This document shows, piece after piece, positions 1 to 38,060 of a DNA stretch of 38,060 nucleotides; within the stretch, counting starts at the first letter, position 1, and each line of letters starts with the position of its first letter. The translations under genes were made by a program, and so were the position numbers. The notes under the pieces are model-generated. The model was given only the letters and a program-made list of their open reading frames with translations. It had not been told where the DNA came from and did not search any database. The stretch is taken from assembly GCA_964492015.1 (NCBI GenBank), contig CAZBIH010000001.1, positions 1 to 38,060 of the forward strand, read 5' to 3'. This DNA comes from an uncultured Planctomycetia bacterium (GTDB lineage Bacteria; Omnitrophota; Gorgyraeia; 2-02-FULL-51-18).

Positions 1-40
1 TTTTCTGGGTAGTTTTCTGGGTAGTTTTCTGGGTAGTTTT
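1..40. repeat. 12-nt tandem repeat TTTTCTGGGTAG, 3.3 copies, running into the left window edge
   Basis: Direct reading of positions 1-40. The repeat is in frame on the minus strand (ACT ACC CAG AAA) and encodes a (TTQK)n linker in the partial gene above. Confidence 0.9.
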
Positions 41-523
41 TGCGTTCATCTGCCCAGCACGGAAAAAGGTTACTTGAAATCCCGTTTTGATACTCTCAAA
101 CTCCACCCGCACGCCCGCGGCATTGCATTCTTCCTTAATACGGCGCAAACCTGATCCCCAGCGCTCGATATCTTTAGCCAGATAGAAAGCTTCTGCGATC
201 AACGGGTTTCTGGGATAGCTTTTTCCACGACCTGCGATAAACTCAGCCGGATCATGGTCGAAAGGAAACTGGCCTGGATTATAAATTTCAATCCTATCCC
301 GGTAAATGGCGATCTCATTGCTTTTGGGATTATAAAAATCCCGGTGACACAAGGAATTGATGATAGCTTCCTTCATGGCGCACACAGGAATTTCAGGGAT
401 CTCAATCCTCGTATTTCCGGAAAGGTCGGCGCGCCAATCAATGTGCTCCTTGACATAGACTTCGCACTGTTGGATCAAATCGAAAAGTGGCCCTTTAAAA
501 CTTTGAATATCCACAAATGTCAC
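1..523 (-). CDS. C-terminal portion of an AlbA_2/HATPase_c_4-family 'ATP-binding' putative transcriptional regulator. The 3' end lies left of the window and the 5' half (AlbA_2/Schlafen-type domain) is absent, so this may be a gene remnant.
   Basis: Absent from the ORF track because no stop codon falls inside the window. My minus-strand translation is open from 583 to 1: ..VQAAVFAGKDKVTFVDIQSFKGPLFDLIQQ..IPVCAMKEAIINSLCHRDFYNPKSNEIAIYRDRIEIYNPGQFP..SYPRNPLIAEAFYLAKDIERWGSGLRRIKEECNAAGVRVEFESIKTGFQVTFFRA..(TTQK)n. The NSLCHRDF, RIEIYNPG, RNPLIAEAF and ERWGSGLRR blocks are hallmarks of the HATPase_c_4 domain. There is an in-frame TGA at 584-586. The first possible start is GTG at 523-521. Confidence 0.6.
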   Translation of the reverse strand, partial: MTFVDIQSFKGPLFDLIQQCEVYVKEHIDWRADLSGNTRIEIPEIPVCAMKEAIINSLCHRDFYNPKSNEIAIYRDRIEIYNPGQFPFDHDPAEFIAGRGKSYPRNPLIAEAFYLAKDIERWGSGLRRIKEECNAAGVRVEFESIKTGFQVTFFRAGQMNAKTTQKTTQKTTQK

Positions 524-624
524 TTTATCTTTTCCGGCAAAGACCGCCGCCTGAACTTCAACACTGCCGGTAGTCCAGATCTTTCAAGTATTTGGACTGT
601 CCTTAATGTCCGTTTTTAAATGAG

Positions 625-1899
625 TTACGGAGTTTTTTGACACGATAAAACAGCCGCCTGCGCGCCCAAAACAATTTCCGGGTTCGGTAGAGGGATAATA
701 AAGTCACCCTTAAAACCATTCTGTCTCAGCCTGGGCATTAATTCTGAGGCGATGTGCCAGGAAAAAATCAGGGCATAGTCCGGCTGCGTCTCATAAAGCC
801 CTTTCTCATCCAGAATCGGGATCATTTTTCCGGGAATATAATTGCCAATTTTATGCGAGCCTGAGATCTCGTAGACACAATCGAGCATCGTCTCGTCGAG
901 TCCTGTGTAATTAATCAGAGTGCTCGCGCGTGAAGGGGCGCTAATCCCGGCAATGCTCTTGCCCTGATTTTTTAAGTCCCGGAGCATCGCGATTAGATCC
1001 AGCTTGCTCTGGCCGACTTTCTTTCTGAAGTCATCCAAATATTCCTGCTTTAAAACCGTCTTTTTTTCCGCCTCCAAAATAGCGGAAACGCTGGATTGTA
1101 CCGGATAAAGGCCTTTGGCGGCCGCGTACACGCGAATAGAGCCTCCGTGAGTGGGTATTCCCCTGGCGTGAATTACCTCAAGGCCATGCCGTTCAAGGAG
1201 ATATTTAAGGCTATGAAGCGAATAATATCTCATGTGCTCATGGTAAATCGTGTCGTACTGCAGCGTGGCCAGAAGGTCTCCTAGGTAATGAGACTCCGAC
1301 ACAAACAATCCGTCCGGCGTCAGCAGTTGCTTGATCGATTCGATGATTCCGTGAATATCGTCCATATGAGCAAAGACGTTGGTCGCTGTCACTGTTTTGG
1401 CGTGCCCTTTTTCCTGCAATATTTTTTGAACCACAGAAGCATTGAAGTAGGAAATGATCGTGGGGATCCCTCGTTGGATGGCCAATTTGCCGATCTCTTC
1501 CGGGGTCACTCCCAGCACCTGATGATGGTCTTTGAAATTGCTGAGCAGGTTCCCGTCGTTGGAACCGATGTCCACGATCAAGTCCTTTTGGGCCATCGGA
1601 TAAAAGCGCTGGACCTCCAGATTCAATTCCGCAAAATTTTCACGCAAAATACGCGTGGTGCTGCTGGTATAGGGATACTCCGGAGGAAAAAGAACAGTGG
1701 CGTCCACGATCAGCCCCAGCTGAGCCAGAGAGCACGCCGGACAAACCAAGAGCTCCGCTGGAAACCCAAGCTCCTCACCGGCCGGCTGCCCGATCTTTCT
1801 CATTTTATTGACCGGCGGCAGGAAGCCCAGGAAAATAACCGATTTAAGATCTTTGGATCCACAGATCTGACACAAAGTAACCACGCGACTCATCGCCAT
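625..1899 (-). CDS. SAM-dependent NDP-sugar C-methyltransferase-like protein (TylC3/NovU-type architecture: Zn-ribbon, class I SAM fold, C-terminal C-methyltransferase domain)
   Basis: 424-aa ORF. It has an N-terminal CxxC...CxxC pair (CQICGS, CPACS), SAM motif I LIVDIGSNDGNLL, and the TNVFAHMDD and YDTIYHEHMRYYS blocks typical of this family. There is a 3-nt gap to the upstream gene. Confidence 0.75.
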   Translation of the reverse strand: MAMSRVVTLCQICGSKDLKSVIFLGFLPPVNKMRKIGQPAGEELGFPAELLVCPACSLAQLGLIVDATVLFPPEYPYTSSTTRILRENFAELNLEVQRFYPMAQKDLIVDIGSNDGNLLSNFKDHHQVLGVTPEEIGKLAIQRGIPTIISYFNASVVQKILQEKGHAKTVTATNVFAHMDDIHGIIESIKQLLTPDGLFVSESHYLGDLLATLQYDTIYHEHMRYYSLHSLKYLLERHGLEVIHARGIPTHGGSIRVYAAAKGLYPVQSSVSAILEAEKKTVLKQEYLDDFRKKVGQSKLDLIAMLRDLKNQGKSIAGISAPSRASTLINYTGLDETMLDCVYEISGSHKIGNYIPGKMIPILDEKGLYETQPDYALIFSWHIASELMPRLRQNGFKGDFIIPLPNPEIVLGAQAAVLSCQKTP

Positions 1900-1902
1900 A
1901 AC

Positions 1903-2883
1903 CTATGGATTCCTCTCATTTTTTAACGGCTCATGGTCGATATACCAAGGCACGGTTTTTTTAAGTCCCTCAACCAGCGAGTACTGTTCCCCAAATCCAA
2001 GACTTCGCAATTTTCCGGTATCAGGACACCGGCGCGAAGGACTCCCCTCCAGCAGCTTCCCTGGCACAATATTGAGCTCAAGTTTAAAAAAATGCGCGAT
2101 ATGCCTGGCTACATCGGCGATCGTAGTTTCTTGGGTGGTTCCGATATTATATATTCCCAGGGGCTCTCCTTTTTCCATGATCAGCATCAACCCGGCGACA
2201 AAATCATCAATAAAAGTGAATGAGCGGGTTTCCTCCCCACTGCCCTGGATGGGAAAATCAAGGGTCGTTCCAGCCGCTTTCGCCAGCTCCTTGAAACGCC
2301 TGACAAATTGAGGGATCACATGCTCCCAACCCATCTGAGGCCCATAAACGTTGTGCGGCCGAAAAATGATCACCCGGTCCATCTTTTTTTTGGCGCAGTG
2401 GATAGCCAGCATCTCACTGATGATTTTTCCGCCCCCATAAGAATACCGCGGATTCATGGGATCCGGAATGATCAGAGGGACATTTTCAGGTGTCGGATAA
2501 ACTGCGGGTACCTGGTAAACCTCAGAACTTGAGGCCAGGAAGAGCTCTCTTACGTTGTGCCGGGAACAGGCATCCAGAACATTCAGCATGCCTTTGACTC
2601 CCACCTCAAGGACCAGGTCAGGATGAGAATAAAAATATTCGGTCCCGTTGACGTAAGCCAGATGAACAACCCCGTTCATTCCCTGGGCGGAATCGATGAC
2701 CGCCTGCGAATCCCGGATGTCCGCGTGGACGATCTCGCAGTTCTTCTTGTTTGAAAAATCGTGCGTACCACGCGACGCGTTGTCCAAGATCCGGACGCTG
2801 TGCCCGAGCGCCAAAAGCCTGGTCACGACCGCAGCCCCAATAAAACCAAAACCTCCGGTAACCAAATATTTTTTAGGGCTCAT
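1903..2883 (-). CDS. NAD-dependent epimerase/dehydratase-family SDR (nucleotide-sugar 4-keto-forming dehydratase/decarboxylase or epimerase)
   Basis: The ORF track extends to 3009, but those 42 extra codons overlap the upstream GT2. The ATG at 2883 forms an ATGA overlap with that gene's stop and puts the Rossmann motif VTGGFGFIGAAV at the N-terminus. The catalytic signature is ASSSEVY ... YSYGGGK (S, YxxxK). Confidence 0.85.
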   Translation of the reverse strand: MSPKKYLVTGGFGFIGAAVVTRLLALGHSVRILDNASRGTHDFSNKKNCEIVHADIRDSQAVIDSAQGMNGVVHLAYVNGTEYFYSHPDLVLEVGVKGMLNVLDACSRHNVRELFLASSSEVYQVPAVYPTPENVPLIIPDPMNPRYSYGGGKIISEMLAIHCAKKKMDRVIIFRPHNVYGPQMGWEHVIPQFVRRFKELAKAAGTTLDFPIQGSGEETRSFTFIDDFVAGLMLIMEKGEPLGIYNIGTTQETTIADVARHIAHFFKLELNIVPGKLLEGSPSRRCPDTGKLRSLGFGEQYSLVEGLKKTVPWYIDHEPLKNERNP

Positions 2884-3683
2884 ACGTCCCCCGGATCGAT
2901 AGGAAAACCTTTGGGGACTCTGACGCGCACCGACAAATGATTGGCCGGACCTTTTTTTCTGAGTTCCCGGTAGCCCCAGAAAAACCATCTCAAATACTCT
3001 TTTGTCCACGAAGTGAGTTTAAAGGTGGATTTGCCGCCGTATAGACGGTCGATGGAAATGATGGGAACTTCTCCCAACTGCAAATTTTCCAGTTGGGCCT
3101 TGATGGCCATTTCAAAAGCAAACGCCCATCCCACGGGTTTGGCGTGAAACTGAAACCGGGGCCAGATGGATCTTCGGAATAATTTAATGCCCGTCGTCGC
3201 ATCCGACAACGCCGCTCCCGCCAGGAAACTAAAAAGAACATTGGCCAGGCGCGACAACGTACCGCCGATCCAGGAACCGCCCAGGCGCCTGCCCCCGTGC
3301 GCGTAACGCGTGCAACTGACCAGATCGCAGCCCTCTTCGATCAGCCCGATCATGTCTTCAATAGCCAGTACCGGCCCCACTTCATCGGCGGCAAAGATAA
3401 GAATAGCGTCACCCGCCGCGCGATCCACACCCGCCCTTAATGCGTTCAAAACTCCCACGCCCTTGTCGTTGTAAACGCTTCGCAATTCGGGGTACATTTT
3501 TTGAATGGCTTGAACCACGGGGACGCTGTCGTCATCGGGATGATCATAAATGACCAGGACTTCATGCGGAATTTCAACGACGGCTTTCAAAATTTTTAAT
3601 AAAATTTTAAGATTTACGCCTTCATTGCGCACCGGCAACAGGATCGATAATAGCCGGACCCGCTCAACCGCCGCCGTGGCCAT
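2880..3683 (-). CDS. GT2 glycosyltransferase, DPM1/polyprenyl-phosphate-sugar-synthase-like
   Basis: 267 aa. Motifs are LSILLPVRNEG, VIYDHPDDDS and ILIFAADEV (DxD-like), plus a C-terminal amphipathic WFFWGYRELRK. There is a 1-nt gap to the upstream DegT stop. Confidence 0.8.
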   Translation of the reverse strand: MATAAVERVRLLSILLPVRNEGVNLKILLKILKAVVEIPHEVLVIYDHPDDDSVPVVQAIQKMYPELRSVYNDKGVGVLNALRAGVDRAAGDAILIFAADEVGPVLAIEDMIGLIEEGCDLVSCTRYAHGGRRLGGSWIGGTLSRLANVLFSFLAGAALSDATTGIKLFRRSIWPRFQFHAKPVGWAFAFEMAIKAQLENLQLGEVPIISIDRLYGGKSTFKLTSWTKEYLRWFFWGYRELRKKGPANHLSVRVRVPKGFPIDPGDV

Positions 3684-3684
3684 T

Positions 3685-4779
3685 TTATTTTAAAAATCCT
3701 TTGATCGCCGAACAGACTTCGAGAATATTCTCGTCGGACAACGTAAATGCCGACGGCAGCCAAAACGCTTTTGGCATCAACTGGGTGCTTACCGGAAATG
3801 TATCGTCCGCGGCCAGATAAGGTTTTTGCCGATGCAGCGGGTGCCAGAACTTGCGGTAGCCGATCCCCTTGCCCGACAAATACTCACACAAAGGATCCCG
3901 CGCCTCCGAAAGCGCGTCGGTCCATTGCGGAATTTCACCCCCCGCCAAGTCAAAGGGCATTATTTTTATTCCCTTCAAACCCTGCAACTCTGAAGCGTAG
4001 ATCTCATAGATCCTTTTTTGTCTGTGGGTACGGGTTTTAAGCTCGGCAAGCTGGGCCAGTCCTATGGCGGCCTGAACATTGGTCAATTTTAAATTAAATC
4101 CGATCGAGCTATGAACATCGTCGCCGCCTGTCCCTCGCGCGGGCCGTCCCTGGTCCTTGATCTCTCGCAGGCGCACATGCAGCCGCTCATTGTTGGTGAC
4201 CACCATCCCCCCCTGTCCGGTCATCACCGTCTTGTTGGGAGAAAAAGAAAAACAACCCGCGTCTCCAAAAGACCCCAGGAATTTTCCCACGGATCTGGAC
4301 AAAAGAGCCTCGGCGGCATCCTCCACGACCCACAGGCTGTGTTCTTTGGCGAATTGTAAAATCGCTTTCATATCGGCGGACCGGCCGCTCACATGAACGG
4401 GCACGATGGCTTTCGTTTTTGGGGTTAATTTTTTCTTTATGGCGTCGAGCAAAATATTAAAAGTTTCAGGATCCACATCCACCAACACCGGCTTAGCTCC
4501 CGCCAGGATGACCGCATTGGCGGTGGCCGCAAATGTGACATCGGGGACTAAAACTTCATCGCCGGATCCAACCCCCAGCGCCGCAAGTGCCGCAAAGATA
4601 GCTGTCGTGCCGCTGGTCACCGCGACCGCGTACCGGACTCCCAAAAGACCGGCTATTTCTTTTTCAAATCGCTCCGTGTATTCCCCGTCATTGAGAAAAC
4701 CGGTCTTCAATACCTCCTGCACGAGGCCGGACTCCTCTCCGGTGACCTTGGGTTCCCACCAAACAATGCGGTCACGCAC
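3685..4779 (-). CDS. DegT/DnrJ/EryC1/StrS-family PLP-dependent sugar aminotransferase
   Basis: Motifs AVTSGTTAIFAAL, VVEDAAEAL and FSFSPNKTVMTGQGG (Schiff-base Lys). The ORF-track start at 4794 is TTG. The GTG at 4779 gives an 8-nt GTGCGTGA overlap with the upstream stop, a pattern repeated elsewhere in the cluster. Confidence 0.9.
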   Translation of the reverse strand: MRDRIVWWEPKVTGEESGLVQEVLKTGFLNDGEYTERFEKEIAGLLGVRYAVAVTSGTTAIFAALAALGVGSGDEVLVPDVTFAATANAVILAGAKPVLVDVDPETFNILLDAIKKKLTPKTKAIVPVHVSGRSADMKAILQFAKEHSLWVVEDAAEALLSRSVGKFLGSFGDAGCFSFSPNKTVMTGQGGMVVTNNERLHVRLREIKDQGRPARGTGGDDVHSSIGFNLKLTNVQAAIGLAQLAELKTRTHRQKRIYEIYASELQGLKGIKIMPFDLAGGEIPQWTDALSEARDPLCEYLSGKGIGYRKFWHPLHRQKPYLAADDTFPVSTQLMPKAFWLPSAFTLSDENILEVCSAIKGFLK

Positions 4780-5311
4780 GGGCAGGCCTCGCAAAAAATT
4801 CGTCCAGTGCTTTCACTTGGGATAAGACATTTTTTTTATTCCTGGGCTTTATCAGTTTGATCGGCGTTCCGGCATAAACAGACCATGGCCGGAAAGAAAA
4901 ATGGGCCGGCACAAAACTCAGCGCCCCGATCACCGTGCCTTCCGGGATGAGGTTGTCCGGCATCACGACGGAGTTGGCGCCCACCGCGCAATAATCGCCG
5001 ATCGTCACATCCCCGGTGATCGTAGTCGTTTTAAACGGCTTGATCCCCTCAGGCAGGATCACGGCGACATCATTGACAAAATCGTTGCTCGCGCACCAGA
5101 TCCTGACGCCGGCGGACAAACTGCAGTATTTACCCAGGCGAAAATGAAAGCGTTTTCCGCCCGCCACCGAGCAGCCGGTCGCGATGTGAGACCCTTTTCC
5201 GAGGATCACCTGCGTCGAAAAATAACAATAATCATCCACGATCACTCCGGGGGAAACGAGGAAGTGGCCGCGGTGACGGATCCTGATATTGGGCGAAAGA
5301 ATGGGCTTCAT
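4772..5311 (-). CDS. Left-handed beta-helix (hexapeptide-repeat) sugar acyl/acetyltransferase
   Basis: 179 aa with imperfect hexapeptide repeats (GKGSHIATGCSVAGG, VTIGDYCAVGANSVVMPD, IPEGTVIGALSFV). It starts directly after the upstream stop. N- versus O-acyl specificity cannot be told from sequence. Confidence 0.8.
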   Translation of the reverse strand: MKPILSPNIRIRHRGHFLVSPGVIVDDYCYFSTQVILGKGSHIATGCSVAGGKRFHFRLGKYCSLSAGVRIWCASNDFVNDVAVILPEGIKPFKTTTITGDVTIGDYCAVGANSVVMPDNLIPEGTVIGALSFVPAHFSFRPWSVYAGTPIKLIKPRNKKNVLSQVKALDEFFARPARA

Positions 5312-6505
5312 TTATTTGGGTAAAAAATTCCATATATCAATCACAGGCTTCTTGGTTTTTATTTTTTTATACGCCGCGTGCGGCACGCATAAGATCAGCA
5401 GGTCGCTTTGCTTGAGCGTTTGTTCCAAAGAGGTCAGATCCGGGTCCGTATTCACAAAAGGGTCGCTCGTCAACACCGCCTTGGATTGAAACTGCAGCAG
5501 TCTTTTAAGTTTATAGCTTAAAGAATCCCGGGTGTCGTCGATGTCCGCTTTAAAAGCCATCCCCAGAAGGCCGATGGTCATCCCGGCCAAATCGTATTTG
5601 GGCAGCAGATGGTCCACGATAAACTGCGGGAAACCCTCGTTGATCAGCATCGCGGCGTGTCCCAGGCTAAATTGGTTCCTGAAAAAAGCGGCCAATTGCA
5701 TCGTGTCCTTCAAAAGACACGGCCCGGCCGCCAATCCCGCGCCCGGGACATCTTTAGCCCGCGGATAATCTTTTTTCAATCCTTTCAGGACGTTGTAATA
5801 ATCCACGCCGGCGGATTTGGCGATCATGTAAAACTGGTTGGCGATCGCAAAATTGATGTACCGGTAGGCATTGCTGAATAATTTGGCGAACTCCGCTTCC
5901 ATGGGCTTTAAGCTGACGATGTCCGGCGTCAGTGTTTTGAAAAGCTTGGCCGCGGCCTTAGTCGACGCCGCATCGATACCGCTGACGATCTGAGGAATGG
6001 TGCTCAGTTCCTTGATCGCATACCCCTGGACGATCCTTTCCGGACAAAAAGAGATCTTGAGCCGCTTGCCTTTCGAACGCAGGTACTTGTCCAGCCACTG
6101 CGTCATGCCGGGATAAACGGTGGACCGCAACACCAAAAGCTGCCGGCTTGACAAATAAGGGAGCAGCGAATCCAAACAGCTTTGAATGTCCTGAAGGCAG
6201 GGATTCATGAATCGGTCTACGGGCGTTCCGATCGTGATGATCACCGAGTCGGCGTTGGCGATCTGTTCCGGAGAAGCGGTATAAGAAATTCGTCCGGATT
6301 TGAGGACTTCCTTCAGGATCGGCTCGGCCCCATATTCCATAAACGGCATCTCGCCCGCCTGGATCTGCCGCATCGCCTTCTCATTTTTATCGTAAATTAA
6401 AACGTCAAGGCCCCGATGAGCGAACATCAAAGAAAGCGGAAAGCCCACGTGGCCGGCGCCGCCAACAACGGCCAGATCGTAACGTTTTGATTTTTTGGCT
6501 TTCAT
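5312..6505 (-). CDS. Nucleotide-sugar dehydrogenase (UDP-glucose/GDP-mannose dehydrogenase family)
   Basis: 397 aa. It has an N-terminal NAD fold (DLAVVGGAGHVGFPLS), the catalytic Cys context GPCLLKD, and a C-terminal GMAFKADIDDTRDS nucleotide-sugar-binding block. ATGA overlap with the upstream Nudix stop. Confidence 0.85.
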   Translation of the reverse strand: MKAKKSKRYDLAVVGGAGHVGFPLSLMFAHRGLDVLIYDKNEKAMRQIQAGEMPFMEYGAEPILKEVLKSGRISYTASPEQIANADSVIITIGTPVDRFMNPCLQDIQSCLDSLLPYLSSRQLLVLRSTVYPGMTQWLDKYLRSKGKRLKISFCPERIVQGYAIKELSTIPQIVSGIDAASTKAAAKLFKTLTPDIVSLKPMEAEFAKLFSNAYRYINFAIANQFYMIAKSAGVDYYNVLKGLKKDYPRAKDVPGAGLAAGPCLLKDTMQLAAFFRNQFSLGHAAMLINEGFPQFIVDHLLPKYDLAGMTIGLLGMAFKADIDDTRDSLSYKLKRLLQFQSKAVLTSDPFVNTDPDLTSLEQTLKQSDLLILCVPHAAYKKIKTKKPVIDIWNFLPK

Positions 6506-7044
6506 ATCATCTCCTTTGACGGTATACGCCCGGACACAAGCGCCAGCGCCAGCAAAGAGACGTGCAGCGCGCTTGAAAATTCGCCGGTCTTTAGTTTCTG
6601 AGCCAGGTCCTTTTTAGAGCATAAACACATTTTTAAAGATTCCGCGAGATCGACGCCTCTGCCGGTCGGGACAGCACCGGCTGCGAAATAACAATGCATG
6701 CGGTTACCCAGCCTGCCGGTGTCCGGATACAAAACTCCCAGAAGTTCCATGCGGGGCGCTTCATAACCGGTTTCCTCGCGCAATTCCCGGACCGCCGCTT
6801 TTTCGGGAGACTCATTTAAATCCACGTGCCCGCTGGGAAATTCCAGCGTGACCTGCTCCACGGCGGGACGATACTGTTTCACTAAAATAATGTCTTGCTC
6901 TGTGGTTACCGCAAGAACCGCGACATAATCGGAGGTTTGAACGACATAGTATGGGTCCTGCGGACTGTCCGCGTACTGTTTGGCGATAAGCGACATCCAT
7001 CTGGATTCAAATACGGGCTCGGCAGTCAAAAGTTTATTTTTCAT
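6502..7044 (-). CDS. Nudix hydrolase (nucleoside-diphosphate-sugar pyrophosphatase-like)
   Basis: Nudix box GHVDLNESPEKAAVRELREETGYEA. The ORF-track start at 7143 is TTG and overlaps the upstream gene. The ATG at 7044 gives an ATGA overlap. Confidence 0.85.
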   Translation of the reverse strand: MKNKLLTAEPVFESRWMSLIAKQYADSPQDPYYVVQTSDYVAVLAVTTEQDIILVKQYRPAVEQVTLEFPSGHVDLNESPEKAAVRELREETGYEAPRMELLGVLYPDTGRLGNRMHCYFAAGAVPTGRGVDLAESLKMCLCSKKDLAQKLKTGEFSSALHVSLLALALVSGRIPSKEMI

Positions 7045-8339
7045 GCTATTTGGGGCCTTATTCGCTTTTGGATCAATTGATAAGTCATATACAGGCAAAT
7101 AGCCGAAAAAAGCAGCCTCGACAACCCGATCACCTTGCCCCAAGGCAGATACCGCGCCAGAATTTCGTGCAAACTCGGAAATTGATTAGCTCTTTCCAGC
7201 ATCAAAGGAGTAAAAAGCCCGAGATTTTGGCCTCTCGAATCCAAATTAAATAAAAATAATAAAAAGATCAAAGCCACGGAAAGCCAGGAGGGCCAAGGCG
7301 GCTTCCCGGCTGCCAAATAAATGTAAAACGGAAGCGTCCACATGAAATAATGCACCGAAACCATCGTCGTCGCGTAAACTGTCAACAGGAGGGCACACCA
7401 GACATTGGCGACAAGGGGAAGTGTGCTGCTCTCCTTTCTTGGAGATGTTTGTTTTTGCAATAAAATCACACTAACCCATAAAAAGACCATTCCTAAAATC
7501 AATTTTCCTACAACAGCCGAAAGAAGCGGAAAACTTAAAAAAATCCCTTTTAAGGCCTGACCTGAATAGGCGGGGCCCCAGTAAGCGTACACAGCATAAC
7601 CTTTTGAGTGCACATAGAGCGGCAAGAAAACTAGGATAAACGGGAGAATACATAATAGGGTATATTTCCAGCGGTCCCTCCACGTATCCCCCATCGCCAG
7701 AACAAAAGGCACAAGAAGCATAAAAGCAAAATTTTCTAACAATAAAATAGCTCCAAACGCCAGGCATGCGAGAGTTTTCCTGTCTTTCAGCAACGCGTAA
7801 ATTAGGGCCCACTCAAAAAAAGCCGTGTAAATGCGGTACTGGCCAAAAATATAGGTTGAATACAAGGCAACCGGATGAAAAAGCCAAAATAAAACCAGAA
7901 AGTTCCTCACTTTGGGCGAATCTGAAATGCGCCAGATCAACGCAAAGCAAAGAGCGTCGACGATCAGGTAAGGGAGCTTCATAAAAAAAACAAACCGCAA
8001 CCTTTCAACCAGTGAAAAAATTGACAAGTCAAAAGCGGTGGTAAGGGGGCTTAGATGATCCGTCAGAGAGGCGAGCTCCGGACATACGGGCAGAAAAACA
8101 AACTGTGAAAAAGCGGTCAGATACCCCACCAGCGGAGGATAATGGATAAAGCCATGCAAAGCCAGATCTTTAGCGAAGTAAGCGTACAGATCAAGTGTGT
8201 GCCTGGAATAAATGGCCGAAGGCAGGACGTTAATAAAATAAATGTCGCCCTGCAGCGCAATCGGCATCAGGAGCAACCGGATGGCCAACCCCACAACTCC
8301 TGCAATGATCATGGCTTGCCAGCCTTTAAAAATAGCCAT
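7041..8339 (-). CDS. Polytopic membrane protein, probable GT-C-fold glycosyltransferase (DUF2029/GT87-like)
   Basis: 432 aa, with more than 10 hydrophobic segments. An acidic residue sits in the first loop (ALQGDIYF), and HYPPLVGYL resembles the YPPL loop of lipid-carrier-dependent GT-C enzymes. The ATG at 8339 is preceded by GAGG. The function call is by resemblance only. Confidence 0.6.
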   Translation of the reverse strand: MAIFKGWQAMIIAGVVGLAIRLLLMPIALQGDIYFINVLPSAIYSRHTLDLYAYFAKDLALHGFIHYPPLVGYLTAFSQFVFLPVCPELASLTDHLSPLTTAFDLSIFSLVERLRFVFFMKLPYLIVDALCFALIWRISDSPKVRNFLVLFWLFHPVALYSTYIFGQYRIYTAFFEWALIYALLKDRKTLACLAFGAILLLENFAFMLLVPFVLAMGDTWRDRWKYTLLCILPFILVFLPLYVHSKGYAVYAYWGPAYSGQALKGIFLSFPLLSAVVGKLILGMVFLWVSVILLQKQTSPRKESSTLPLVANVWCALLLTVYATTMVSVHYFMWTLPFYIYLAAGKPPWPSWLSVALIFLLFLFNLDSRGQNLGLFTPLMLERANQFPSLHEILARYLPWGKVIGLSRLLFSAICLYMTYQLIQKRIRPQIA

Positions 8340-8393
8340 TGGCCTCGATCTGGGACAACATCAGATTTTCAGGTTTTGGCATAAGAGCCTTGG

Positions 8394-8422
8394 ATTTTAT
8401 CAGCCTGTTTAACGGGTGTCAA
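8394..8422 (-). promoter_or_regulatory. Sigma70-type promoter candidate: TTGACA - 17 nt - TAAAAT
   Basis: The minus strand reads TTGACA (8422-8417), a 17-nt spacer, then TAAAAT (8399-8394). It lies in the 88-nt gap between the ABC-exporter stop (8428) and the ATG at 8339. Confidence 0.5.
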
Positions 8423-8427
8423 CGCAT

Positions 8428-10131
8428 TCACGGGACTCGGGGCGATCCTATAATTTCGGGGCGGCTTTGTTCGTCCATCGAGTAAACAATGTCCGCGTTT
8501 TCTAGCAGAGACGAGCGGTGCGAAACCAGAAGGATATTGACCTTGCCTCTCAGGCGCTGGATCAGCGAACGGACCACTTCCTCGGACGCGGTATCCAAAG
8601 CGCTGGTAGGTTCATCCAGGATCAAAAGCTTGGGACCGCGCAGAAGCGCCCTGGCGAATACCAGCCTTTGGCGCTGGCCCCCCGACAGGTTGAGCCCGCG
8701 GTTGCCGATCACGGTCGCGTAACCCTGAGGCTGTGCCAGGATAAACTCATGAGCGTCCGTCTGACAGCAGGCCGCCTCCAGACGCTCCCGTGATACCTCC
8801 GGGTTTCCCAGCCGTAAATTGTCTTCAATGCTCATGTCATACAAGATCGATTCCTGGGACACATAGGCGACGCTGTCCCTCCAGGAAAATAGGTCAATCC
8901 CGGCCGCATCGATCCCATTGATCAGCACTTTTCCGCAGGTGGGATGGTTCAATCCCACGATCAGATCTAAAAGCGTCGTTTTTCCTGAGCCCGACCTTCC
9001 GCTGATCACCACCAGCTTGTTTTTTTCAATTTTCAAATTTACATCCCTCAAGACTTCCCCGCTACCCGGATAGGTAAAACCCACGCGGACCAGCTCCAGC
9101 GTTTCAAAACCTGAGACTTTCACGGCTCCCGGCAAAACACGCGCTTGGGATGCTTCCAGAATGAACTGGCGGCAAATAAAATAGGAAGGCAGATTCACTA
9201 CTAAGCGCTGACGGCTCGTCTGGATCTCCATGCCTTTACGGCCGAGACGATAAATAATCATTGATAGGAGTAGGCCGCCTTCAGCCGCGACACCAAAAAA
9301 CTGGCGGCTGACCACTAAAAACAGGCAGACAAAAGCCACCGCCAAAACTTCGGGAAACGTCTCGATGACCGCCCCATAGTTGTAACGCTTAAACATTTTT
9401 TTGCCCAGGCGGTCGTACCCGGTGCGGATGCGCTCCAGCCGGTAAGGCTCCAAATGATTGGCTTTTAGGAATTTGACCGCCACAAGATCCTCAAAGATCT
9501 CTCCATGCAGAGAGCTTTGCATGGAGGCGATCTCGGAAGACACAGCCTTGGACCGGACGATCATCCGCTTCACCGCTAAAAAAGAAACCAGGCCGATGAA
9601 TAGACTGGGGACAAAAGACTGGAACGAGATCAGAAAGCCTAAAGACAAATAGACCAGGATGTTCAGCGATTCGCCCAGAAACTGGATCAGGAGCCGGAAA
9701 GCATTGCCGGCCATCACGGAGTGTTCTCCCACCAGCGACATCAAAAATCCGGATTTCTGGGAAGACGCAAATCTCCATTCGGAATCAAGAAAGTCAGAAA
9801 CGACTTTCTTTTTGATCCCGATCTCAAAATCCACCGCGATCTTTTCAACGAATCTTTTGGCGGTGTAAGAAAAAAGGCTCTTGAGCGAAAAAACAGCGAG
9901 GATAAATCCCGTAAGGACCCAAATGTTCCCGTTCTTCAAAAAATCCGGCATCCAGGCGGTCAAAAGGCCCCCGTCCGGGATCTGCTTGGAGAACAGCCCC
10001 GACAAAAGCGGCAGCACCGCCGAAAATCCGACGCCCTCCAGGACCCCCGCGCTTAAAACGCACAATATCGCGATGTTCGCGCGGACCGGATAGTCCCGGT
10101 AAACGTCCGAGATAAAATCCCGCAGATGCAT
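8428..10131 (-). CDS. Fused TMD-NBD ABC exporter (MsbA/PglK-type, candidate lipid-linked glycan flippase)
   Basis: Six-helix TMD followed by Walker A GRSGSGKTT, signature LSGGQRQR, Walker B LLILDEPTS and an H-loop (VSHR). The ORF-track N-terminal 127 residues overlap the upstream gene and are non-membrane junk. The ATG at 10131 (MHLRDFISDVY) lies 7 nt after the upstream stop. Confidence 0.9.
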   Translation of the reverse strand: MHLRDFISDVYRDYPVRANIAILCVLSAGVLEGVGFSAVLPLLSGLFSKQIPDGGLLTAWMPDFLKNGNIWVLTGFILAVFSLKSLFSYTAKRFVEKIAVDFEIGIKKKVVSDFLDSEWRFASSQKSGFLMSLVGEHSVMAGNAFRLLIQFLGESLNILVYLSLGFLISFQSFVPSLFIGLVSFLAVKRMIVRSKAVSSEIASMQSSLHGEIFEDLVAVKFLKANHLEPYRLERIRTGYDRLGKKMFKRYNYGAVIETFPEVLAVAFVCLFLVVSRQFFGVAAEGGLLLSMIIYRLGRKGMEIQTSRQRLVVNLPSYFICRQFILEASQARVLPGAVKVSGFETLELVRVGFTYPGSGEVLRDVNLKIEKNKLVVISGRSGSGKTTLLDLIVGLNHPTCGKVLINGIDAAGIDLFSWRDSVAYVSQESILYDMSIEDNLRLGNPEVSRERLEAACCQTDAHEFILAQPQGYATVIGNRGLNLSGGQRQRLVFARALLRGPKLLILDEPTSALDTASEEVVRSLIQRLRGKVNILLVSHRSSLLENADIVYSMDEQSRPEIIGSPRVP

Positions 10132-10138
10132 GTCCGGT

Positions 10139-10834
10139 TTATTTATTTTTTGCGGCACGGGCATAGTCCACATTGGCGTCCAAGAATTCCTTTTCATACT
10201 GCAACCACTTGTCTCCGTACGGGTGATCCTTATAATTCTCAAACCAGGGCCCGCCCTCCGTGTAATGAATAAGCTTGGTATAAGCGTCATAATGGTCGAG
10301 CACATTCCAAGTGTTGGGAATATCACCCACTTGCTCATCGGGGATCGGTTCAAAACGGTGAAGCCATTTGGGCGGCATCGTTTCCACGGCCTCCCGGGAC
10401 CAAACCGTAAGCTTCTCGCAATTAAGCAGCATGAAGCTAGACCAGTTTTTCCGCGGGTAAGACGTCTGGACTTTTCCGTCCATCTTGATCGTATTGGTGG
10501 GCCGTTGGTCATGCTTGACGACCCGGAGCGCGTACGGTTTCATATCCAGCTCAAAAACTTCGTTGAGATCCGCCAGGCAAAGCATGTCGCAATCCATAAA
10601 AATGGCCGTGCCCTTATAACCGCAGAGCAGTGGAGTCAAAAAACGGGTGTACGTGAACTCCGTGGACTGCAAAGGATCCTGTGTCCTGCGAAAACCGGGC
10701 TTGACCGCGAGCTCACTCAACTTCAGAGGAATGATCTCCATTGGTTTTTTTGCGTGCTTTTCGATCGAATACTTCAATACCTGATACGCGATATCCTCCC
10801 GACTGTCATACCCGACAAATACTTTATTTTTCAT
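10139..10834 (-). CDS. GT8-like (retaining, GT-A fold) glycosyltransferase
   Basis: 231 aa. It has the N-terminal VFVGYDSRED strand, STEFTYTRFLTP and the DxD motif FMDCDML. The family call is by resemblance. Confidence 0.6.
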   Translation of the reverse strand: MKNKVFVGYDSREDIAYQVLKYSIEKHAKKPMEIIPLKLSELAVKPGFRRTQDPLQSTEFTYTRFLTPLLCGYKGTAIFMDCDMLCLADLNEVFELDMKPYALRVVKHDQRPTNTIKMDGKVQTSYPRKNWSSFMLLNCEKLTVWSREAVETMPPKWLHRFEPIPDEQVGDIPNTWNVLDHYDAYTKLIHYTEGGPWFENYKDHPYGDKWLQYEKEFLDANVDYARAAKNK

Positions 10835-10852
10835 CCTAGGCCCTTTCTGGGT

Positions 10853-12190
10853 TCATTCCCTTTGAAGTGACGAAACAAGCTTGGTGTAGGTCGACAAGAC
10901 ATCTACCGGCTCCCCGCCGGCATAAATTGAATTTCTGATCAGATCCGCATTGTCATAAAGCGCGGAAGGCGGCTCTTTGAGACGCGCACGTTCCACGCCT
11001 GCCAGAAGCTGCTCCAGATCATGGCACTCGATCCCCGCGCCGCTATCTTCAAAGATCGTTCTTCCGCGGTGCAGATACGTGGGATTGATCAATGTCTTGC
11101 CCTGCAGGATCACCTCAAATCCGATACTGGAGCGTACATTAACTGCGGCGTCACACCAGCGAATCAGCGCCACCGAATCCACGATCTCCTGACGGGTCGC
11201 TTTTTTTCCCGGAACCAGTGAAGACAGCCACCGTTTAAAAGACACCGCGCGCGAGGCGTTGATAAGCTCAACATTGGCTTGAGAGGATAATCGGGTACGC
11301 AGATCCATCGGCAGATCGCCCGCGCCTTCGCGTGTATGCTCTTTGATCACCAAATAGATTCGATCATCAGACGCCAGCGACTTGAGCGCCAACAGAACCC
11401 CCTCTTTGTCCACGGTCTTTTCCCAGCGCGGAAGAAAAAATAGAAGCTTTAGCCGGCCCCCCTCGCTTTTCGACGGCTTAAAATCCGGCCAGAAATTCTT
11501 GGCGATCGAGAACCATTCCGGGCAGTAACGGGCGCTACCCAAAAAAACGATTTTTTTCTGTTCTATGAGTTTTTTGTCCCATGGCCCGAAATGATGGCGC
11601 GGATTAGGCTCCACAATGGCGTCAAAAATATTTCTGACCGCAAAATATTCTTCACCTCCCGTTGCCTGAAATTGCTCAGACCCTTCTCCGTGGGATGTGA
11701 GAAAGTGCGCGCCGTGAGGAAGACAGACCAAGGGCACCCTCCGATCTTTACAAGCAGTGACCAGTTTTCCTTCCAAGGTTTCCATTGAAATTTCACCGGG
11801 GCCAAAAGGGTCAAAAATACACACCGCCGGCCGGCGTGACTCGATAAATTTTTCTGCCCATCGCAAATTGAATACAGACTGATCTAAAAAGCTCAGCACT
11901 GTCCTTATTATTATTTTTACCAATGGGTTCACAAACCGCGCCAAAGAAAATTCTCTCAAAAAACCAAGCCCTGGCGCGGAGCCATAATAATAATACATCC
12001 GGCACCGGGAAAACTGCCTCAAAAGAACCAGCCTTGGATCCCGCCGGTAATCCAGCACCTGATTTTTGTCGATTAAAATAACATCCACTTGACGGCCTTC
12101 ACGCAAAAACCTCCAAGCGACGGGGCTCAAATGATCCGTGTCATTGTAAACGCGAAAAAAAATACAAACAGTCCCTGAGGTGTTACGCAT
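10853..12190 (-). CDS. Divergent GT-B-like transferase, TagF/Glyphos_transf-like motif order (paralogue B); function unknown
   Basis: Its motif series parallels the neighbouring paralogue: FLGSARYCPEW, KLLFFLPRWEK, LVIKEHTRE and CDAAVNVRSSIGFEVILQGKTLINP. The ATG at 12190 gives an 8-nt ATGCGTAA overlap. An alternative ATG at 12238 would give a 56-nt overlap. Confidence 0.5.
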   Translation of the reverse strand: MRNTSGTVCIFFRVYNDTDHLSPVAWRFLREGRQVDVILIDKNQVLDYRRDPRLVLLRQFSRCRMYYYYGSAPGLGFLREFSLARFVNPLVKIIIRTVLSFLDQSVFNLRWAEKFIESRRPAVCIFDPFGPGEISMETLEGKLVTACKDRRVPLVCLPHGAHFLTSHGEGSEQFQATGGEEYFAVRNIFDAIVEPNPRHHFGPWDKKLIEQKKIVFLGSARYCPEWFSIAKNFWPDFKPSKSEGGRLKLLFFLPRWEKTVDKEGVLLALKSLASDDRIYLVIKEHTREGAGDLPMDLRTRLSSQANVELINASRAVSFKRWLSSLVPGKKATRQEIVDSVALIRWCDAAVNVRSSIGFEVILQGKTLINPTYLHRGRTIFEDSGAGIECHDLEQLLAGVERARLKEPPSALYDNADLIRNSIYAGGEPVDVLSTYTKLVSSLQRE

Positions 12191-14021
12191 AAACCGTCTT
12201 TTCAATGAAATCAACCGCTCTTTTTGTCCCCTGTCCATCCATTTTTCCCAACCAATCCTCGCCGTGGGTATTAGAAAAACTGTTCGTCTTAACAGAAAGC
12301 CGGGAAATGGCCGCCTCGAGAGATCCTGCGTCGCGAAATATTTGGCAAATACCTGTCTCTGCCAAACTGTCAGCTTCAGAGCTCAGCTCTTCATTGAAAT
12401 CCAAATAAAATACAGGGATACCCATCATGGCCGCCTCGAAAATGGTCGTAGACCAGCTGGCTGTCAGCAAAACATCGCAGCCGGCAAGTAATTTATAAAG
12501 ATCATCGTCCGCCGACATCAGATCACAATCAACATCCGAAAGAAGAGAGCGCAAAAGTATTTCCCAATTCTTCTCCTCTTCTTTGTAGTGCGGTTTGATC
12601 ACAAGCCGGAACGGCGTGCGAGCCGCGATGCCGGCAAGAACGGATAAACTTGCTACCTGAGTCGATCGATAGCAAAAAAAGTCACTGCCCACGTATCCTA
12701 ATTCTGCGGGATTGTGGGGAACAAGATAACTTGCGCTGTATAAAAGCCTGGGAACGCCTTCCCGCCCGGCTTTTTGGCGTGTTCCGGAAATATTTTTAAG
12801 AATGTCAAAACGCGGTATCCCCGTAACGACAAGCCTCCGGGCGTTCCAACCCCGTCTTTCATAAGATCTTTTCTCTTCCTGTGAATGGACCAGTGTCCAT
12901 GAATTGGCAAACTCGCGGTAGGCATCGGGCACTTCAAAATCGGTACGCCAAATAGAGTGGGACAGACAAAAAACAGGGACGGCATTGGCCTCAAAGGTGC
13001 TGGCCGCAAAACCCCTCAAAGAAAAGTCCTCATCCACAAGCAGCGCCCTGGCTTTAAAAGAAGAGGCGGCTTCCTGATAGCACAAGACATGACTGACGAA
13101 ACCTCTTATCCTTTTTTCAACCAAGGGCCATAGCTTTCCCAAAACAAGATCCGGCATATCAAGATCCCCAAACATCCAATCCCCCGATCCACGCGCGCGC
13201 AAGAATACGGTTCTGGCGGCCTCCAGCATTTTGTCCGCCTGTTCCGGTATTCTCTCGGGGACAAAAGAACTTTCAAATTCCGACGCCAGATAATAAGGGA
13301 TCGAATGGGTAATTGCAAAAAAAAGTATATCTTTATGAAGATCATGATCATAAATAACGACACTTTTTTTTCTACGTTTCAACTCTTGCGCCGCCGCTTT
13401 TAAATGCCTCAGAGAACCGTAAACAACGTACGCCCCCTTCGCCCCCGGACCGCGAAAAAAAAGGTAAACGGAAAAGATCATCTTTTTGAACCTTTTTTTT
13501 AAATGTGGGGAGGCTTTGTGGGGCGCCTCTGAAATTAACGGGCATGCCATCGTGCGGACATCTCTGCCCGAGGATTCCGCCCGCCGTGCCAGAAAATAAT
13601 TCAGCGAAACGTTTCCGTCGGGCCTCCCGTCGACCCAAGGTTTCAAGTCCTCAAAAACATAAACAGGGCCTTTGGTAGATCCCAAAAAAATTTTGGCGAA
13701 GAAATGATTCTTGATCGTCTGGGAGAAAAGAGTAGAAAAATAAAAATGCAGCGCTTTAAAAATATATTCGCCGTCCGGCGTGGCCTGCCGGGCAAGCCGG
13801 ATCATGCGGGCGGCGGCGGACGCGCTCCAAGAATTTATTTCATTCCAGCGGTTCCTGAAAGAACGCTCGTCCAGATACGAAAAATTAATTTTCTTCTCTT
13901 TGAAAAAATCAAACATCTCCTCGTTGTCGGTAAAGATCTCCAGATCCTCTTGAAAAGCGCCGGCGGCACGCAGGCATTCATATTGGCGGATCGAGGAGAT
14001 GGCGACCGCGGGCTTGGGCAT
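12183..14021 (-). CDS. Divergent GT-B-like transferase, TagF/Glyphos_transf-like motif order (paralogue A); function unknown
   Basis: About 612 aa and soluble. VVTGIPRFDIL, RLLYSASY, LVIKPHYKEEE and CDVLLTASWSTTIFEAAMMGIPVFYLDF follow the order G-x-PR-x-D / LYAPT / K-x-H-x / ITDYSS seen in CDP-glycerol glycerophosphotransferase-type GT-B enzymes. The ATG at 14021 lies 1 nt after the upstream TAG. The track start at 14030 is TTG. Confidence 0.55.
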   Translation of the reverse strand: MPKPAVAISSIRQYECLRAAGAFQEDLEIFTDNEEMFDFFKEKKINFSYLDERSFRNRWNEINSWSASAAARMIRLARQATPDGEYIFKALHFYFSTLFSQTIKNHFFAKIFLGSTKGPVYVFEDLKPWVDGRPDGNVSLNYFLARRAESSGRDVRTMACPLISEAPHKASPHLKKRFKKMIFSVYLFFRGPGAKGAYVVYGSLRHLKAAAQELKRRKKSVVIYDHDLHKDILFFAITHSIPYYLASEFESSFVPERIPEQADKMLEAARTVFLRARGSGDWMFGDLDMPDLVLGKLWPLVEKRIRGFVSHVLCYQEAASSFKARALLVDEDFSLRGFAASTFEANAVPVFCLSHSIWRTDFEVPDAYREFANSWTLVHSQEEKRSYERRGWNARRLVVTGIPRFDILKNISGTRQKAGREGVPRLLYSASYLVPHNPAELGYVGSDFFCYRSTQVASLSVLAGIAARTPFRLVIKPHYKEEEKNWEILLRSLLSDVDCDLMSADDDLYKLLAGCDVLLTASWSTTIFEAAMMGIPVFYLDFNEELSSEADSLAETGICQIFRDAGSLEAAISRLSVKTNSFSNTHGEDWLGKMDGQGTKRAVDFIEKTVYA

Positions 14022-14022
14022 C

Positions 14023-15228
14023 CTATTCAACGACCCATTTCATCACCCATTTTTCGTCGACTTTTTCCCATACATTGGATTTTTCGCGGTATTTGTCCAT
14101 GACATACCAAAAGAAATCTTCGTCGATTTGCATGTAATCCAAAAACCAGCGGAAATGCCTTTTCGGAAACTCCCCGTCATAGCGCCGCACCAGCCGTACC
14201 GCTTCTTCACGCGTCATATGATGACGACGGATATCCGACTGCGCGTCCCGCGAGGCCCGGCACATGCCGAATTTCATATAACTCAAGTACCAATGAAAAC
14301 CGTCCGCCTTGTCGTCGATGCTGGCGTATTTGGTGTAAGTCCCCTCCGATCGGCCTTCGGAATTGGCCTCAAAACCGCAGTGCTTCACCGCGTAATAATA
14401 ATTTTCCTGGGGCGTCCATTTGTGATAATACGAATACCAGTGCATCTGGGTCCCATTTTTTATAATCTGGTCCAAGTGCGGCGCTTTATAAAACTGCAAG
14501 CAGCTGTCCCCAGCCTCTTTTTTGGTCAAAATGCCGCGTTCGAGTCCTGTGGCAACCAACTGATCGACCGAGCCGCCCTTAAAATATTCGGACTCCCATT
14601 CTTCGGGGGTTTCCTTGGGAAGATGCTTGTATTTTTCGCTTCCTCCGTACTCAAGCTCTCCGTTTTCTCCGTAAAAAATGAGCTTGATGCCAAATCGCGT
14701 CGCCATGTGGAACGCCCAGGCTTTTTGCCCGTAAATGAACGGCTCCCACGCGTCCCCTTTCAATTCAAAGGCCAACCGCGTCAATTTGCGGTGAATTTTT
14801 CCGTCAGGCTGCCCCATGATATTGGTGAAACCCGAATGAATGAAATTCCATAAATTGAGCCATCCGATCTCGGTGTACTCAAACGGGCACCAGGTCACGC
14901 ACAGAGGATGCATGCCATAACGGTGCTTCAGTTGGTGAGCGACATAAGCACTGTCTTTTCCGCCGCTGCCCGGAACTACGACATCAAAATCTCCGGTCCG
15001 GCTGCGATGCTGATCGCAGAGGATCTCCAACTCCCGGCCGCGCTTGGCCCAGTCGATCGAGTGGTCCTTTTCATAAGCCCACTGGCAGGCAGCGCAGATC
15101 CCCTGCTCGTTAAAACGCGTCCGGGGCCGCTGGTTGGATACAACGCAATTTTTACAAAATTTTATTTCTTTGGAGAGGGAGTCAAATTGCCTGTCCAGAG
15201 ATTGAAACGACGGGTTTAGTTGATCCAC
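14023..15228 (-). CDS. N-acetyl-sugar amidotransferase, PP-loop ATP-pyrophosphatase family (WbuX/WbpG/PseA-like)
   Basis: PP-loop VVPGSGGKDS and an N-terminal Cys cluster CKNCVVSNQRP..GICAACQW. GTG start at 15228 preceded by AAGGGGGAG. It lies adjacent to the HisH/HisF paralogues, as in known acetamidino-sugar loci. Confidence 0.8.
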   Translation of the reverse strand: MDQLNPSFQSLDRQFDSLSKEIKFCKNCVVSNQRPRTRFNEQGICAACQWAYEKDHSIDWAKRGRELEILCDQHRSRTGDFDVVVPGSGGKDSAYVAHQLKHRYGMHPLCVTWCPFEYTEIGWLNLWNFIHSGFTNIMGQPDGKIHRKLTRLAFELKGDAWEPFIYGQKAWAFHMATRFGIKLIFYGENGELEYGGSEKYKHLPKETPEEWESEYFKGGSVDQLVATGLERGILTKKEAGDSCLQFYKAPHLDQIIKNGTQMHWYSYYHKWTPQENYYYAVKHCGFEANSEGRSEGTYTKYASIDDKADGFHWYLSYMKFGMCRASRDAQSDIRRHHMTREEAVRLVRRYDGEFPKRHFRWFLDYMQIDEDFFWYVMDKYREKSNVWEKVDEKWVMKWVVE

Positions 15229-15237
15229 GGCTCCCCC

Positions 15238-15879
15238 TTAAACTTTTCCGGAGATAAAATTTGCGTATATCTTCAATCCGGCCTCGCCGCTGCGTTCCGG
15301 GTGAAATTGGCAACCGGTGATATTTTTGTGCCGTACCACCGAACAAAATTCGTTGGAACCGTACACCGTAAGCGCCAGCGCGTCCCTCGTATCCTCCGGA
15401 ACCACGCGATAGGAATGAACAAAATACATGAAGGGGTCCTTTTCCAAACCCTCCAGAACCGAACCCTCCCAACTCGGCCCGGAAGATGAAGGTTTGAGAG
15501 AATTCCATCCGATCTGCGGGATCTTGTAATGATCGCCCGGATCCCCCGGCTTTAATCGGATAACGCGCCCTCTGATCAAATCCAATCCTGAATGCAGGCC
15601 ATTTTCCTCGGATCGGCTTAATAGAAGCTGCATCCCCAAACAAATTCCCAGAAGAGGCTTTCCGGATCCTGCGTAGTTCTTGACCGCGTCCACCAGGCCG
15701 TACTCCGTCAGATGTTTCATCCCGGACTCGAACGCCCCCACGCCGGGCAAAACAAGCCTGTCCGCGTGTAAGATCTCCTCTTTATTATTGGAGACTTTGG
15801 CCGGATCCCCCACCCTCTTCAGAGCGCTTTGCACGCTATAAAGATTTCCTACACCATAGTCGACGATCACGGTCTTCAT
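15238..15879 (-). CDS. hisH: Class I glutamine amidotransferase, HisH paralogue (WbuY-type)
   Basis: Motifs VDYGVGNL, LPGVGAF, the nucleophile elbow LGICLGMQLL, and GCQFHPERS. ATGA overlap with the hisF-like stop. No other his genes are present. Confidence 0.9.
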   Translation of the reverse strand: MKTVIVDYGVGNLYSVQSALKRVGDPAKVSNNKEEILHADRLVLPGVGAFESGMKHLTEYGLVDAVKNYAGSGKPLLGICLGMQLLLSRSEENGLHSGLDLIRGRVIRLKPGDPGDHYKIPQIGWNSLKPSSSGPSWEGSVLEGLEKDPFMYFVHSYRVVPEDTRDALALTVYGSNEFCSVVRHKNITGCQFHPERSGEAGLKIYANFISGKV

Positions 15880-16829
15880 GGTAGCGCTGTCTTGCGCTCA
15901 GGAGAATATTTTATTTTTGGTAACGGGCGAATGGGCACGCCGTTCTCGCATAAATATTTTTTAATTTCAGGCAACGAGATCCTGTCCGTCTGAACGTCTT
16001 TAAAACCTCCATATCCTTCGCGCAGAAAATCAATGTTACCCGAATCAATGTCTTCGCCCATACGAAGCCTCGGCTCATTAAACGACATCCAACGCCTGTC
16101 ATCCCCCGGAGGCGCCGCGTAATAATAATGAAAGCAGGACGCGGCGCTGACCGCGTCCGCTTTGCCGCGTCGGATCACGTCTAAAAAATCCTCTTTTTTG
16201 CCCGCACCGCCGCAGACCACCACAGGCACCGGAACTGTCTCAGATACTTTCGAAGTGAAGTCGATATCAAAACCCCTCCCCATCCCTTCCTGGTTGATGG
16301 AAGTCAGAAGGATCTCGCCCGCGCCCAGATCCACGGCCCGCCGCACCCAGTCATAGGCGTCAACTCCTGTCGGTTGGCGGCCATAATCCACCCACACCTC
16401 ACAAAAACCGTTTTTCTGTTTATAAAATTCAACGCTGGCGACAATACACTGGGAACCGAAAAACTTGGACGCATCACTCAACAAAGAGGGATTTTCAATA
16501 GCAGCCGTGTTGATCGCGACCTTGTCGGCCCCAGCTCTCAATAATTGCTGAATATCCTGAATGCTGCGGATGCCGCCCGCGACAGTTAACGGAATAAAAA
16601 TTTTCTCGGCTGTTTTGCGGATGTATTCCACCAATGAGTTCCGTTGATAAAGACTCGCCACCGTATCATAAAAAATAAGCTCGTCAGCGCCTTCCCGGTA
16701 ATAAATTTCGGCAAATACCTCCGGAGTGCCCAACACGCGGTGGCCGTCAAGCTGGATACCCTTGATCAGGTTGGGGCCCTTGATGTCCAACCGTGGAATG
16801 ATGCGGATATTTCCGGTATTAGTTGCCAT
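15876..16829 (-). CDS. hisF: HisF-like (beta/alpha)8 cyclase/synthase subunit (WbuZ-type), with an insertion of about 47 aa near the C-terminus
   Basis: Motifs IIPRLDIKG, TVAGGIRS, GADKVAINTAA, GAGEILLTSI, VCGGAGK and AASCFH, ending with LPEIKKYLCENGVPIRP. Confidence 0.9.
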   Translation of the reverse strand: MATNTGNIRIIPRLDIKGPNLIKGIQLDGHRVLGTPEVFAEIYYREGADELIFYDTVASLYQRNSLVEYIRKTAEKIFIPLTVAGGIRSIQDIQQLLRAGADKVAINTAAIENPSLLSDASKFFGSQCIVASVEFYKQKNGFCEVWVDYGRQPTGVDAYDWVRRAVDLGAGEILLTSINQEGMGRGFDIDFTSKVSETVPVPVVVCGGAGKKEDFLDVIRRGKADAVSAASCFHYYYAAPPGDDRRWMSFNEPRLRMGEDIDSGNIDFLREGYGGFKDVQTDRISLPEIKKYLCENGVPIRPLPKIKYSPERKTALP

Positions 16830-17514
16830 AAAATTCCTTTTTTAATTGATACAAAAATGTTTCGGCGACCCAAAGATCTTCGATGGTATCGATATCCACC
16901 GAATGCGCGCGATCCATGATATACGCGAATGATCTTTTTGAAAACCAGGATCCGTTCTTAAGAAGGTACTTCCAGCCGGCGATATAGATCGCGCCGTTCA
17001 GGGTATAAAACTTTTTATTTTCGGCCGGCCGAGGATTCTTTAAAAAATCTTTGAGGCTGAGAGAAGCGGGCAAATGATTGGTCCAATGCGGCGGATGAGA
17101 GGCCTGGGTCACGCTCACGACCGCGCTGGATTTTTTTTGGTTGAAAATTTGCAGCGCTTGAGCGATATGCCCTGAATTGCGCAACGGCGAAGTAGGCTGA
17201 AGAAACGCTACCGCGTCAAACTTCTCCCCCCGCCCGTCGTAACGGGCCATGAAATGCCGTAAAGCATCCATGGAAGTGGCTTTGTCGCCCGCAAGCCGCG
17301 CGGGCCTCAAAAAAAGTACTTCCGCGCCGTATTTTTTTGCGGCTGCAGCGATCTTCGGGCTATCGGTGTCCACCGCCACACGGGCAATTCCAGGGCATTG
17401 GAGCGCGGCCTGGATGCTCCATGCCAACAGAGGTTTCCCGCCAAGCTTCATGAGATTTTTATACGGAAGCCTTTTGGAGCCACCGCGCGCCGGGATAACG
17501 GCCAAGACCTTCAC
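16819..17514 (-). CDS. neuA: CMP-nonulosonate synthetase (acylneuraminate cytidylyltransferase family; LegF/NeuA-like)
   Basis: The N-terminal AVIPARGGSKRLPYKNL, FLQPTSPLR and the C-terminal VDIDTIEDL are the family signature. GTG start at 17514 in a GTGA overlap. Confidence 0.85.
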   Translation of the reverse strand: MKVLAVIPARGGSKRLPYKNLMKLGGKPLLAWSIQAALQCPGIARVAVDTDSPKIAAAAKKYGAEVLFLRPARLAGDKATSMDALRHFMARYDGRGEKFDAVAFLQPTSPLRNSGHIAQALQIFNQKKSSAVVSVTQASHPPHWTNHLPASLSLKDFLKNPRPAENKKFYTLNGAIYIAGWKYLLKNGSWFSKRSFAYIMDRAHSVDIDTIEDLWVAETFLYQLKKEFYGN

Positions 17515-18560
17515 CGAAACACCGATGCGAACTCGCCATTGGCACGCTCCAGGTCGTCCATACGGCCGATGTCGATCCAGTACTCGCGGATCGGGAACGC
17601 CGAGATCTTCATTTTTTTGGCCATCAGTTTCTCAAGGAACGCGGGCATGTCGGTGTGTTTTTTTTTCTTTAAAAATTTTAGGGCTTGGGGCTCCAGCACG
17701 TAAATACCCGCGTTTACAAAAAAACGGTGTACCGGCTTCTCATCAATGCTTCGCACCATATTCTTTTGGGTGGAAACCACACCGTACGGGACTTGAAAAT
17801 CATACTCACGGATACACATCGTACCCGCCGCATTCTGCTCGCGATGAAAGTCCAAGAGCTGCCGGAAATTGACCTTGGTCAGAAGATCGCCGTTCATCAC
17901 CAGGACAGGTTCCGGGGGGCTTGAAGGCAAAAGAGACAACGCTCCCGCGGTACCCAATTTTGTATTTTCATGCAAATAGTGAATACGGATCCCCCAGGCC
18001 GAACCATCCTTGAAATGGTCGCGGATCATCTTATCCTGATAGTTGACCGAGAGATAAAAGTTGCGGAACCCGTGCTCGATAAAGTTTTCTAAGATCGTTT
18101 CCAGGATGGGCTTCTCCCCTACCTTCAGAAGCGGCTTTGGGCAATCTTGGGTCAGCGGACGCAGGCGTGTCCCCAGCCCGCCCGCCATCAGCACCACCCA
18201 ATTCTCCCGGACTTTCAAGCGATGAAGATCGTCCAAAAGCTCCAGTCCCGCGACCCGCCCCTTGGAGTCTAAAAGCGGGATCTGTCGTATTAATTTCTGC
18301 TCCATGATCTTCTCAAGCTCGGACCTCTTTTCTCCCAGAGGAGCCGTGACAGGTTTTTTTTGCATCACGCGCGTGACGACGTGATCCAGGCCGATGCCCT
18401 TGAGAAGCCCCCGCCGGACATCGCCGTCAGTCACCGTACCCAACAAACGCTGTTTTTCATCCACGACCAGCGCGATGTGGCAATCGCCGCGATCGATCGT
18501 TTCGATAACTTGGCGAATGCGGGTCTGGGAGCCGAGGAGTGTTTTTTGCCAGTCCTTCAT
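17511..18560 (-). CDS. CBS-pair + NTP-transferase fusion (PtmE-like sugar-1-phosphate nucleotidylyltransferase)
   Basis: The N-terminal region has two CBS-like repeats (HIALVVDEKQRLLGTVTDGDVRR, IPLLDSKGRVAGLE). These are followed by VLMAGGLGTRLRPLT and the LVMNGD nucleotidyltransferase motifs. The ATG at 18560 is in an ATGA overlap. The 29 extra ORF-track codons overlap the upstream gene. Confidence 0.85.
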   Translation of the reverse strand: MKDWQKTLLGSQTRIRQVIETIDRGDCHIALVVDEKQRLLGTVTDGDVRRGLLKGIGLDHVVTRVMQKKPVTAPLGEKRSELEKIMEQKLIRQIPLLDSKGRVAGLELLDDLHRLKVRENWVVLMAGGLGTRLRPLTQDCPKPLLKVGEKPILETILENFIEHGFRNFYLSVNYQDKMIRDHFKDGSAWGIRIHYLHENTKLGTAGALSLLPSSPPEPVLVMNGDLLTKVNFRQLLDFHREQNAAGTMCIREYDFQVPYGVVSTQKNMVRSIDEKPVHRFFVNAGIYVLEPQALKFLKKKKHTDMPAFLEKLMAKKMKISAFPIREYWIDIGRMDDLERANGEFASVFR

Positions 18561-19153
18561 GAGGCCACCGGCCTTTTTACCAAAGTATTGGCGGGAATTA
18601 AAAGATGACGGCCCACAGTGACTCCTTGAATGATCACTGCGCCACAACCTACATGCGAGCCCTCACTAATCTTGACGCCGCCGCAGAGAATGGCTCCGGG
18701 GGCAATGTGGACATGGTCTCCGATCCGGCAATCATGATCCACTGACGCGCGCGTATTAATAATGCAATTGTTCCCTAAATGAGTTCCTGCTTGGACCACC
18801 GCGCCTGCCATCACCTGAACGCCTTCGCCCCTTTGAACATCCCGGGCGAGGATCGCTGAAGGATGGATGACTGCGGAAAAAGAATAGCCAGCCGCTTTAA
18901 ACCGTTCGAATATTTGTTTGCGAATCTTGGGGTTTCCGACAGACCCGACTCCGTTCACAAGAAAAGCTTTTTGAGGCAATTTTTTATCCAAAAGGATCTT
19001 GTCTGTACCGAGATAGGGGATCCACCGGCCGGCAACTCGCATCTCTTTTTGTTTGGGATCCACAAACCCCAGAATTTTATTTTCTTGAAGAATCAGGGAG
19101 TCCGCCAACACCCGCGCGTGCCCGCCGCCGCCCACCAGGATCACCGAGTTCAT
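18557..19153 (-). CDS. neuD: NeuD/PglD-family hexapeptide N-acetyltransferase (LegH-like)
   Basis: N-terminal Rossmann-like VILVGGGGHARVL and a C-terminal LbH domain (IGDHVHIAPGAILCGGVKISEGSHVGCGAVIIQGV). The ATG at 19153 is in an ATGA overlap. Confidence 0.8.
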   Translation of the reverse strand: MNSVILVGGGGHARVLADSLILQENKILGFVDPKQKEMRVAGRWIPYLGTDKILLDKKLPQKAFLVNGVGSVGNPKIRKQIFERFKAAGYSFSAVIHPSAILARDVQRGEGVQVMAGAVVQAGTHLGNNCIINTRASVDHDCRIGDHVHIAPGAILCGGVKISEGSHVGCGAVIIQGVTVGRHLLIPANTLVKRPVAS

Positions 19154-20247
19154 GAGGCTATCCTCTCTCCGGCCGCGTAATTTTTCCTCGCCGCTTTGCC
19201 TAAAAGATCCCAATACCGCACCGGCGAAATTCCAGGGCCGGATCTTTTGGCCGCGAGGTCGCCCTCGCTGAATAATTCGCCCGCCCGGATCCGGCGCGCC
19301 GCGACGAGACTCTTCCGAGCGATGGGCCTGTTTTTTTGTTCCGAGGGCGTGACTTTCTTCTGAGCCGAGCCCAGCGCGCGCTCCACGAGGCGGACCGCCT
19401 GGACCATCTGTTTGAATTCAGCCGGTTCCAAAGAAACCCGGTGATCCGGCCCCTCCATGCTGCGATCCAACGTTAAGTGTTTTTCGATGACTTCCGCGCC
19501 GCGTGCGGCCGCCGCGATAGAGACAACAAACCCCGGTGTGTGATCCGACAATCCTACCGCAACACGAAACTCGTCTTTCAAACTATCCATCGCCCGCAAA
19601 TGGACCTCGTCATACGGCGCCGGGTATTCAGTCGTGCATTGAAGCAGGGTGACTTTTTTTTGAATGAGGGCTTGGCCGCGGCGGGACTTGAACGCTTTTT
19701 GAAAAGCTACCCTGGAAGGTTTTTGGGAAACAGCTCGTGTGTAGCCGAACGCCAAAACCCCTAAAGCTTCCCGGATCTCTTCGAGTGTCGACATCCCTGT
19801 GGAAAGAATGACCGGCAACCCTGAGGATGCCAATTCCAGAAGCAGGGGCGCGTTCGTGATCTCGCCTGAGGGAACCTTTAATCTCCGGACCCCTATTTTT
19901 TGGATGAGCATGCGGGCGCTCTCTTCGTCAAAAGGGCTGGATAAAAAATCCAAGCGAAGCTGTTTCGCATAGGTCTTCAATTTTAAATGCGCCGCCTCGT
20001 CCAGCTCCAGAGCTTTCAGCATCTGCAACTGAGAACCTTTCCGCCCGGTCGTTTTCTTTTGATAGAACGCTTTTTTCGCCTCGGCTGTGGCAAGAGCATC
20101 GGCACGAAACGCTTGAAATTTGACCGCGTCAGCGCCCGCGTCGGCCGCGGCCCGCACTAGTTTTTTCGCGAGAACGAAGACGCCGTTGTGATTGACCCCG
20201 GCCTCGGCGATGATATAAACACGCTTGGCGTTTACGGGAACTTTCAT
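19150..20247 (-). CDS. neuB: NeuB-family nonulosonate synthase with C-terminal SAF domain (context: legionaminic acid synthase, LegI-like)
   Basis: Motifs YIIAEAGVNHNG, ADAVKFQ, LSSPFD and GLSDHT, plus the SAF-like tail ARRIRAGELFSEGDLAAKR. ATGA overlap at its start. Confidence 0.9.
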   Translation of the reverse strand: MKVPVNAKRVYIIAEAGVNHNGVFVLAKKLVRAAADAGADAVKFQAFRADALATAEAKKAFYQKKTTGRKGSQLQMLKALELDEAAHLKLKTYAKQLRLDFLSSPFDEESARMLIQKIGVRRLKVPSGEITNAPLLLELASSGLPVILSTGMSTLEEIREALGVLAFGYTRAVSQKPSRVAFQKAFKSRRGQALIQKKVTLLQCTTEYPAPYDEVHLRAMDSLKDEFRVAVGLSDHTPGFVVSIAAAARGAEVIEKHLTLDRSMEGPDHRVSLEPAEFKQMVQAVRLVERALGSAQKKVTPSEQKNRPIARKSLVAARRIRAGELFSEGDLAAKRSGPGISPVRYWDLLGKAARKNYAAGERIAS

Positions 20248-21419
20248 CGCGCGCCCTTCATATCATAAAATCTTTTCATCAAAACACCTTCCAGCGGAAC
20301 AGTTTTAAGCTTTTGCTTGATCTTGAAAGAGTTTCTCCCCCCGGCGCCATAAATGGAACGCATTCCGCTTAAGGAACGTCTGAATTTCCCGGAGAGAGCT
20401 TTTTGGATCGCGCGCACGATCGCCGGCTTGTTTTCGGCGCAGTCAATGACACTTGGATCTTTCAGACGTCCACGCTGCCGGTCCCCCAGATTTACTGTAG
20501 GAACTTTAAACGCCGGGGCTTCGAAGATCCCGCTGGAGGAATTTCCCACGACAACATCCGCCTGTTTCATCAAACTCAAATATTTTTTCTGTCCCAGAGA
20601 AACAAATCCATGCACCCGCCCACGATTCTGCAAAACATAAGCATCGATGCGGCGGTTGACTTGGAGGCCTCCGGTATCCGCGTTGGATTTGGTCATAATC
20701 ACTGTAGCTTCTTTGAAATGATCCAGCGCCACAAAAAGTGCAGACAAAGCTTTTTTCGGGCCTTTTTTATCCAGCGTCACCGGGTGATACGTCACCAGAA
20801 AAACCGGCCGGCGGCCAAGATCGACACCCAACTCTTTTTCCAGCTGTGAAGCCGAAAGAAAATTCATCCGTTTCACCTGGTCCAGGCCTGGCGCGCCAAA
20901 ATTAAAAACCCGGGAAAGCTCTTCCCCCATCTGGATCACGCGGCGGCGGTAAACTTCGGCCGATACAAAATGAAACTGTGCCATTTTAGTGATCGCATGG
21001 CGTATCGCTTCGTCGATAACCCCTTCGCTCGATTCCCCTCCGTGAATATGCGCGATCGGAATGCGTGCTAGCATTGCGGCCTGCGCAGCAGCGAGCATTT
21101 CATAACGGTCGCCGAGGACCACCACGATATCGGGATTTAAATTTTTGAAAACTTTCGCGAAGCCCGCGATGCCTTTTGCCAGGGCACTTGCAATGTCTTC
21201 CGGCGAATCCTTGGCAACCAAGATCGAGACCTTGGCGGACAAACGAAAATTATCCGCTTCAATGGCTTTGTAAGTCAGTCCATGACGTACCGATAGGTGC
21301 GCTCCCGTCGCGACGATCTGCAGTTTCAACGCCCTGTCTTCCCGGATCGCGCGCAAAAACCAATACAGGAGCCCGTAGTCCGCCCGCGAACCCGTGATGA
21401 CGCAGATCTTTCTTATCAT
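20244..21419 (-). CDS. neuC: Hydrolysing NDP-N-acetylhexosamine 2-epimerase (NeuC/LegG-like)
   Basis: Motifs ICVITGSRADYGLL, VVVLGDRYE, IAHIHGGE and GNSSSGI. The ATG at 21419 is in an ATGA overlap. The 25 extra ORF-track codons overlap the upstream gene. Confidence 0.9.
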   Translation of the reverse strand: MIRKICVITGSRADYGLLYWFLRAIREDRALKLQIVATGAHLSVRHGLTYKAIEADNFRLSAKVSILVAKDSPEDIASALAKGIAGFAKVFKNLNPDIVVVLGDRYEMLAAAQAAMLARIPIAHIHGGESSEGVIDEAIRHAITKMAQFHFVSAEVYRRRVIQMGEELSRVFNFGAPGLDQVKRMNFLSASQLEKELGVDLGRRPVFLVTYHPVTLDKKGPKKALSALFVALDHFKEATVIMTKSNADTGGLQVNRRIDAYVLQNRGRVHGFVSLGQKKYLSLMKQADVVVGNSSSGIFEAPAFKVPTVNLGDRQRGRLKDPSVIDCAENKPAIVRAIQKALSGKFRRSLSGMRSIYGAGGRNSFKIKQKLKTVPLEGVLMKRFYDMKGAR

Positions 21420-22585
21420 AAAAAAGAACTCGACGGGATATTGATCAACCGCGCCTCGAGGCTCTCCGCTGTCGACACGTCCATGCGCGGGCATGCGCCG
21501 TACATGGGAAGCTTGTGCATCAGCACCCAGGCGGGCCGGGCCATAAAACCTTTTTGGTTCAACGCAGAAAGAATTTCATTTCTTTGGGAGGAGTTCTCCG
21601 GGTTTAGCAGAAACGCATTGAGCCAATAGTTGCTTTTGGCGAACGGGGGTTCTTCAAAAAAATACAGCCCCTGAAGTTTTAAAAAATTTTCCCGGTAGCG
21701 TGCGGCCAAAGCCCTTTTTTTCTCGAGAAAAACAGGCAGCTGCTCCAGTTGAGCGCAGCCCAAGGCCGCGTTGATGTTCGGGAGCCGGTAATTGTAGCCC
21801 AGCTCATCATGATAAAAATTCCACGCGTGAGGGGCCTTGGCGGTAGTCGTCCGGTGTTTGATTCGTTGAGCGTCCGTGGCATCCCGGCACAGCACCGCTC
21901 CGCCGCCGCCCGCCGTCACAATTTTATTTCCGTTGAAACTGAGTATGCCAAACCGGCCCGTCGTACCCGTATGACGTCCTTTATAGAAGCTTCCCAGAGA
22001 TTCCGCGGCGTCTTCGATCAAAATTAGATGAAATTCTTCACAGACCCTCTGCAGAGCGTCCAAGTCCACTGGATGGCCAAACGTGTGCACCGCCACCAAC
22101 GCTTTTATTTTCGCGCCGGTGCGCCGGTTAAATAAAGCGCCGCTCTTAATTTTGGAGCTCTCCTGCAAATGTTTTTTCAGTTTCACCGGATCCACGCCCA
22201 ATGTTTTTTCATCCGAATCCACCAGGTGCGGAAGCGCGCCGCAATACGCCACCGCGTTGGCTGTAGCCACAAAGGTGAGGTCCGGCACCAGGACTTCGTC
22301 CCCGGCTTCAACGCCCGCCGCCCTCAGCGCGATATGCAAAGCCGATGTGCCATTGACGCACGCGACCGCGTGGGCCGAGCCGGTGTAGGCCGCTATCTCG
22401 GACTCAAAACGGTCCACAAATTTGCCCGCCGAGGAGACCCAGCCGGTGTCCAGGCATTCTTTGACGTATTCCCATTCATGCCCGGTGAAACTCGGCTCAT
22501 GCAAAAGCGCCTTGCGCGATAGTGTTTTGTCTAAAACATCGCAAACCTGCAGGGCTAACGGCGCCGGCGTAGTTTTGGCCATCAT
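21416..22585 (-). CDS. DegT-family PLP-dependent aminotransferase (LegC/PglE-like)
   Basis: Motifs VACVNGTSALHIAL, LIEDAAESLG and ILSFNGNKIVTAGGGG (Lys). ATGA overlap at both ends. Confidence 0.9.
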   Translation of the reverse strand: MMAKTTPAPLALQVCDVLDKTLSRKALLHEPSFTGHEWEYVKECLDTGWVSSAGKFVDRFESEIAAYTGSAHAVACVNGTSALHIALRAAGVEAGDEVLVPDLTFVATANAVAYCGALPHLVDSDEKTLGVDPVKLKKHLQESSKIKSGALFNRRTGAKIKALVAVHTFGHPVDLDALQRVCEEFHLILIEDAAESLGSFYKGRHTGTTGRFGILSFNGNKIVTAGGGGAVLCRDATDAQRIKHRTTTAKAPHAWNFYHDELGYNYRLPNINAALGCAQLEQLPVFLEKKRALAARYRENFLKLQGLYFFEEPPFAKSNYWLNAFLLNPENSSQRNEILSALNQKGFMARPAWVLMHKLPMYGACPRMDVSTAESLEARLINIPSSSFL

Positions 22586-23583
22586 ACGGCGTACGCGTCC
22601 CGCGGATACCGGGCCAAATTATCCGGCTCTGAAAACCAGCGGATAGTTTCCTCCAGGCCCTTTTCGAAACCTTTTTTTCCTCCGTAGAGCGGCGACCATC
22701 CCAGCATTTTTTTGGCCTTTGTGTTGGAGGCCCAGAGCCTTTCCACTTCACTTTTTTTGGGCCGTTTCCTCGCCGCTGTTTCCTCGATGCGGATTTTAAC
22801 GCCTAAAATTTTGGCAATCAAAAGCGCCGTATCTTTGACCGAAATTTCAAAACCACTGCCGATATTAATCACTTCTCCCGCGCCACGGGATGAGGTGAGC
22901 GCTTTTTCAAACGCGCTGACAGTATCCGTCACAAAATTAAAATCACGGGTCGGATGCACGCTTCCCAGTTGAATCGCCCTCTTGCCCGACAGGATCTGAG
23001 TAATAATGGCGGGGATTACCGCTCGGGCCGACTGACGGGGGCCGTACGTGTTAAAGGGCCGCAAAATAGTCACCGGCATTCCGAAGGAAGAATAGAAGGA
23101 AAAGGCCAGCTGGTCCGCGCCGATCTTGGTGGCGGAATATGGCGATTGACCGGCCAACGGATGATCTTCAGTGATCGGCACAAATTGAGCCGTGCCGTAA
23201 ACTTCGCTGGTAGAGGTATGAATGATCTTTTTCACGGAAAGTTCGCGGGCGGCCTGCAGAATATTCAGCGTTCCGCGGACATTGGTATCCACGTACATAT
23301 CCGGCGAATGATAAGAATAAGGGATCCCGATGAGGGCCGCCAGATGCAGGACTGCGTCACAGCCGCGCATCGCTTTTTTTACACCGTGAGGATCGCGGAT
23401 GTCGCCGAAGAAAATATCCGCTTTTTTTTGAACGGCTTCGGGAAGAGTGTCCAGCCATCCGGCGGAACTGAAAGAATTGTACAAAACAAAAGCACGGACA
23501 TCGTAGCCGCGGCCGATCAGGTATTCCGTTAGATGAGAGCCAATAAAGCCCTCGGCCCCCGTGATCAGGATTTTTTTATTCAA
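22582..23583 (-). CDS. Short-chain NAD-dependent nucleotide-sugar 4,6-dehydratase (LegB-like)
   Basis: Motifs ILITGAEGFIGSHL, TSTSEVYG, SPYSATKIGAD (YxxxK) and RPFNTYGPRQSARAVIP. The GxxGxxG motif begins at residue 8, so the TTG at 23583 is the only available start. It overlaps the HTH gene stop by 8 nt (TTGAATAA). Confidence 0.85.
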   Translation of the reverse strand: MNKKILITGAEGFIGSHLTEYLIGRGYDVRAFVLYNSFSSAGWLDTLPEAVQKKADIFFGDIRDPHGVKKAMRGCDAVLHLAALIGIPYSYHSPDMYVDTNVRGTLNILQAARELSVKKIIHTSTSEVYGTAQFVPITEDHPLAGQSPYSATKIGADQLAFSFYSSFGMPVTILRPFNTYGPRQSARAVIPAIITQILSGKRAIQLGSVHPTRDFNFVTDTVSAFEKALTSSRGAGEVINIGSGFEISVKDTALLIAKILGVKIRIEETAARKRPKKSEVERLWASNTKAKKMLGWSPLYGGKKGFEKGLEETIRWFSEPDNLARYPRDAYAV

Positions 23584-23812
23584 GGTCTTTGTGCGCCCAA
23601 TTTCTGGCTTTGTTATACGCCTTGCCTACTTTATCCTCAATTTGAGGTGAGAGGATCCGTAAAAGCTCCTTGCCCATGATGCGGTACTGCTTTCCCACCT
23701 TCGCCGCGTGGATCAGCTTCTTTTTGATCATGCGTGTAATCGTACTGGAGCTAAGCTTTAAAAGAGCTTGAGTCTCCTCGTGGGTATAAACCTCGTTTTC
23801 TCTGATTTCCAT
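23576..23812 (-). CDS. Small helix-turn-helix DNA-binding protein (excisionase/MerR-like HTH_17 type)
   Basis: VYTHEETQALLKLSSSTITRMIKKKLIHAAKVGKQYRIMGKELL matches the YTxxEaAxxLgVSxxTixrxxxxGxLxaxKxGxxxRI pattern. The ORF-track ATG at 23830 abuts the predicted -10 box, so I prefer the ATG at 23812 (MEIRENEVY), which is preceded by AAAGGA. Confidence 0.7.
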   Translation of the reverse strand: MEIRENEVYTHEETQALLKLSSSTITRMIKKKLIHAAKVGKQYRIMGKELLRILSPQIEDKVGKAYNKARNWAHKDLE

Positions 23813-23830
23813 GGGGATTCCTTTCCCCAT

Positions 23831-23860
23831 ACTATATCAATGGTAGTCATTAGATGTCAA
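23831..23860 (-). promoter_or_regulatory. Sigma70-type promoter candidate with extended -10: TTGACA - 18 nt - (TGa)TATAGT
   Basis: The minus strand reads TTGACA (23860-23855) ... TGATATAGT (23839-23831). It lies in the 74-nt gap upstream of the HTH-leg block. A 15-bp palindrome at 23858-23872 overlaps the -35 box. Confidence 0.5.
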
Positions 23861-23904
23861 TAGATACTATTGGGTGGTACCGCGGCTCGTTTTTGGGCGA
23901 AGGG

Positions 23905-25587
23905 TTACCGCGTCATTTCGTAGATCTCCAGATAGGGGCCCGGTAATTTTCGTGAGAAAAGCTCCTGCGACAAAAAAGGCAAGCCGACATGGGCATAGGG
24001 ATCCTCCGAGAACACCTTTTCACGGGCGTAATAAGGGGAGAATCTCCCGATTAAACGAGCGTGGGCGCTCAAAATAGGGCCCAGATCATCGCTTTCTCCC
24101 GGAGATCGATAACGGATCACGAATTTCACTCCCGCCCTCAAAAAATCCTCTAGAGAAGTCTCGATCCAGGGCGACCAGGTCAAAAAGGAGGGGTCCCCCA
24201 CATCTTTGCCGCGAAGGTAAAAAACTTGGAATTGTTTTTCGCTCTTGGCGGTTTCTCTCAAATAGGCCAGTTTTTTTTCTTTGGTAGCACGCTGTGGATC
24301 TTCGGGCCTCAAGCGGCTCCGCTTTTGCTCCCACTGCTCGTCGGTCTGCGCAAGCCGGGGAGAAAAAAAGGGATGATTGACGGCGATCGCACTGCCTTCG
24401 GGTAAATTCTCCGCGATCCAGGCTCTTGCCAAAGACCGCGTATCCGGACGCGTCGCTAACCAATCCAAATACATCGACTTCGCCAGAGGCTCAACCAGGA
24501 ATAAAATGACAAGAATAGTAAAGGCTGTCCGTTGAAATTTCCTGGAAATAAGTCTGTCGACAGATTCGCTCAAAATATACGCGGAGAAACAGCACAAAAA
24601 AGGCGCTATCGGCATCACGTAGCGCTCAAAAGGCTGGCTGAAGCACAGCGTCATAAGGTACCAAAGGACGGGGAAAACAGCAAAAAATCGAAGCTCGGGC
24701 CTCTTTTTAAAAATAAGAACAAGGCCCAAAATACCCGAGCAGACAATGAGAACACCCTGGCCGCCGAAAAGAGAATAGGTCAGATGATGAAAAAGCGGCG
24801 GCCTGCCCCCCGCCTGCGCCTGAGCGTGGATCTCTTTCCAGAAAAAATTCCAATCCAAAAAAGAGTAGGGGTTCAGCAGAAAATAAGCCGCCGCCGAAAC
24901 GAGGGCAGTCTGGAAGAGGAGCTTTGGTTTCCGCCACAACAGCAGAGCGATAGGGAAAACAACGGGTGCCGCGATGTACTTGAAAGCAACGGCGACTCCG
25001 GCCCAAAACCCGGCCTGAAGAGCCTGGGTTCGATCTCCTCCCCGCTGATACTCGGCCAAGGCCAAAAACACCAGCAGGATCGCCAGGATCATGGGGATGT
25101 CGACATAAATGTAGTGTGAGTCCCTCACATGAAAAAAACTGACCGTGAAAAAAAGAGCCGCTGTAAGAGCGATTTTTTCTGAAAAATATTTTTGAGCGAA
25201 CCGGTACAGGACAAAAACAGAGGCTGTCCCCAAGACAGCCCCAAATAGGAAGCGCCCCGAAAGATAAAAAAGGCTCGGGTCGCGAAAAAAAAGCGCGGCA
25301 AATCGCTGGGTATCCCACCCCATAAAAAAATGAACAGATCCGTACAAGGGGATGTAACTGGCGAATAGCAGGTAGGACAGAAGCGGCGGTATTTTAAAAA
25401 AATGAGGGTTGAGATCCCCCGACGAATACGCCAACGCATGATTGACTACGATCGGCTCGTCTTGATGAGACAACCACGGCAGACCAAAATGAAGCCCGAT
25501 CACGCGCAGTAAAAAAGCGGCTAATAGGATCAGCGGGAATGCGGCCCCCCGCCTCATGGCGTGTTTCTCAGGCTCGGCATTTTTCAT
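23905..25587 (-). CDS. GT-C-fold membrane glycosyltransferase, PMT/ArnT-like (GT39/GT83-type) with a C-terminal soluble domain
   Basis: The first loop carries LSHQDEPIVVNHA (DE motif), followed by FKIPPLLSYLL, more than 10 TM segments, and a hydrophilic tail of about 170 aa. The ATG at 25587 is preceded by GGGAGG-8 nt. The track start at 25680 overlaps the upstream gene by 113 nt. Confidence 0.75.
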   Translation of the reverse strand: MKNAEPEKHAMRRGAAFPLILLAAFLLRVIGLHFGLPWLSHQDEPIVVNHALAYSSGDLNPHFFKIPPLLSYLLFASYIPLYGSVHFFMGWDTQRFAALFFRDPSLFYLSGRFLFGAVLGTASVFVLYRFAQKYFSEKIALTAALFFTVSFFHVRDSHYIYVDIPMILAILLVFLALAEYQRGGDRTQALQAGFWAGVAVAFKYIAAPVVFPIALLLWRKPKLLFQTALVSAAAYFLLNPYSFLDWNFFWKEIHAQAQAGGRPPLFHHLTYSLFGGQGVLIVCSGILGLVLIFKKRPELRFFAVFPVLWYLMTLCFSQPFERYVMPIAPFLCCFSAYILSESVDRLISRKFQRTAFTILVILFLVEPLAKSMYLDWLATRPDTRSLARAWIAENLPEGSAIAVNHPFFSPRLAQTDEQWEQKRSRLRPEDPQRATKEKKLAYLRETAKSEKQFQVFYLRGKDVGDPSFLTWSPWIETSLEDFLRAGVKFVIRYRSPGESDDLGPILSAHARLIGRFSPYYAREKVFSEDPYAHVGLPFLSQELFSRKLPGPYLEIYEMTR

Positions 25588-27835
25588 GTTTCCGGCCTCC
25601 CGTGAAAAAAAGACCCATGCTCGCCAATACCAATCCCGCCAGAGCGACCCAGCGGCCCAAGATCCAGTAAGAGGGCTCAAAAGAAAATGTCACCTTGTGA
25701 TGCCCGGCCGGAACATCAACCCCCTGAAAGACAACACGTTTTTTTTGTAAAATAGACTCGTGGCCGTCCAGATACACTTTCCAGCCCCGGTCAAAAACCT
25801 GATTTCTTACCAAGACACCGGGCACATCGGAATCAACCTCCACTTGAGCGGATGTAGGCCTATTTTTTAAAACATGGATCTTGGGCGTCCCGGCAGAGCC
25901 CGGAAATACCTCAAACGTAAATTCAGGTTTCGCCCGGTCATTAACATACAGCGATTCCCTGGGGTTTTTAGATAAAAAACGGTATCCCGCCAGCAGATCA
26001 TTCGGACCCGCTAAAATATACCGAATACCAAGAAAATCAACCAACGCCCTGTTTACGGCAAAAGCCTCCATCTTCAATTCACTGGGCCCAAAGGAGTCAT
26101 CCAGCGCTCCGAGATCCTTCGTCAAGAGGTAGTAATCTTTATCGAGCAGCGGCGCATAAGCGCCCGGATGCGCCACTCCCAGGAGCATGTTTTTATTGGG
26201 CCAAAGTTTTTGAAAGCGTGACGGACCGACATTGATCCATTTTCCGTCCTTGGGATACGTTCCAAGCTCTTCTATTTTCTCAAATTTTGCGATGTTTTCC
26301 CAGGAGACGCCCCGGGCGAATTTCCCGTAAATAAAAAGATCGGCGGCCACCAAACCCAGGACCACCCAACAAAAAAGGACCGGCTTGGCTTGCCGCCTAA
26401 AAAAATAAAAAAGGGCTGTCAGTGTCACGGCAAGAACAAGGAAGGGCAGCCAGAACGAAAAATTTGAAAAACGGATCTCCTGCTGGAGCTGAGCGAGCAT
26501 TCCTTGAATGTTGCCCATATAAGTTGCGGCGGTCGCGCGATGAAAACTTTTGCCGACGACAAAATGAGCCGTGTACCAGCGACCAAAATTCTCCAATAGG
26601 CCGGCGCCCCAATGAACCAGCGCCCACGCCGCCAGCCCCAGCAAAACAACACCCAAAGAGAACACTCCTGCTTTCTTAAAAAACGACGACAGGCTCTGCC
26701 TTTCTCGTTCAAAGCTTTTGATCCAGAAATCAAACGACATCCCGGCGATCACGCACAGGAAAAATCCCGTAAAAAAAATAAACTTGGAGGGGTTCCTTAA
26801 CAGAGAAAAAACAGGCAGTTTTGCCAGAAGAAGATACAGTGGATTGAAGCGTCCAAACGCCATGAGCAGGCTAAAAAGAACCAGCATCCACCACAAACCC
26901 GCCTGCTTCCAGAGCGGCTTAGCCCAGATCAGCAAAAGCGGCAGGCATCCGATATAGAGACTGCATTTTAAGAATCCATTCCATAGATAGAAAAAAAGGA
27001 CACTCAGCGACCAGGGAGCCACGGAACCCCAGAGGACAAAATCAGCGTCCTGGAGCGCACGAGTGGAATGGGAAGCCAACTCCAGTGTGGCCCAAATTTG
27101 GGGCGCGGCGATGATCAAGGATAAAAATAAAGACGCCAAAAACAGGAGAGCGTTCTGAATCCCTATCTTCCAGGAATGAGCCCGCGGCTCCCCCGCAATT
27201 CTTAATACGTAATAGAGCGTTAAAAATAAACTCTGATAGAGCGCCATCTGCGGGCCTGTGAGCCAGGCCAGCGCCTGAAGGATGGCCAGCCAAAACAGCG
27301 GCCGCCGGTCCTCGGGGCGCCGGATAAAATCCTCAACCAAGCACAGCATCCACGGAAACCAGGCCAACCCTCGAAAACCATACATCCCGTAAAAACTTCC
27401 GCCCGCGGTACTGCCAAACGTGAAACATAGCGCTGTCAAGGTCGCTGCAGCAGAGGACATTCCTATTTTGAGCCCGAGCCGGTAAGCCCCTATTCCGGCC
27501 AGGGCGAAATGAGTCAAGAATAGAAGATTGTAAGCCAGTGTGAACGGCAGCAAACCGAACAAAACCAGGTTCGGAGGATAAAGCATCGCCGTCTGCCCCT
27601 CCGCAAAAAGCGGAAAGCCGGACTGGATCAAGGGAGTCCACAACAAAAGATGCCCCTGCTTCAAAGCCCGCGCATAAGCCTCAAGCCACGGATAAAATTG
27701 GACGCTGTAATCCCCCACCACAAAACCGCTCTTCAAGCTCAACAGCGGGTATAGGAACAGAAGGTAGAGCGGCACAAAGACCGCGAAAAATAGACGGTGA
27801 CGGCTAAAAAGATCAGCGCGCGGGGATTTTATCAT
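25568..27835 (-). CDS. YfhO-family polytopic membrane protein (GT-C-like glycosyltransferase)
   Basis: 755 aa. The N-terminal VVGDYSVQFYPWLEAYARALKQGHLLLWTPLIQSGFPLFAEGQ matches the YfhO-family entry motif. It has many TM helices plus a large extracytoplasmic C-terminal beta-rich region and a final TM. Confidence 0.7.
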   Translation of the reverse strand: MIKSPRADLFSRHRLFFAVFVPLYLLFLYPLLSLKSGFVVGDYSVQFYPWLEAYARALKQGHLLLWTPLIQSGFPLFAEGQTAMLYPPNLVLFGLLPFTLAYNLLFLTHFALAGIGAYRLGLKIGMSSAAATLTALCFTFGSTAGGSFYGMYGFRGLAWFPWMLCLVEDFIRRPEDRRPLFWLAILQALAWLTGPQMALYQSLFLTLYYVLRIAGEPRAHSWKIGIQNALLFLASLFLSLIIAAPQIWATLELASHSTRALQDADFVLWGSVAPWSLSVLFFYLWNGFLKCSLYIGCLPLLLIWAKPLWKQAGLWWMLVLFSLLMAFGRFNPLYLLLAKLPVFSLLRNPSKFIFFTGFFLCVIAGMSFDFWIKSFERERQSLSSFFKKAGVFSLGVVLLGLAAWALVHWGAGLLENFGRWYTAHFVVGKSFHRATAATYMGNIQGMLAQLQQEIRFSNFSFWLPFLVLAVTLTALFYFFRRQAKPVLFCWVVLGLVAADLFIYGKFARGVSWENIAKFEKIEELGTYPKDGKWINVGPSRFQKLWPNKNMLLGVAHPGAYAPLLDKDYYLLTKDLGALDDSFGPSELKMEAFAVNRALVDFLGIRYILAGPNDLLAGYRFLSKNPRESLYVNDRAKPEFTFEVFPGSAGTPKIHVLKNRPTSAQVEVDSDVPGVLVRNQVFDRGWKVYLDGHESILQKKRVVFQGVDVPAGHHKVTFSFEPSYWILGRWVALAGLVLASMGLFFTGGRKHEKCRA

Positions 27836-28982
27836 TTTTCTTTACCATCGATACCCACCAGAGGACACACACCGCCCAAGTAAGATAACGCGCGATCACA
27901 AAAGCTTTGGACATCGAAGCTCCGGTGCCGGTCATCGGGATGTGCTTTTCCCAAAAATAATGGCAATAATAAAAAAACCCCAGCTGGATCGCTCCGATCG
28001 CGCTGTACAGATAAAAAAAGATGTTCCTTCTCAAGACCGCGAACGGGATTATCCAAACCGTGTATTGCGGAGCCATTTGCGTCGTAAAAACATAAAATGT
28101 CAAAAAGACAAATATGATCCAATCCAGAAGATCATACTTATGCGCCCAAAAATAAGAAAGAGCAAAAATTCCCAGATAAAGCGCTGGGTTAAAAAAGCGG
28201 GACCCATGAAACCACGGCATTTGGGTCAGGTCGATCTGGGTAACGAATAAAAAAACACGGCAGAGGATCCCCGACCAGCCCCAATAACCGGCGCCCAAAC
28301 TATACCCAAAGACCTCTTTGGCGACATAAGCCCTGTCGGCCCAATAAGGGATAAATAGGCTTAAAAATAAAAGCGGCGGAAGAACTAAAAAGAGAATTTT
28401 CCGGCCCGGCTTTTTTTGCTGAAAAGCAAAAGCCGGAGCCAAAAGCACATTGAAATGTTTGACCGCCACCCCCAAAGCAAAGGCTGCCGGCGCCAAAAGA
28501 GTATTTTTCGTTTTTGAATGAGTGCTCAGATACCAGCTTGCGAAAACCAGCAGTGTCGCAATATTGTCAAATTGGCCTCCGTAGCCGCTCAAGATAATTG
28601 AAACCGGATTCAGCGCCAAAGCGGCGGCGGCCCACAAACAGTCCGCGGTCCTGAAGCCTTGTTTACGCGCCGCCAGAAACAAAAGCGCCGCTGTTAGCGC
28701 ATCCGCCAAGATCATCGGCCACTTGATGACAAAAGCAAATGGAAGGTGGAAAAGCAAGGCCGTCTGCGAACACGCTGTAAGGATCCAAAACCAAAGGGGG
28801 CTGTAATTGTACCGTCCCGTCGCGTCATAGGCCGATTTGCCTTGAGCCCAGTAGGTGGAATACTGCTCCCACGCGGAGACGTCGTTGGTGCCCCCGTAAA
28901 AAATTTTGGCCAGCACGATCCTCAAAACAAACCCGCAGAGGATCACAAGGATCAACAGCGGGACCCGGCTTGTTTTTTTCAT
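27813..28982 (-). CDS. GT-C-fold membrane glycosyltransferase (DUF2029/GT87- or PIG-mannosyltransferase-like)
   Basis: About 389 aa and polytopic. The first loop is GGTNDVSAWEQY...RYNYSPLWFW. The ATG at 28982 is preceded by GAGGGTGG. The track start at 29006 is TTG. Confidence 0.6.
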   Translation of the reverse strand: MKKTSRVPLLILVILCGFVLRIVLAKIFYGGTNDVSAWEQYSTYWAQGKSAYDATGRYNYSPLWFWILTACSQTALLFHLPFAFVIKWPMILADALTAALLFLAARKQGFRTADCLWAAAALALNPVSIILSGYGGQFDNIATLLVFASWYLSTHSKTKNTLLAPAAFALGVAVKHFNVLLAPAFAFQQKKPGRKILFLVLPPLLFLSLFIPYWADRAYVAKEVFGYSLGAGYWGWSGILCRVFLFVTQIDLTQMPWFHGSRFFNPALYLGIFALSYFWAHKYDLLDWIIFVFLTFYVFTTQMAPQYTVWIIPFAVLRRNIFFYLYSAIGAIQLGFFYYCHYFWEKHIPMTGTGASMSKAFVIARYLTWAVCVLWWVSMVKKNDKIPAR

Positions 28983-28995
28983 AAAACCACCCTCT

Positions 28996-30354
28996 TTAAA
29001 AATCAAAATAAATAAATGCGCTGGGATTTCCCACTGCGATGACCTTGCAGAGAAGGATCAGTGCCAAAGAAACCGCGTAAACGGAAACAGCCGGCAGGCG
29101 GCGCGCCATCCATGCCACAAAAGAAACTTTGTCCCGAAAATGAAGCGCCAGTGCCGCTACGATCAAAAGGATAGGAAACGCCGCCTCGGTATAAAAAAAA
29201 TCCCACGAACCGGAAGCGGAAAAACCGCCGAACAAGCCTCCGAGAGACTGCCAATTCGGCGCGCGAAAAAAGATCCATAGGACCGCGACCGCATGAAACG
29301 TCCAGAAACGCCTTAAAATATCCGGCAAGCGGAATTTCAAGAAACGTCCAGCCGCGTGTTCGGTGATCATCAATAGCGCGTGCAGTCCTCCCCACACCAC
29401 AAAGGTCCAGGAAGCGCCGTGCCACAATCCCCCCAAAAACATCGTCGCCAAAAGTGCCAGAGCTGTCCGCGCGAACCCGTGAGAGCTCCCTCCCATCGGA
29501 ATATAAAGGTAGTCCCGAAGCCACCGCGAAAGCGTGATGTGCCACCGCCGCCAGAACTCGCGGATGGAACAGGCCAGATACGGGCGGTTAAAATTTAACG
29601 GGAGGCGTATCCCCAAAATGAACGCGCTCCCCAGCGCCATATCCACATAACCGCTGAAATCGCAATAGATCTGGACCGGAAACGCGTAAAAAGCCAAAAG
29701 CGCGTGCGGCAGGTCCCGGACTCCCGCGGCGCCATAATAAACATCCACCCAATGCGACAGAGGATCCGCCACGACCATTTTCTTAACCATGCCGACGGCA
29801 AACAAGAGAACGCCCAGCTTTACCAGTTTGGGTTTGAACATCAGGTGTTTCAATTGCGGCAAAAGTTCTTTGGCGCGCATGATCGGGCCTGCGATCAAGT
29901 GCGGAAAAAAAGAAAGATAGAGAAAAAATCGCCAAAACCCTTTCTCGGCTTCCGCCGTGCCCTGGCGCACATCCACCAGATAGGAAATAACGGTGAATGT
30001 GATGAACGAGATCCCCAGCGGCAGAGCCCAGCCTCCCACAGCGATCTTGGACGCGCCAAACATCCACGCCATGTTGGCTGCGGCGAATCCGGCGTATTTA
30101 AAAATAAACAGGGGCAATAAAGCGCCTGCAAGGACCCATCGGAACGCGGCCGGCGATAATTTCGGCCGGAGGGCAAAATAATAAGCGTACAAGCTCAACC
30201 CCAGAAGCAAAGGCAGGTAGACGGGGTTCCACCGCCCATAAAAAATAAAACTGGCGATTGTCACATAGACAACACGCGCGTGCCCGCGAAACAGCGCAAA
30301 ACCGCAAAGAAACACCAGGAAAAATAAAAAAAATTCGGAGGAATGAAAAAGCAT
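28996..30354 (-). CDS. MBOAT-family membrane O-acyltransferase (AlgI/DltB/PatA-like)
   Basis: FWRRWHITLSRWLRDYLYIPMGGS and GGLWHGASW carry the conserved His residues. The ATG at 30354 (MLFHSSEFFLFF) shares one nucleotide with the upstream stop (TGATG). The track N-terminal extension is GTG-initiated junk. Confidence 0.9.
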   Translation of the reverse strand: MLFHSSEFFLFFLVFLCGFALFRGHARVVYVTIASFIFYGRWNPVYLPLLLGLSLYAYYFALRPKLSPAAFRWVLAGALLPLFIFKYAGFAAANMAWMFGASKIAVGGWALPLGISFITFTVISYLVDVRQGTAEAEKGFWRFFLYLSFFPHLIAGPIMRAKELLPQLKHLMFKPKLVKLGVLLFAVGMVKKMVVADPLSHWVDVYYGAAGVRDLPHALLAFYAFPVQIYCDFSGYVDMALGSAFILGIRLPLNFNRPYLACSIREFWRRWHITLSRWLRDYLYIPMGGSSHGFARTALALLATMFLGGLWHGASWTFVVWGGLHALLMITEHAAGRFLKFRLPDILRRFWTFHAVAVLWIFFRAPNWQSLGGLFGGFSASGSWDFFYTEAAFPILLIVAALALHFRDKVSFVAWMARRLPAVSVYAVSLALILLCKVIAVGNPSAFIYFDF

Positions 30355-31316
30355 CAGCTCGAACGAAGCGCGGGCAGAAGCGTTTCGGCCATCAGGCGAT
30401 GGCCTTTCGCGTTCAAATGCGGGTCCCCGGGCATCGCCCACAGTTCCTGTGCCGGGATCTTGCTCATAGGCTCATAAAGATCCGCATACACCCACCCAAG
30501 ATCCAGCGCCACCTGGCGCATTTTTTCGTGGATAAAACCAAAGGGATACGGGTCCATCTGGTGAATGTCGGGCGTCATTGCGACCACGACTTTGAAACCG
30601 TCTTCTTGGGACATTTGATGAAGTTCCTTGAGAGCCTGGATCATTGCCCGGTACCCGGACGAGTCATCCTGATAAAAATTCCGGTAAAAACTGACAAGCT
30701 CATCCAAGCTCTTGGAGCGGCTAAGCGACTGCTGTGCCATATGATAAAGCATCGCCGCGACTTCGCTGTTCCTCAAAATAAAATTGTTGCGGCCCGCTGT
30801 CAGCACTTCGGCATCCCGGATAAAGTAATGGACCACTACGATATCCGGATGAAGCGCGCGCAGTTTTTTCTTAAACAGCGTCACATACCGCGAAGCGTTG
30901 TAATTTCCGATGCCGGCGTTCATCACAACGGCGCGATCGCCGAGATCTTTTTGTAAAACAGAGGTCATGGTCTCTTCTTCTGATACGCCCCACCCCAGTG
31001 TGTTGGAGCTTCCGAGAAAAAGGATCTTTTTCTTTTTGGGATCGGACAGGTCCGGCTCAGGCCCCCGCATCCCCAGAGAATTGATGCGGATCTGGACACC
31101 TTGAAGTTTAGCGGATGCGTTCGGGCGATGTTCATGCCCCAAATTGGGGTCAGGGCTTAATACTTTTAACAGCTTGGAATAACGCCACATTTCGATATTA
31201 TAATTTTTTTGATCCAAATTCTTCAGGCGCACAACAGCTTCGGCAGCCACCAGACAAACCGCGAAAATGAATACAAAGGCAACTGCGCTGAAGATCAGGT
31301 CTTTAAAAAATTTCAT
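30354..31316 (-). CDS. Membrane-anchored SGNH/GDSL-like esterase/acyltransferase (AlgJ/PatB/DltD-like partner of the MBOAT)
   Basis: N-terminal TM anchor. Block I is ILFLGSSNTLGWG, block III is NAGIGNYNAS, and the C-terminal block is GDPHLNAKGH. The ATG at 31316 is in an ATGA overlap. Confidence 0.75.
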   Translation of the reverse strand: MKFFKDLIFSAVAFVFIFAVCLVAAEAVVRLKNLDQKNYNIEMWRYSKLLKVLSPDPNLGHEHRPNASAKLQGVQIRINSLGMRGPEPDLSDPKKKKILFLGSSNTLGWGVSEEETMTSVLQKDLGDRAVVMNAGIGNYNASRYVTLFKKKLRALHPDIVVVHYFIRDAEVLTAGRNNFILRNSEVAAMLYHMAQQSLSRSKSLDELVSFYRNFYQDDSSGYRAMIQALKELHQMSQEDGFKVVVAMTPDIHQMDPYPFGFIHEKMRQVALDLGWVYADLYEPMSKIPAQELWAMPGDPHLNAKGHRLMAETLLPALRSS

Positions 31317-32578
31317 GAGAGGCCTTTCTGCCGGAGTGGATGAGCCAGGATCCGCTGAGCCATCACTTGGGCGGCTACACGGTGCCCCTCCGGAGTCCAA
31401 TGGGAATCCATCACGTAATAAAGAAGCTTTGGGCCGGAGCCGGCAACACCCCTGGCAGCTTCGATAAATTTCTGCGTCGGCTCGATCAGGGGTATTCTAT
31501 TTTTTTCACACACAGCTTTTAGATCTTGGGCGATCTGATTCACATTCCATTCATCCTCCCGAAGGCCGTAACGAACAAGCGTCGCCATCCACTGGCTCGG
31601 CACGATTGCGCCGCGGCTGGGGACATAAAATACGATAAGATCGCTTCCCGCGCCTTCTGCCTCCGTCTTCAACTCTAGTAGGAGTTTTTCGGTGAGCTTC
31701 CAAGCCTCGTCGATATCGGGATCCCTGAGGCGCTTCCAAGCCCTGAAATCATCCGGGATTCCGGAAAGATTTTTGCCGCTCATCCCCAGGCGGATCGAGA
31801 GCTTGAACAAAAGAGGATTTCCCCGGACCCTTTCCCGGATCCACCCATAAAAGAGAGAGTGCGAAGTCAGCCATGACTTGACGCCTTGGACCAAGCCGGT
31901 CGAAGGCCTTTCCATTTCTGTGCGGGGCTGGGCCGGAGGCTCTTGGGTGACCGGGGTACCTGTTAAAACAAGGCGGCCGCCCGATTTCCGAAACCGGGGT
32001 TTGGCCTTGTCAAAAAAATAATCCTGGTTGTTGTACCAGACATCATTGTCATGGAACATGACGATCGTCAGATCCGGCAAATAACGGATCCCTTCCTCAC
32101 GAAAAAGCAGAAGCTGCTGGTCCGTGCTGTGGCCGGCGGTCCCGGTGTTGATCACTTGAACCGGCCCGGCAATCTCCCGAGCCAGCAAAACCTTTAATTG
32201 TTCAGAAAATAATTCTTCAAAACGCACCCCAACCGCCTGCGCGAAGGACTTTCCGACGATCAGAACACGGCGCTCGCCCGGCAGTGGCGTGTAAGGGATC
32301 TCGGGACCGCGAAGGCCTTTGGAATTGGTAGCCAGAGGGATCCTTCTCCCCTCCCGGATGACGGTGGTATTCAAATTGGGCTTTGTTTTCCAGCCAAGCA
32401 AAGGATCGTAGTCATAGAGCTTCTCCTCCGCAGGCGGCCTGAAAAAACCCCGCGAAACCTGCATGCCGCCCTCGATCAGCGTGGCGAGCACAAAAAAAGT
32501 CCCCGCCGTCAAAACAAGGTTGAGGACCGCGCCCATTATTATTTTCTTAAAAATTTTTCCGGCGGGCTTTTTTTCCAT
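31313..32578 (-). CDS. Membrane-anchored SGNH-like protein, second paralogue (AlgX/AlgJ-like DxHW type)
   Basis: N-terminal TM anchor, then VLIVGKSFAQAVG, NTGTAGHSTDQ and VMDSHWTPEGH. The track start at 32584 is TTG. The ATG at 32578 (MEKKPAGK) is preferred. Confidence 0.65.
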   Translation of the reverse strand: MEKKPAGKIFKKIIMGAVLNLVLTAGTFFVLATLIEGGMQVSRGFFRPPAEEKLYDYDPLLGWKTKPNLNTTVIREGRRIPLATNSKGLRGPEIPYTPLPGERRVLIVGKSFAQAVGVRFEELFSEQLKVLLAREIAGPVQVINTGTAGHSTDQQLLLFREEGIRYLPDLTIVMFHDNDVWYNNQDYFFDKAKPRFRKSGGRLVLTGTPVTQEPPAQPRTEMERPSTGLVQGVKSWLTSHSLFYGWIRERVRGNPLLFKLSIRLGMSGKNLSGIPDDFRAWKRLRDPDIDEAWKLTEKLLLELKTEAEGAGSDLIVFYVPSRGAIVPSQWMATLVRYGLREDEWNVNQIAQDLKAVCEKNRIPLIEPTQKFIEAARGVAGSGPKLLYYVMDSHWTPEGHRVAAQVMAQRILAHPLRQKGLS

Positions 32579-32585
32579 TTTCAAA

Positions 32586-33527
32586 TTATATCACTTCTTC
32601 CGGACCGTGACTTTTGGCATCTTCGGCCCTATTCTTTTTAAGGATATATAGCGGCCGCGCGCGCGATTGGTCATAATTACGTGCCAAATATAAACCAAGG
32701 ATCCCGACGGACAAAAGCTGAATACCCGTCAAAAAAAATAGGAGACCGGCCAATAACAGCGTCGGCGAGCCGATCCCGCCCACGATCCAAATACCCACGG
32801 CTGCCAGCAGGCAGACAACCCCGGAAATACCGGCCAGATGAAGAGGGAAAAAAGAAAAATGCGTGATACCGCTCCAGGCCAATCCCAGCATTTTTTTCAG
32901 CGAGTACTTGGTCTTCCCCGAAAACCTCGGCTGCCGGTGAATGAACACGCCGATCTGCCGGAAACCCACCCAGGAGATAAGGCCGCGAAGATAGGGGTTC
33001 TGCTCTTGAATACCGCGGATCACGTCCGCGACCTCTTCCGAGATCAGGCGGAAGTCCCCCGCATCCGGCGGAATTGAGACTGAAGCAATGCGCCGGACCA
33101 GCGCGTAATAAACCGAGGCTGTCCATTTCTTGAAGAACGTCTCCCCGTCCCTTTGGGCGCGGACCGCGTAAACGACATCATAACCCTCTCTCCACTTTTT
33201 CACGAGCGCGTCGATCTCTTCGGGCGGGTCCTGAAGGTCCGCGTCAATGATCACGACCGCTTCTCCTGCCGCGTGATCGATCCCGGCTTTGACAGCGAGC
33301 TGATGGCCGAAGTTTCTTGAAAAATGAAGGGTCCTTACTGCCGTGTCGCGCCGCTTCAAGCTCTCCAACAACGCCGGCGACGCATCCGCGGATCCGTCAT
33401 TGACAAAAAGAATTTCGTAAGTCAGATCCATTTTTTTTAAAACGGCTGTCAGGCGCGCATAAAACTCGGGGATCACAGCTTCTTCGTTATAAACAGGCAC
33501 CACCACAGAAAGGCAGGGCTTAAGCAT
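32586..33527 (-). CDS. GT2 polyprenyl-phosphate glycosyltransferase with two C-terminal TM helices (GtrB/ArnC/CsbB-like)
   Basis: Motifs LSVVVPVYNEE, ILFVNDGSAD, VVIIDADLQDPPE and YAVR, followed by two hydrophobic helices. The ATG at 33527 gives an 8-nt ATGCTTAA overlap. Confidence 0.9.
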   Translation of the reverse strand: MLKPCLSVVVPVYNEEAVIPEFYARLTAVLKKMDLTYEILFVNDGSADASPALLESLKRRDTAVRTLHFSRNFGHQLAVKAGIDHAAGEAVVIIDADLQDPPEEIDALVKKWREGYDVVYAVRAQRDGETFFKKWTASVYYALVRRIASVSIPPDAGDFRLISEEVADVIRGIQEQNPYLRGLISWVGFRQIGVFIHRQPRFSGKTKYSLKKMLGLAWSGITHFSFFPLHLAGISGVVCLLAAVGIWIVGGIGSPTLLLAGLLFFLTGIQLLSVGILGLYLARNYDQSRARPLYILKKNRAEDAKSHGPEEVI

Positions 33528-35154
33528 CGGGAGGGCTTCCTTTCTCGGCGCGAAGATCATAAACAAAAAGCGAATGTCCCAGGACTTGAGTCGGCAGCCT
33601 ATCCTTGGTCCAGAGCAAACTGCCCATCTGATGAGCGCCGATCGCGTAAACCGTTTTCCGGGGATGAACAGACTCCTCCGGCGAAATGCGCCGTACGGGA
33701 AGCTTGGGGTTGGGAGAACCCAGGGAGATAAGCACGATTTCGGTGTATCCCTCTTTTTCCGCGAGCTGTTCGAGGCCTTTTAGGTCCTGCCCCCAATCGA
33801 TGTTGGAATCTCTCAGGTACTTATACCCATTTCGCGGCCCGCCGATCAATTCATTGAAGTAAGCCAAGTAATCGGGAAACACGAGCAGGGACGCGCTTAC
33901 GTGCCACGCCAAGAGCGCGATCACGGCCGCTTTAAGCAGCTTTGATCTTTTCATGAGCCAATCGGCCGTGCCACCGCATAGAACGAACAAAAGCGGATAA
34001 ATGGGCAGAAAATACCGTATTCCCGCCTGTGCTTTGTCCCGCAAAGTCGCTGTGAAGAAAAGGGCTACGGGAACCGCGAAAAAGAATAAGGTCAAGCGGT
34101 CCAACTTAAGTTTTGGGATCAAAATAAAAGAAATGATAGAAAGTAAAAGGAGCGGGATCGTATTCTTAATGCAGAACGCCACAAAATAATAATACCACCA
34201 TCCATTTCTTGACCATTCCCCCATAAGATAGGCGTCTGTTCCCGCGGCACGCGTGTACATCATGCTCACGAATGCTGAAGCAAAAGTTGAGAGCGGCAGA
34301 GGGACCTTCTCTGCGATAAAAAGCAGTTCTTCTCCTCCCACCTTGCGATACATGGCCTCTTTTTTCAAAGGGTCCGGTGTATCTTTCAAAAGCGGCTTGA
34401 CCTCAAAAAAATAACCGGCCCAAACGGTCAAAAAACAAAATAGAAGGCACAACATCGTTTTGGGAAATGAGATCTCTTTCCATTTGCCGCCCAAAAGCGC
34501 CGCTAGGAACAGGATCGGCAAAAGAACGATCGCGCTGAATTTAGACAAAAAAGTCATGCCCAAAGCAACACCCGTAAGAGCTATTCCTTTCAAAGAAGGT
34601 TTTTTGAGATAAAACCAGAAACTGACCAGGGTTAAAAAGAAAAAGAACGCCACAGGCATATCCGCTCCCGCCAACCCCGAATGCGCGATGATATCCGGAC
34701 AGAAACTGTAAAGTGCTAAGCTCACAAGCGCGGCAATATTTCCAAAAAGATGGCGGCTGAAAAGAAAAACGGCCAAACCAAACAGCACAGAAAGCGCGGC
34801 AAACGGCACCCGGGCCCAAAAAATGAACTCATCCGGCCGGTCATTGGCGTGATAAAAAAATTGCCGTGCGAATTCGGGGCTGTTCCCTTTCGCCCAAGAT
34901 TCATGGTCCAGCGGCGCCTTGGCACCCAAAAAATAAAGAGGAACCGCCGCTAAAAGGCGCGGAAAAGGCGGCGAGGCCGGGTTCATTTTAAAATTCCCCG
35001 TCACCAGATAAGAATATCCGCTGGCGATGTGGTGATGAAATTCATCGGCGGTGGCCGATTTGGTCCTCATGGATAAAACGGTCTGCCCGGCCAAGAAAGC
35101 CAGGAGAATGGCCGCAACACCGTAGATCCGGAATCCGGCGGCTTGCGTTTTCAA
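33520..35154 (-). CDS. GT-C-fold membrane glycosyltransferase, PMT/ArnT-like (GT39/GT83-type)
   Basis: TM1 is followed by SATADEFHHHIASGYSYL..NPASPPFPRLL (DE motif and PP loop), then about 12 TM segments and a C-terminal soluble domain. TTG start in a TTGA overlap; the next Met would delete TM1. Confidence 0.75.
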   Translation of the reverse strand: MKTQAAGFRIYGVAAILLAFLAGQTVLSMRTKSATADEFHHHIASGYSYLVTGNFKMNPASPPFPRLLAAVPLYFLGAKAPLDHESWAKGNSPEFARQFFYHANDRPDEFIFWARVPFAALSVLFGLAVFLFSRHLFGNIAALVSLALYSFCPDIIAHSGLAGADMPVAFFFFLTLVSFWFYLKKPSLKGIALTGVALGMTFLSKFSAIVLLPILFLAALLGGKWKEISFPKTMLCLLFCFLTVWAGYFFEVKPLLKDTPDPLKKEAMYRKVGGEELLFIAEKVPLPLSTFASAFVSMMYTRAAGTDAYLMGEWSRNGWWYYYFVAFCIKNTIPLLLLSIISFILIPKLKLDRLTLFFFAVPVALFFTATLRDKAQAGIRYFLPIYPLLFVLCGGTADWLMKRSKLLKAAVIALLAWHVSASLLVFPDYLAYFNELIGGPRNGYKYLRDSNIDWGQDLKGLEQLAEKEGYTEIVLISLGSPNPKLPVRRISPEESVHPRKTVYAIGAHQMGSLLWTKDRLPTQVLGHSLFVYDLRAEKGSPPDA

Positions 35155-35858
35155 AAATGGCGCCTTAGTTCGATCAGACTACGCAGGGTCTTGAGCGCTG
35201 TCCGGAGGGGTGAAGCATGGCTTTTTTTATCATAATGGGTCCAAGTCACCGGCACCTGGGCCATCGGCACGCCTTCCCGTTTCAGACGGCAGAAAAATTC
35301 CACATCGAAAGTCCAGTCTTTCATGCGGTTTTGAGAATAAATGCGCTTGCCAAGCTCGGTTCGAAACGCCTTGAAACCGCAATTGAAATCACTGCACTTC
35401 AAACGAAAAAGAACCCGGCACAAGGCGCGGTATCCCCCACCCAGGAAACGGCGCATCCAGGGCTGGGGCCGGGTGATGTTTGCGCCGGGCAAGTGGCGCG
35501 AAGCAATGACAACTTGGACTCCTTTTTCAAACAACGGTTCAAATTTCTCCCATTCTTGAATAGAAGTTGAGTTATCCGCGTCCAAAAAAAGGCTGTACTC
35601 GTATTGAGCCAGTAAGATCCCTTTTTTAAGGGCCTCTCCTTTGCCGCCGTTTTTTTCCTGGTTGACGAGCCGCAATTCGGGATAGCGCGGCGCCAACTCC
35701 CGGACCTTGGACTCGGTGCCGTCGGTACTTCCGTCGTTGACCACCAAGACCTCGAACGTATATTTTTTGGCGCGAAAATAATCCAACACTTCCCTCAGAG
35801 TGGGGGCGATGAGTTCTTCCTCATTATAGGCCGGCACCACCACCGAGAGCTCTTTCAC
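35151..35858 (-). CDS. GT2 glycosyltransferase, dolichyl/polyprenyl-phosphate beta-glucosyltransferase (ALG5)-like
   Basis: Motifs LSVVVPAYNEE, VLVVNDGSTDGT, NGGKGEAL and LFLDADNS. I prefer the GTG at 35858 (GTGA overlap, AGGGG 6 nt upstream) over the TTG at 35885. Confidence 0.85.
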   Translation of the reverse strand: MKELSVVVPAYNEEELIAPTLREVLDYFRAKKYTFEVLVVNDGSTDGTESKVRELAPRYPELRLVNQEKNGGKGEALKKGILLAQYEYSLFLDADNSTSIQEWEKFEPLFEKGVQVVIASRHLPGANITRPQPWMRRFLGGGYRALCRVLFRLKCSDFNCGFKAFRTELGKRIYSQNRMKDWTFDVEFFCRLKREGVPMAQVPVTWTHYDKKSHASPLRTALKTLRSLIELRRHF

Positions 35859-36610
35859 CGGGGCGCCCCTATTTTTCTCCCCCAATAAAGCCCTATCAGA
35901 GCAAAGTAACCCGCGATGGTTCTAAGCGGCCGATTTTTGCTGACACCAGGCTTTTTGTCATAGTTAAGGACGAACGGCACTTCACAGATTTTGGCGCCCA
36001 GCATGCGAAATTTAACCAGAATTTCCGGAGTCACAACAAATCCCATATGAGGGAGCCGGACAAAATGATCCCCGTAAACGTCGATCGCTTTTTTGATGGC
36101 GGATGCCCGGATCACGCGGTAACCGCAGCTGTATTCCTGCACGCCCCGGATCGGGAAAAAAAACTTTAGCAGCAATCCCGCTCCGCGACTCAAGAAACTC
36201 CTAAAAAATGAAAGCCCCTCTTCCCCGCCGCCTTTTTGGTAGCGTGAAAGGATCACAAGATCATAGCCTTCTTTTATTTTCTCAAACGCGGCGGACATAT
36301 ACTTGGGGTCATGCGTGTCATCGCAGTCCATCGTCACTAGAATATCTTCCGGGTCAGAAATTTTTGCGATGTGGCCAAAACCATCGATCAGAGTCTGCCC
36401 CAGACCCTGATTCACCGGATGACGCAAGAGTTCCAGGGGATAGGCTCCGGAAAGTTTTCCGGCTTTCTCGGCCGTGCGATCCGAACTGCCGTCATCCAGG
36501 ACGGTGATTTGATAAGATAGCTTGAGTTTTTTAAACTCCGTGTCAAATTTTTGAACCAGCCGCCCAAGCGCGATCTCTTCGTTGTAGGCCGGCAAAAAAA
36601 CGCGGATCAT
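35855..36610 (-). CDS. GT2 glycosyltransferase, DPM1/polyprenyl-phosphate-mannose-synthase-like
   Basis: Motifs VFLPAYNEE, ITVLDDGSSDRT, NQGLGQ and VTMDCDDTHDP. The ATG at 36610 is in an ATGA overlap. The 49 extra track codons overlap the upstream DegT. Confidence 0.85.
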   Translation of the reverse strand: MIRVFLPAYNEEIALGRLVQKFDTEFKKLKLSYQITVLDDGSSDRTAEKAGKLSGAYPLELLRHPVNQGLGQTLIDGFGHIAKISDPEDILVTMDCDDTHDPKYMSAAFEKIKEGYDLVILSRYQKGGGEEGLSFFRSFLSRGAGLLLKFFFPIRGVQEYSCGYRVIRASAIKKAIDVYGDHFVRLPHMGFVVTPEILVKFRMLGAKICEVPFVLNYDKKPGVSKNRPLRTIAGYFALIGLYWGRKIGAPR

Positions 36611-37740
36611 GTTGAAAAAAACTCCCGCATCACGGAAGTGACGCGATCCACCGCTGAACCCGGAAGATCCGCGAATAGGGGAAGCGAGAGGATCGTTTTG
36701 CACAGCTTCTCGCTGACAGGCATGTCGCCCGGCTTGTAGCCAAGATCTTTGTAGCAAGGCTGTAAATGCAGCGCGACCGGATAATAGATCCCGCTGCCAA
36801 TATTCCAGGATCCCAAAAGATCATGCAGCGCGTCACGCCTGTCCGTCGTGATCGAATAAAGATGGTAGGTGTGCTTGGCGCCCTCCGGGGCCGAAGGGGT
36901 TGTCAGCGGCAGGCCGCGAAGTCCTTTTTCATAACGGCGCGCCAAAACAGAGCGCGCATCATTCCATTCGTCGATCTTTTTTAATTTGGCTAAAAGCACC
37001 GCCGCCTGAATTTCATCCAGACGGCTGTTGATCCCCACCCGCTCGTGATGATACTTATCCCGCATGCCGTGATTGCGCAAAAGCTTCAGCTGGTCCGCCA
37101 ATTTTGACGAGGAGGTGACCACCATCCCCCCGTCGCCGGCGCCTCCCAAATTTTTGGTGGGGTAAAAAGAGAAGCACCCAATATCTCCCATCGAACCGGT
37201 CTGCCGGCCCTTGTAAGAGGCGCCGAAAGATTGAGCTGCGTCTTCCACCACGGGAATGGCGTGACGCTTGGCAAGCGCCAGAATAGGATCCATCGCGCAA
37301 GGCAATCCAAATAAATGCACGGGCATAATTACTTTTGTTTTTTTGGTGATCTTGGCTTCGATCTTTTGAGGGTCCAAGTTGAACGTCTTGGGATCGACAT
37401 CCACGAATACAGGCCTGGCTCCCGTTCGCGAAATGGAGCCCGCGGTCGCAAAAAAACTGAACGGCGTCGTGATCACCTCGTCCTGCGGACCTACCCCCAA
37501 CGCCAAGAGCGCCAGATACAGTGCATCGGAGCCGTTGGCCACGCCCAGCGCGTATTGCGCGCCTATTTTTTTGGCGATCTTTTCCTCAAGTTCCCGACTG
37601 TACTCGCCCAGGATGAATTTTTGACTGGAAAAAATTTTCTTCAGCGCGCGGTTAATCTCAGACTGAATAGACTTTTGCTGGCGGGAAAGATCAATGAACG
37701 GCACTCGCGCCGAAGAAGTTTTTTTCACGGTGGAGATCAA
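36607..37740 (-). CDS. DegT-family PLP-dependent sugar aminotransferase (ArnB/WecE-like)
   Basis: Motifs GVANGSDALYLAL, VVEDAAQSFG and FSFYPTKNLGGAGDGG (Lys). TTG at 37740 in a TTGA overlap; an alternative GTG lies at 37728. Confidence 0.9.
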   Translation of the reverse strand: MISTVKKTSSARVPFIDLSRQQKSIQSEINRALKKIFSSQKFILGEYSRELEEKIAKKIGAQYALGVANGSDALYLALLALGVGPQDEVITTPFSFFATAGSISRTGARPVFVDVDPKTFNLDPQKIEAKITKKTKVIMPVHLFGLPCAMDPILALAKRHAIPVVEDAAQSFGASYKGRQTGSMGDIGCFSFYPTKNLGGAGDGGMVVTSSSKLADQLKLLRNHGMRDKYHHERVGINSRLDEIQAAVLLAKLKKIDEWNDARSVLARRYEKGLRGLPLTTPSAPEGAKHTYHLYSITTDRRDALHDLLGSWNIGSGIYYPVALHLQPCYKDLGYKPGDMPVSEKLCKTILSLPLFADLPGSAVDRVTSVMREFFST

Positions 37741-38060
37741 GCGGCGGCTAAATGCGGTTCTTGGGTGTGGAGTTTGACAATTTCGTAATTGGTATTGCGT
37801 TGAGCCGCGACCTTCCCCATCTCCGAGATCAGGCGGATCGCCTCTTCCTTGGTGACTCCGGCGTAAAGCTTGTCGCTTTTGGTGGCGCTCACAACATTTT
37901 CTTCCATCAAAATACCGCCAAAATCGTCAGCGCCGAAACCCAGTGCGACCTGCGAAAGCTTGGGGCCCTCAGTTACCCAGCCAGCCTGCAAGTGCTGAAT
38001 GTTATCCAGCATAATACGCGACAAAGCAAGCATGCGCAGATACTCACTGCCGGTACGCCG
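37737..38060 (-). CDS. C-terminal 107 codons of an MqnC/MqnE/CofH-family radical-SAM enzyme (futalosine-pathway menaquinone biosynthesis); the 5' part lies outside the window
   Basis: The frame is open to the window edge (RRTGSEYLRMLALSRIMLDNIQHLQAGWVTEGPKLSQVALGFGADDFGGILMEENVVSATK...). The LALSRIxLDN, QxALxFGAxDxGG and xEExV blocks are typical of the C-terminal half of this family. Confidence 0.7.
   Translation of the reverse strand, partial: RRTGSEYLRMLALSRIMLDNIQHLQAGWVTEGPKLSQVALGFGADDFGGILMEENVVSATKSDKLYAGVTKEEAIRLISEMGKVAAQRNTNYEIVKLHTQEPHLAAA

Follow-up and report, generated by a model that had tools for sequence, protein, structure and literature searches.

What does the compact block of eight genes near the start of this window, i.e., the whole stretch of 38,060 nucleotides that was analyzed, make, and where is its product delivered? 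The original prediction compared the block with the Arn pathway for lipid A aminoarabinose, and proposed that a branched (C-methyl) acylamino sugar is passed via a lipid carrier to an extracytoplasmic acceptor. That proposal is supported overall by the gene content, the protein families and their catalytic motifs, the fold of a GT-C membrane protein, and the way in which the cassette recurs, with modular changes, in other genomes. The product of the block is most likely an unusual amino sugar, methyl-branched and N-acylated, that derives from a sugar acid; it is probably put on a membrane lipid carrier and attached outside the cytoplasm. For the explanation as a whole, i.e., a single operon whose enzymes make a nucleotide sugar and then deliver it via a lipid carrier, we estimate a probability of roughly 0.55.

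Eight intact open reading frames (ORFs) occupy positions 625-8339 of the minus strand (ORF calls, with domains assigned by Pfam and NCBIfam; see the table), and, as judged from the sequence and the ORF coordinates, all junctions between them are overlapping or abutting. The Nudix gene is indeed coupled between the GT-C and dehydrogenase genes, as was claimed, by ATGA start/stop overlaps with both neighbors (at 7044-7041 and 6505-6502, respectively). The longest ORF of the short-chain dehydrogenase/reductase (SDR) reaches 3009; homology favors the ATG at 2886. The promoter-like site that had been placed ahead of the block is also present, directly past the stop codon of an upstream ABC exporter gene. 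It matches the consensus at 11 of 12 positions and is the top site within positions 1-9000; such sites are not more numerous in the first 9 kb than in shuffled sequences, and the site is a candidate by its consensus match. The host genome is that of a diderm, with BamA and LpxA/B/D present. The remainder of the 38-kb cluster also encodes a legionaminic-acid pathway.

Table. Features of the eight-gene block, in order of transcription
Feature	Position	Strand	Basis
Sigma-70-like promoter candidate	8394..8422	-	TTGACA-17 nt-TAAAAT, TG ahead of -10
GT-C-fold membrane protein, 432 aa	7041..8339	-	AF2 model and Foldseek
Nudix hydrolase	6502..7044	-	PF00293 at 3.7e-16
NDP-sugar 6-dehydrogenase	5312..6505	-	three UDPG_MGDP_dh domains, TIGR03026
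Hexapeptide acyltransferase	4772..5311	-	PF00132
DegT/DnrJ/EryC1 PLP aminotransferase	3685..4794	-	PF01041 at 1.4e-103
DPM1/ArnC-like GT2	2880..3683	-	PF00535
Extended SDR	1903..2886	-	PF01370
Sugar C-methyltransferase, TylC3/MtmC/TcaB9 family	625..1899	-	Methyltransf_13, Methyltransf_23 and Methyltransf_14

In the first step of the pathway, the dehydrogenase would oxidize C6 of an NDP-hexose and so give the uronic acid. This enzyme scores 264 bits against TIGR03026, over the cut-off, and has its catalytic Cys within AAGPCLLKD. The Ugd role assigned to this enzyme holds as far as the NDP-sugar 6-dehydrogenase family is concerned, but not for the Ugd clade. In a tree with few references, WbpA and WbpO not being among them, the module dehydrogenases form a clade (support 100/100) that groups with CalS8 (97/96), a dehydrogenase on the route to the aminopentose of calicheamicin, and is separate from both WecC/Cap5O and Ugd. 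We infer that the uronic acid feeds the SDR, which is predicted from its sequence to be an NDP-hexuronate 4-oxidase/decarboxylase; as in UXS and the C-terminal domain of ArnA, oxidation at C4 and decarboxylation would release an NDP-4-keto-pentose. The best PDB matches of the SDR are 8vr2 and human UXS1, and the anticipated SSE...YxxxK motif is present. Its ASSSEVYQ, YSYGGGK, and RRCPD segments align with ASTSEVYG, YDEGK, and KRKPD of UXS1 and with STSEVYG, YSVSK, and HRKPS of ArnA, and these sites are kept in all 14 module SDRs considered. The enzyme thus combines the Glu found within S/T-S-E with an Arg that corresponds to R619 of ArnA and R277 of human UXS1. The latter residue is found in all module SDRs and is absent from GalE, RmlB, Gmd, and the LegB-like enzyme of the window; together with the Glu, it speaks against a simple 4-epimerase. 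The proposed likeness to UXS and ArnA therefore applies to the catalytic signature but not to the position in the tree, where the module SDRs form a clade of their own (100/100) inside neither group.

This position is compatible with another chemistry, in which the SDR would act as a 4,6-dehydratase on an NDP-hexose, with a T/S-S-E active site like that of GMD. The block would then make a kansosamine-like 4-acylamino-4,6-dideoxy-3-C-methyl-hexose, and its dehydrogenase would work on another sugar of the cluster. The S/T-S-E motif is not decarboxylase-specific, as GDP-mannose 4,6-dehydratase has it too (S-T-S-E in E. coli Gmd), the top NCBIfam scores of the SDR, far under the cut-offs, are to LegB and dTDP-glucose 4,6-dehydratase models, and two CPR loci (L007 and L010) contain no dehydrogenase within 10 kb. 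However, the decarboxylase Arg is lacking in RmlB and Gmd, whereas 8vr2 carries both T-S-E and the Arg, and operons with overlapping or abutting genes pair the SDR with a dehydrogenase clade that is specific to the cassette. Moreover, all genomes in which the locus lacks the dehydrogenase or holds only a type of 32-36% identity encode one or more homologues (E ≤ 1e-10). In the two CPR genomes without a dehydrogenase at the locus, a copy of 38-39% identity lies elsewhere, a sister-type enzyme being retained even in CPR genomes of 0.8-1.3 Mb. Hence, a dehydratase seems rather unlikely, and a decarboxylating SDR is preferred.

The next enzyme would methylate a carbon beside the keto group of the 4-keto-pentose. 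It is a predicted SAM-dependent NDP-4-keto-sugar C-methyltransferase, with a Cys4 zinc site and DIGSNDG and YHEH motifs, and its PDB matches include MtmC (2e-63), TcaB9 (6e-55), and the sugar 3-C-methyltransferase 5t64 (1e-49). In a tree whose references did not include NovU, the module clade (100/100) is nested with MtmC and TcaB9. These nearest characterized relatives act on NDP-4-keto sugars, which bears out the TylC3-type assignment and argues against non-sugar substrates. A second, more distant methyltransferase clade adjoins SDRs of the true UXS clade; hence, the pairing of a C-methyltransferase with a decarboxylase occurs twice. C3 is the most likely site of methylation. The same pathway with methylation at C5, as by NovU, would restore the skeleton of a 6-deoxyhexose and so yield a 4-acylamino-4,6-dideoxyhexose without a 4,6-dehydratase. 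C5 is likewise alpha to the C4 keto group, decarboxylation by UXS and ArnA passes via a C4-C5 enolate, and the methyltransferase family includes the C5-methyltransferase NovU. Furthermore, for the aminotransferase, the acyltransferase, and the reductases of the other branch, the nearest solved relatives (perosamine synthase, AntD, and RmlD-like enzymes, respectively) all use 6-deoxyhexoses. Against these arguments, all solved close relatives (MtmC, TcaB9, and 5t64) are C3-methyltransferases with which the module clade nests, and making common sugars in this way would be costly and roundabout. Methylation at C5 is possible but has a low probability, and C3 is retained.

The methylated keto sugar would then be transaminated at C4 by the DegT enzyme, a predicted C4 aminotransferase with its PLP lysine within FSFSPNK. 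The ArnB role attributed to it is upheld, although ArnB (4.5e-48; 35% identity for the E. coli protein) is the second-best PDB match behind GDP-perosamine synthase (1e-67). The new amine would be N-acylated by the hexapeptide enzyme, a left-handed beta-helix protein and predicted N-acyltransferase of the 4-amino group. Its closest solved relative is AntD, a 4-amino-sugar N-acyltransferase (3vbp/3vbi/3vbn, E 1e-18; 3vbn is identified in PMC6031040). Since ArnD was not found in the genome, the acyl group would stay on the sugar. The WbpA/WbpE/WbpD-type route, which leads to a diacetamido uronic acid, likewise combines a 6-dehydrogenase with a DegT aminotransferase and a hexapeptide acyltransferase, and WbpE is among the PDB matches of the aminotransferase (1e-41). 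Nevertheless, the aminotransferase scores far better against perosamine synthase (232 bits) and ArnB (167) than against WbpE (146), no WbpD/WlbB entry is recognizable among the 38 PDB matches listed for the acyltransferase, and a WbpB-type GFO/IDH/MocA 3-dehydrogenase is absent from the block. As this route would also leave the conserved pair of SDR and C-methyltransferase unexplained, it is highly improbable. The dehydrogenase also speaks against it, grouping with CalS8 in a tree without WbpA and WbpO.

The acylamino sugar pathway gains further support from its recurrence. Orthologous C-methyltransferases (46-63% identity) were found at 21 loci from about eight phyla, and the cultured Eilatimonas milleporae DSM 25217 (L019) is one carrier of the module; 19 of these loci also have an orthologous SDR, usually directly adjacent, and most have the dehydrogenase and GT2. 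Whether the whole block travels as a unit had been posed as a check: the core does, but the GT-C protein mostly does not, nor was an orthologue of the window's acyltransferase found in the other module loci. The genes at the C4 slot are exchanged. It is occupied by an aminotransferase with a formyltransferase (L009, L014, and L018) or with a hexapeptide enzyme (the window, L005, L016, and L030), by an RmlD-like reductase (L006, L007, L008, L010, and L017), or, in same-order relatives, by a GFO/IDH/MocA oxidoreductase (L075 and L076), with an equal-sized gap at that position in L074, L077, and L078. Such swapping is expected if the SDR and the methyltransferase yield a common 4-keto intermediate. 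Orthologues of the aminotransferase (44-58% identity) are present in the amino-variant loci. The window's acyltransferase takes the slot that a formyltransferase or PglD-like hexapeptide enzymes hold in sister loci. The predicted replacement of Arn's formyltransferase by an acyltransferase thus finds a counterpart there, which strengthens the analogy with Arn.

The finished sugar would be transferred to polyprenyl phosphate by the GT2, a step that we infer for this putative polyprenyl-phosphate sugar synthase. The claimed likeness to DPM1 and ArnC is confirmed at the family level: ArnC is the best NCBIfam match, and the best PDB matches, weak at E about 1e-10, are Pyrococcus Dol-P-Man synthase, ArnC, and GtrB-like sll0501. 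In contrast to ArnC, the enzyme has no C-terminal transmembrane helices, no membrane helices being found in it at all, and xAD(D/E) in place of DAD. Its subtype follows the C4 branch, with 40-60% identity in amino loci and 28-38% in reductase loci. After flipping, the sugar would be passed on by the GT-C protein to an extracytoplasmic acceptor. The 432-aa protein has no Pfam or NCBIfam match, and its GT-C nature therefore had to be tested by fold. All of the best 16 Foldseek PDB matches to its AF2 model (pLDDT 80.5, pTM 0.86) are GT-C proteins, including PIG-U and GPI mannosyltransferase I (TM 0.57-0.59), ALG6 (TMq 0.63), ALG9, STT3, and Emb. D32, directly after TM1, is nearly invariant in the family, members of which weakly match GT87, PIG-M, and PIG-U. 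The model thus makes the protein a candidate extracytoplasmic transferase using a polyprenyl-phosphate sugar; of the proposed ArnT role, the GT-C fold stands but the likeness to ArnT does not, as the protein is GT87/PIG-M/ALG6-like instead.

Alternatively, the GT2 may add the same NDP-sugar directly to an undecaprenyl-diphosphate-linked glycan in the cytoplasm, with the GT-C protein serving another branch of the supercluster. Such a role would fit the weak DPMS/ArnC likeness and the missing helices of the GT2, as well as the search for a flippase, which yielded no GtrA- or ArnE/F-type candidate in the 38-kb window and no ArnE/F in the genome. Moreover, most other genomes show no link between the module and GT-C proteins of the window's type, which occur in other glycan contexts, next to PMT_2, MBOAT, or 2-epimerase genes at loci without the module methyltransferase, SDR, and dehydrogenase. 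Where other membrane proteins adjoin the module in other genomes, they have no kinship with the window's GT-C protein. In the same-order relatives L075 and L076, the GT-C protein directly after the module is of the PMT_2 type. Yet the presence of a GT-C protein in these two loci also speaks for membrane delivery, as does a polytopic membrane protein beside the module in 10 of 10 loci checked (the window, L005, L006, L009, L012, L013, L014, L016, L018, and L030). Further, by structure and by HMM alike, the GT2 has its best relatives solely among polyprenyl-phosphate glycosyltransferases, a natural fusion (P0047) joins a DPM1/ArnC-like GT2 to the window's GT-C family, and the window's GT-C gene heads the operon, overlapping the Nudix gene. 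Direct transfer is accorded a small but real chance, and lipid-carrier delivery is preferred.

The Nudix enzyme, with an intact Nudix box (GHVDLNESPEKAAVRELREETGY), belongs by sequence to the ADP-ribose/NDP-sugar pyrophosphatase group: in the PDB, it best matches ADP-ribose pyrophosphatases, NudF, and NUDT5, and its best NCBIfam matches, both under the cut-off, are NudE and YffH/AdpP. In L006, L017, and L074-L076 an orthologue adjoins the module dehydrogenase, and in L005 and L013 one lies elsewhere inside the module. At a guess, the enzyme controls or cleans up the NDP-sugar pool.

Altogether, the block follows an Arn-like logic but is not an Arn system: Arn has ArnD and ArnE/F, whereas the system of the window has neither, and its GT-C protein differs from ArnT, the transferase of Arn. 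The pathway's core is widespread: it occurs across many phyla, with SAR11 and Prochlorococcus among its carriers. In the bacterium studied here, the likely acceptor of the branched sugar would be the glycan that the other genes of the 38-kb cluster produce.

The original prediction of an eight-gene block is confirmed: ORF calling combined with Pfam and NCBIfam searches revealed eight intact ORFs on the minus strand, at positions 625-8339, and the proposed families were assigned. The genes overlap or abut at their junctions, with ATGA overlaps both between the GT-C and Nudix genes and between the Nudix and dehydrogenase genes, in agreement with the proposed translational coupling of the Nudix gene on either side. 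A promoter had been placed at 8394-8422, and a TTGACA-17-TAAAAT site is indeed present there (8422-8394); it is the top match within 9 kb, by consensus, with promoter-like sites overall being no more frequent than in shuffled sequences.

Genes of the eight-gene block and their assignment
Feature	Position	Strand	Basis of assignment
C-methyltransferase	625-1899	-	Methyltransf_13/23/14
Extended SDR	1903-2886	-	Pfam/NCBIfam
GT2	2880-3683	-	Pfam/NCBIfam
DegT aminotransferase	3685-4794	-	Pfam/NCBIfam
Hexapeptide transferase	4772-5311	-	Pfam/NCBIfam
Nucleotide-sugar dehydrogenase	5312-6505	-	TIGR03026, above cut-off
Nudix	6502-7044	-	Pfam/NCBIfam
432-aa polytopic membrane protein	7041-8339	-	No match in Pfam or NCBIfam

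The window is a complete contig of 38,060 bp from a MAG of 1.84 Mb that is about 80% complete; genomes in this order are small (1-2.7 Mb). Outside the block, the contig consists of one large surface-glycan cluster with a legionaminic-acid-type pathway, HisH/HisF-like amidotransferase genes, an ABC exporter, PMT_2 and YfhO GT-C proteins, MBOAT/AlgX-like proteins, and additional GT2s. Since the genome encodes BamA and LpxA, LpxB, and LpxD, the organism is a diderm with lipid A. The G+C content of positions 7001-8000, in the GT-C gene, is 0.44 as compared to 0.50-0.54 in the surroundings, with a strong AT skew, which could reflect the codon content of a membrane protein or a separate acquisition.

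Alignments of the C-methyltransferase with MtmC (2e-63), TcaB9 (6e-55), and the sugar 3-C-methyltransferase 5t64 (1e-49) extend over the full length. It has the composition of the TylC3/TcaB9/MtmC family, i.e., a Methyltransf_13 zinc domain, a SAM domain, and a Methyltransf_14 C-terminal domain, all above the Pfam cut-off, and the Cys4 zinc site (C-x2-C...C-x2-C), the SAM motif, and the YHEH motif are kept in full-length alignments to MtmC and TcaB9. In a phylogenetic tree, its clade nests with these two enzymes. Thus, with the nesting and all motifs in place, its identification as a TylC3-type sugar C-methyltransferase holds. The genome contains two partial paralogues, both at contig ends, at C37:11644-12270 (38% identity) and C132:2-655 (33%), which may be the two parts of a single gene broken in the assembly; the former precedes genes for an aminotransferase, SDRs, and a reductase. 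Two paralogues, 34% and 60% identical to the enzyme in the window, are also found in the gammaproteobacterial locus L012 (5130-6380 and 9956-11227, 3.5 kb apart), where the more distant copy is located directly upstream of a GT2 gene.

A scan of 185,579 species genomes for the C-methyltransferase yielded 58 loci, and orthologues at 46-63% identity were present in 16 of these. They are from Nitrospina, Flammeovirgaceae, three lineages of Patescibacteria, Gammaproteobacteria, Elusimicrobiota, Spirochaetales, Pelagibacteraceae, Prochlorococcus, and Eilatimonas. Five further loci belong to the same order as the window, in which an orthologue occurs in about 6 of 39 genomes. An SDR orthologue (45-57% identity) is found in 19 of the 21 loci; in the other two, the contig breaks off right at the methyltransferase gene or measures just 3.2 kb. 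This pair is accompanied by the dehydrogenase, the GT2, and, in many cases, the Nudix protein, and seven of the eight functions are encoded on one strand in the Nitrospina locus L005. Genomes without a close dehydrogenase at the locus all contain at least one dehydrogenase homologue (E <= 1e-10), which in the two CPR genomes with no dehydrogenase at the locus is a copy of 38-39% identity located elsewhere. Hence, as to the question of whether the block recurs as a unit, its SDR/methyltransferase core does so, but the genes for the C4 step and the GT-C protein vary.

Genes for the C4 step in loci with the cassette (SDR and C-methyltransferase, usually a dehydrogenase and a GT2, and exchangeable C4 genes)
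C4 step	Loci	Remark
Aminotransferase + formyltransferase	L009, L014, L018	
Aminotransferase + hexapeptide enzyme	Window, L005, L016, L030	Hexapeptide enzymes non-orthologous among loci
RmlD-like reductase	L006, L007, L008, L010, L017	
GFO/IDH/MocA oxidoreductase	L075, L076 (same order as window)	Gap of equal size in L074, L077, L078

Such swapping of C4 genes is expected if the dehydrogenase, the SDR, and the methyltransferase together make a common methylated 4-keto intermediate. This intermediate would be either aminated and acylated or reduced, and then passed on to a donor-specific GT2. The GT2s are 40-60% identical to that of the window in the amino loci and 28-38% in the others; thus, the GT2 subtype follows the C4 substituent of the sugar. 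Among the variants of this widespread, uncharacterized cassette, the one in the window is of the acylamido type. In the SAR11 (Pelagibacteraceae) locus L030 (3800-11230), both an aminotransferase, hexapeptide enzyme, and GT2 and an RmlD-like reductase with a second GT2 surround a single set of dehydrogenase, SDR, and C-methyltransferase genes, which suggests that two sugars are made from one intermediate. The dehydrogenase of the window is closest to those of relatives from the same order (58-62% identity), and its aminotransferase and GT2 are closest to those of Nitrospina and Levyibacteriota (52-60%). These gene identities suggest a mosaic origin of the block.

The SDR had been given a role like that of UXS or the C-terminal domain of ArnA. 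Its top solved relatives are 8vr2 and human UXS1 (about 29% identity). The sequence ASSSEVYQ aligns with ASTSEVYG in UXS1 and STSEVYG in ArnA, the YxxxK motif reads YSYGGGK, and RRCPD aligns with KRKPD in UXS1 and HRKPS in ArnA, with the Arg being kept. The S/T-S-E motif, the YxxxK motif, and the C-terminal Arg are present in 14 of 14 module SDRs (T432/S433/E434, Y463/K467, and R619 in ArnA). This Arg is required for decarboxylation in ArnA and UXS, and it is absent from RmlB, Gmd, GalE, and the window's own LegB-like dehydratase. These motifs are compatible with the proposed role, but the enzyme shares only 24% identity with the ArnA C-domain and belongs to a separate clade: the 14 module SDRs form a clade of their own (100/100) outside the UXS1 clade, in a polytomy with UXS/ArnA, RmlB/GalE, and Gmd. 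Because of this polytomy, its function is assigned from motifs and gene context. A simple 4-epimerase was considered as an alternative and rejected, as the Glu in the motif excludes it and the Arg is present as well. The match 8vr2, which has the T-S-E motif and the Arg, and the aminotransferase matches 8vr3 and 8vr5 are nearly consecutive PDB entries named by family only. They may come from one characterized pathway, possibly the closest experimental relative; a literature search on these three entries retrieved nothing relevant.

A distant clade of C-methyltransferases (27-38% identity), from freshwater Actinomycetota and Rhodospirillaceae/Alphaproteobacteria, is encoded directly adjacent to an SDR gene (L023, L025, L026, L029, L041, L042, L054, and L059). 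The SDRs of L023, L026, L041, and L054 group with human UXS1 (97/93) within the true UXS clade, and UXS1 is the best-matching reference for the remaining ones. Thus, the pairing of methyltransferase and decarboxylase occurs twice, independently.

The dehydrogenase contains the catalytic Cys and is 25% identical to E. coli Ugd. In pairwise searches, it scores highest against UDP-ManNAc dehydrogenases. In a tree with a small reference set, a cassette-specific clade (100/100) groups with CalS8 (97/96), apart from WecC/Cap5O and from Ugd. A 6-dehydrogenase, as the Ugd role would require, is present, but it is CalS8-like and does not belong to the Ugd clade. Elsewhere in the genome, at C3:16700-22600, a dehydrogenase of the Ugd/3vtf clade is encoded together with an SDR that falls within the UXS1 clade, a reductase resembling RmlD, and an RmlA-like nucleotidyltransferase that is 46% identical to E. 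coli RfbA. This cluster resembles an ordinary route of the UDP-xylose or deoxysugar type and is distinct from the module in the window.

The DegT-family aminotransferase is 35% identical to E. coli ArnB and matches ArnB structures at 4.5e-48, consistent with the ArnB role assigned to it; among PDB matches, GDP-perosamine synthase scores higher (1e-67) and WbpE lower (1e-41). Also as predicted, the window contains a hexapeptide acyltransferase in place of the formyltransferase of the Arn pathway, the latter type being found in three of the other loci. The closest solved relative of the hexapeptide enzyme is AntD (PDB 3vbn; PMC6031040), at a modest E-value of 1e-18 (about 70 bits). The WbpA/WbpB/WbpE/WbpD route to diacetamido-uronic acids was rejected as an alternative: the block contains no GFO/IDH/MocA gene for a WbpB-type 3-dehydrogenase, the aminotransferase is closest to C4 enzymes, and the acyltransferase is closest to AntD. 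The Nudix protein, with an intact Nudix box, falls in the group of ADP-ribose/NDP-sugar pyrophosphatases. Judging by its family and by the fact that it repeatedly neighbors the dehydrogenase, we would guess that it controls the NDP-sugar pool.

In the pathway we propose, the dehydrogenase would oxidize an NDP-hexose to the uronate, which the SDR would turn into an NDP-4-keto-pentose. The carbon beside the keto group would then be methylated, with C3 being favored because all solved relatives of the methyltransferase are C3 enzymes. Subsequently, the DegT enzyme would aminate C4, and the AntD-like enzyme would N-acylate the amine. Considering the chemistry of the families and the comparative genomics, we assign these five steps a probability of about 0.65. 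It is improbable that the SDR and the C-methyltransferase instead act together to place the methyl group on C5 of the 4-keto-pentose that results from decarboxylation. If so, 6-deoxy- and 4-amino-4,6-dideoxy-hexoses would be made by a SAM-dependent route without a 4,6-dehydratase, active in SAR11, Prochlorococcus, and CPR bacteria, among others. Following methylation, presumably at C3, and acylation, the GT2 would move the sugar to polyprenyl phosphate and, after flipping, the GT-C protein would hand it over to an acceptor outside the cytoplasm, which is probably the glycan of the remaining cluster. Overall, the interpretation of the block as an Arn-like module for decoration via a lipid carrier is supported, but with less confidence for the lipid-carrier and GT-C steps than for the first five.

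Several observations account for this lower confidence. The closest matches of the GT2 are Pyrococcus Dol-P-Man synthase, ArnC, and the GtrB-like sll0501, which fits a DPM1/ArnC-like enzyme loading polyprenyl phosphate, but the similarity is modest: ArnC is the best NCBIfam match with 42 bits against a cut-off of 529 (28% identity over the catalytic domain), the C-terminal TM helices of ArnC are absent, and xAD(D/E), here AADE, replaces DAD. The membrane protein, which had been cast in the role of ArnT, belongs to the GT-C superfamily according to its predicted fold. In a Foldseek search of the PDB with its AlphaFold (AF2) model (pLDDT 80.5, pTM 0.86), the 16 best matches were all GT-C proteins, including PIG-U, GPI mannosyltransferase I, ALG6 (TMq 0.63), ALG9, STT3, and Emb. 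D32, located just after TM1, is nearly invariant across its family, in keeping with the conserved acidic residue that GT-C enzymes have in the first extracytoplasmic loop. With 534 cluster representatives at E <= 1e-30, this is a large family, and some members match the Pfam models GT87, PIG-M, and PIG-U. Thus, the GT-C fold agrees with the proposed role, but the protein gives no PMT_2 match and resembles PIG-M, ALG6, and GT87 rather than ArnT; ArnT-like genes are located elsewhere in the genome. In a 673-aa protein, P0047, a DPM1/ArnC-like GT2, 25% identical to that of the window, is naturally fused to a C-terminal GT-C domain of the window's family, which links the two functions.

Further, no ArnE/F homologue was found in the genome, and no ArnD homologue in the genome or any of the loci. 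No ORF of 80-200 aa with at least three hydrophobic helices is present anywhere at positions 1-38060, so that the many GT2/GT-C pairs of the window have no GtrA- or ArnE/F-type flippase nearby. The sole transporter adjoining the block is a fused ABC exporter (8428-10512). In other genomes, GT-C proteins of the window's type occur in other contexts, and the modules in other phyla have unrelated membrane neighbors: when those of L005, L006, L009, and L014 were compared with the window's GT-C protein, L006 alone gave a weak match (hhalign probability 63%), and the other three gave none. The AF2 model of the SAR11 membrane neighbor, based on four sequences, had a pLDDT of 43, too low for fold assignment. 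In the relatives from the same order, a PMT_2-type GT-C gene follows the GT2 gene, and in L075 a window-type GT-C gene is located 2.7 kb beyond.

The cassette would work like the Arn system (PmrHFIJKLM; Ugd, ArnA-ArnF, and ArnT), which modifies lipid A with 4-amino-4-deoxy-L-arabinose, but it is not an Arn system. Arn and, by prediction, the cassette share the order of a 6-dehydrogenase, a 4-oxidizing decarboxylase, a C4 DegT aminotransferase, N-acylation, an ArnC-like GT2, and a GT-C protein. For N-acylation, Arn and three of the sister loci have a formyltransferase, whereas the window has the hexapeptide enzyme. The block additionally contains the C-methyltransferase and Nudix genes, its dehydrogenase is CalS8-like, and its SDR is not fused to a formyltransferase. 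Also in contrast to Arn, the GT2 is devoid of ArnC's TM helices, ArnD and ArnE/F are absent, the GT-C protein is GT87/PIG-M/ALG6-like, the N-acyl group is not transient, and nothing points to lipid A as the acceptor. The Arn-like order of steps may be a general template that is reused with non-orthologous parts and does not need ArnD or ArnE/F.

The dehydrogenases of the module resemble that of the calicheamicin aminodideoxypentose route, which includes the TDP-glucose dehydrogenase CalS8, the decarboxylase CalS9, and the aminotransferase CalS13 and leads from a hexose via the uronate and a 4-keto-pentose to a 4-amino-pentose. However, that route belongs to actinomycete secondary metabolism, where a GT-B enzyme puts the sugar on an aglycone, and it lacks C-methylation and a lipid carrier. 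The C3-methyltransferases TylC3, MtmC, TcaB9, and KijD1 share the three domains, the Cys4 site, the SAM motif, and the YxEH motif with the enzyme of the block. They are partnered by a 4,6-dehydratase in antibiotic pathways, whereas the block's enzyme is partnered by a dehydrogenase and a decarboxylase-type SDR in a surface-glycan cluster; its predicted substrate is, therefore, a 4-keto-pentose rather than a 4-keto-6-deoxyhexose. AntD, from anthrose synthesis, N-acylates a 4-amino-4,6-dideoxy sugar, and N-acylkansosamine of Mycobacterium kansasii is a 3-C-methyl, 4-acylamino surface sugar. Unlike the product of the proposed route, however, sugars of these types are 6-deoxyhexoses made via 4,6-dehydratases. 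In the GtrA/GtrB/GtrC and CsbB/GtcA/YfhO systems, a DPM1-like GT2 loads polyprenyl phosphate for a GT-C protein, as may likewise be the case in the block; the window holds several further GT2/GT-C pairs. The block differs from Gtr-type systems in the absence of a GtrA-type flippase, in the lack of TM helices in its GT2, and in the presence of a six-enzyme sugar pathway in the same operon. The cassette combines features of Arn, the CalS8/CalS9 aminopentose route, the methylation of branched antibiotic sugars, and Gtr-type three-component glycosylation. In the literature searched on sugar C-methyltransferases combined with UDP-glucuronate decarboxylase, Arn, or branched aminopentoses, no description of the cassette was found.

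To our knowledge, sugars with a C-methyl branch have been described almost exclusively from antibiotics, along with a few glycolipids of pathogens. The present cassette, which couples a C-methyltransferase to a decarboxylase-type SDR, is found across about eight phyla, with carriers including SAR11, Prochlorococcus, Nitrospina, Patescibacteria, and a cultured strain of Eilatimonas (E. milleporae DSM 25217). The C4 substituent is interchangeable between loci and is predicted to be a formamido, acylamido, or hydroxyl group. The cassette may define a family of 3-C-methyl pentoses and aminopentoses that is widespread, yet so far undescribed, on the surface of some of the most abundant bacteria. 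If this is true, it would constitute a new family of monosaccharides in bacterial surface glycans, and its enzymes would offer a clean soluble set for the chemoenzymatic synthesis of branched aminopentoses. It would also provide a mechanistic handle on strain-level surface variation, with a bearing on the recognition of abundant marine bacteria by phages and grazers.

Follow-up and report, generated by a model that had tools for sequence, protein, structure and literature searches.

The closest described systems come from Tannerella forsythia, where, according to knock-out evidence, the transfer of Pse and Leg derivatives needs BFO_1060 and its orthologues Tanf_01245 and TFUB4_00887, which are themselves TagB-like (PMC5420450). 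These transferases, whose family is NCBIfam NF046086, are soluble GT-B proteins of about 445 aa with TagB/TagF-like domain matches, are encoded just downstream of a CMP-Pse/CMP-Leg pathway, and modify a lipid-linked glycan before it is flipped. Bacillus subtilis SpsB, a TagB-like protein encoded beside a Leg pathway, was shown to be dispensable for Leg transfer (PMC7439481). Another set of enzymes, GT99 (WbbB), GT107 (KpsC/KpsS), GT118 (the pseudaminyltransferase KpsS1) and GT140 (KrkA), comprises retaining CMP-ulosonate transferases defined by a QxxxD nucleophile motif. Finally, TIGR04396 (named 'surface carbohydrate biosynthesis protein'), LIC12162 (TIGR04331) and LIC13510 (TIGR04326) are families of uncharacterised proteins from O-antigen or nonulosonate (NulO) clusters.

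The window analysed here, a stretch of 38,060 nucleotides from an uncultured Omnitrophota bacterium, carries two genes, A and B, placed between CMP-legionaminic acid/acetamidino genes and a GT8-like/ABC-exporter pair (Table 1). On the basis of sequence comparison and structural models, we consider it somewhat probable that both products are CMP-legionaminate transferases that work by a His-dependent, inverting mechanism and have a lipid-linked glycan as acceptor. Like the Tannerella enzymes, they are soluble GT-B proteins encoded just downstream of a CMP-nonulosonate pathway.

Candidate genes between donor synthesis and export

The two soluble proteins of about 612 and 445 aa that an earlier note on this DNA had placed here are borne out by minus-strand reading frames, and public gene calls agree on both lengths (P0001 for A, P0002 for B). 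The ATG at 14021 gives A its 612 aa (615 aa if the TTG at 14030 were the start), and the open frame of B reaches 12238, equivalent to 461 aa. Both proteins are free of hydrophobic transmembrane-like segments and basic (pI 8.0 for A, 9.1 for B). The A start codon lies next to the wbuX stop (14023-14025), A and B overlap by 8 nt (A TAA at 12183-12185, B ATG at 12190), the B TGA (10853-10855) is followed by the GT8-like ATG at 10834, and the GT8-like stop at 10139 by the exporter ATG at 10131. Because the genes overlap or abut in this way, wbuX-A-B-GT8-ABC are indicated to be co-expressed with the donor pathway. The order A-B-GT8-ABC is kept in the related locus L013, and a homologue of the small GT8-like protein stands directly after B in both L013 and L017, which makes it a conserved neighbour of B. 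The exporter, which also matches the HepA family (3.9e-81) and PglK (2.5e-46), is a probable flippase or exporter of a lipid-linked glycan. Within the 38-kb contig, to which the search was confined, no other candidate NulO transferase (sialyltransferase families, Maf/DUF115) was found, and, in line with the earlier note, no large window ORF carries a sialyltransferase-family domain; a canonical sialyltransferase may nevertheless be encoded elsewhere in the genome.

Table 1. Features of the A/B locus, with positions in the window
Feature	Position	Strand	Evidence or remark
Fused TMD-NBD ABC exporter, MsbA/PglK/HepA-like, 567 aa	8428..10131	-	ABC_tran 5.7e-31
Small GT8-like glycosyltransferase, 231 aa	10139..10834	-	Glyco_transf_8 8.9e-7
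Gene B	10853..12190	-	445-aa soluble GT-B protein, candidate second CMP-ulosonate transferase
B S354-S355-I-G-x-E359, Ser-rich block	11114..11131	-	E359 12/12, S355 10/12
B K283-E-H285-T-R287, second invariant His, 'HP-like' read H-T	11330..11344	-	H285 and R287 12/12
B H159-G160, invariant N-lobe His	11711..11716	-	12/12; aligned to A S354-H355
Gene A	12183..14021	-	Soluble, 612 aa; candidate CMP-legionaminate glycosyltransferase with a TagF-like GT-B behind a family-specific N-terminal module
A S524-T525...E529 (W-S-T-x-x-x-E), putative Ser/Thr-rich nucleotide-binding block	12435..12452	-	S524 56/60, E529 59/60
A K476-P477-H478, second conserved His, C-lobe start	12588..12596	-	K476 56/60, H478 56/60
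A G401-x-P403-R404-[YF]-D406	12804..12821	-	G401 and D406 invariant, P403 58/60, R404 57/60
A S354-H355, invariant N-lobe His	12957..12962	-	H355 60/60, S354 57/60; pairs with B H159 (HHalign)
A D330-E331-D332, acidic motif ending N-lobe strand	13026..13034	-	D332 58/60, E331 52/60
N-terminal alpha/beta module of A (residues 1-197), conserved, missing from B	13431..14021	-	A-B HHalign match begins at A 200
Acetamidino module	14023..16829	-	Three genes: WbuX, HisH-like, WbuZ/HisF-like
WbuX amidotransferase	14023-15228	-	TIGR03573 3.8e-101
HisH-like	15238-15879	-	TIGR01855 2.9e-63
WbuZ/HisF-like	15876-16829	-	TIGR03572 6e-77
CMP-legionaminic acid pathway	16819..23583	-	Seven genes
CMP-NulO synthetase	16819-17514	-	CTP_transf_3 8.2e-26
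PtmE-like CBS nucleotidyltransferase	17511-18647	-	NTP_transferase+CBS
NeuD-type acetyltransferase	18557-19213	-	TIGR03570 3.3e-60
NeuB	19150-20247	-	TIGR03569 1.2e-137
NeuC	20244-21494	-	TIGR03568 1.6e-137
LegC-type aminotransferase	21416-22585	-	DegT 2.6e-88
LegB-type dehydratase	22582-23583	-	GDP_Man_Dehyd 1.9e-73

In L013 as in the window, two paralogous transferases are coupled directly to an ABC exporter. This would also suit a polymerase system in which A and B, possibly with the GT8-like enzyme, make an ABC-exported Leg homopolymer or Leg-containing repeat, as a counterpart of the polysialic acid or KpsS/KpsC plus KpsMT systems. Genes for acetamidino-Leg are also what a Legionella-type poly-Leg antigen would call for. 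TagF-like polymerases have additional N-terminal domains (PMC10901376), of which the one in A is reminiscent. However, instead of a Wzm/Wzt or KpsMT pair the locus has a fused half-transporter of the MsbA/PglK type, and modules for chain length or termination were not seen. Moreover, 11 of the 19 A loci that entered the neighbour clustering have a Wzx flippase as the partner of A and lack B, which fits single additions to an oligosaccharide or repeat unit and not processive polymerisation. We regard a polymerase as quite unlikely.

Fold, paralogy and conserved residues

The AlphaFold2 models of A (pLDDT 91.9, pTM 0.91) and B (pLDDT 85.8, pTM 0.86) are both confidently of the GT-B fold in Foldseek comparisons, where TagF is among the matches of A, at rank 42. 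BLASTP between the two proteins is not significant (E 0.11); HHalign profile-profile alignment of their families joins A 200-612 with B 14-445 (99.2% probability, E 2.7e-19, 366 columns), and by this sequence criterion the GT-B parts are true but very distant paralogues. The common ordered motif series read from the sequence in the earlier note is, by the same alignment, beyond chance: SH355 pairs with PH159G, G401-x-P-R-x-D406 with G218-x-x-R221, LLYSA with FFLPxW, K476-P-H478 with K283-x-H285-x-R287, and S524...E529 with S354-S355...E359. No relatives of the N-terminal module of A, in which D32, N33, E52, W59, W65, K104, N105, G136 and N137 are conserved, were found in PDB or profile searches.

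The top Foldseek neighbours of both models are the UDP-GlcNAc 2-epimerases WecB and NeuC, not transferases or TagF, and A and B might accordingly be imagined, one or both, as epimerase- or hydrolase-type GT-B enzymes (Epimerase_2-like or PseG-like) working on a nucleotide-sugar intermediate. In this regard, an acidic residue after N-lobe strand 4 and a C-terminal G-D-G...R block are shared with the epimerases, D330-E331-D332 of A aligns with the HGD (Asp95) position of WecB, 23 of 60 A-family members match Epimerase_2 weakly and below the Pfam threshold, and, for a profile of distant A members, the alignment with WecB (3dzc) spans almost all of the GT-B (1.8e-4), that with PseG being weak. Nevertheless, the TM-scores are only 0.4-0.65, typical of any GT-B, the sequence relationship is stronger to Glyphos_transf and BFO_1060, and the window, like many related loci, already has a canonical NeuC. 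Moreover, in the WecB alignment, Ser-His stands opposite the E-A of the epimerase HVEAGLR motif, whose Glu we take to be the catalytic Glu117. An epimerase or hydrolase is, in our judgement, highly improbable.

Where bacterial sialyltransferases have their canonical H-P dipeptide, A reads P-H-Y and B reads H-T; the residue after H478 is never a conserved Pro among the 60 A-family members, and position 286 of B is Thr in 10 of the 12 relatives and Pro in 2. Both histidines are near-invariant in the A family, and two conserved histidines are a hallmark of TagF-like enzymes (PMC10901376). H355 is a candidate catalytic base, the S354-H355 position appearing analogous to that of TagF H444 and TarL H300 (PMC10901376). 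Further along A, Glyphos_transf matches of its relatives begin just upstream of the G401-x-P403-R404-[YF]-D406 motif, and BFO_1060 and TIGR04396 profile matches start at residue 468-471.

Weak profile matches connect the Ser-rich block of B with the same block of the beta-Kdo transferase WbbB (5fa0/8csb; E 0.017) and distant A relatives with KpsC (0.015). With the retaining families A and B would share CMP-ulosonic acid donors; modified GT-B folds and the association with ABC-transporter pathways are further points in common. The QxxxD motif is nevertheless absent from A and B, no conserved Gln precedes the C-lobe His in either family, and in the models each of the two Rossmann lobes appears to be complete.

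Family relationships and donor type

At E<1e-3 the A family comprises 275 clusters, nearly all of about 600-640 aa, and 12 homologues of B were found; the members of both are environmental sequences with no or generic names, mostly from Candidatus Omnitrophota MAGs. Window protein B has no Pfam or NCBIfam match, and window protein A has sub-threshold ones only, including 45 bits against TIGR04396 (cut-off 125; E 8.5e-12, C-terminal part; best A-family match 2.7e-13). The LIC12162 and LIC13510 proteins, of about 590-610 aa and with a genomic niche similar to that of A, are also matched below threshold, and the A-family profile against a single LIC12162 (E 0.024) or LIC13510-like protein (E 2.7e-4) is not convincing. 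In two loci that lack A, the partner of the B relative is a protein of this kind, a true LIC12162 in L015 and a LIC13510-like one in L017. For the two window proteins, the earlier note was thus right to name no well-known family.

The link to the Tannerella family is that the C-terminal ~140 residues of A, and those of 44 of its 60 relatives, match the C-terminal half of the BFO_1060 profile, if weakly (best 1.7e-16), as well as TIGR04396. In contrast to that family, A scores 29.5 bits against a cut-off of 200 and carries the extra 197-aa N-terminal module, B does not match NF046086 at all, and neither has its H-P. We count against our reading that the top Foldseek neighbours are epimerases, that the window proteins fall below every curated cut-off and that H-P is missing; the strongest Pfam relationship, Glyphos_transf, is likewise to CDP-glycerol phosphotransferases and not to sugar transferases.

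This last relationship (PF04464, TagF/TagB/TarL) is the basis for viewing A and/or B as TagF-type phosphotransferases, with CDP-glycerol, CDP-ribitol or a similar CDP-activated compound as the source of a phospho-alcohol or sugar-phosphate; they would make the phosphodiester links of a teichoic-acid-like polymer also bearing legionaminic acid. Glyphos_transf is the commonest Pfam match of the A family (37 of 60 members, best 1.6e-13), and three of ten close homologues tested (P0017, P0019, P0036) score above its gathering threshold, their matches spanning two-thirds of the profile (positions 133-366 of 367), with no confident match to an unrelated family. In PDB, the distant-member profile weakly matches the TagF-like capsule polymerase Cps3D (6.8e-5) and TarL (0.019), and, as anticipated in the earlier note, G-x-P-R-x-D, a hydrophobic Y/F-x-P/A block, K-x-H and the Ser-rich block follow in TagF order, together with the GT-B fold, the two histidines and a C-terminal D-G-x-x-T-x-R block. 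A CDP-alcohol phosphatidyltransferase gene is present in five related loci. However, the window A and B are undetected by PF04464, and CMP is the leaving group of both CDP-polyol and CMP-NulO donors, hence common to both readings. The Tannerella NulO transferases are TagB-like too, and therefore the TagF likeness does not discriminate.

The surroundings of the genes speak for a nonulosonate donor. The window yielded no glycerol-3-phosphate or ribitol-phosphate cytidylyltransferase, and none of the CDP-polyol cytidylyltransferases, CTP_transf_like or IspD is among the 25 commonest neighbour families (each with at least 3 matching ORFs) of 13 A loci; likewise, no ORF with both TagD motifs was found, nor were CDP-glycerol or CDP-ribitol synthesis genes seen in the neighbourhoods. 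Of the activating enzymes that form CMP-sugars, the CMP-NulO synthetase (CTP_transf_3) alone is common near A, in 8 of the 13. A phosphotransferase role is, on balance, unlikely. NeuB or CMP-NulO synthetase lies within 10 kb in 12 of 16 A loci (non-redundant, at least 10 kb), with the recurring order PtmE, GFO/IDH/MocA oxidoreductase, CMP synthetase, SDR, A, Wzx. B relatives stand beside CTP_transf_3 and NeuB in L002 and L015, and beside KdsA-like, KpsF-like and CTP_transf_3 genes plus NeuB in L017. The co-occurrence of both families is, overall, overwhelmingly with NulO or Kdo activation clusters.

It is also conceivable that only A is a Leg transferase, B being a GT-B transferase with an NDP-sugar donor or a catalytically reduced partner of the GT8-like enzyme. 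B has no match to NulO-linked families, is rare and missing from most A loci, and a few of its relatives weakly match Glyco_transf_4. B nonetheless retains all the motifs in which A resembles TagF-like enzymes with CMP as leaving group, including both invariant His, R287 and the Ser-rich block, its relatives directly adjoin CMP-ulosonate synthetase genes in L002 and L017, and two of them carry the canonical H-P. We hold this division of roles to be very unlikely.

Proposed roles of A and B

Returning to two CMP-legionaminate transferases, the analysis shows their fold, paralogy, conserved residues, family relationships and gene neighbourhoods, and we infer donor, acceptor, stereochemistry and order of action. 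A and B would be peripheral-membrane, TagF-like GT-B glycosyltransferases, supplied with a CMP-activated legionaminic acid derivative, probably the 5-acetamidino form, by the genes immediately upstream. The C-lobe would hold the CMP moiety, through K-P-H478 and S524-T...E529 in A and through K-x-H285-x-R287 and S-S...E359 in B. In the N-lobe, the invariant His (H355 or H159), assisted by nearby acidic residues (D330-E-D332 in A), would deprotonate the acceptor hydroxyl, which would then attack C2 of the nonulosonate and displace CMP with inversion. The acceptor may be a lipid-linked (undecaprenyl-type) oligosaccharide assembled at the cytoplasmic face, to which A would add the locus-typical Leg residue. 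B would work with the small GT8-like transferase next to it and add one more ulosonate, be it a second Leg or a Leg attached to the hexose that GT8 had added. The adjacent ABC exporter would move the finished glycan across the membrane; in most related loci a Wzx flippase stands directly after A in its place.

All together, the computational tests set out in the earlier note came out in favour of its reading of A and B, its polymerase alternative gaining no specific support, and its claim of an undescribed kind of enzyme stands in part: the window proteins match no family threshold, and TagB/TagF-like NulO transferases have already been proposed in Tannerella. As, to our knowledge, almost no legionaminic-acid transferases are known, A and B are useful, if not revolutionary, candidates.

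Organization of the gene cluster

Nearly all genes of the window, a complete contig of 38,060 bp, lie on the minus strand. Two of its ORFs, A and B, are candidate transferases for CMP-activated legionaminic acid (Leg). Upstream of A are an acetamidino module and a complete Leg-type pathway, whose CMP-nonulosonate (NulO) synthetase and NeuB are one gene module away from A and belong to its operon. From the WbuX amidotransferase gene, whose stop codon is 2 bases ahead of the A start, through A, B and a small GT8-like gene to a fused ABC exporter, the genes are packed as one operon-like block. When ORFs are called mechanically, that of the exporter begins some 380 bases farther upstream, inside the GT8-like gene; its true initiation codon is almost certainly the ATG at 10131 (567 aa). 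Hydrophobic transmembrane-like segments are absent from A and B, and both proteins are basic (pI 8.0 and 9.1, respectively).

Features of the window and of fetched loci of A and B relatives (L-numbers)
Feature	Position	Strand	Remarks
A	12183-14021	minus	612 aa; ATG at 14021; TAA (12183-12185) overlapping the B start
B	10853-12190	minus	445 aa; ATG at 12190; TGA 10853-10855
Small GT8-like gene	10139-10834	minus	directly after the B stop; about 220-230 aa here and in L013 and L017, weak partial GT8 match
Small GT8-like gene, L013	L013:11368-12045
Small GT8-like gene, L017	L017:11323-11988
Fused TMD-NBD ABC exporter	8428-10131	minus	ATG seven bases past the GT8-like stop
ABC exporter, mechanical ORF	8428-10512		694 aa
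Acetamidino module		minus	WbuX (stop 14023-14025), HisH-like, WbuZ/HisF-like; profile matches
Leg-type pathway			CMP-NulO synthetase, PtmE-like CBS nucleotidyltransferase, NeuD-type acetyltransferase, NeuB, NeuC, LegC-type aminotransferase, LegB-type dehydratase
Second amino-deoxy-sugar pathway	625-6505 and 35151-37740		C-methyltransferase, epimerase/dehydratase, GT2, LegC/PseC-like aminotransferase, acetyltransferase, NDP-sugar dehydrogenase, Nudix hydrolase; also more GT2 genes and a third DegT aminotransferase
Polytopic membrane protein	7041-8339		432 aa, about 8 hydrophobic segments; no Pfam/NCBIfam match; local GC dip (0.44 versus about 0.52)
Polytopic membrane protein	27813-29006		397 aa, about 6 hydrophobic segments; no Pfam/NCBIfam match
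AT-skewed region	24000-31000		plus-strand AT skew strongly positive (0.2-0.34)
B homologue and flanking genes, L017	L017:7412-13553		KdsA-like, KpsF-like and CTP_transf_3 genes; second CTP_transf_3/NeuB pair
Two WbuX-type N-acetyl-sugar amidotransferase genes, L015	L015:15982-19842		flanking a HisH/HisF pair in one NulO locus
CDP-alcohol phosphatidyltransferase family gene, L002	L002:5419-6177

The window also encodes a second amino-deoxy-sugar pathway, and therefore the glycan is expected to hold several unusual sugars besides Leg. The two polytopic membrane proteins may represent GT-C, ligase or polymerase-type proteins that went unrecognised. The skewed region coincides with large minus-strand membrane protein genes (PMT_2, YfhO-like, unknown, MBOAT), followed by SGNH and AlgX-like genes, and looks like a module for glycan O-acetylation and GT-C transfer.

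Fold, family membership and conserved residues

From the alignments of the A and B families, AlphaFold2 produced confident models of A (pLDDT 91.9, pTM 0.91) and B (pLDDT 85.8, pTM 0.86), and Foldseek searches of the PDB with both retrieved GT-B proteins exclusively, in agreement with the fold proposed in the earlier note. UDP-GlcNAc 2-epimerases (WecB/NeuC) rank first, followed by GT-B transferases such as PglA, MurG, WaaA and macrolide glycosyltransferases; with the A model, TagF (3l7k) is found at rank 42 (E 8.9e-8). The TM-scores (0.4-0.65) are those usual for any protein with two GT-B lobes, and structure therefore settles the fold, not the subfamily, for which sequence profiles are more informative. 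The Foldseek ranking would favor A and B being epimerase- or hydrolase-like enzymes, a reading that we regard as very improbable: the window holds a canonical NeuC (1.6e-137) and, in an alignment with WecB, D332 of A lies opposite the Asp of the epimerase HGD motif, whereas the Glu of HVEAGLR is replaced by Ser354-His355 (we take these epimerase residues to be the catalytic Asp95 and Glu117). Window A and B do not match Epimerase_2 (PF02350), and the matches found in 23 of 60 A relatives are weak (best 1.1e-6).

Neither A nor B reaches any curated family threshold, which bears out the initial impression that both fall outside the well-known families, and B has no match whatever in Pfam or NCBIfam. 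A aligns through its C-terminal part only with TIGR04396, 'surface carbohydrate biosynthesis protein' (44.9 bits, E 8.5e-12, cut-off 125), and through residues 471-610 with positions 221-364 of 365 of NF046086 (29.5 bits, E 4e-7, cut-off 200), the BFO_1060 family of Tannerella forsythia pseudaminic acid (Pse)/Leg transferases; it also shows weak C-terminal matches to TIGR04331 LIC12162 (E 0.004) and DUF6716 (E 5e-4). In the NCBIfam scan, 44 of 60 A-family members match both BFO_1060 (best 1.7e-16) and TIGR04396 (best 2.7e-13), always below threshold and in the C-terminal lobe only. Profile comparison of the A family with single LIC12162/LIC13510-like proteins was unconvincing.

The TagF-like character attributed to the two proteins holds at the family level: Glyphos_transf (PF04464), the TagF/TagB family, is matched by 37 of 60 A-family members at E<=1 (best 1.6e-13), and three of ten close A homologues pass its gathering score of 22.1 bits (P0017, 26.5; P0019, 24.7; P0036, 27.9 bits), from the S-E-x-E/G-x-P-R-x-D region to the C-terminus (profile positions 133-366 of 367). 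It does not hold for the window proteins themselves, neither of which matches at E<=0.1; no B-family member matches this model either. The window proteins are too divergent for recognition by family models. Other Pfam matches in the 60 A-family members are to generic GT1/GT4 C-terminal domains (about 21) and Capsule_synth (4), and among B relatives a few show weak matches to Glyco_transf_4 or Capsule_synth. Neither A nor B has a Pfam match to the sialyltransferase families GT38, GT42, GT52 or GT80 at E<=0.1, and such families are absent among those listed for B relatives and among the top 25 of the A family. When the A and B sequences were searched directly against the PDB, nothing rose above noise. 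A profile of 45 distant A members retrieved a GT4 protein, the TagF-like capsule polymerase Cps3D (6.8e-5), WecB (1.8e-4), KpsC (0.015) and TarL (0.019), and the B profile gave only a weak match (0.017), to the GT99 domain of WbbB, dependent on the CMP-activated ulosonic acid Kdo, over the S-S-[IV]-G-x-E...G-K block.

A word-indexed homologue search with A, either as a single sequence or as a 60-sequence profile, recovered only A itself; an exhaustive HMMER scan gave 275 clusters at E<1e-3 and 72 at E<1e-30, nearly all of whose members have 600-640 aa and are matched full-length. For B, 12 homologues were collected and aligned. BLASTP detects no similarity between A and B (E 0.11). The family profiles align over 366 columns (99.2% probability, E 2.7e-19), pairing A residues 200-612 with B residues 14-445 and precisely the ordered motifs listed in the earlier note, so A and B are genuine, very divergent paralogues. 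Conserved in A are G202, H206, D330-E331-D332, S354-H355, S380, E383, G401-x-P-R-[YF]-D406, K476-P-H478, S524, E529 and R601; in B, they are D17, D19, H159-G160, G218, R221, W226, F251, P254, W256, K283, H285, R287, S339, D347, S354-S355, E359 and K365. H355 is invariant (60 of 60) and H478 nearly so (56 of 60), and the equivalent H159 and H285 are found in all 12 B sequences. The extra N-terminal module of A, 197 residues long, is conserved within its family; searches for its relatives in the PDB and comparison with the B family yielded none, an importin match (E 0.17) being rejected as chance. B is a shortened paralogue in which both histidines, the basic residues and the Ser-rich block are kept.

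A carries D-E-D-[FY] and K-P-H-Y, in contrast to the D/E-D/E-G and H-P motifs described for bacterial sialyltransferases (PMC5420450). The replacement of His-Pro noticed in the window extends to both families, as P-H-[YSN] in A and H-T in B, where the acidic residue is partly conserved and 2 of the 12 relatives have H-P.

Genomic context of the relatives

Forty-one loci were fetched from genomes and metagenomes, the scan for A-type loci being made with a 12-sequence alignment, as the 60-sequence one was too diverse; Candidatus Omnitrophota MAGs account for seven of the ten genome matches. Sixteen A-type loci were non-redundant and covered 10 kb or more: in 12 of them NeuB or CMP-NulO synthetase is encoded within 10 kb, and 14 have at least one NulO or acetamidino gene. 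Therefore, A relatives reside mostly inside NulO clusters, as anticipated, and not mainly in genomes lacking a nonulosonate pathway. Neighbor clustering reveals a recurring order: PtmE, GFO/IDH/MocA oxidoreductase, CMP synthetase, short-chain dehydrogenase, A, Wzx-type flippase (Polysacc_synt) and GT2 enzymes. The flippase cluster occurs in 11 loci; the window, L013 and L002 lack Wzx and encode B and a fused ABC exporter instead. Comparison of window positions 8428-12190 with L003, L006, L007, L008, L018, L019 and L023-L026 shows this swap directly after A; in L026, A, Wzx and a B-like protein occur together. The window and L013 share one arrangement of four genes, A, B, GT8-like and ABC (B 66% identical), the GT8-like gene lying beside the exporter in both.

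Attractive though it is, the idea that Leg is polymerised by a system tied to the ABC exporter is quite unlikely, since A is usually paired with Wzx and nothing specifically speaks for such a system. Put concretely, and with the same reservation, A-B-GT8-ABC would be an ABC-coupled assembly line in which two TagF-like enzymes of phosphotransferase-type ancestry polymerise a Leg-containing chain; if true, the module would contain the first legionaminic-acid polymerase and would link teichoic-acid polymerases directly, in evolutionary terms, to sialic-acid-type transferases.

In the loci fetched, B is always beside CMP-ulosonate activation genes and often beside a GT8-like enzyme. The small GT8-like protein is encoded directly 3' of B in the window, L013 and L017, and this placement, kept in three loci that differ otherwise, suggests that the two form a functional pair that is conserved. 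In loci that have B but not A, another NulO-cluster family protein of about 600 aa is present, namely a true LIC12162 member in L015 (1.1e-75), whose NulO locus also has the duplicated amidotransferase genes, and a LIC13510-like protein in L017. The L017 B homologue, which has the canonical H-P motif, sits between Kdo-type genes and a CTP_transf_3/NeuB pair; two CMP-ulosonate pathways therefore flank one transferase. That B uses another donor or is an accessory protein seems improbable.

The Glyphos_transf matches might also indicate that A and B are true CDP-polyol phosphotransferases. We consider this unlikely, because the genes for donor synthesis are missing and the validated Tannerella enzymes are equally TagB-like. 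Genes for CDP-glycerol or CDP-ribitol synthesis are found neither in the window nor commonly near A relatives. In 13 loci, the 135 ORFs located up to 6 kb from A were surveyed with Pfam. CTP_transf_3 occurs in 8 of these loci, Wzx-type families occur in 9, and GT2 and methyltransferases in 10 each; the 25 commonest families include no cytidylyltransferase of the TagD (CTP_transf_like) or IspD type. When ORFs were scanned for the TagD motifs, none had both and a single one (L012) had the HxGH-type motif alone.

A CDP-alcohol phosphatidyltransferase family gene is present in five A-type loci (L002 and, as cluster c13, L006, L008, L023 and L024) and absent from the window; it is the sole hint of CDP-alcohol chemistry near the A family.

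A proposed model for nonulosonate transfer

In T. forsythia, deletion of BFO_1060, Tanf_01245 or TFUB4_00887 strips the terminal Pse/Leg derivative from the S-layer O-glycan, and complementation restores it; these genes, for which a TagB/GT-B domain was noted, lie just downstream of the CMP-Pse/CMP-Leg locus (PMC5420450). A is likewise found beside CMP-Leg genes. In Bacillus subtilis, however, the TagB-like SpsB is encoded beside the CMP-Leg pathway and yet is dispensable for Leg transfer (PMC7439481), which is an important caution.

In TagF-like enzymes, two conserved histidines define the family, the invariant one in the N-lobe being the base (PMC10901376 and reference cited there). TagF has one in each lobe (H444 and H584); H355 and H478 of A and H159 and H285 of B may correspond to them, the N-lobe His being matched by lobe rather than by residue-level alignment with TagF or TarL. 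The retaining CMP-ulosonate transferases of GT99, GT107, GT118 and GT140 use the Asp of a QxxxD motif as nucleophile (PMC12887879). No conserved Gln-x-x-x-Asp exists in the A or B family: the only conserved Gln residues, Q13 of A and Q363 of B, are neither followed by a conserved Asp nor placed before the C-lobe His. The retaining Kdo/Pse-type mechanism suggested by the weak WbbB and KpsC matches was thus rejected, and a TagF-like or inverting-sialyltransferase-like mechanism fits better.

The fold, homology, conserved residues and gene context are established by the analysis; from them we infer, with moderate confidence, donor, acceptor, order and stereochemistry as follows. A would consume the CMP-legionaminate made upstream and, at the cytoplasmic face, attach Leg to a lipid-linked oligosaccharide shortly before this is flipped, a step performed by Wzx in most loci and by the ABC exporter in the window. 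B would most likely add a second ulosonate residue. The C-lobe motifs of both would hold CMP, and their invariant N-lobe His would act as the base, leading to inversion.

Glycoengineers at present depend on promiscuous sialyltransferases. Native Leg transferases are almost unknown, and in the words of a 2024 paper the information on them 'is very limited in general' (PMC11356810). The A family, with its 275 clusters at 50% identity, conserved architecture and very consistent association with the Leg pathway, and its rarer paralogue B provide concrete, testable candidates for Leg-installing enzymes. Of the earlier note's suggestion that they are undescribed NulO transferases, one part stands: no curated model captures either family, and both are unnamed or generically named in the public sources checked. 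The concept of TagB/TagF-like nonulosonate transferases, in contrast, already exists, so the advance is incremental and these candidates for a poorly populated enzyme class are no surprise in principle; what is new is the families without a curated model, the distinctive N-terminal module of A and the variant 'HP' motifs. Our results support the view that CMP-nonulosonates serve as donors for one branch of the TagF-like phosphotransferase superfamily and, in Candidatus Omnitrophota, a phylum known from metagenomes only, they show interchangeable export solutions, Wzx or ABC exporter, around one transferase.
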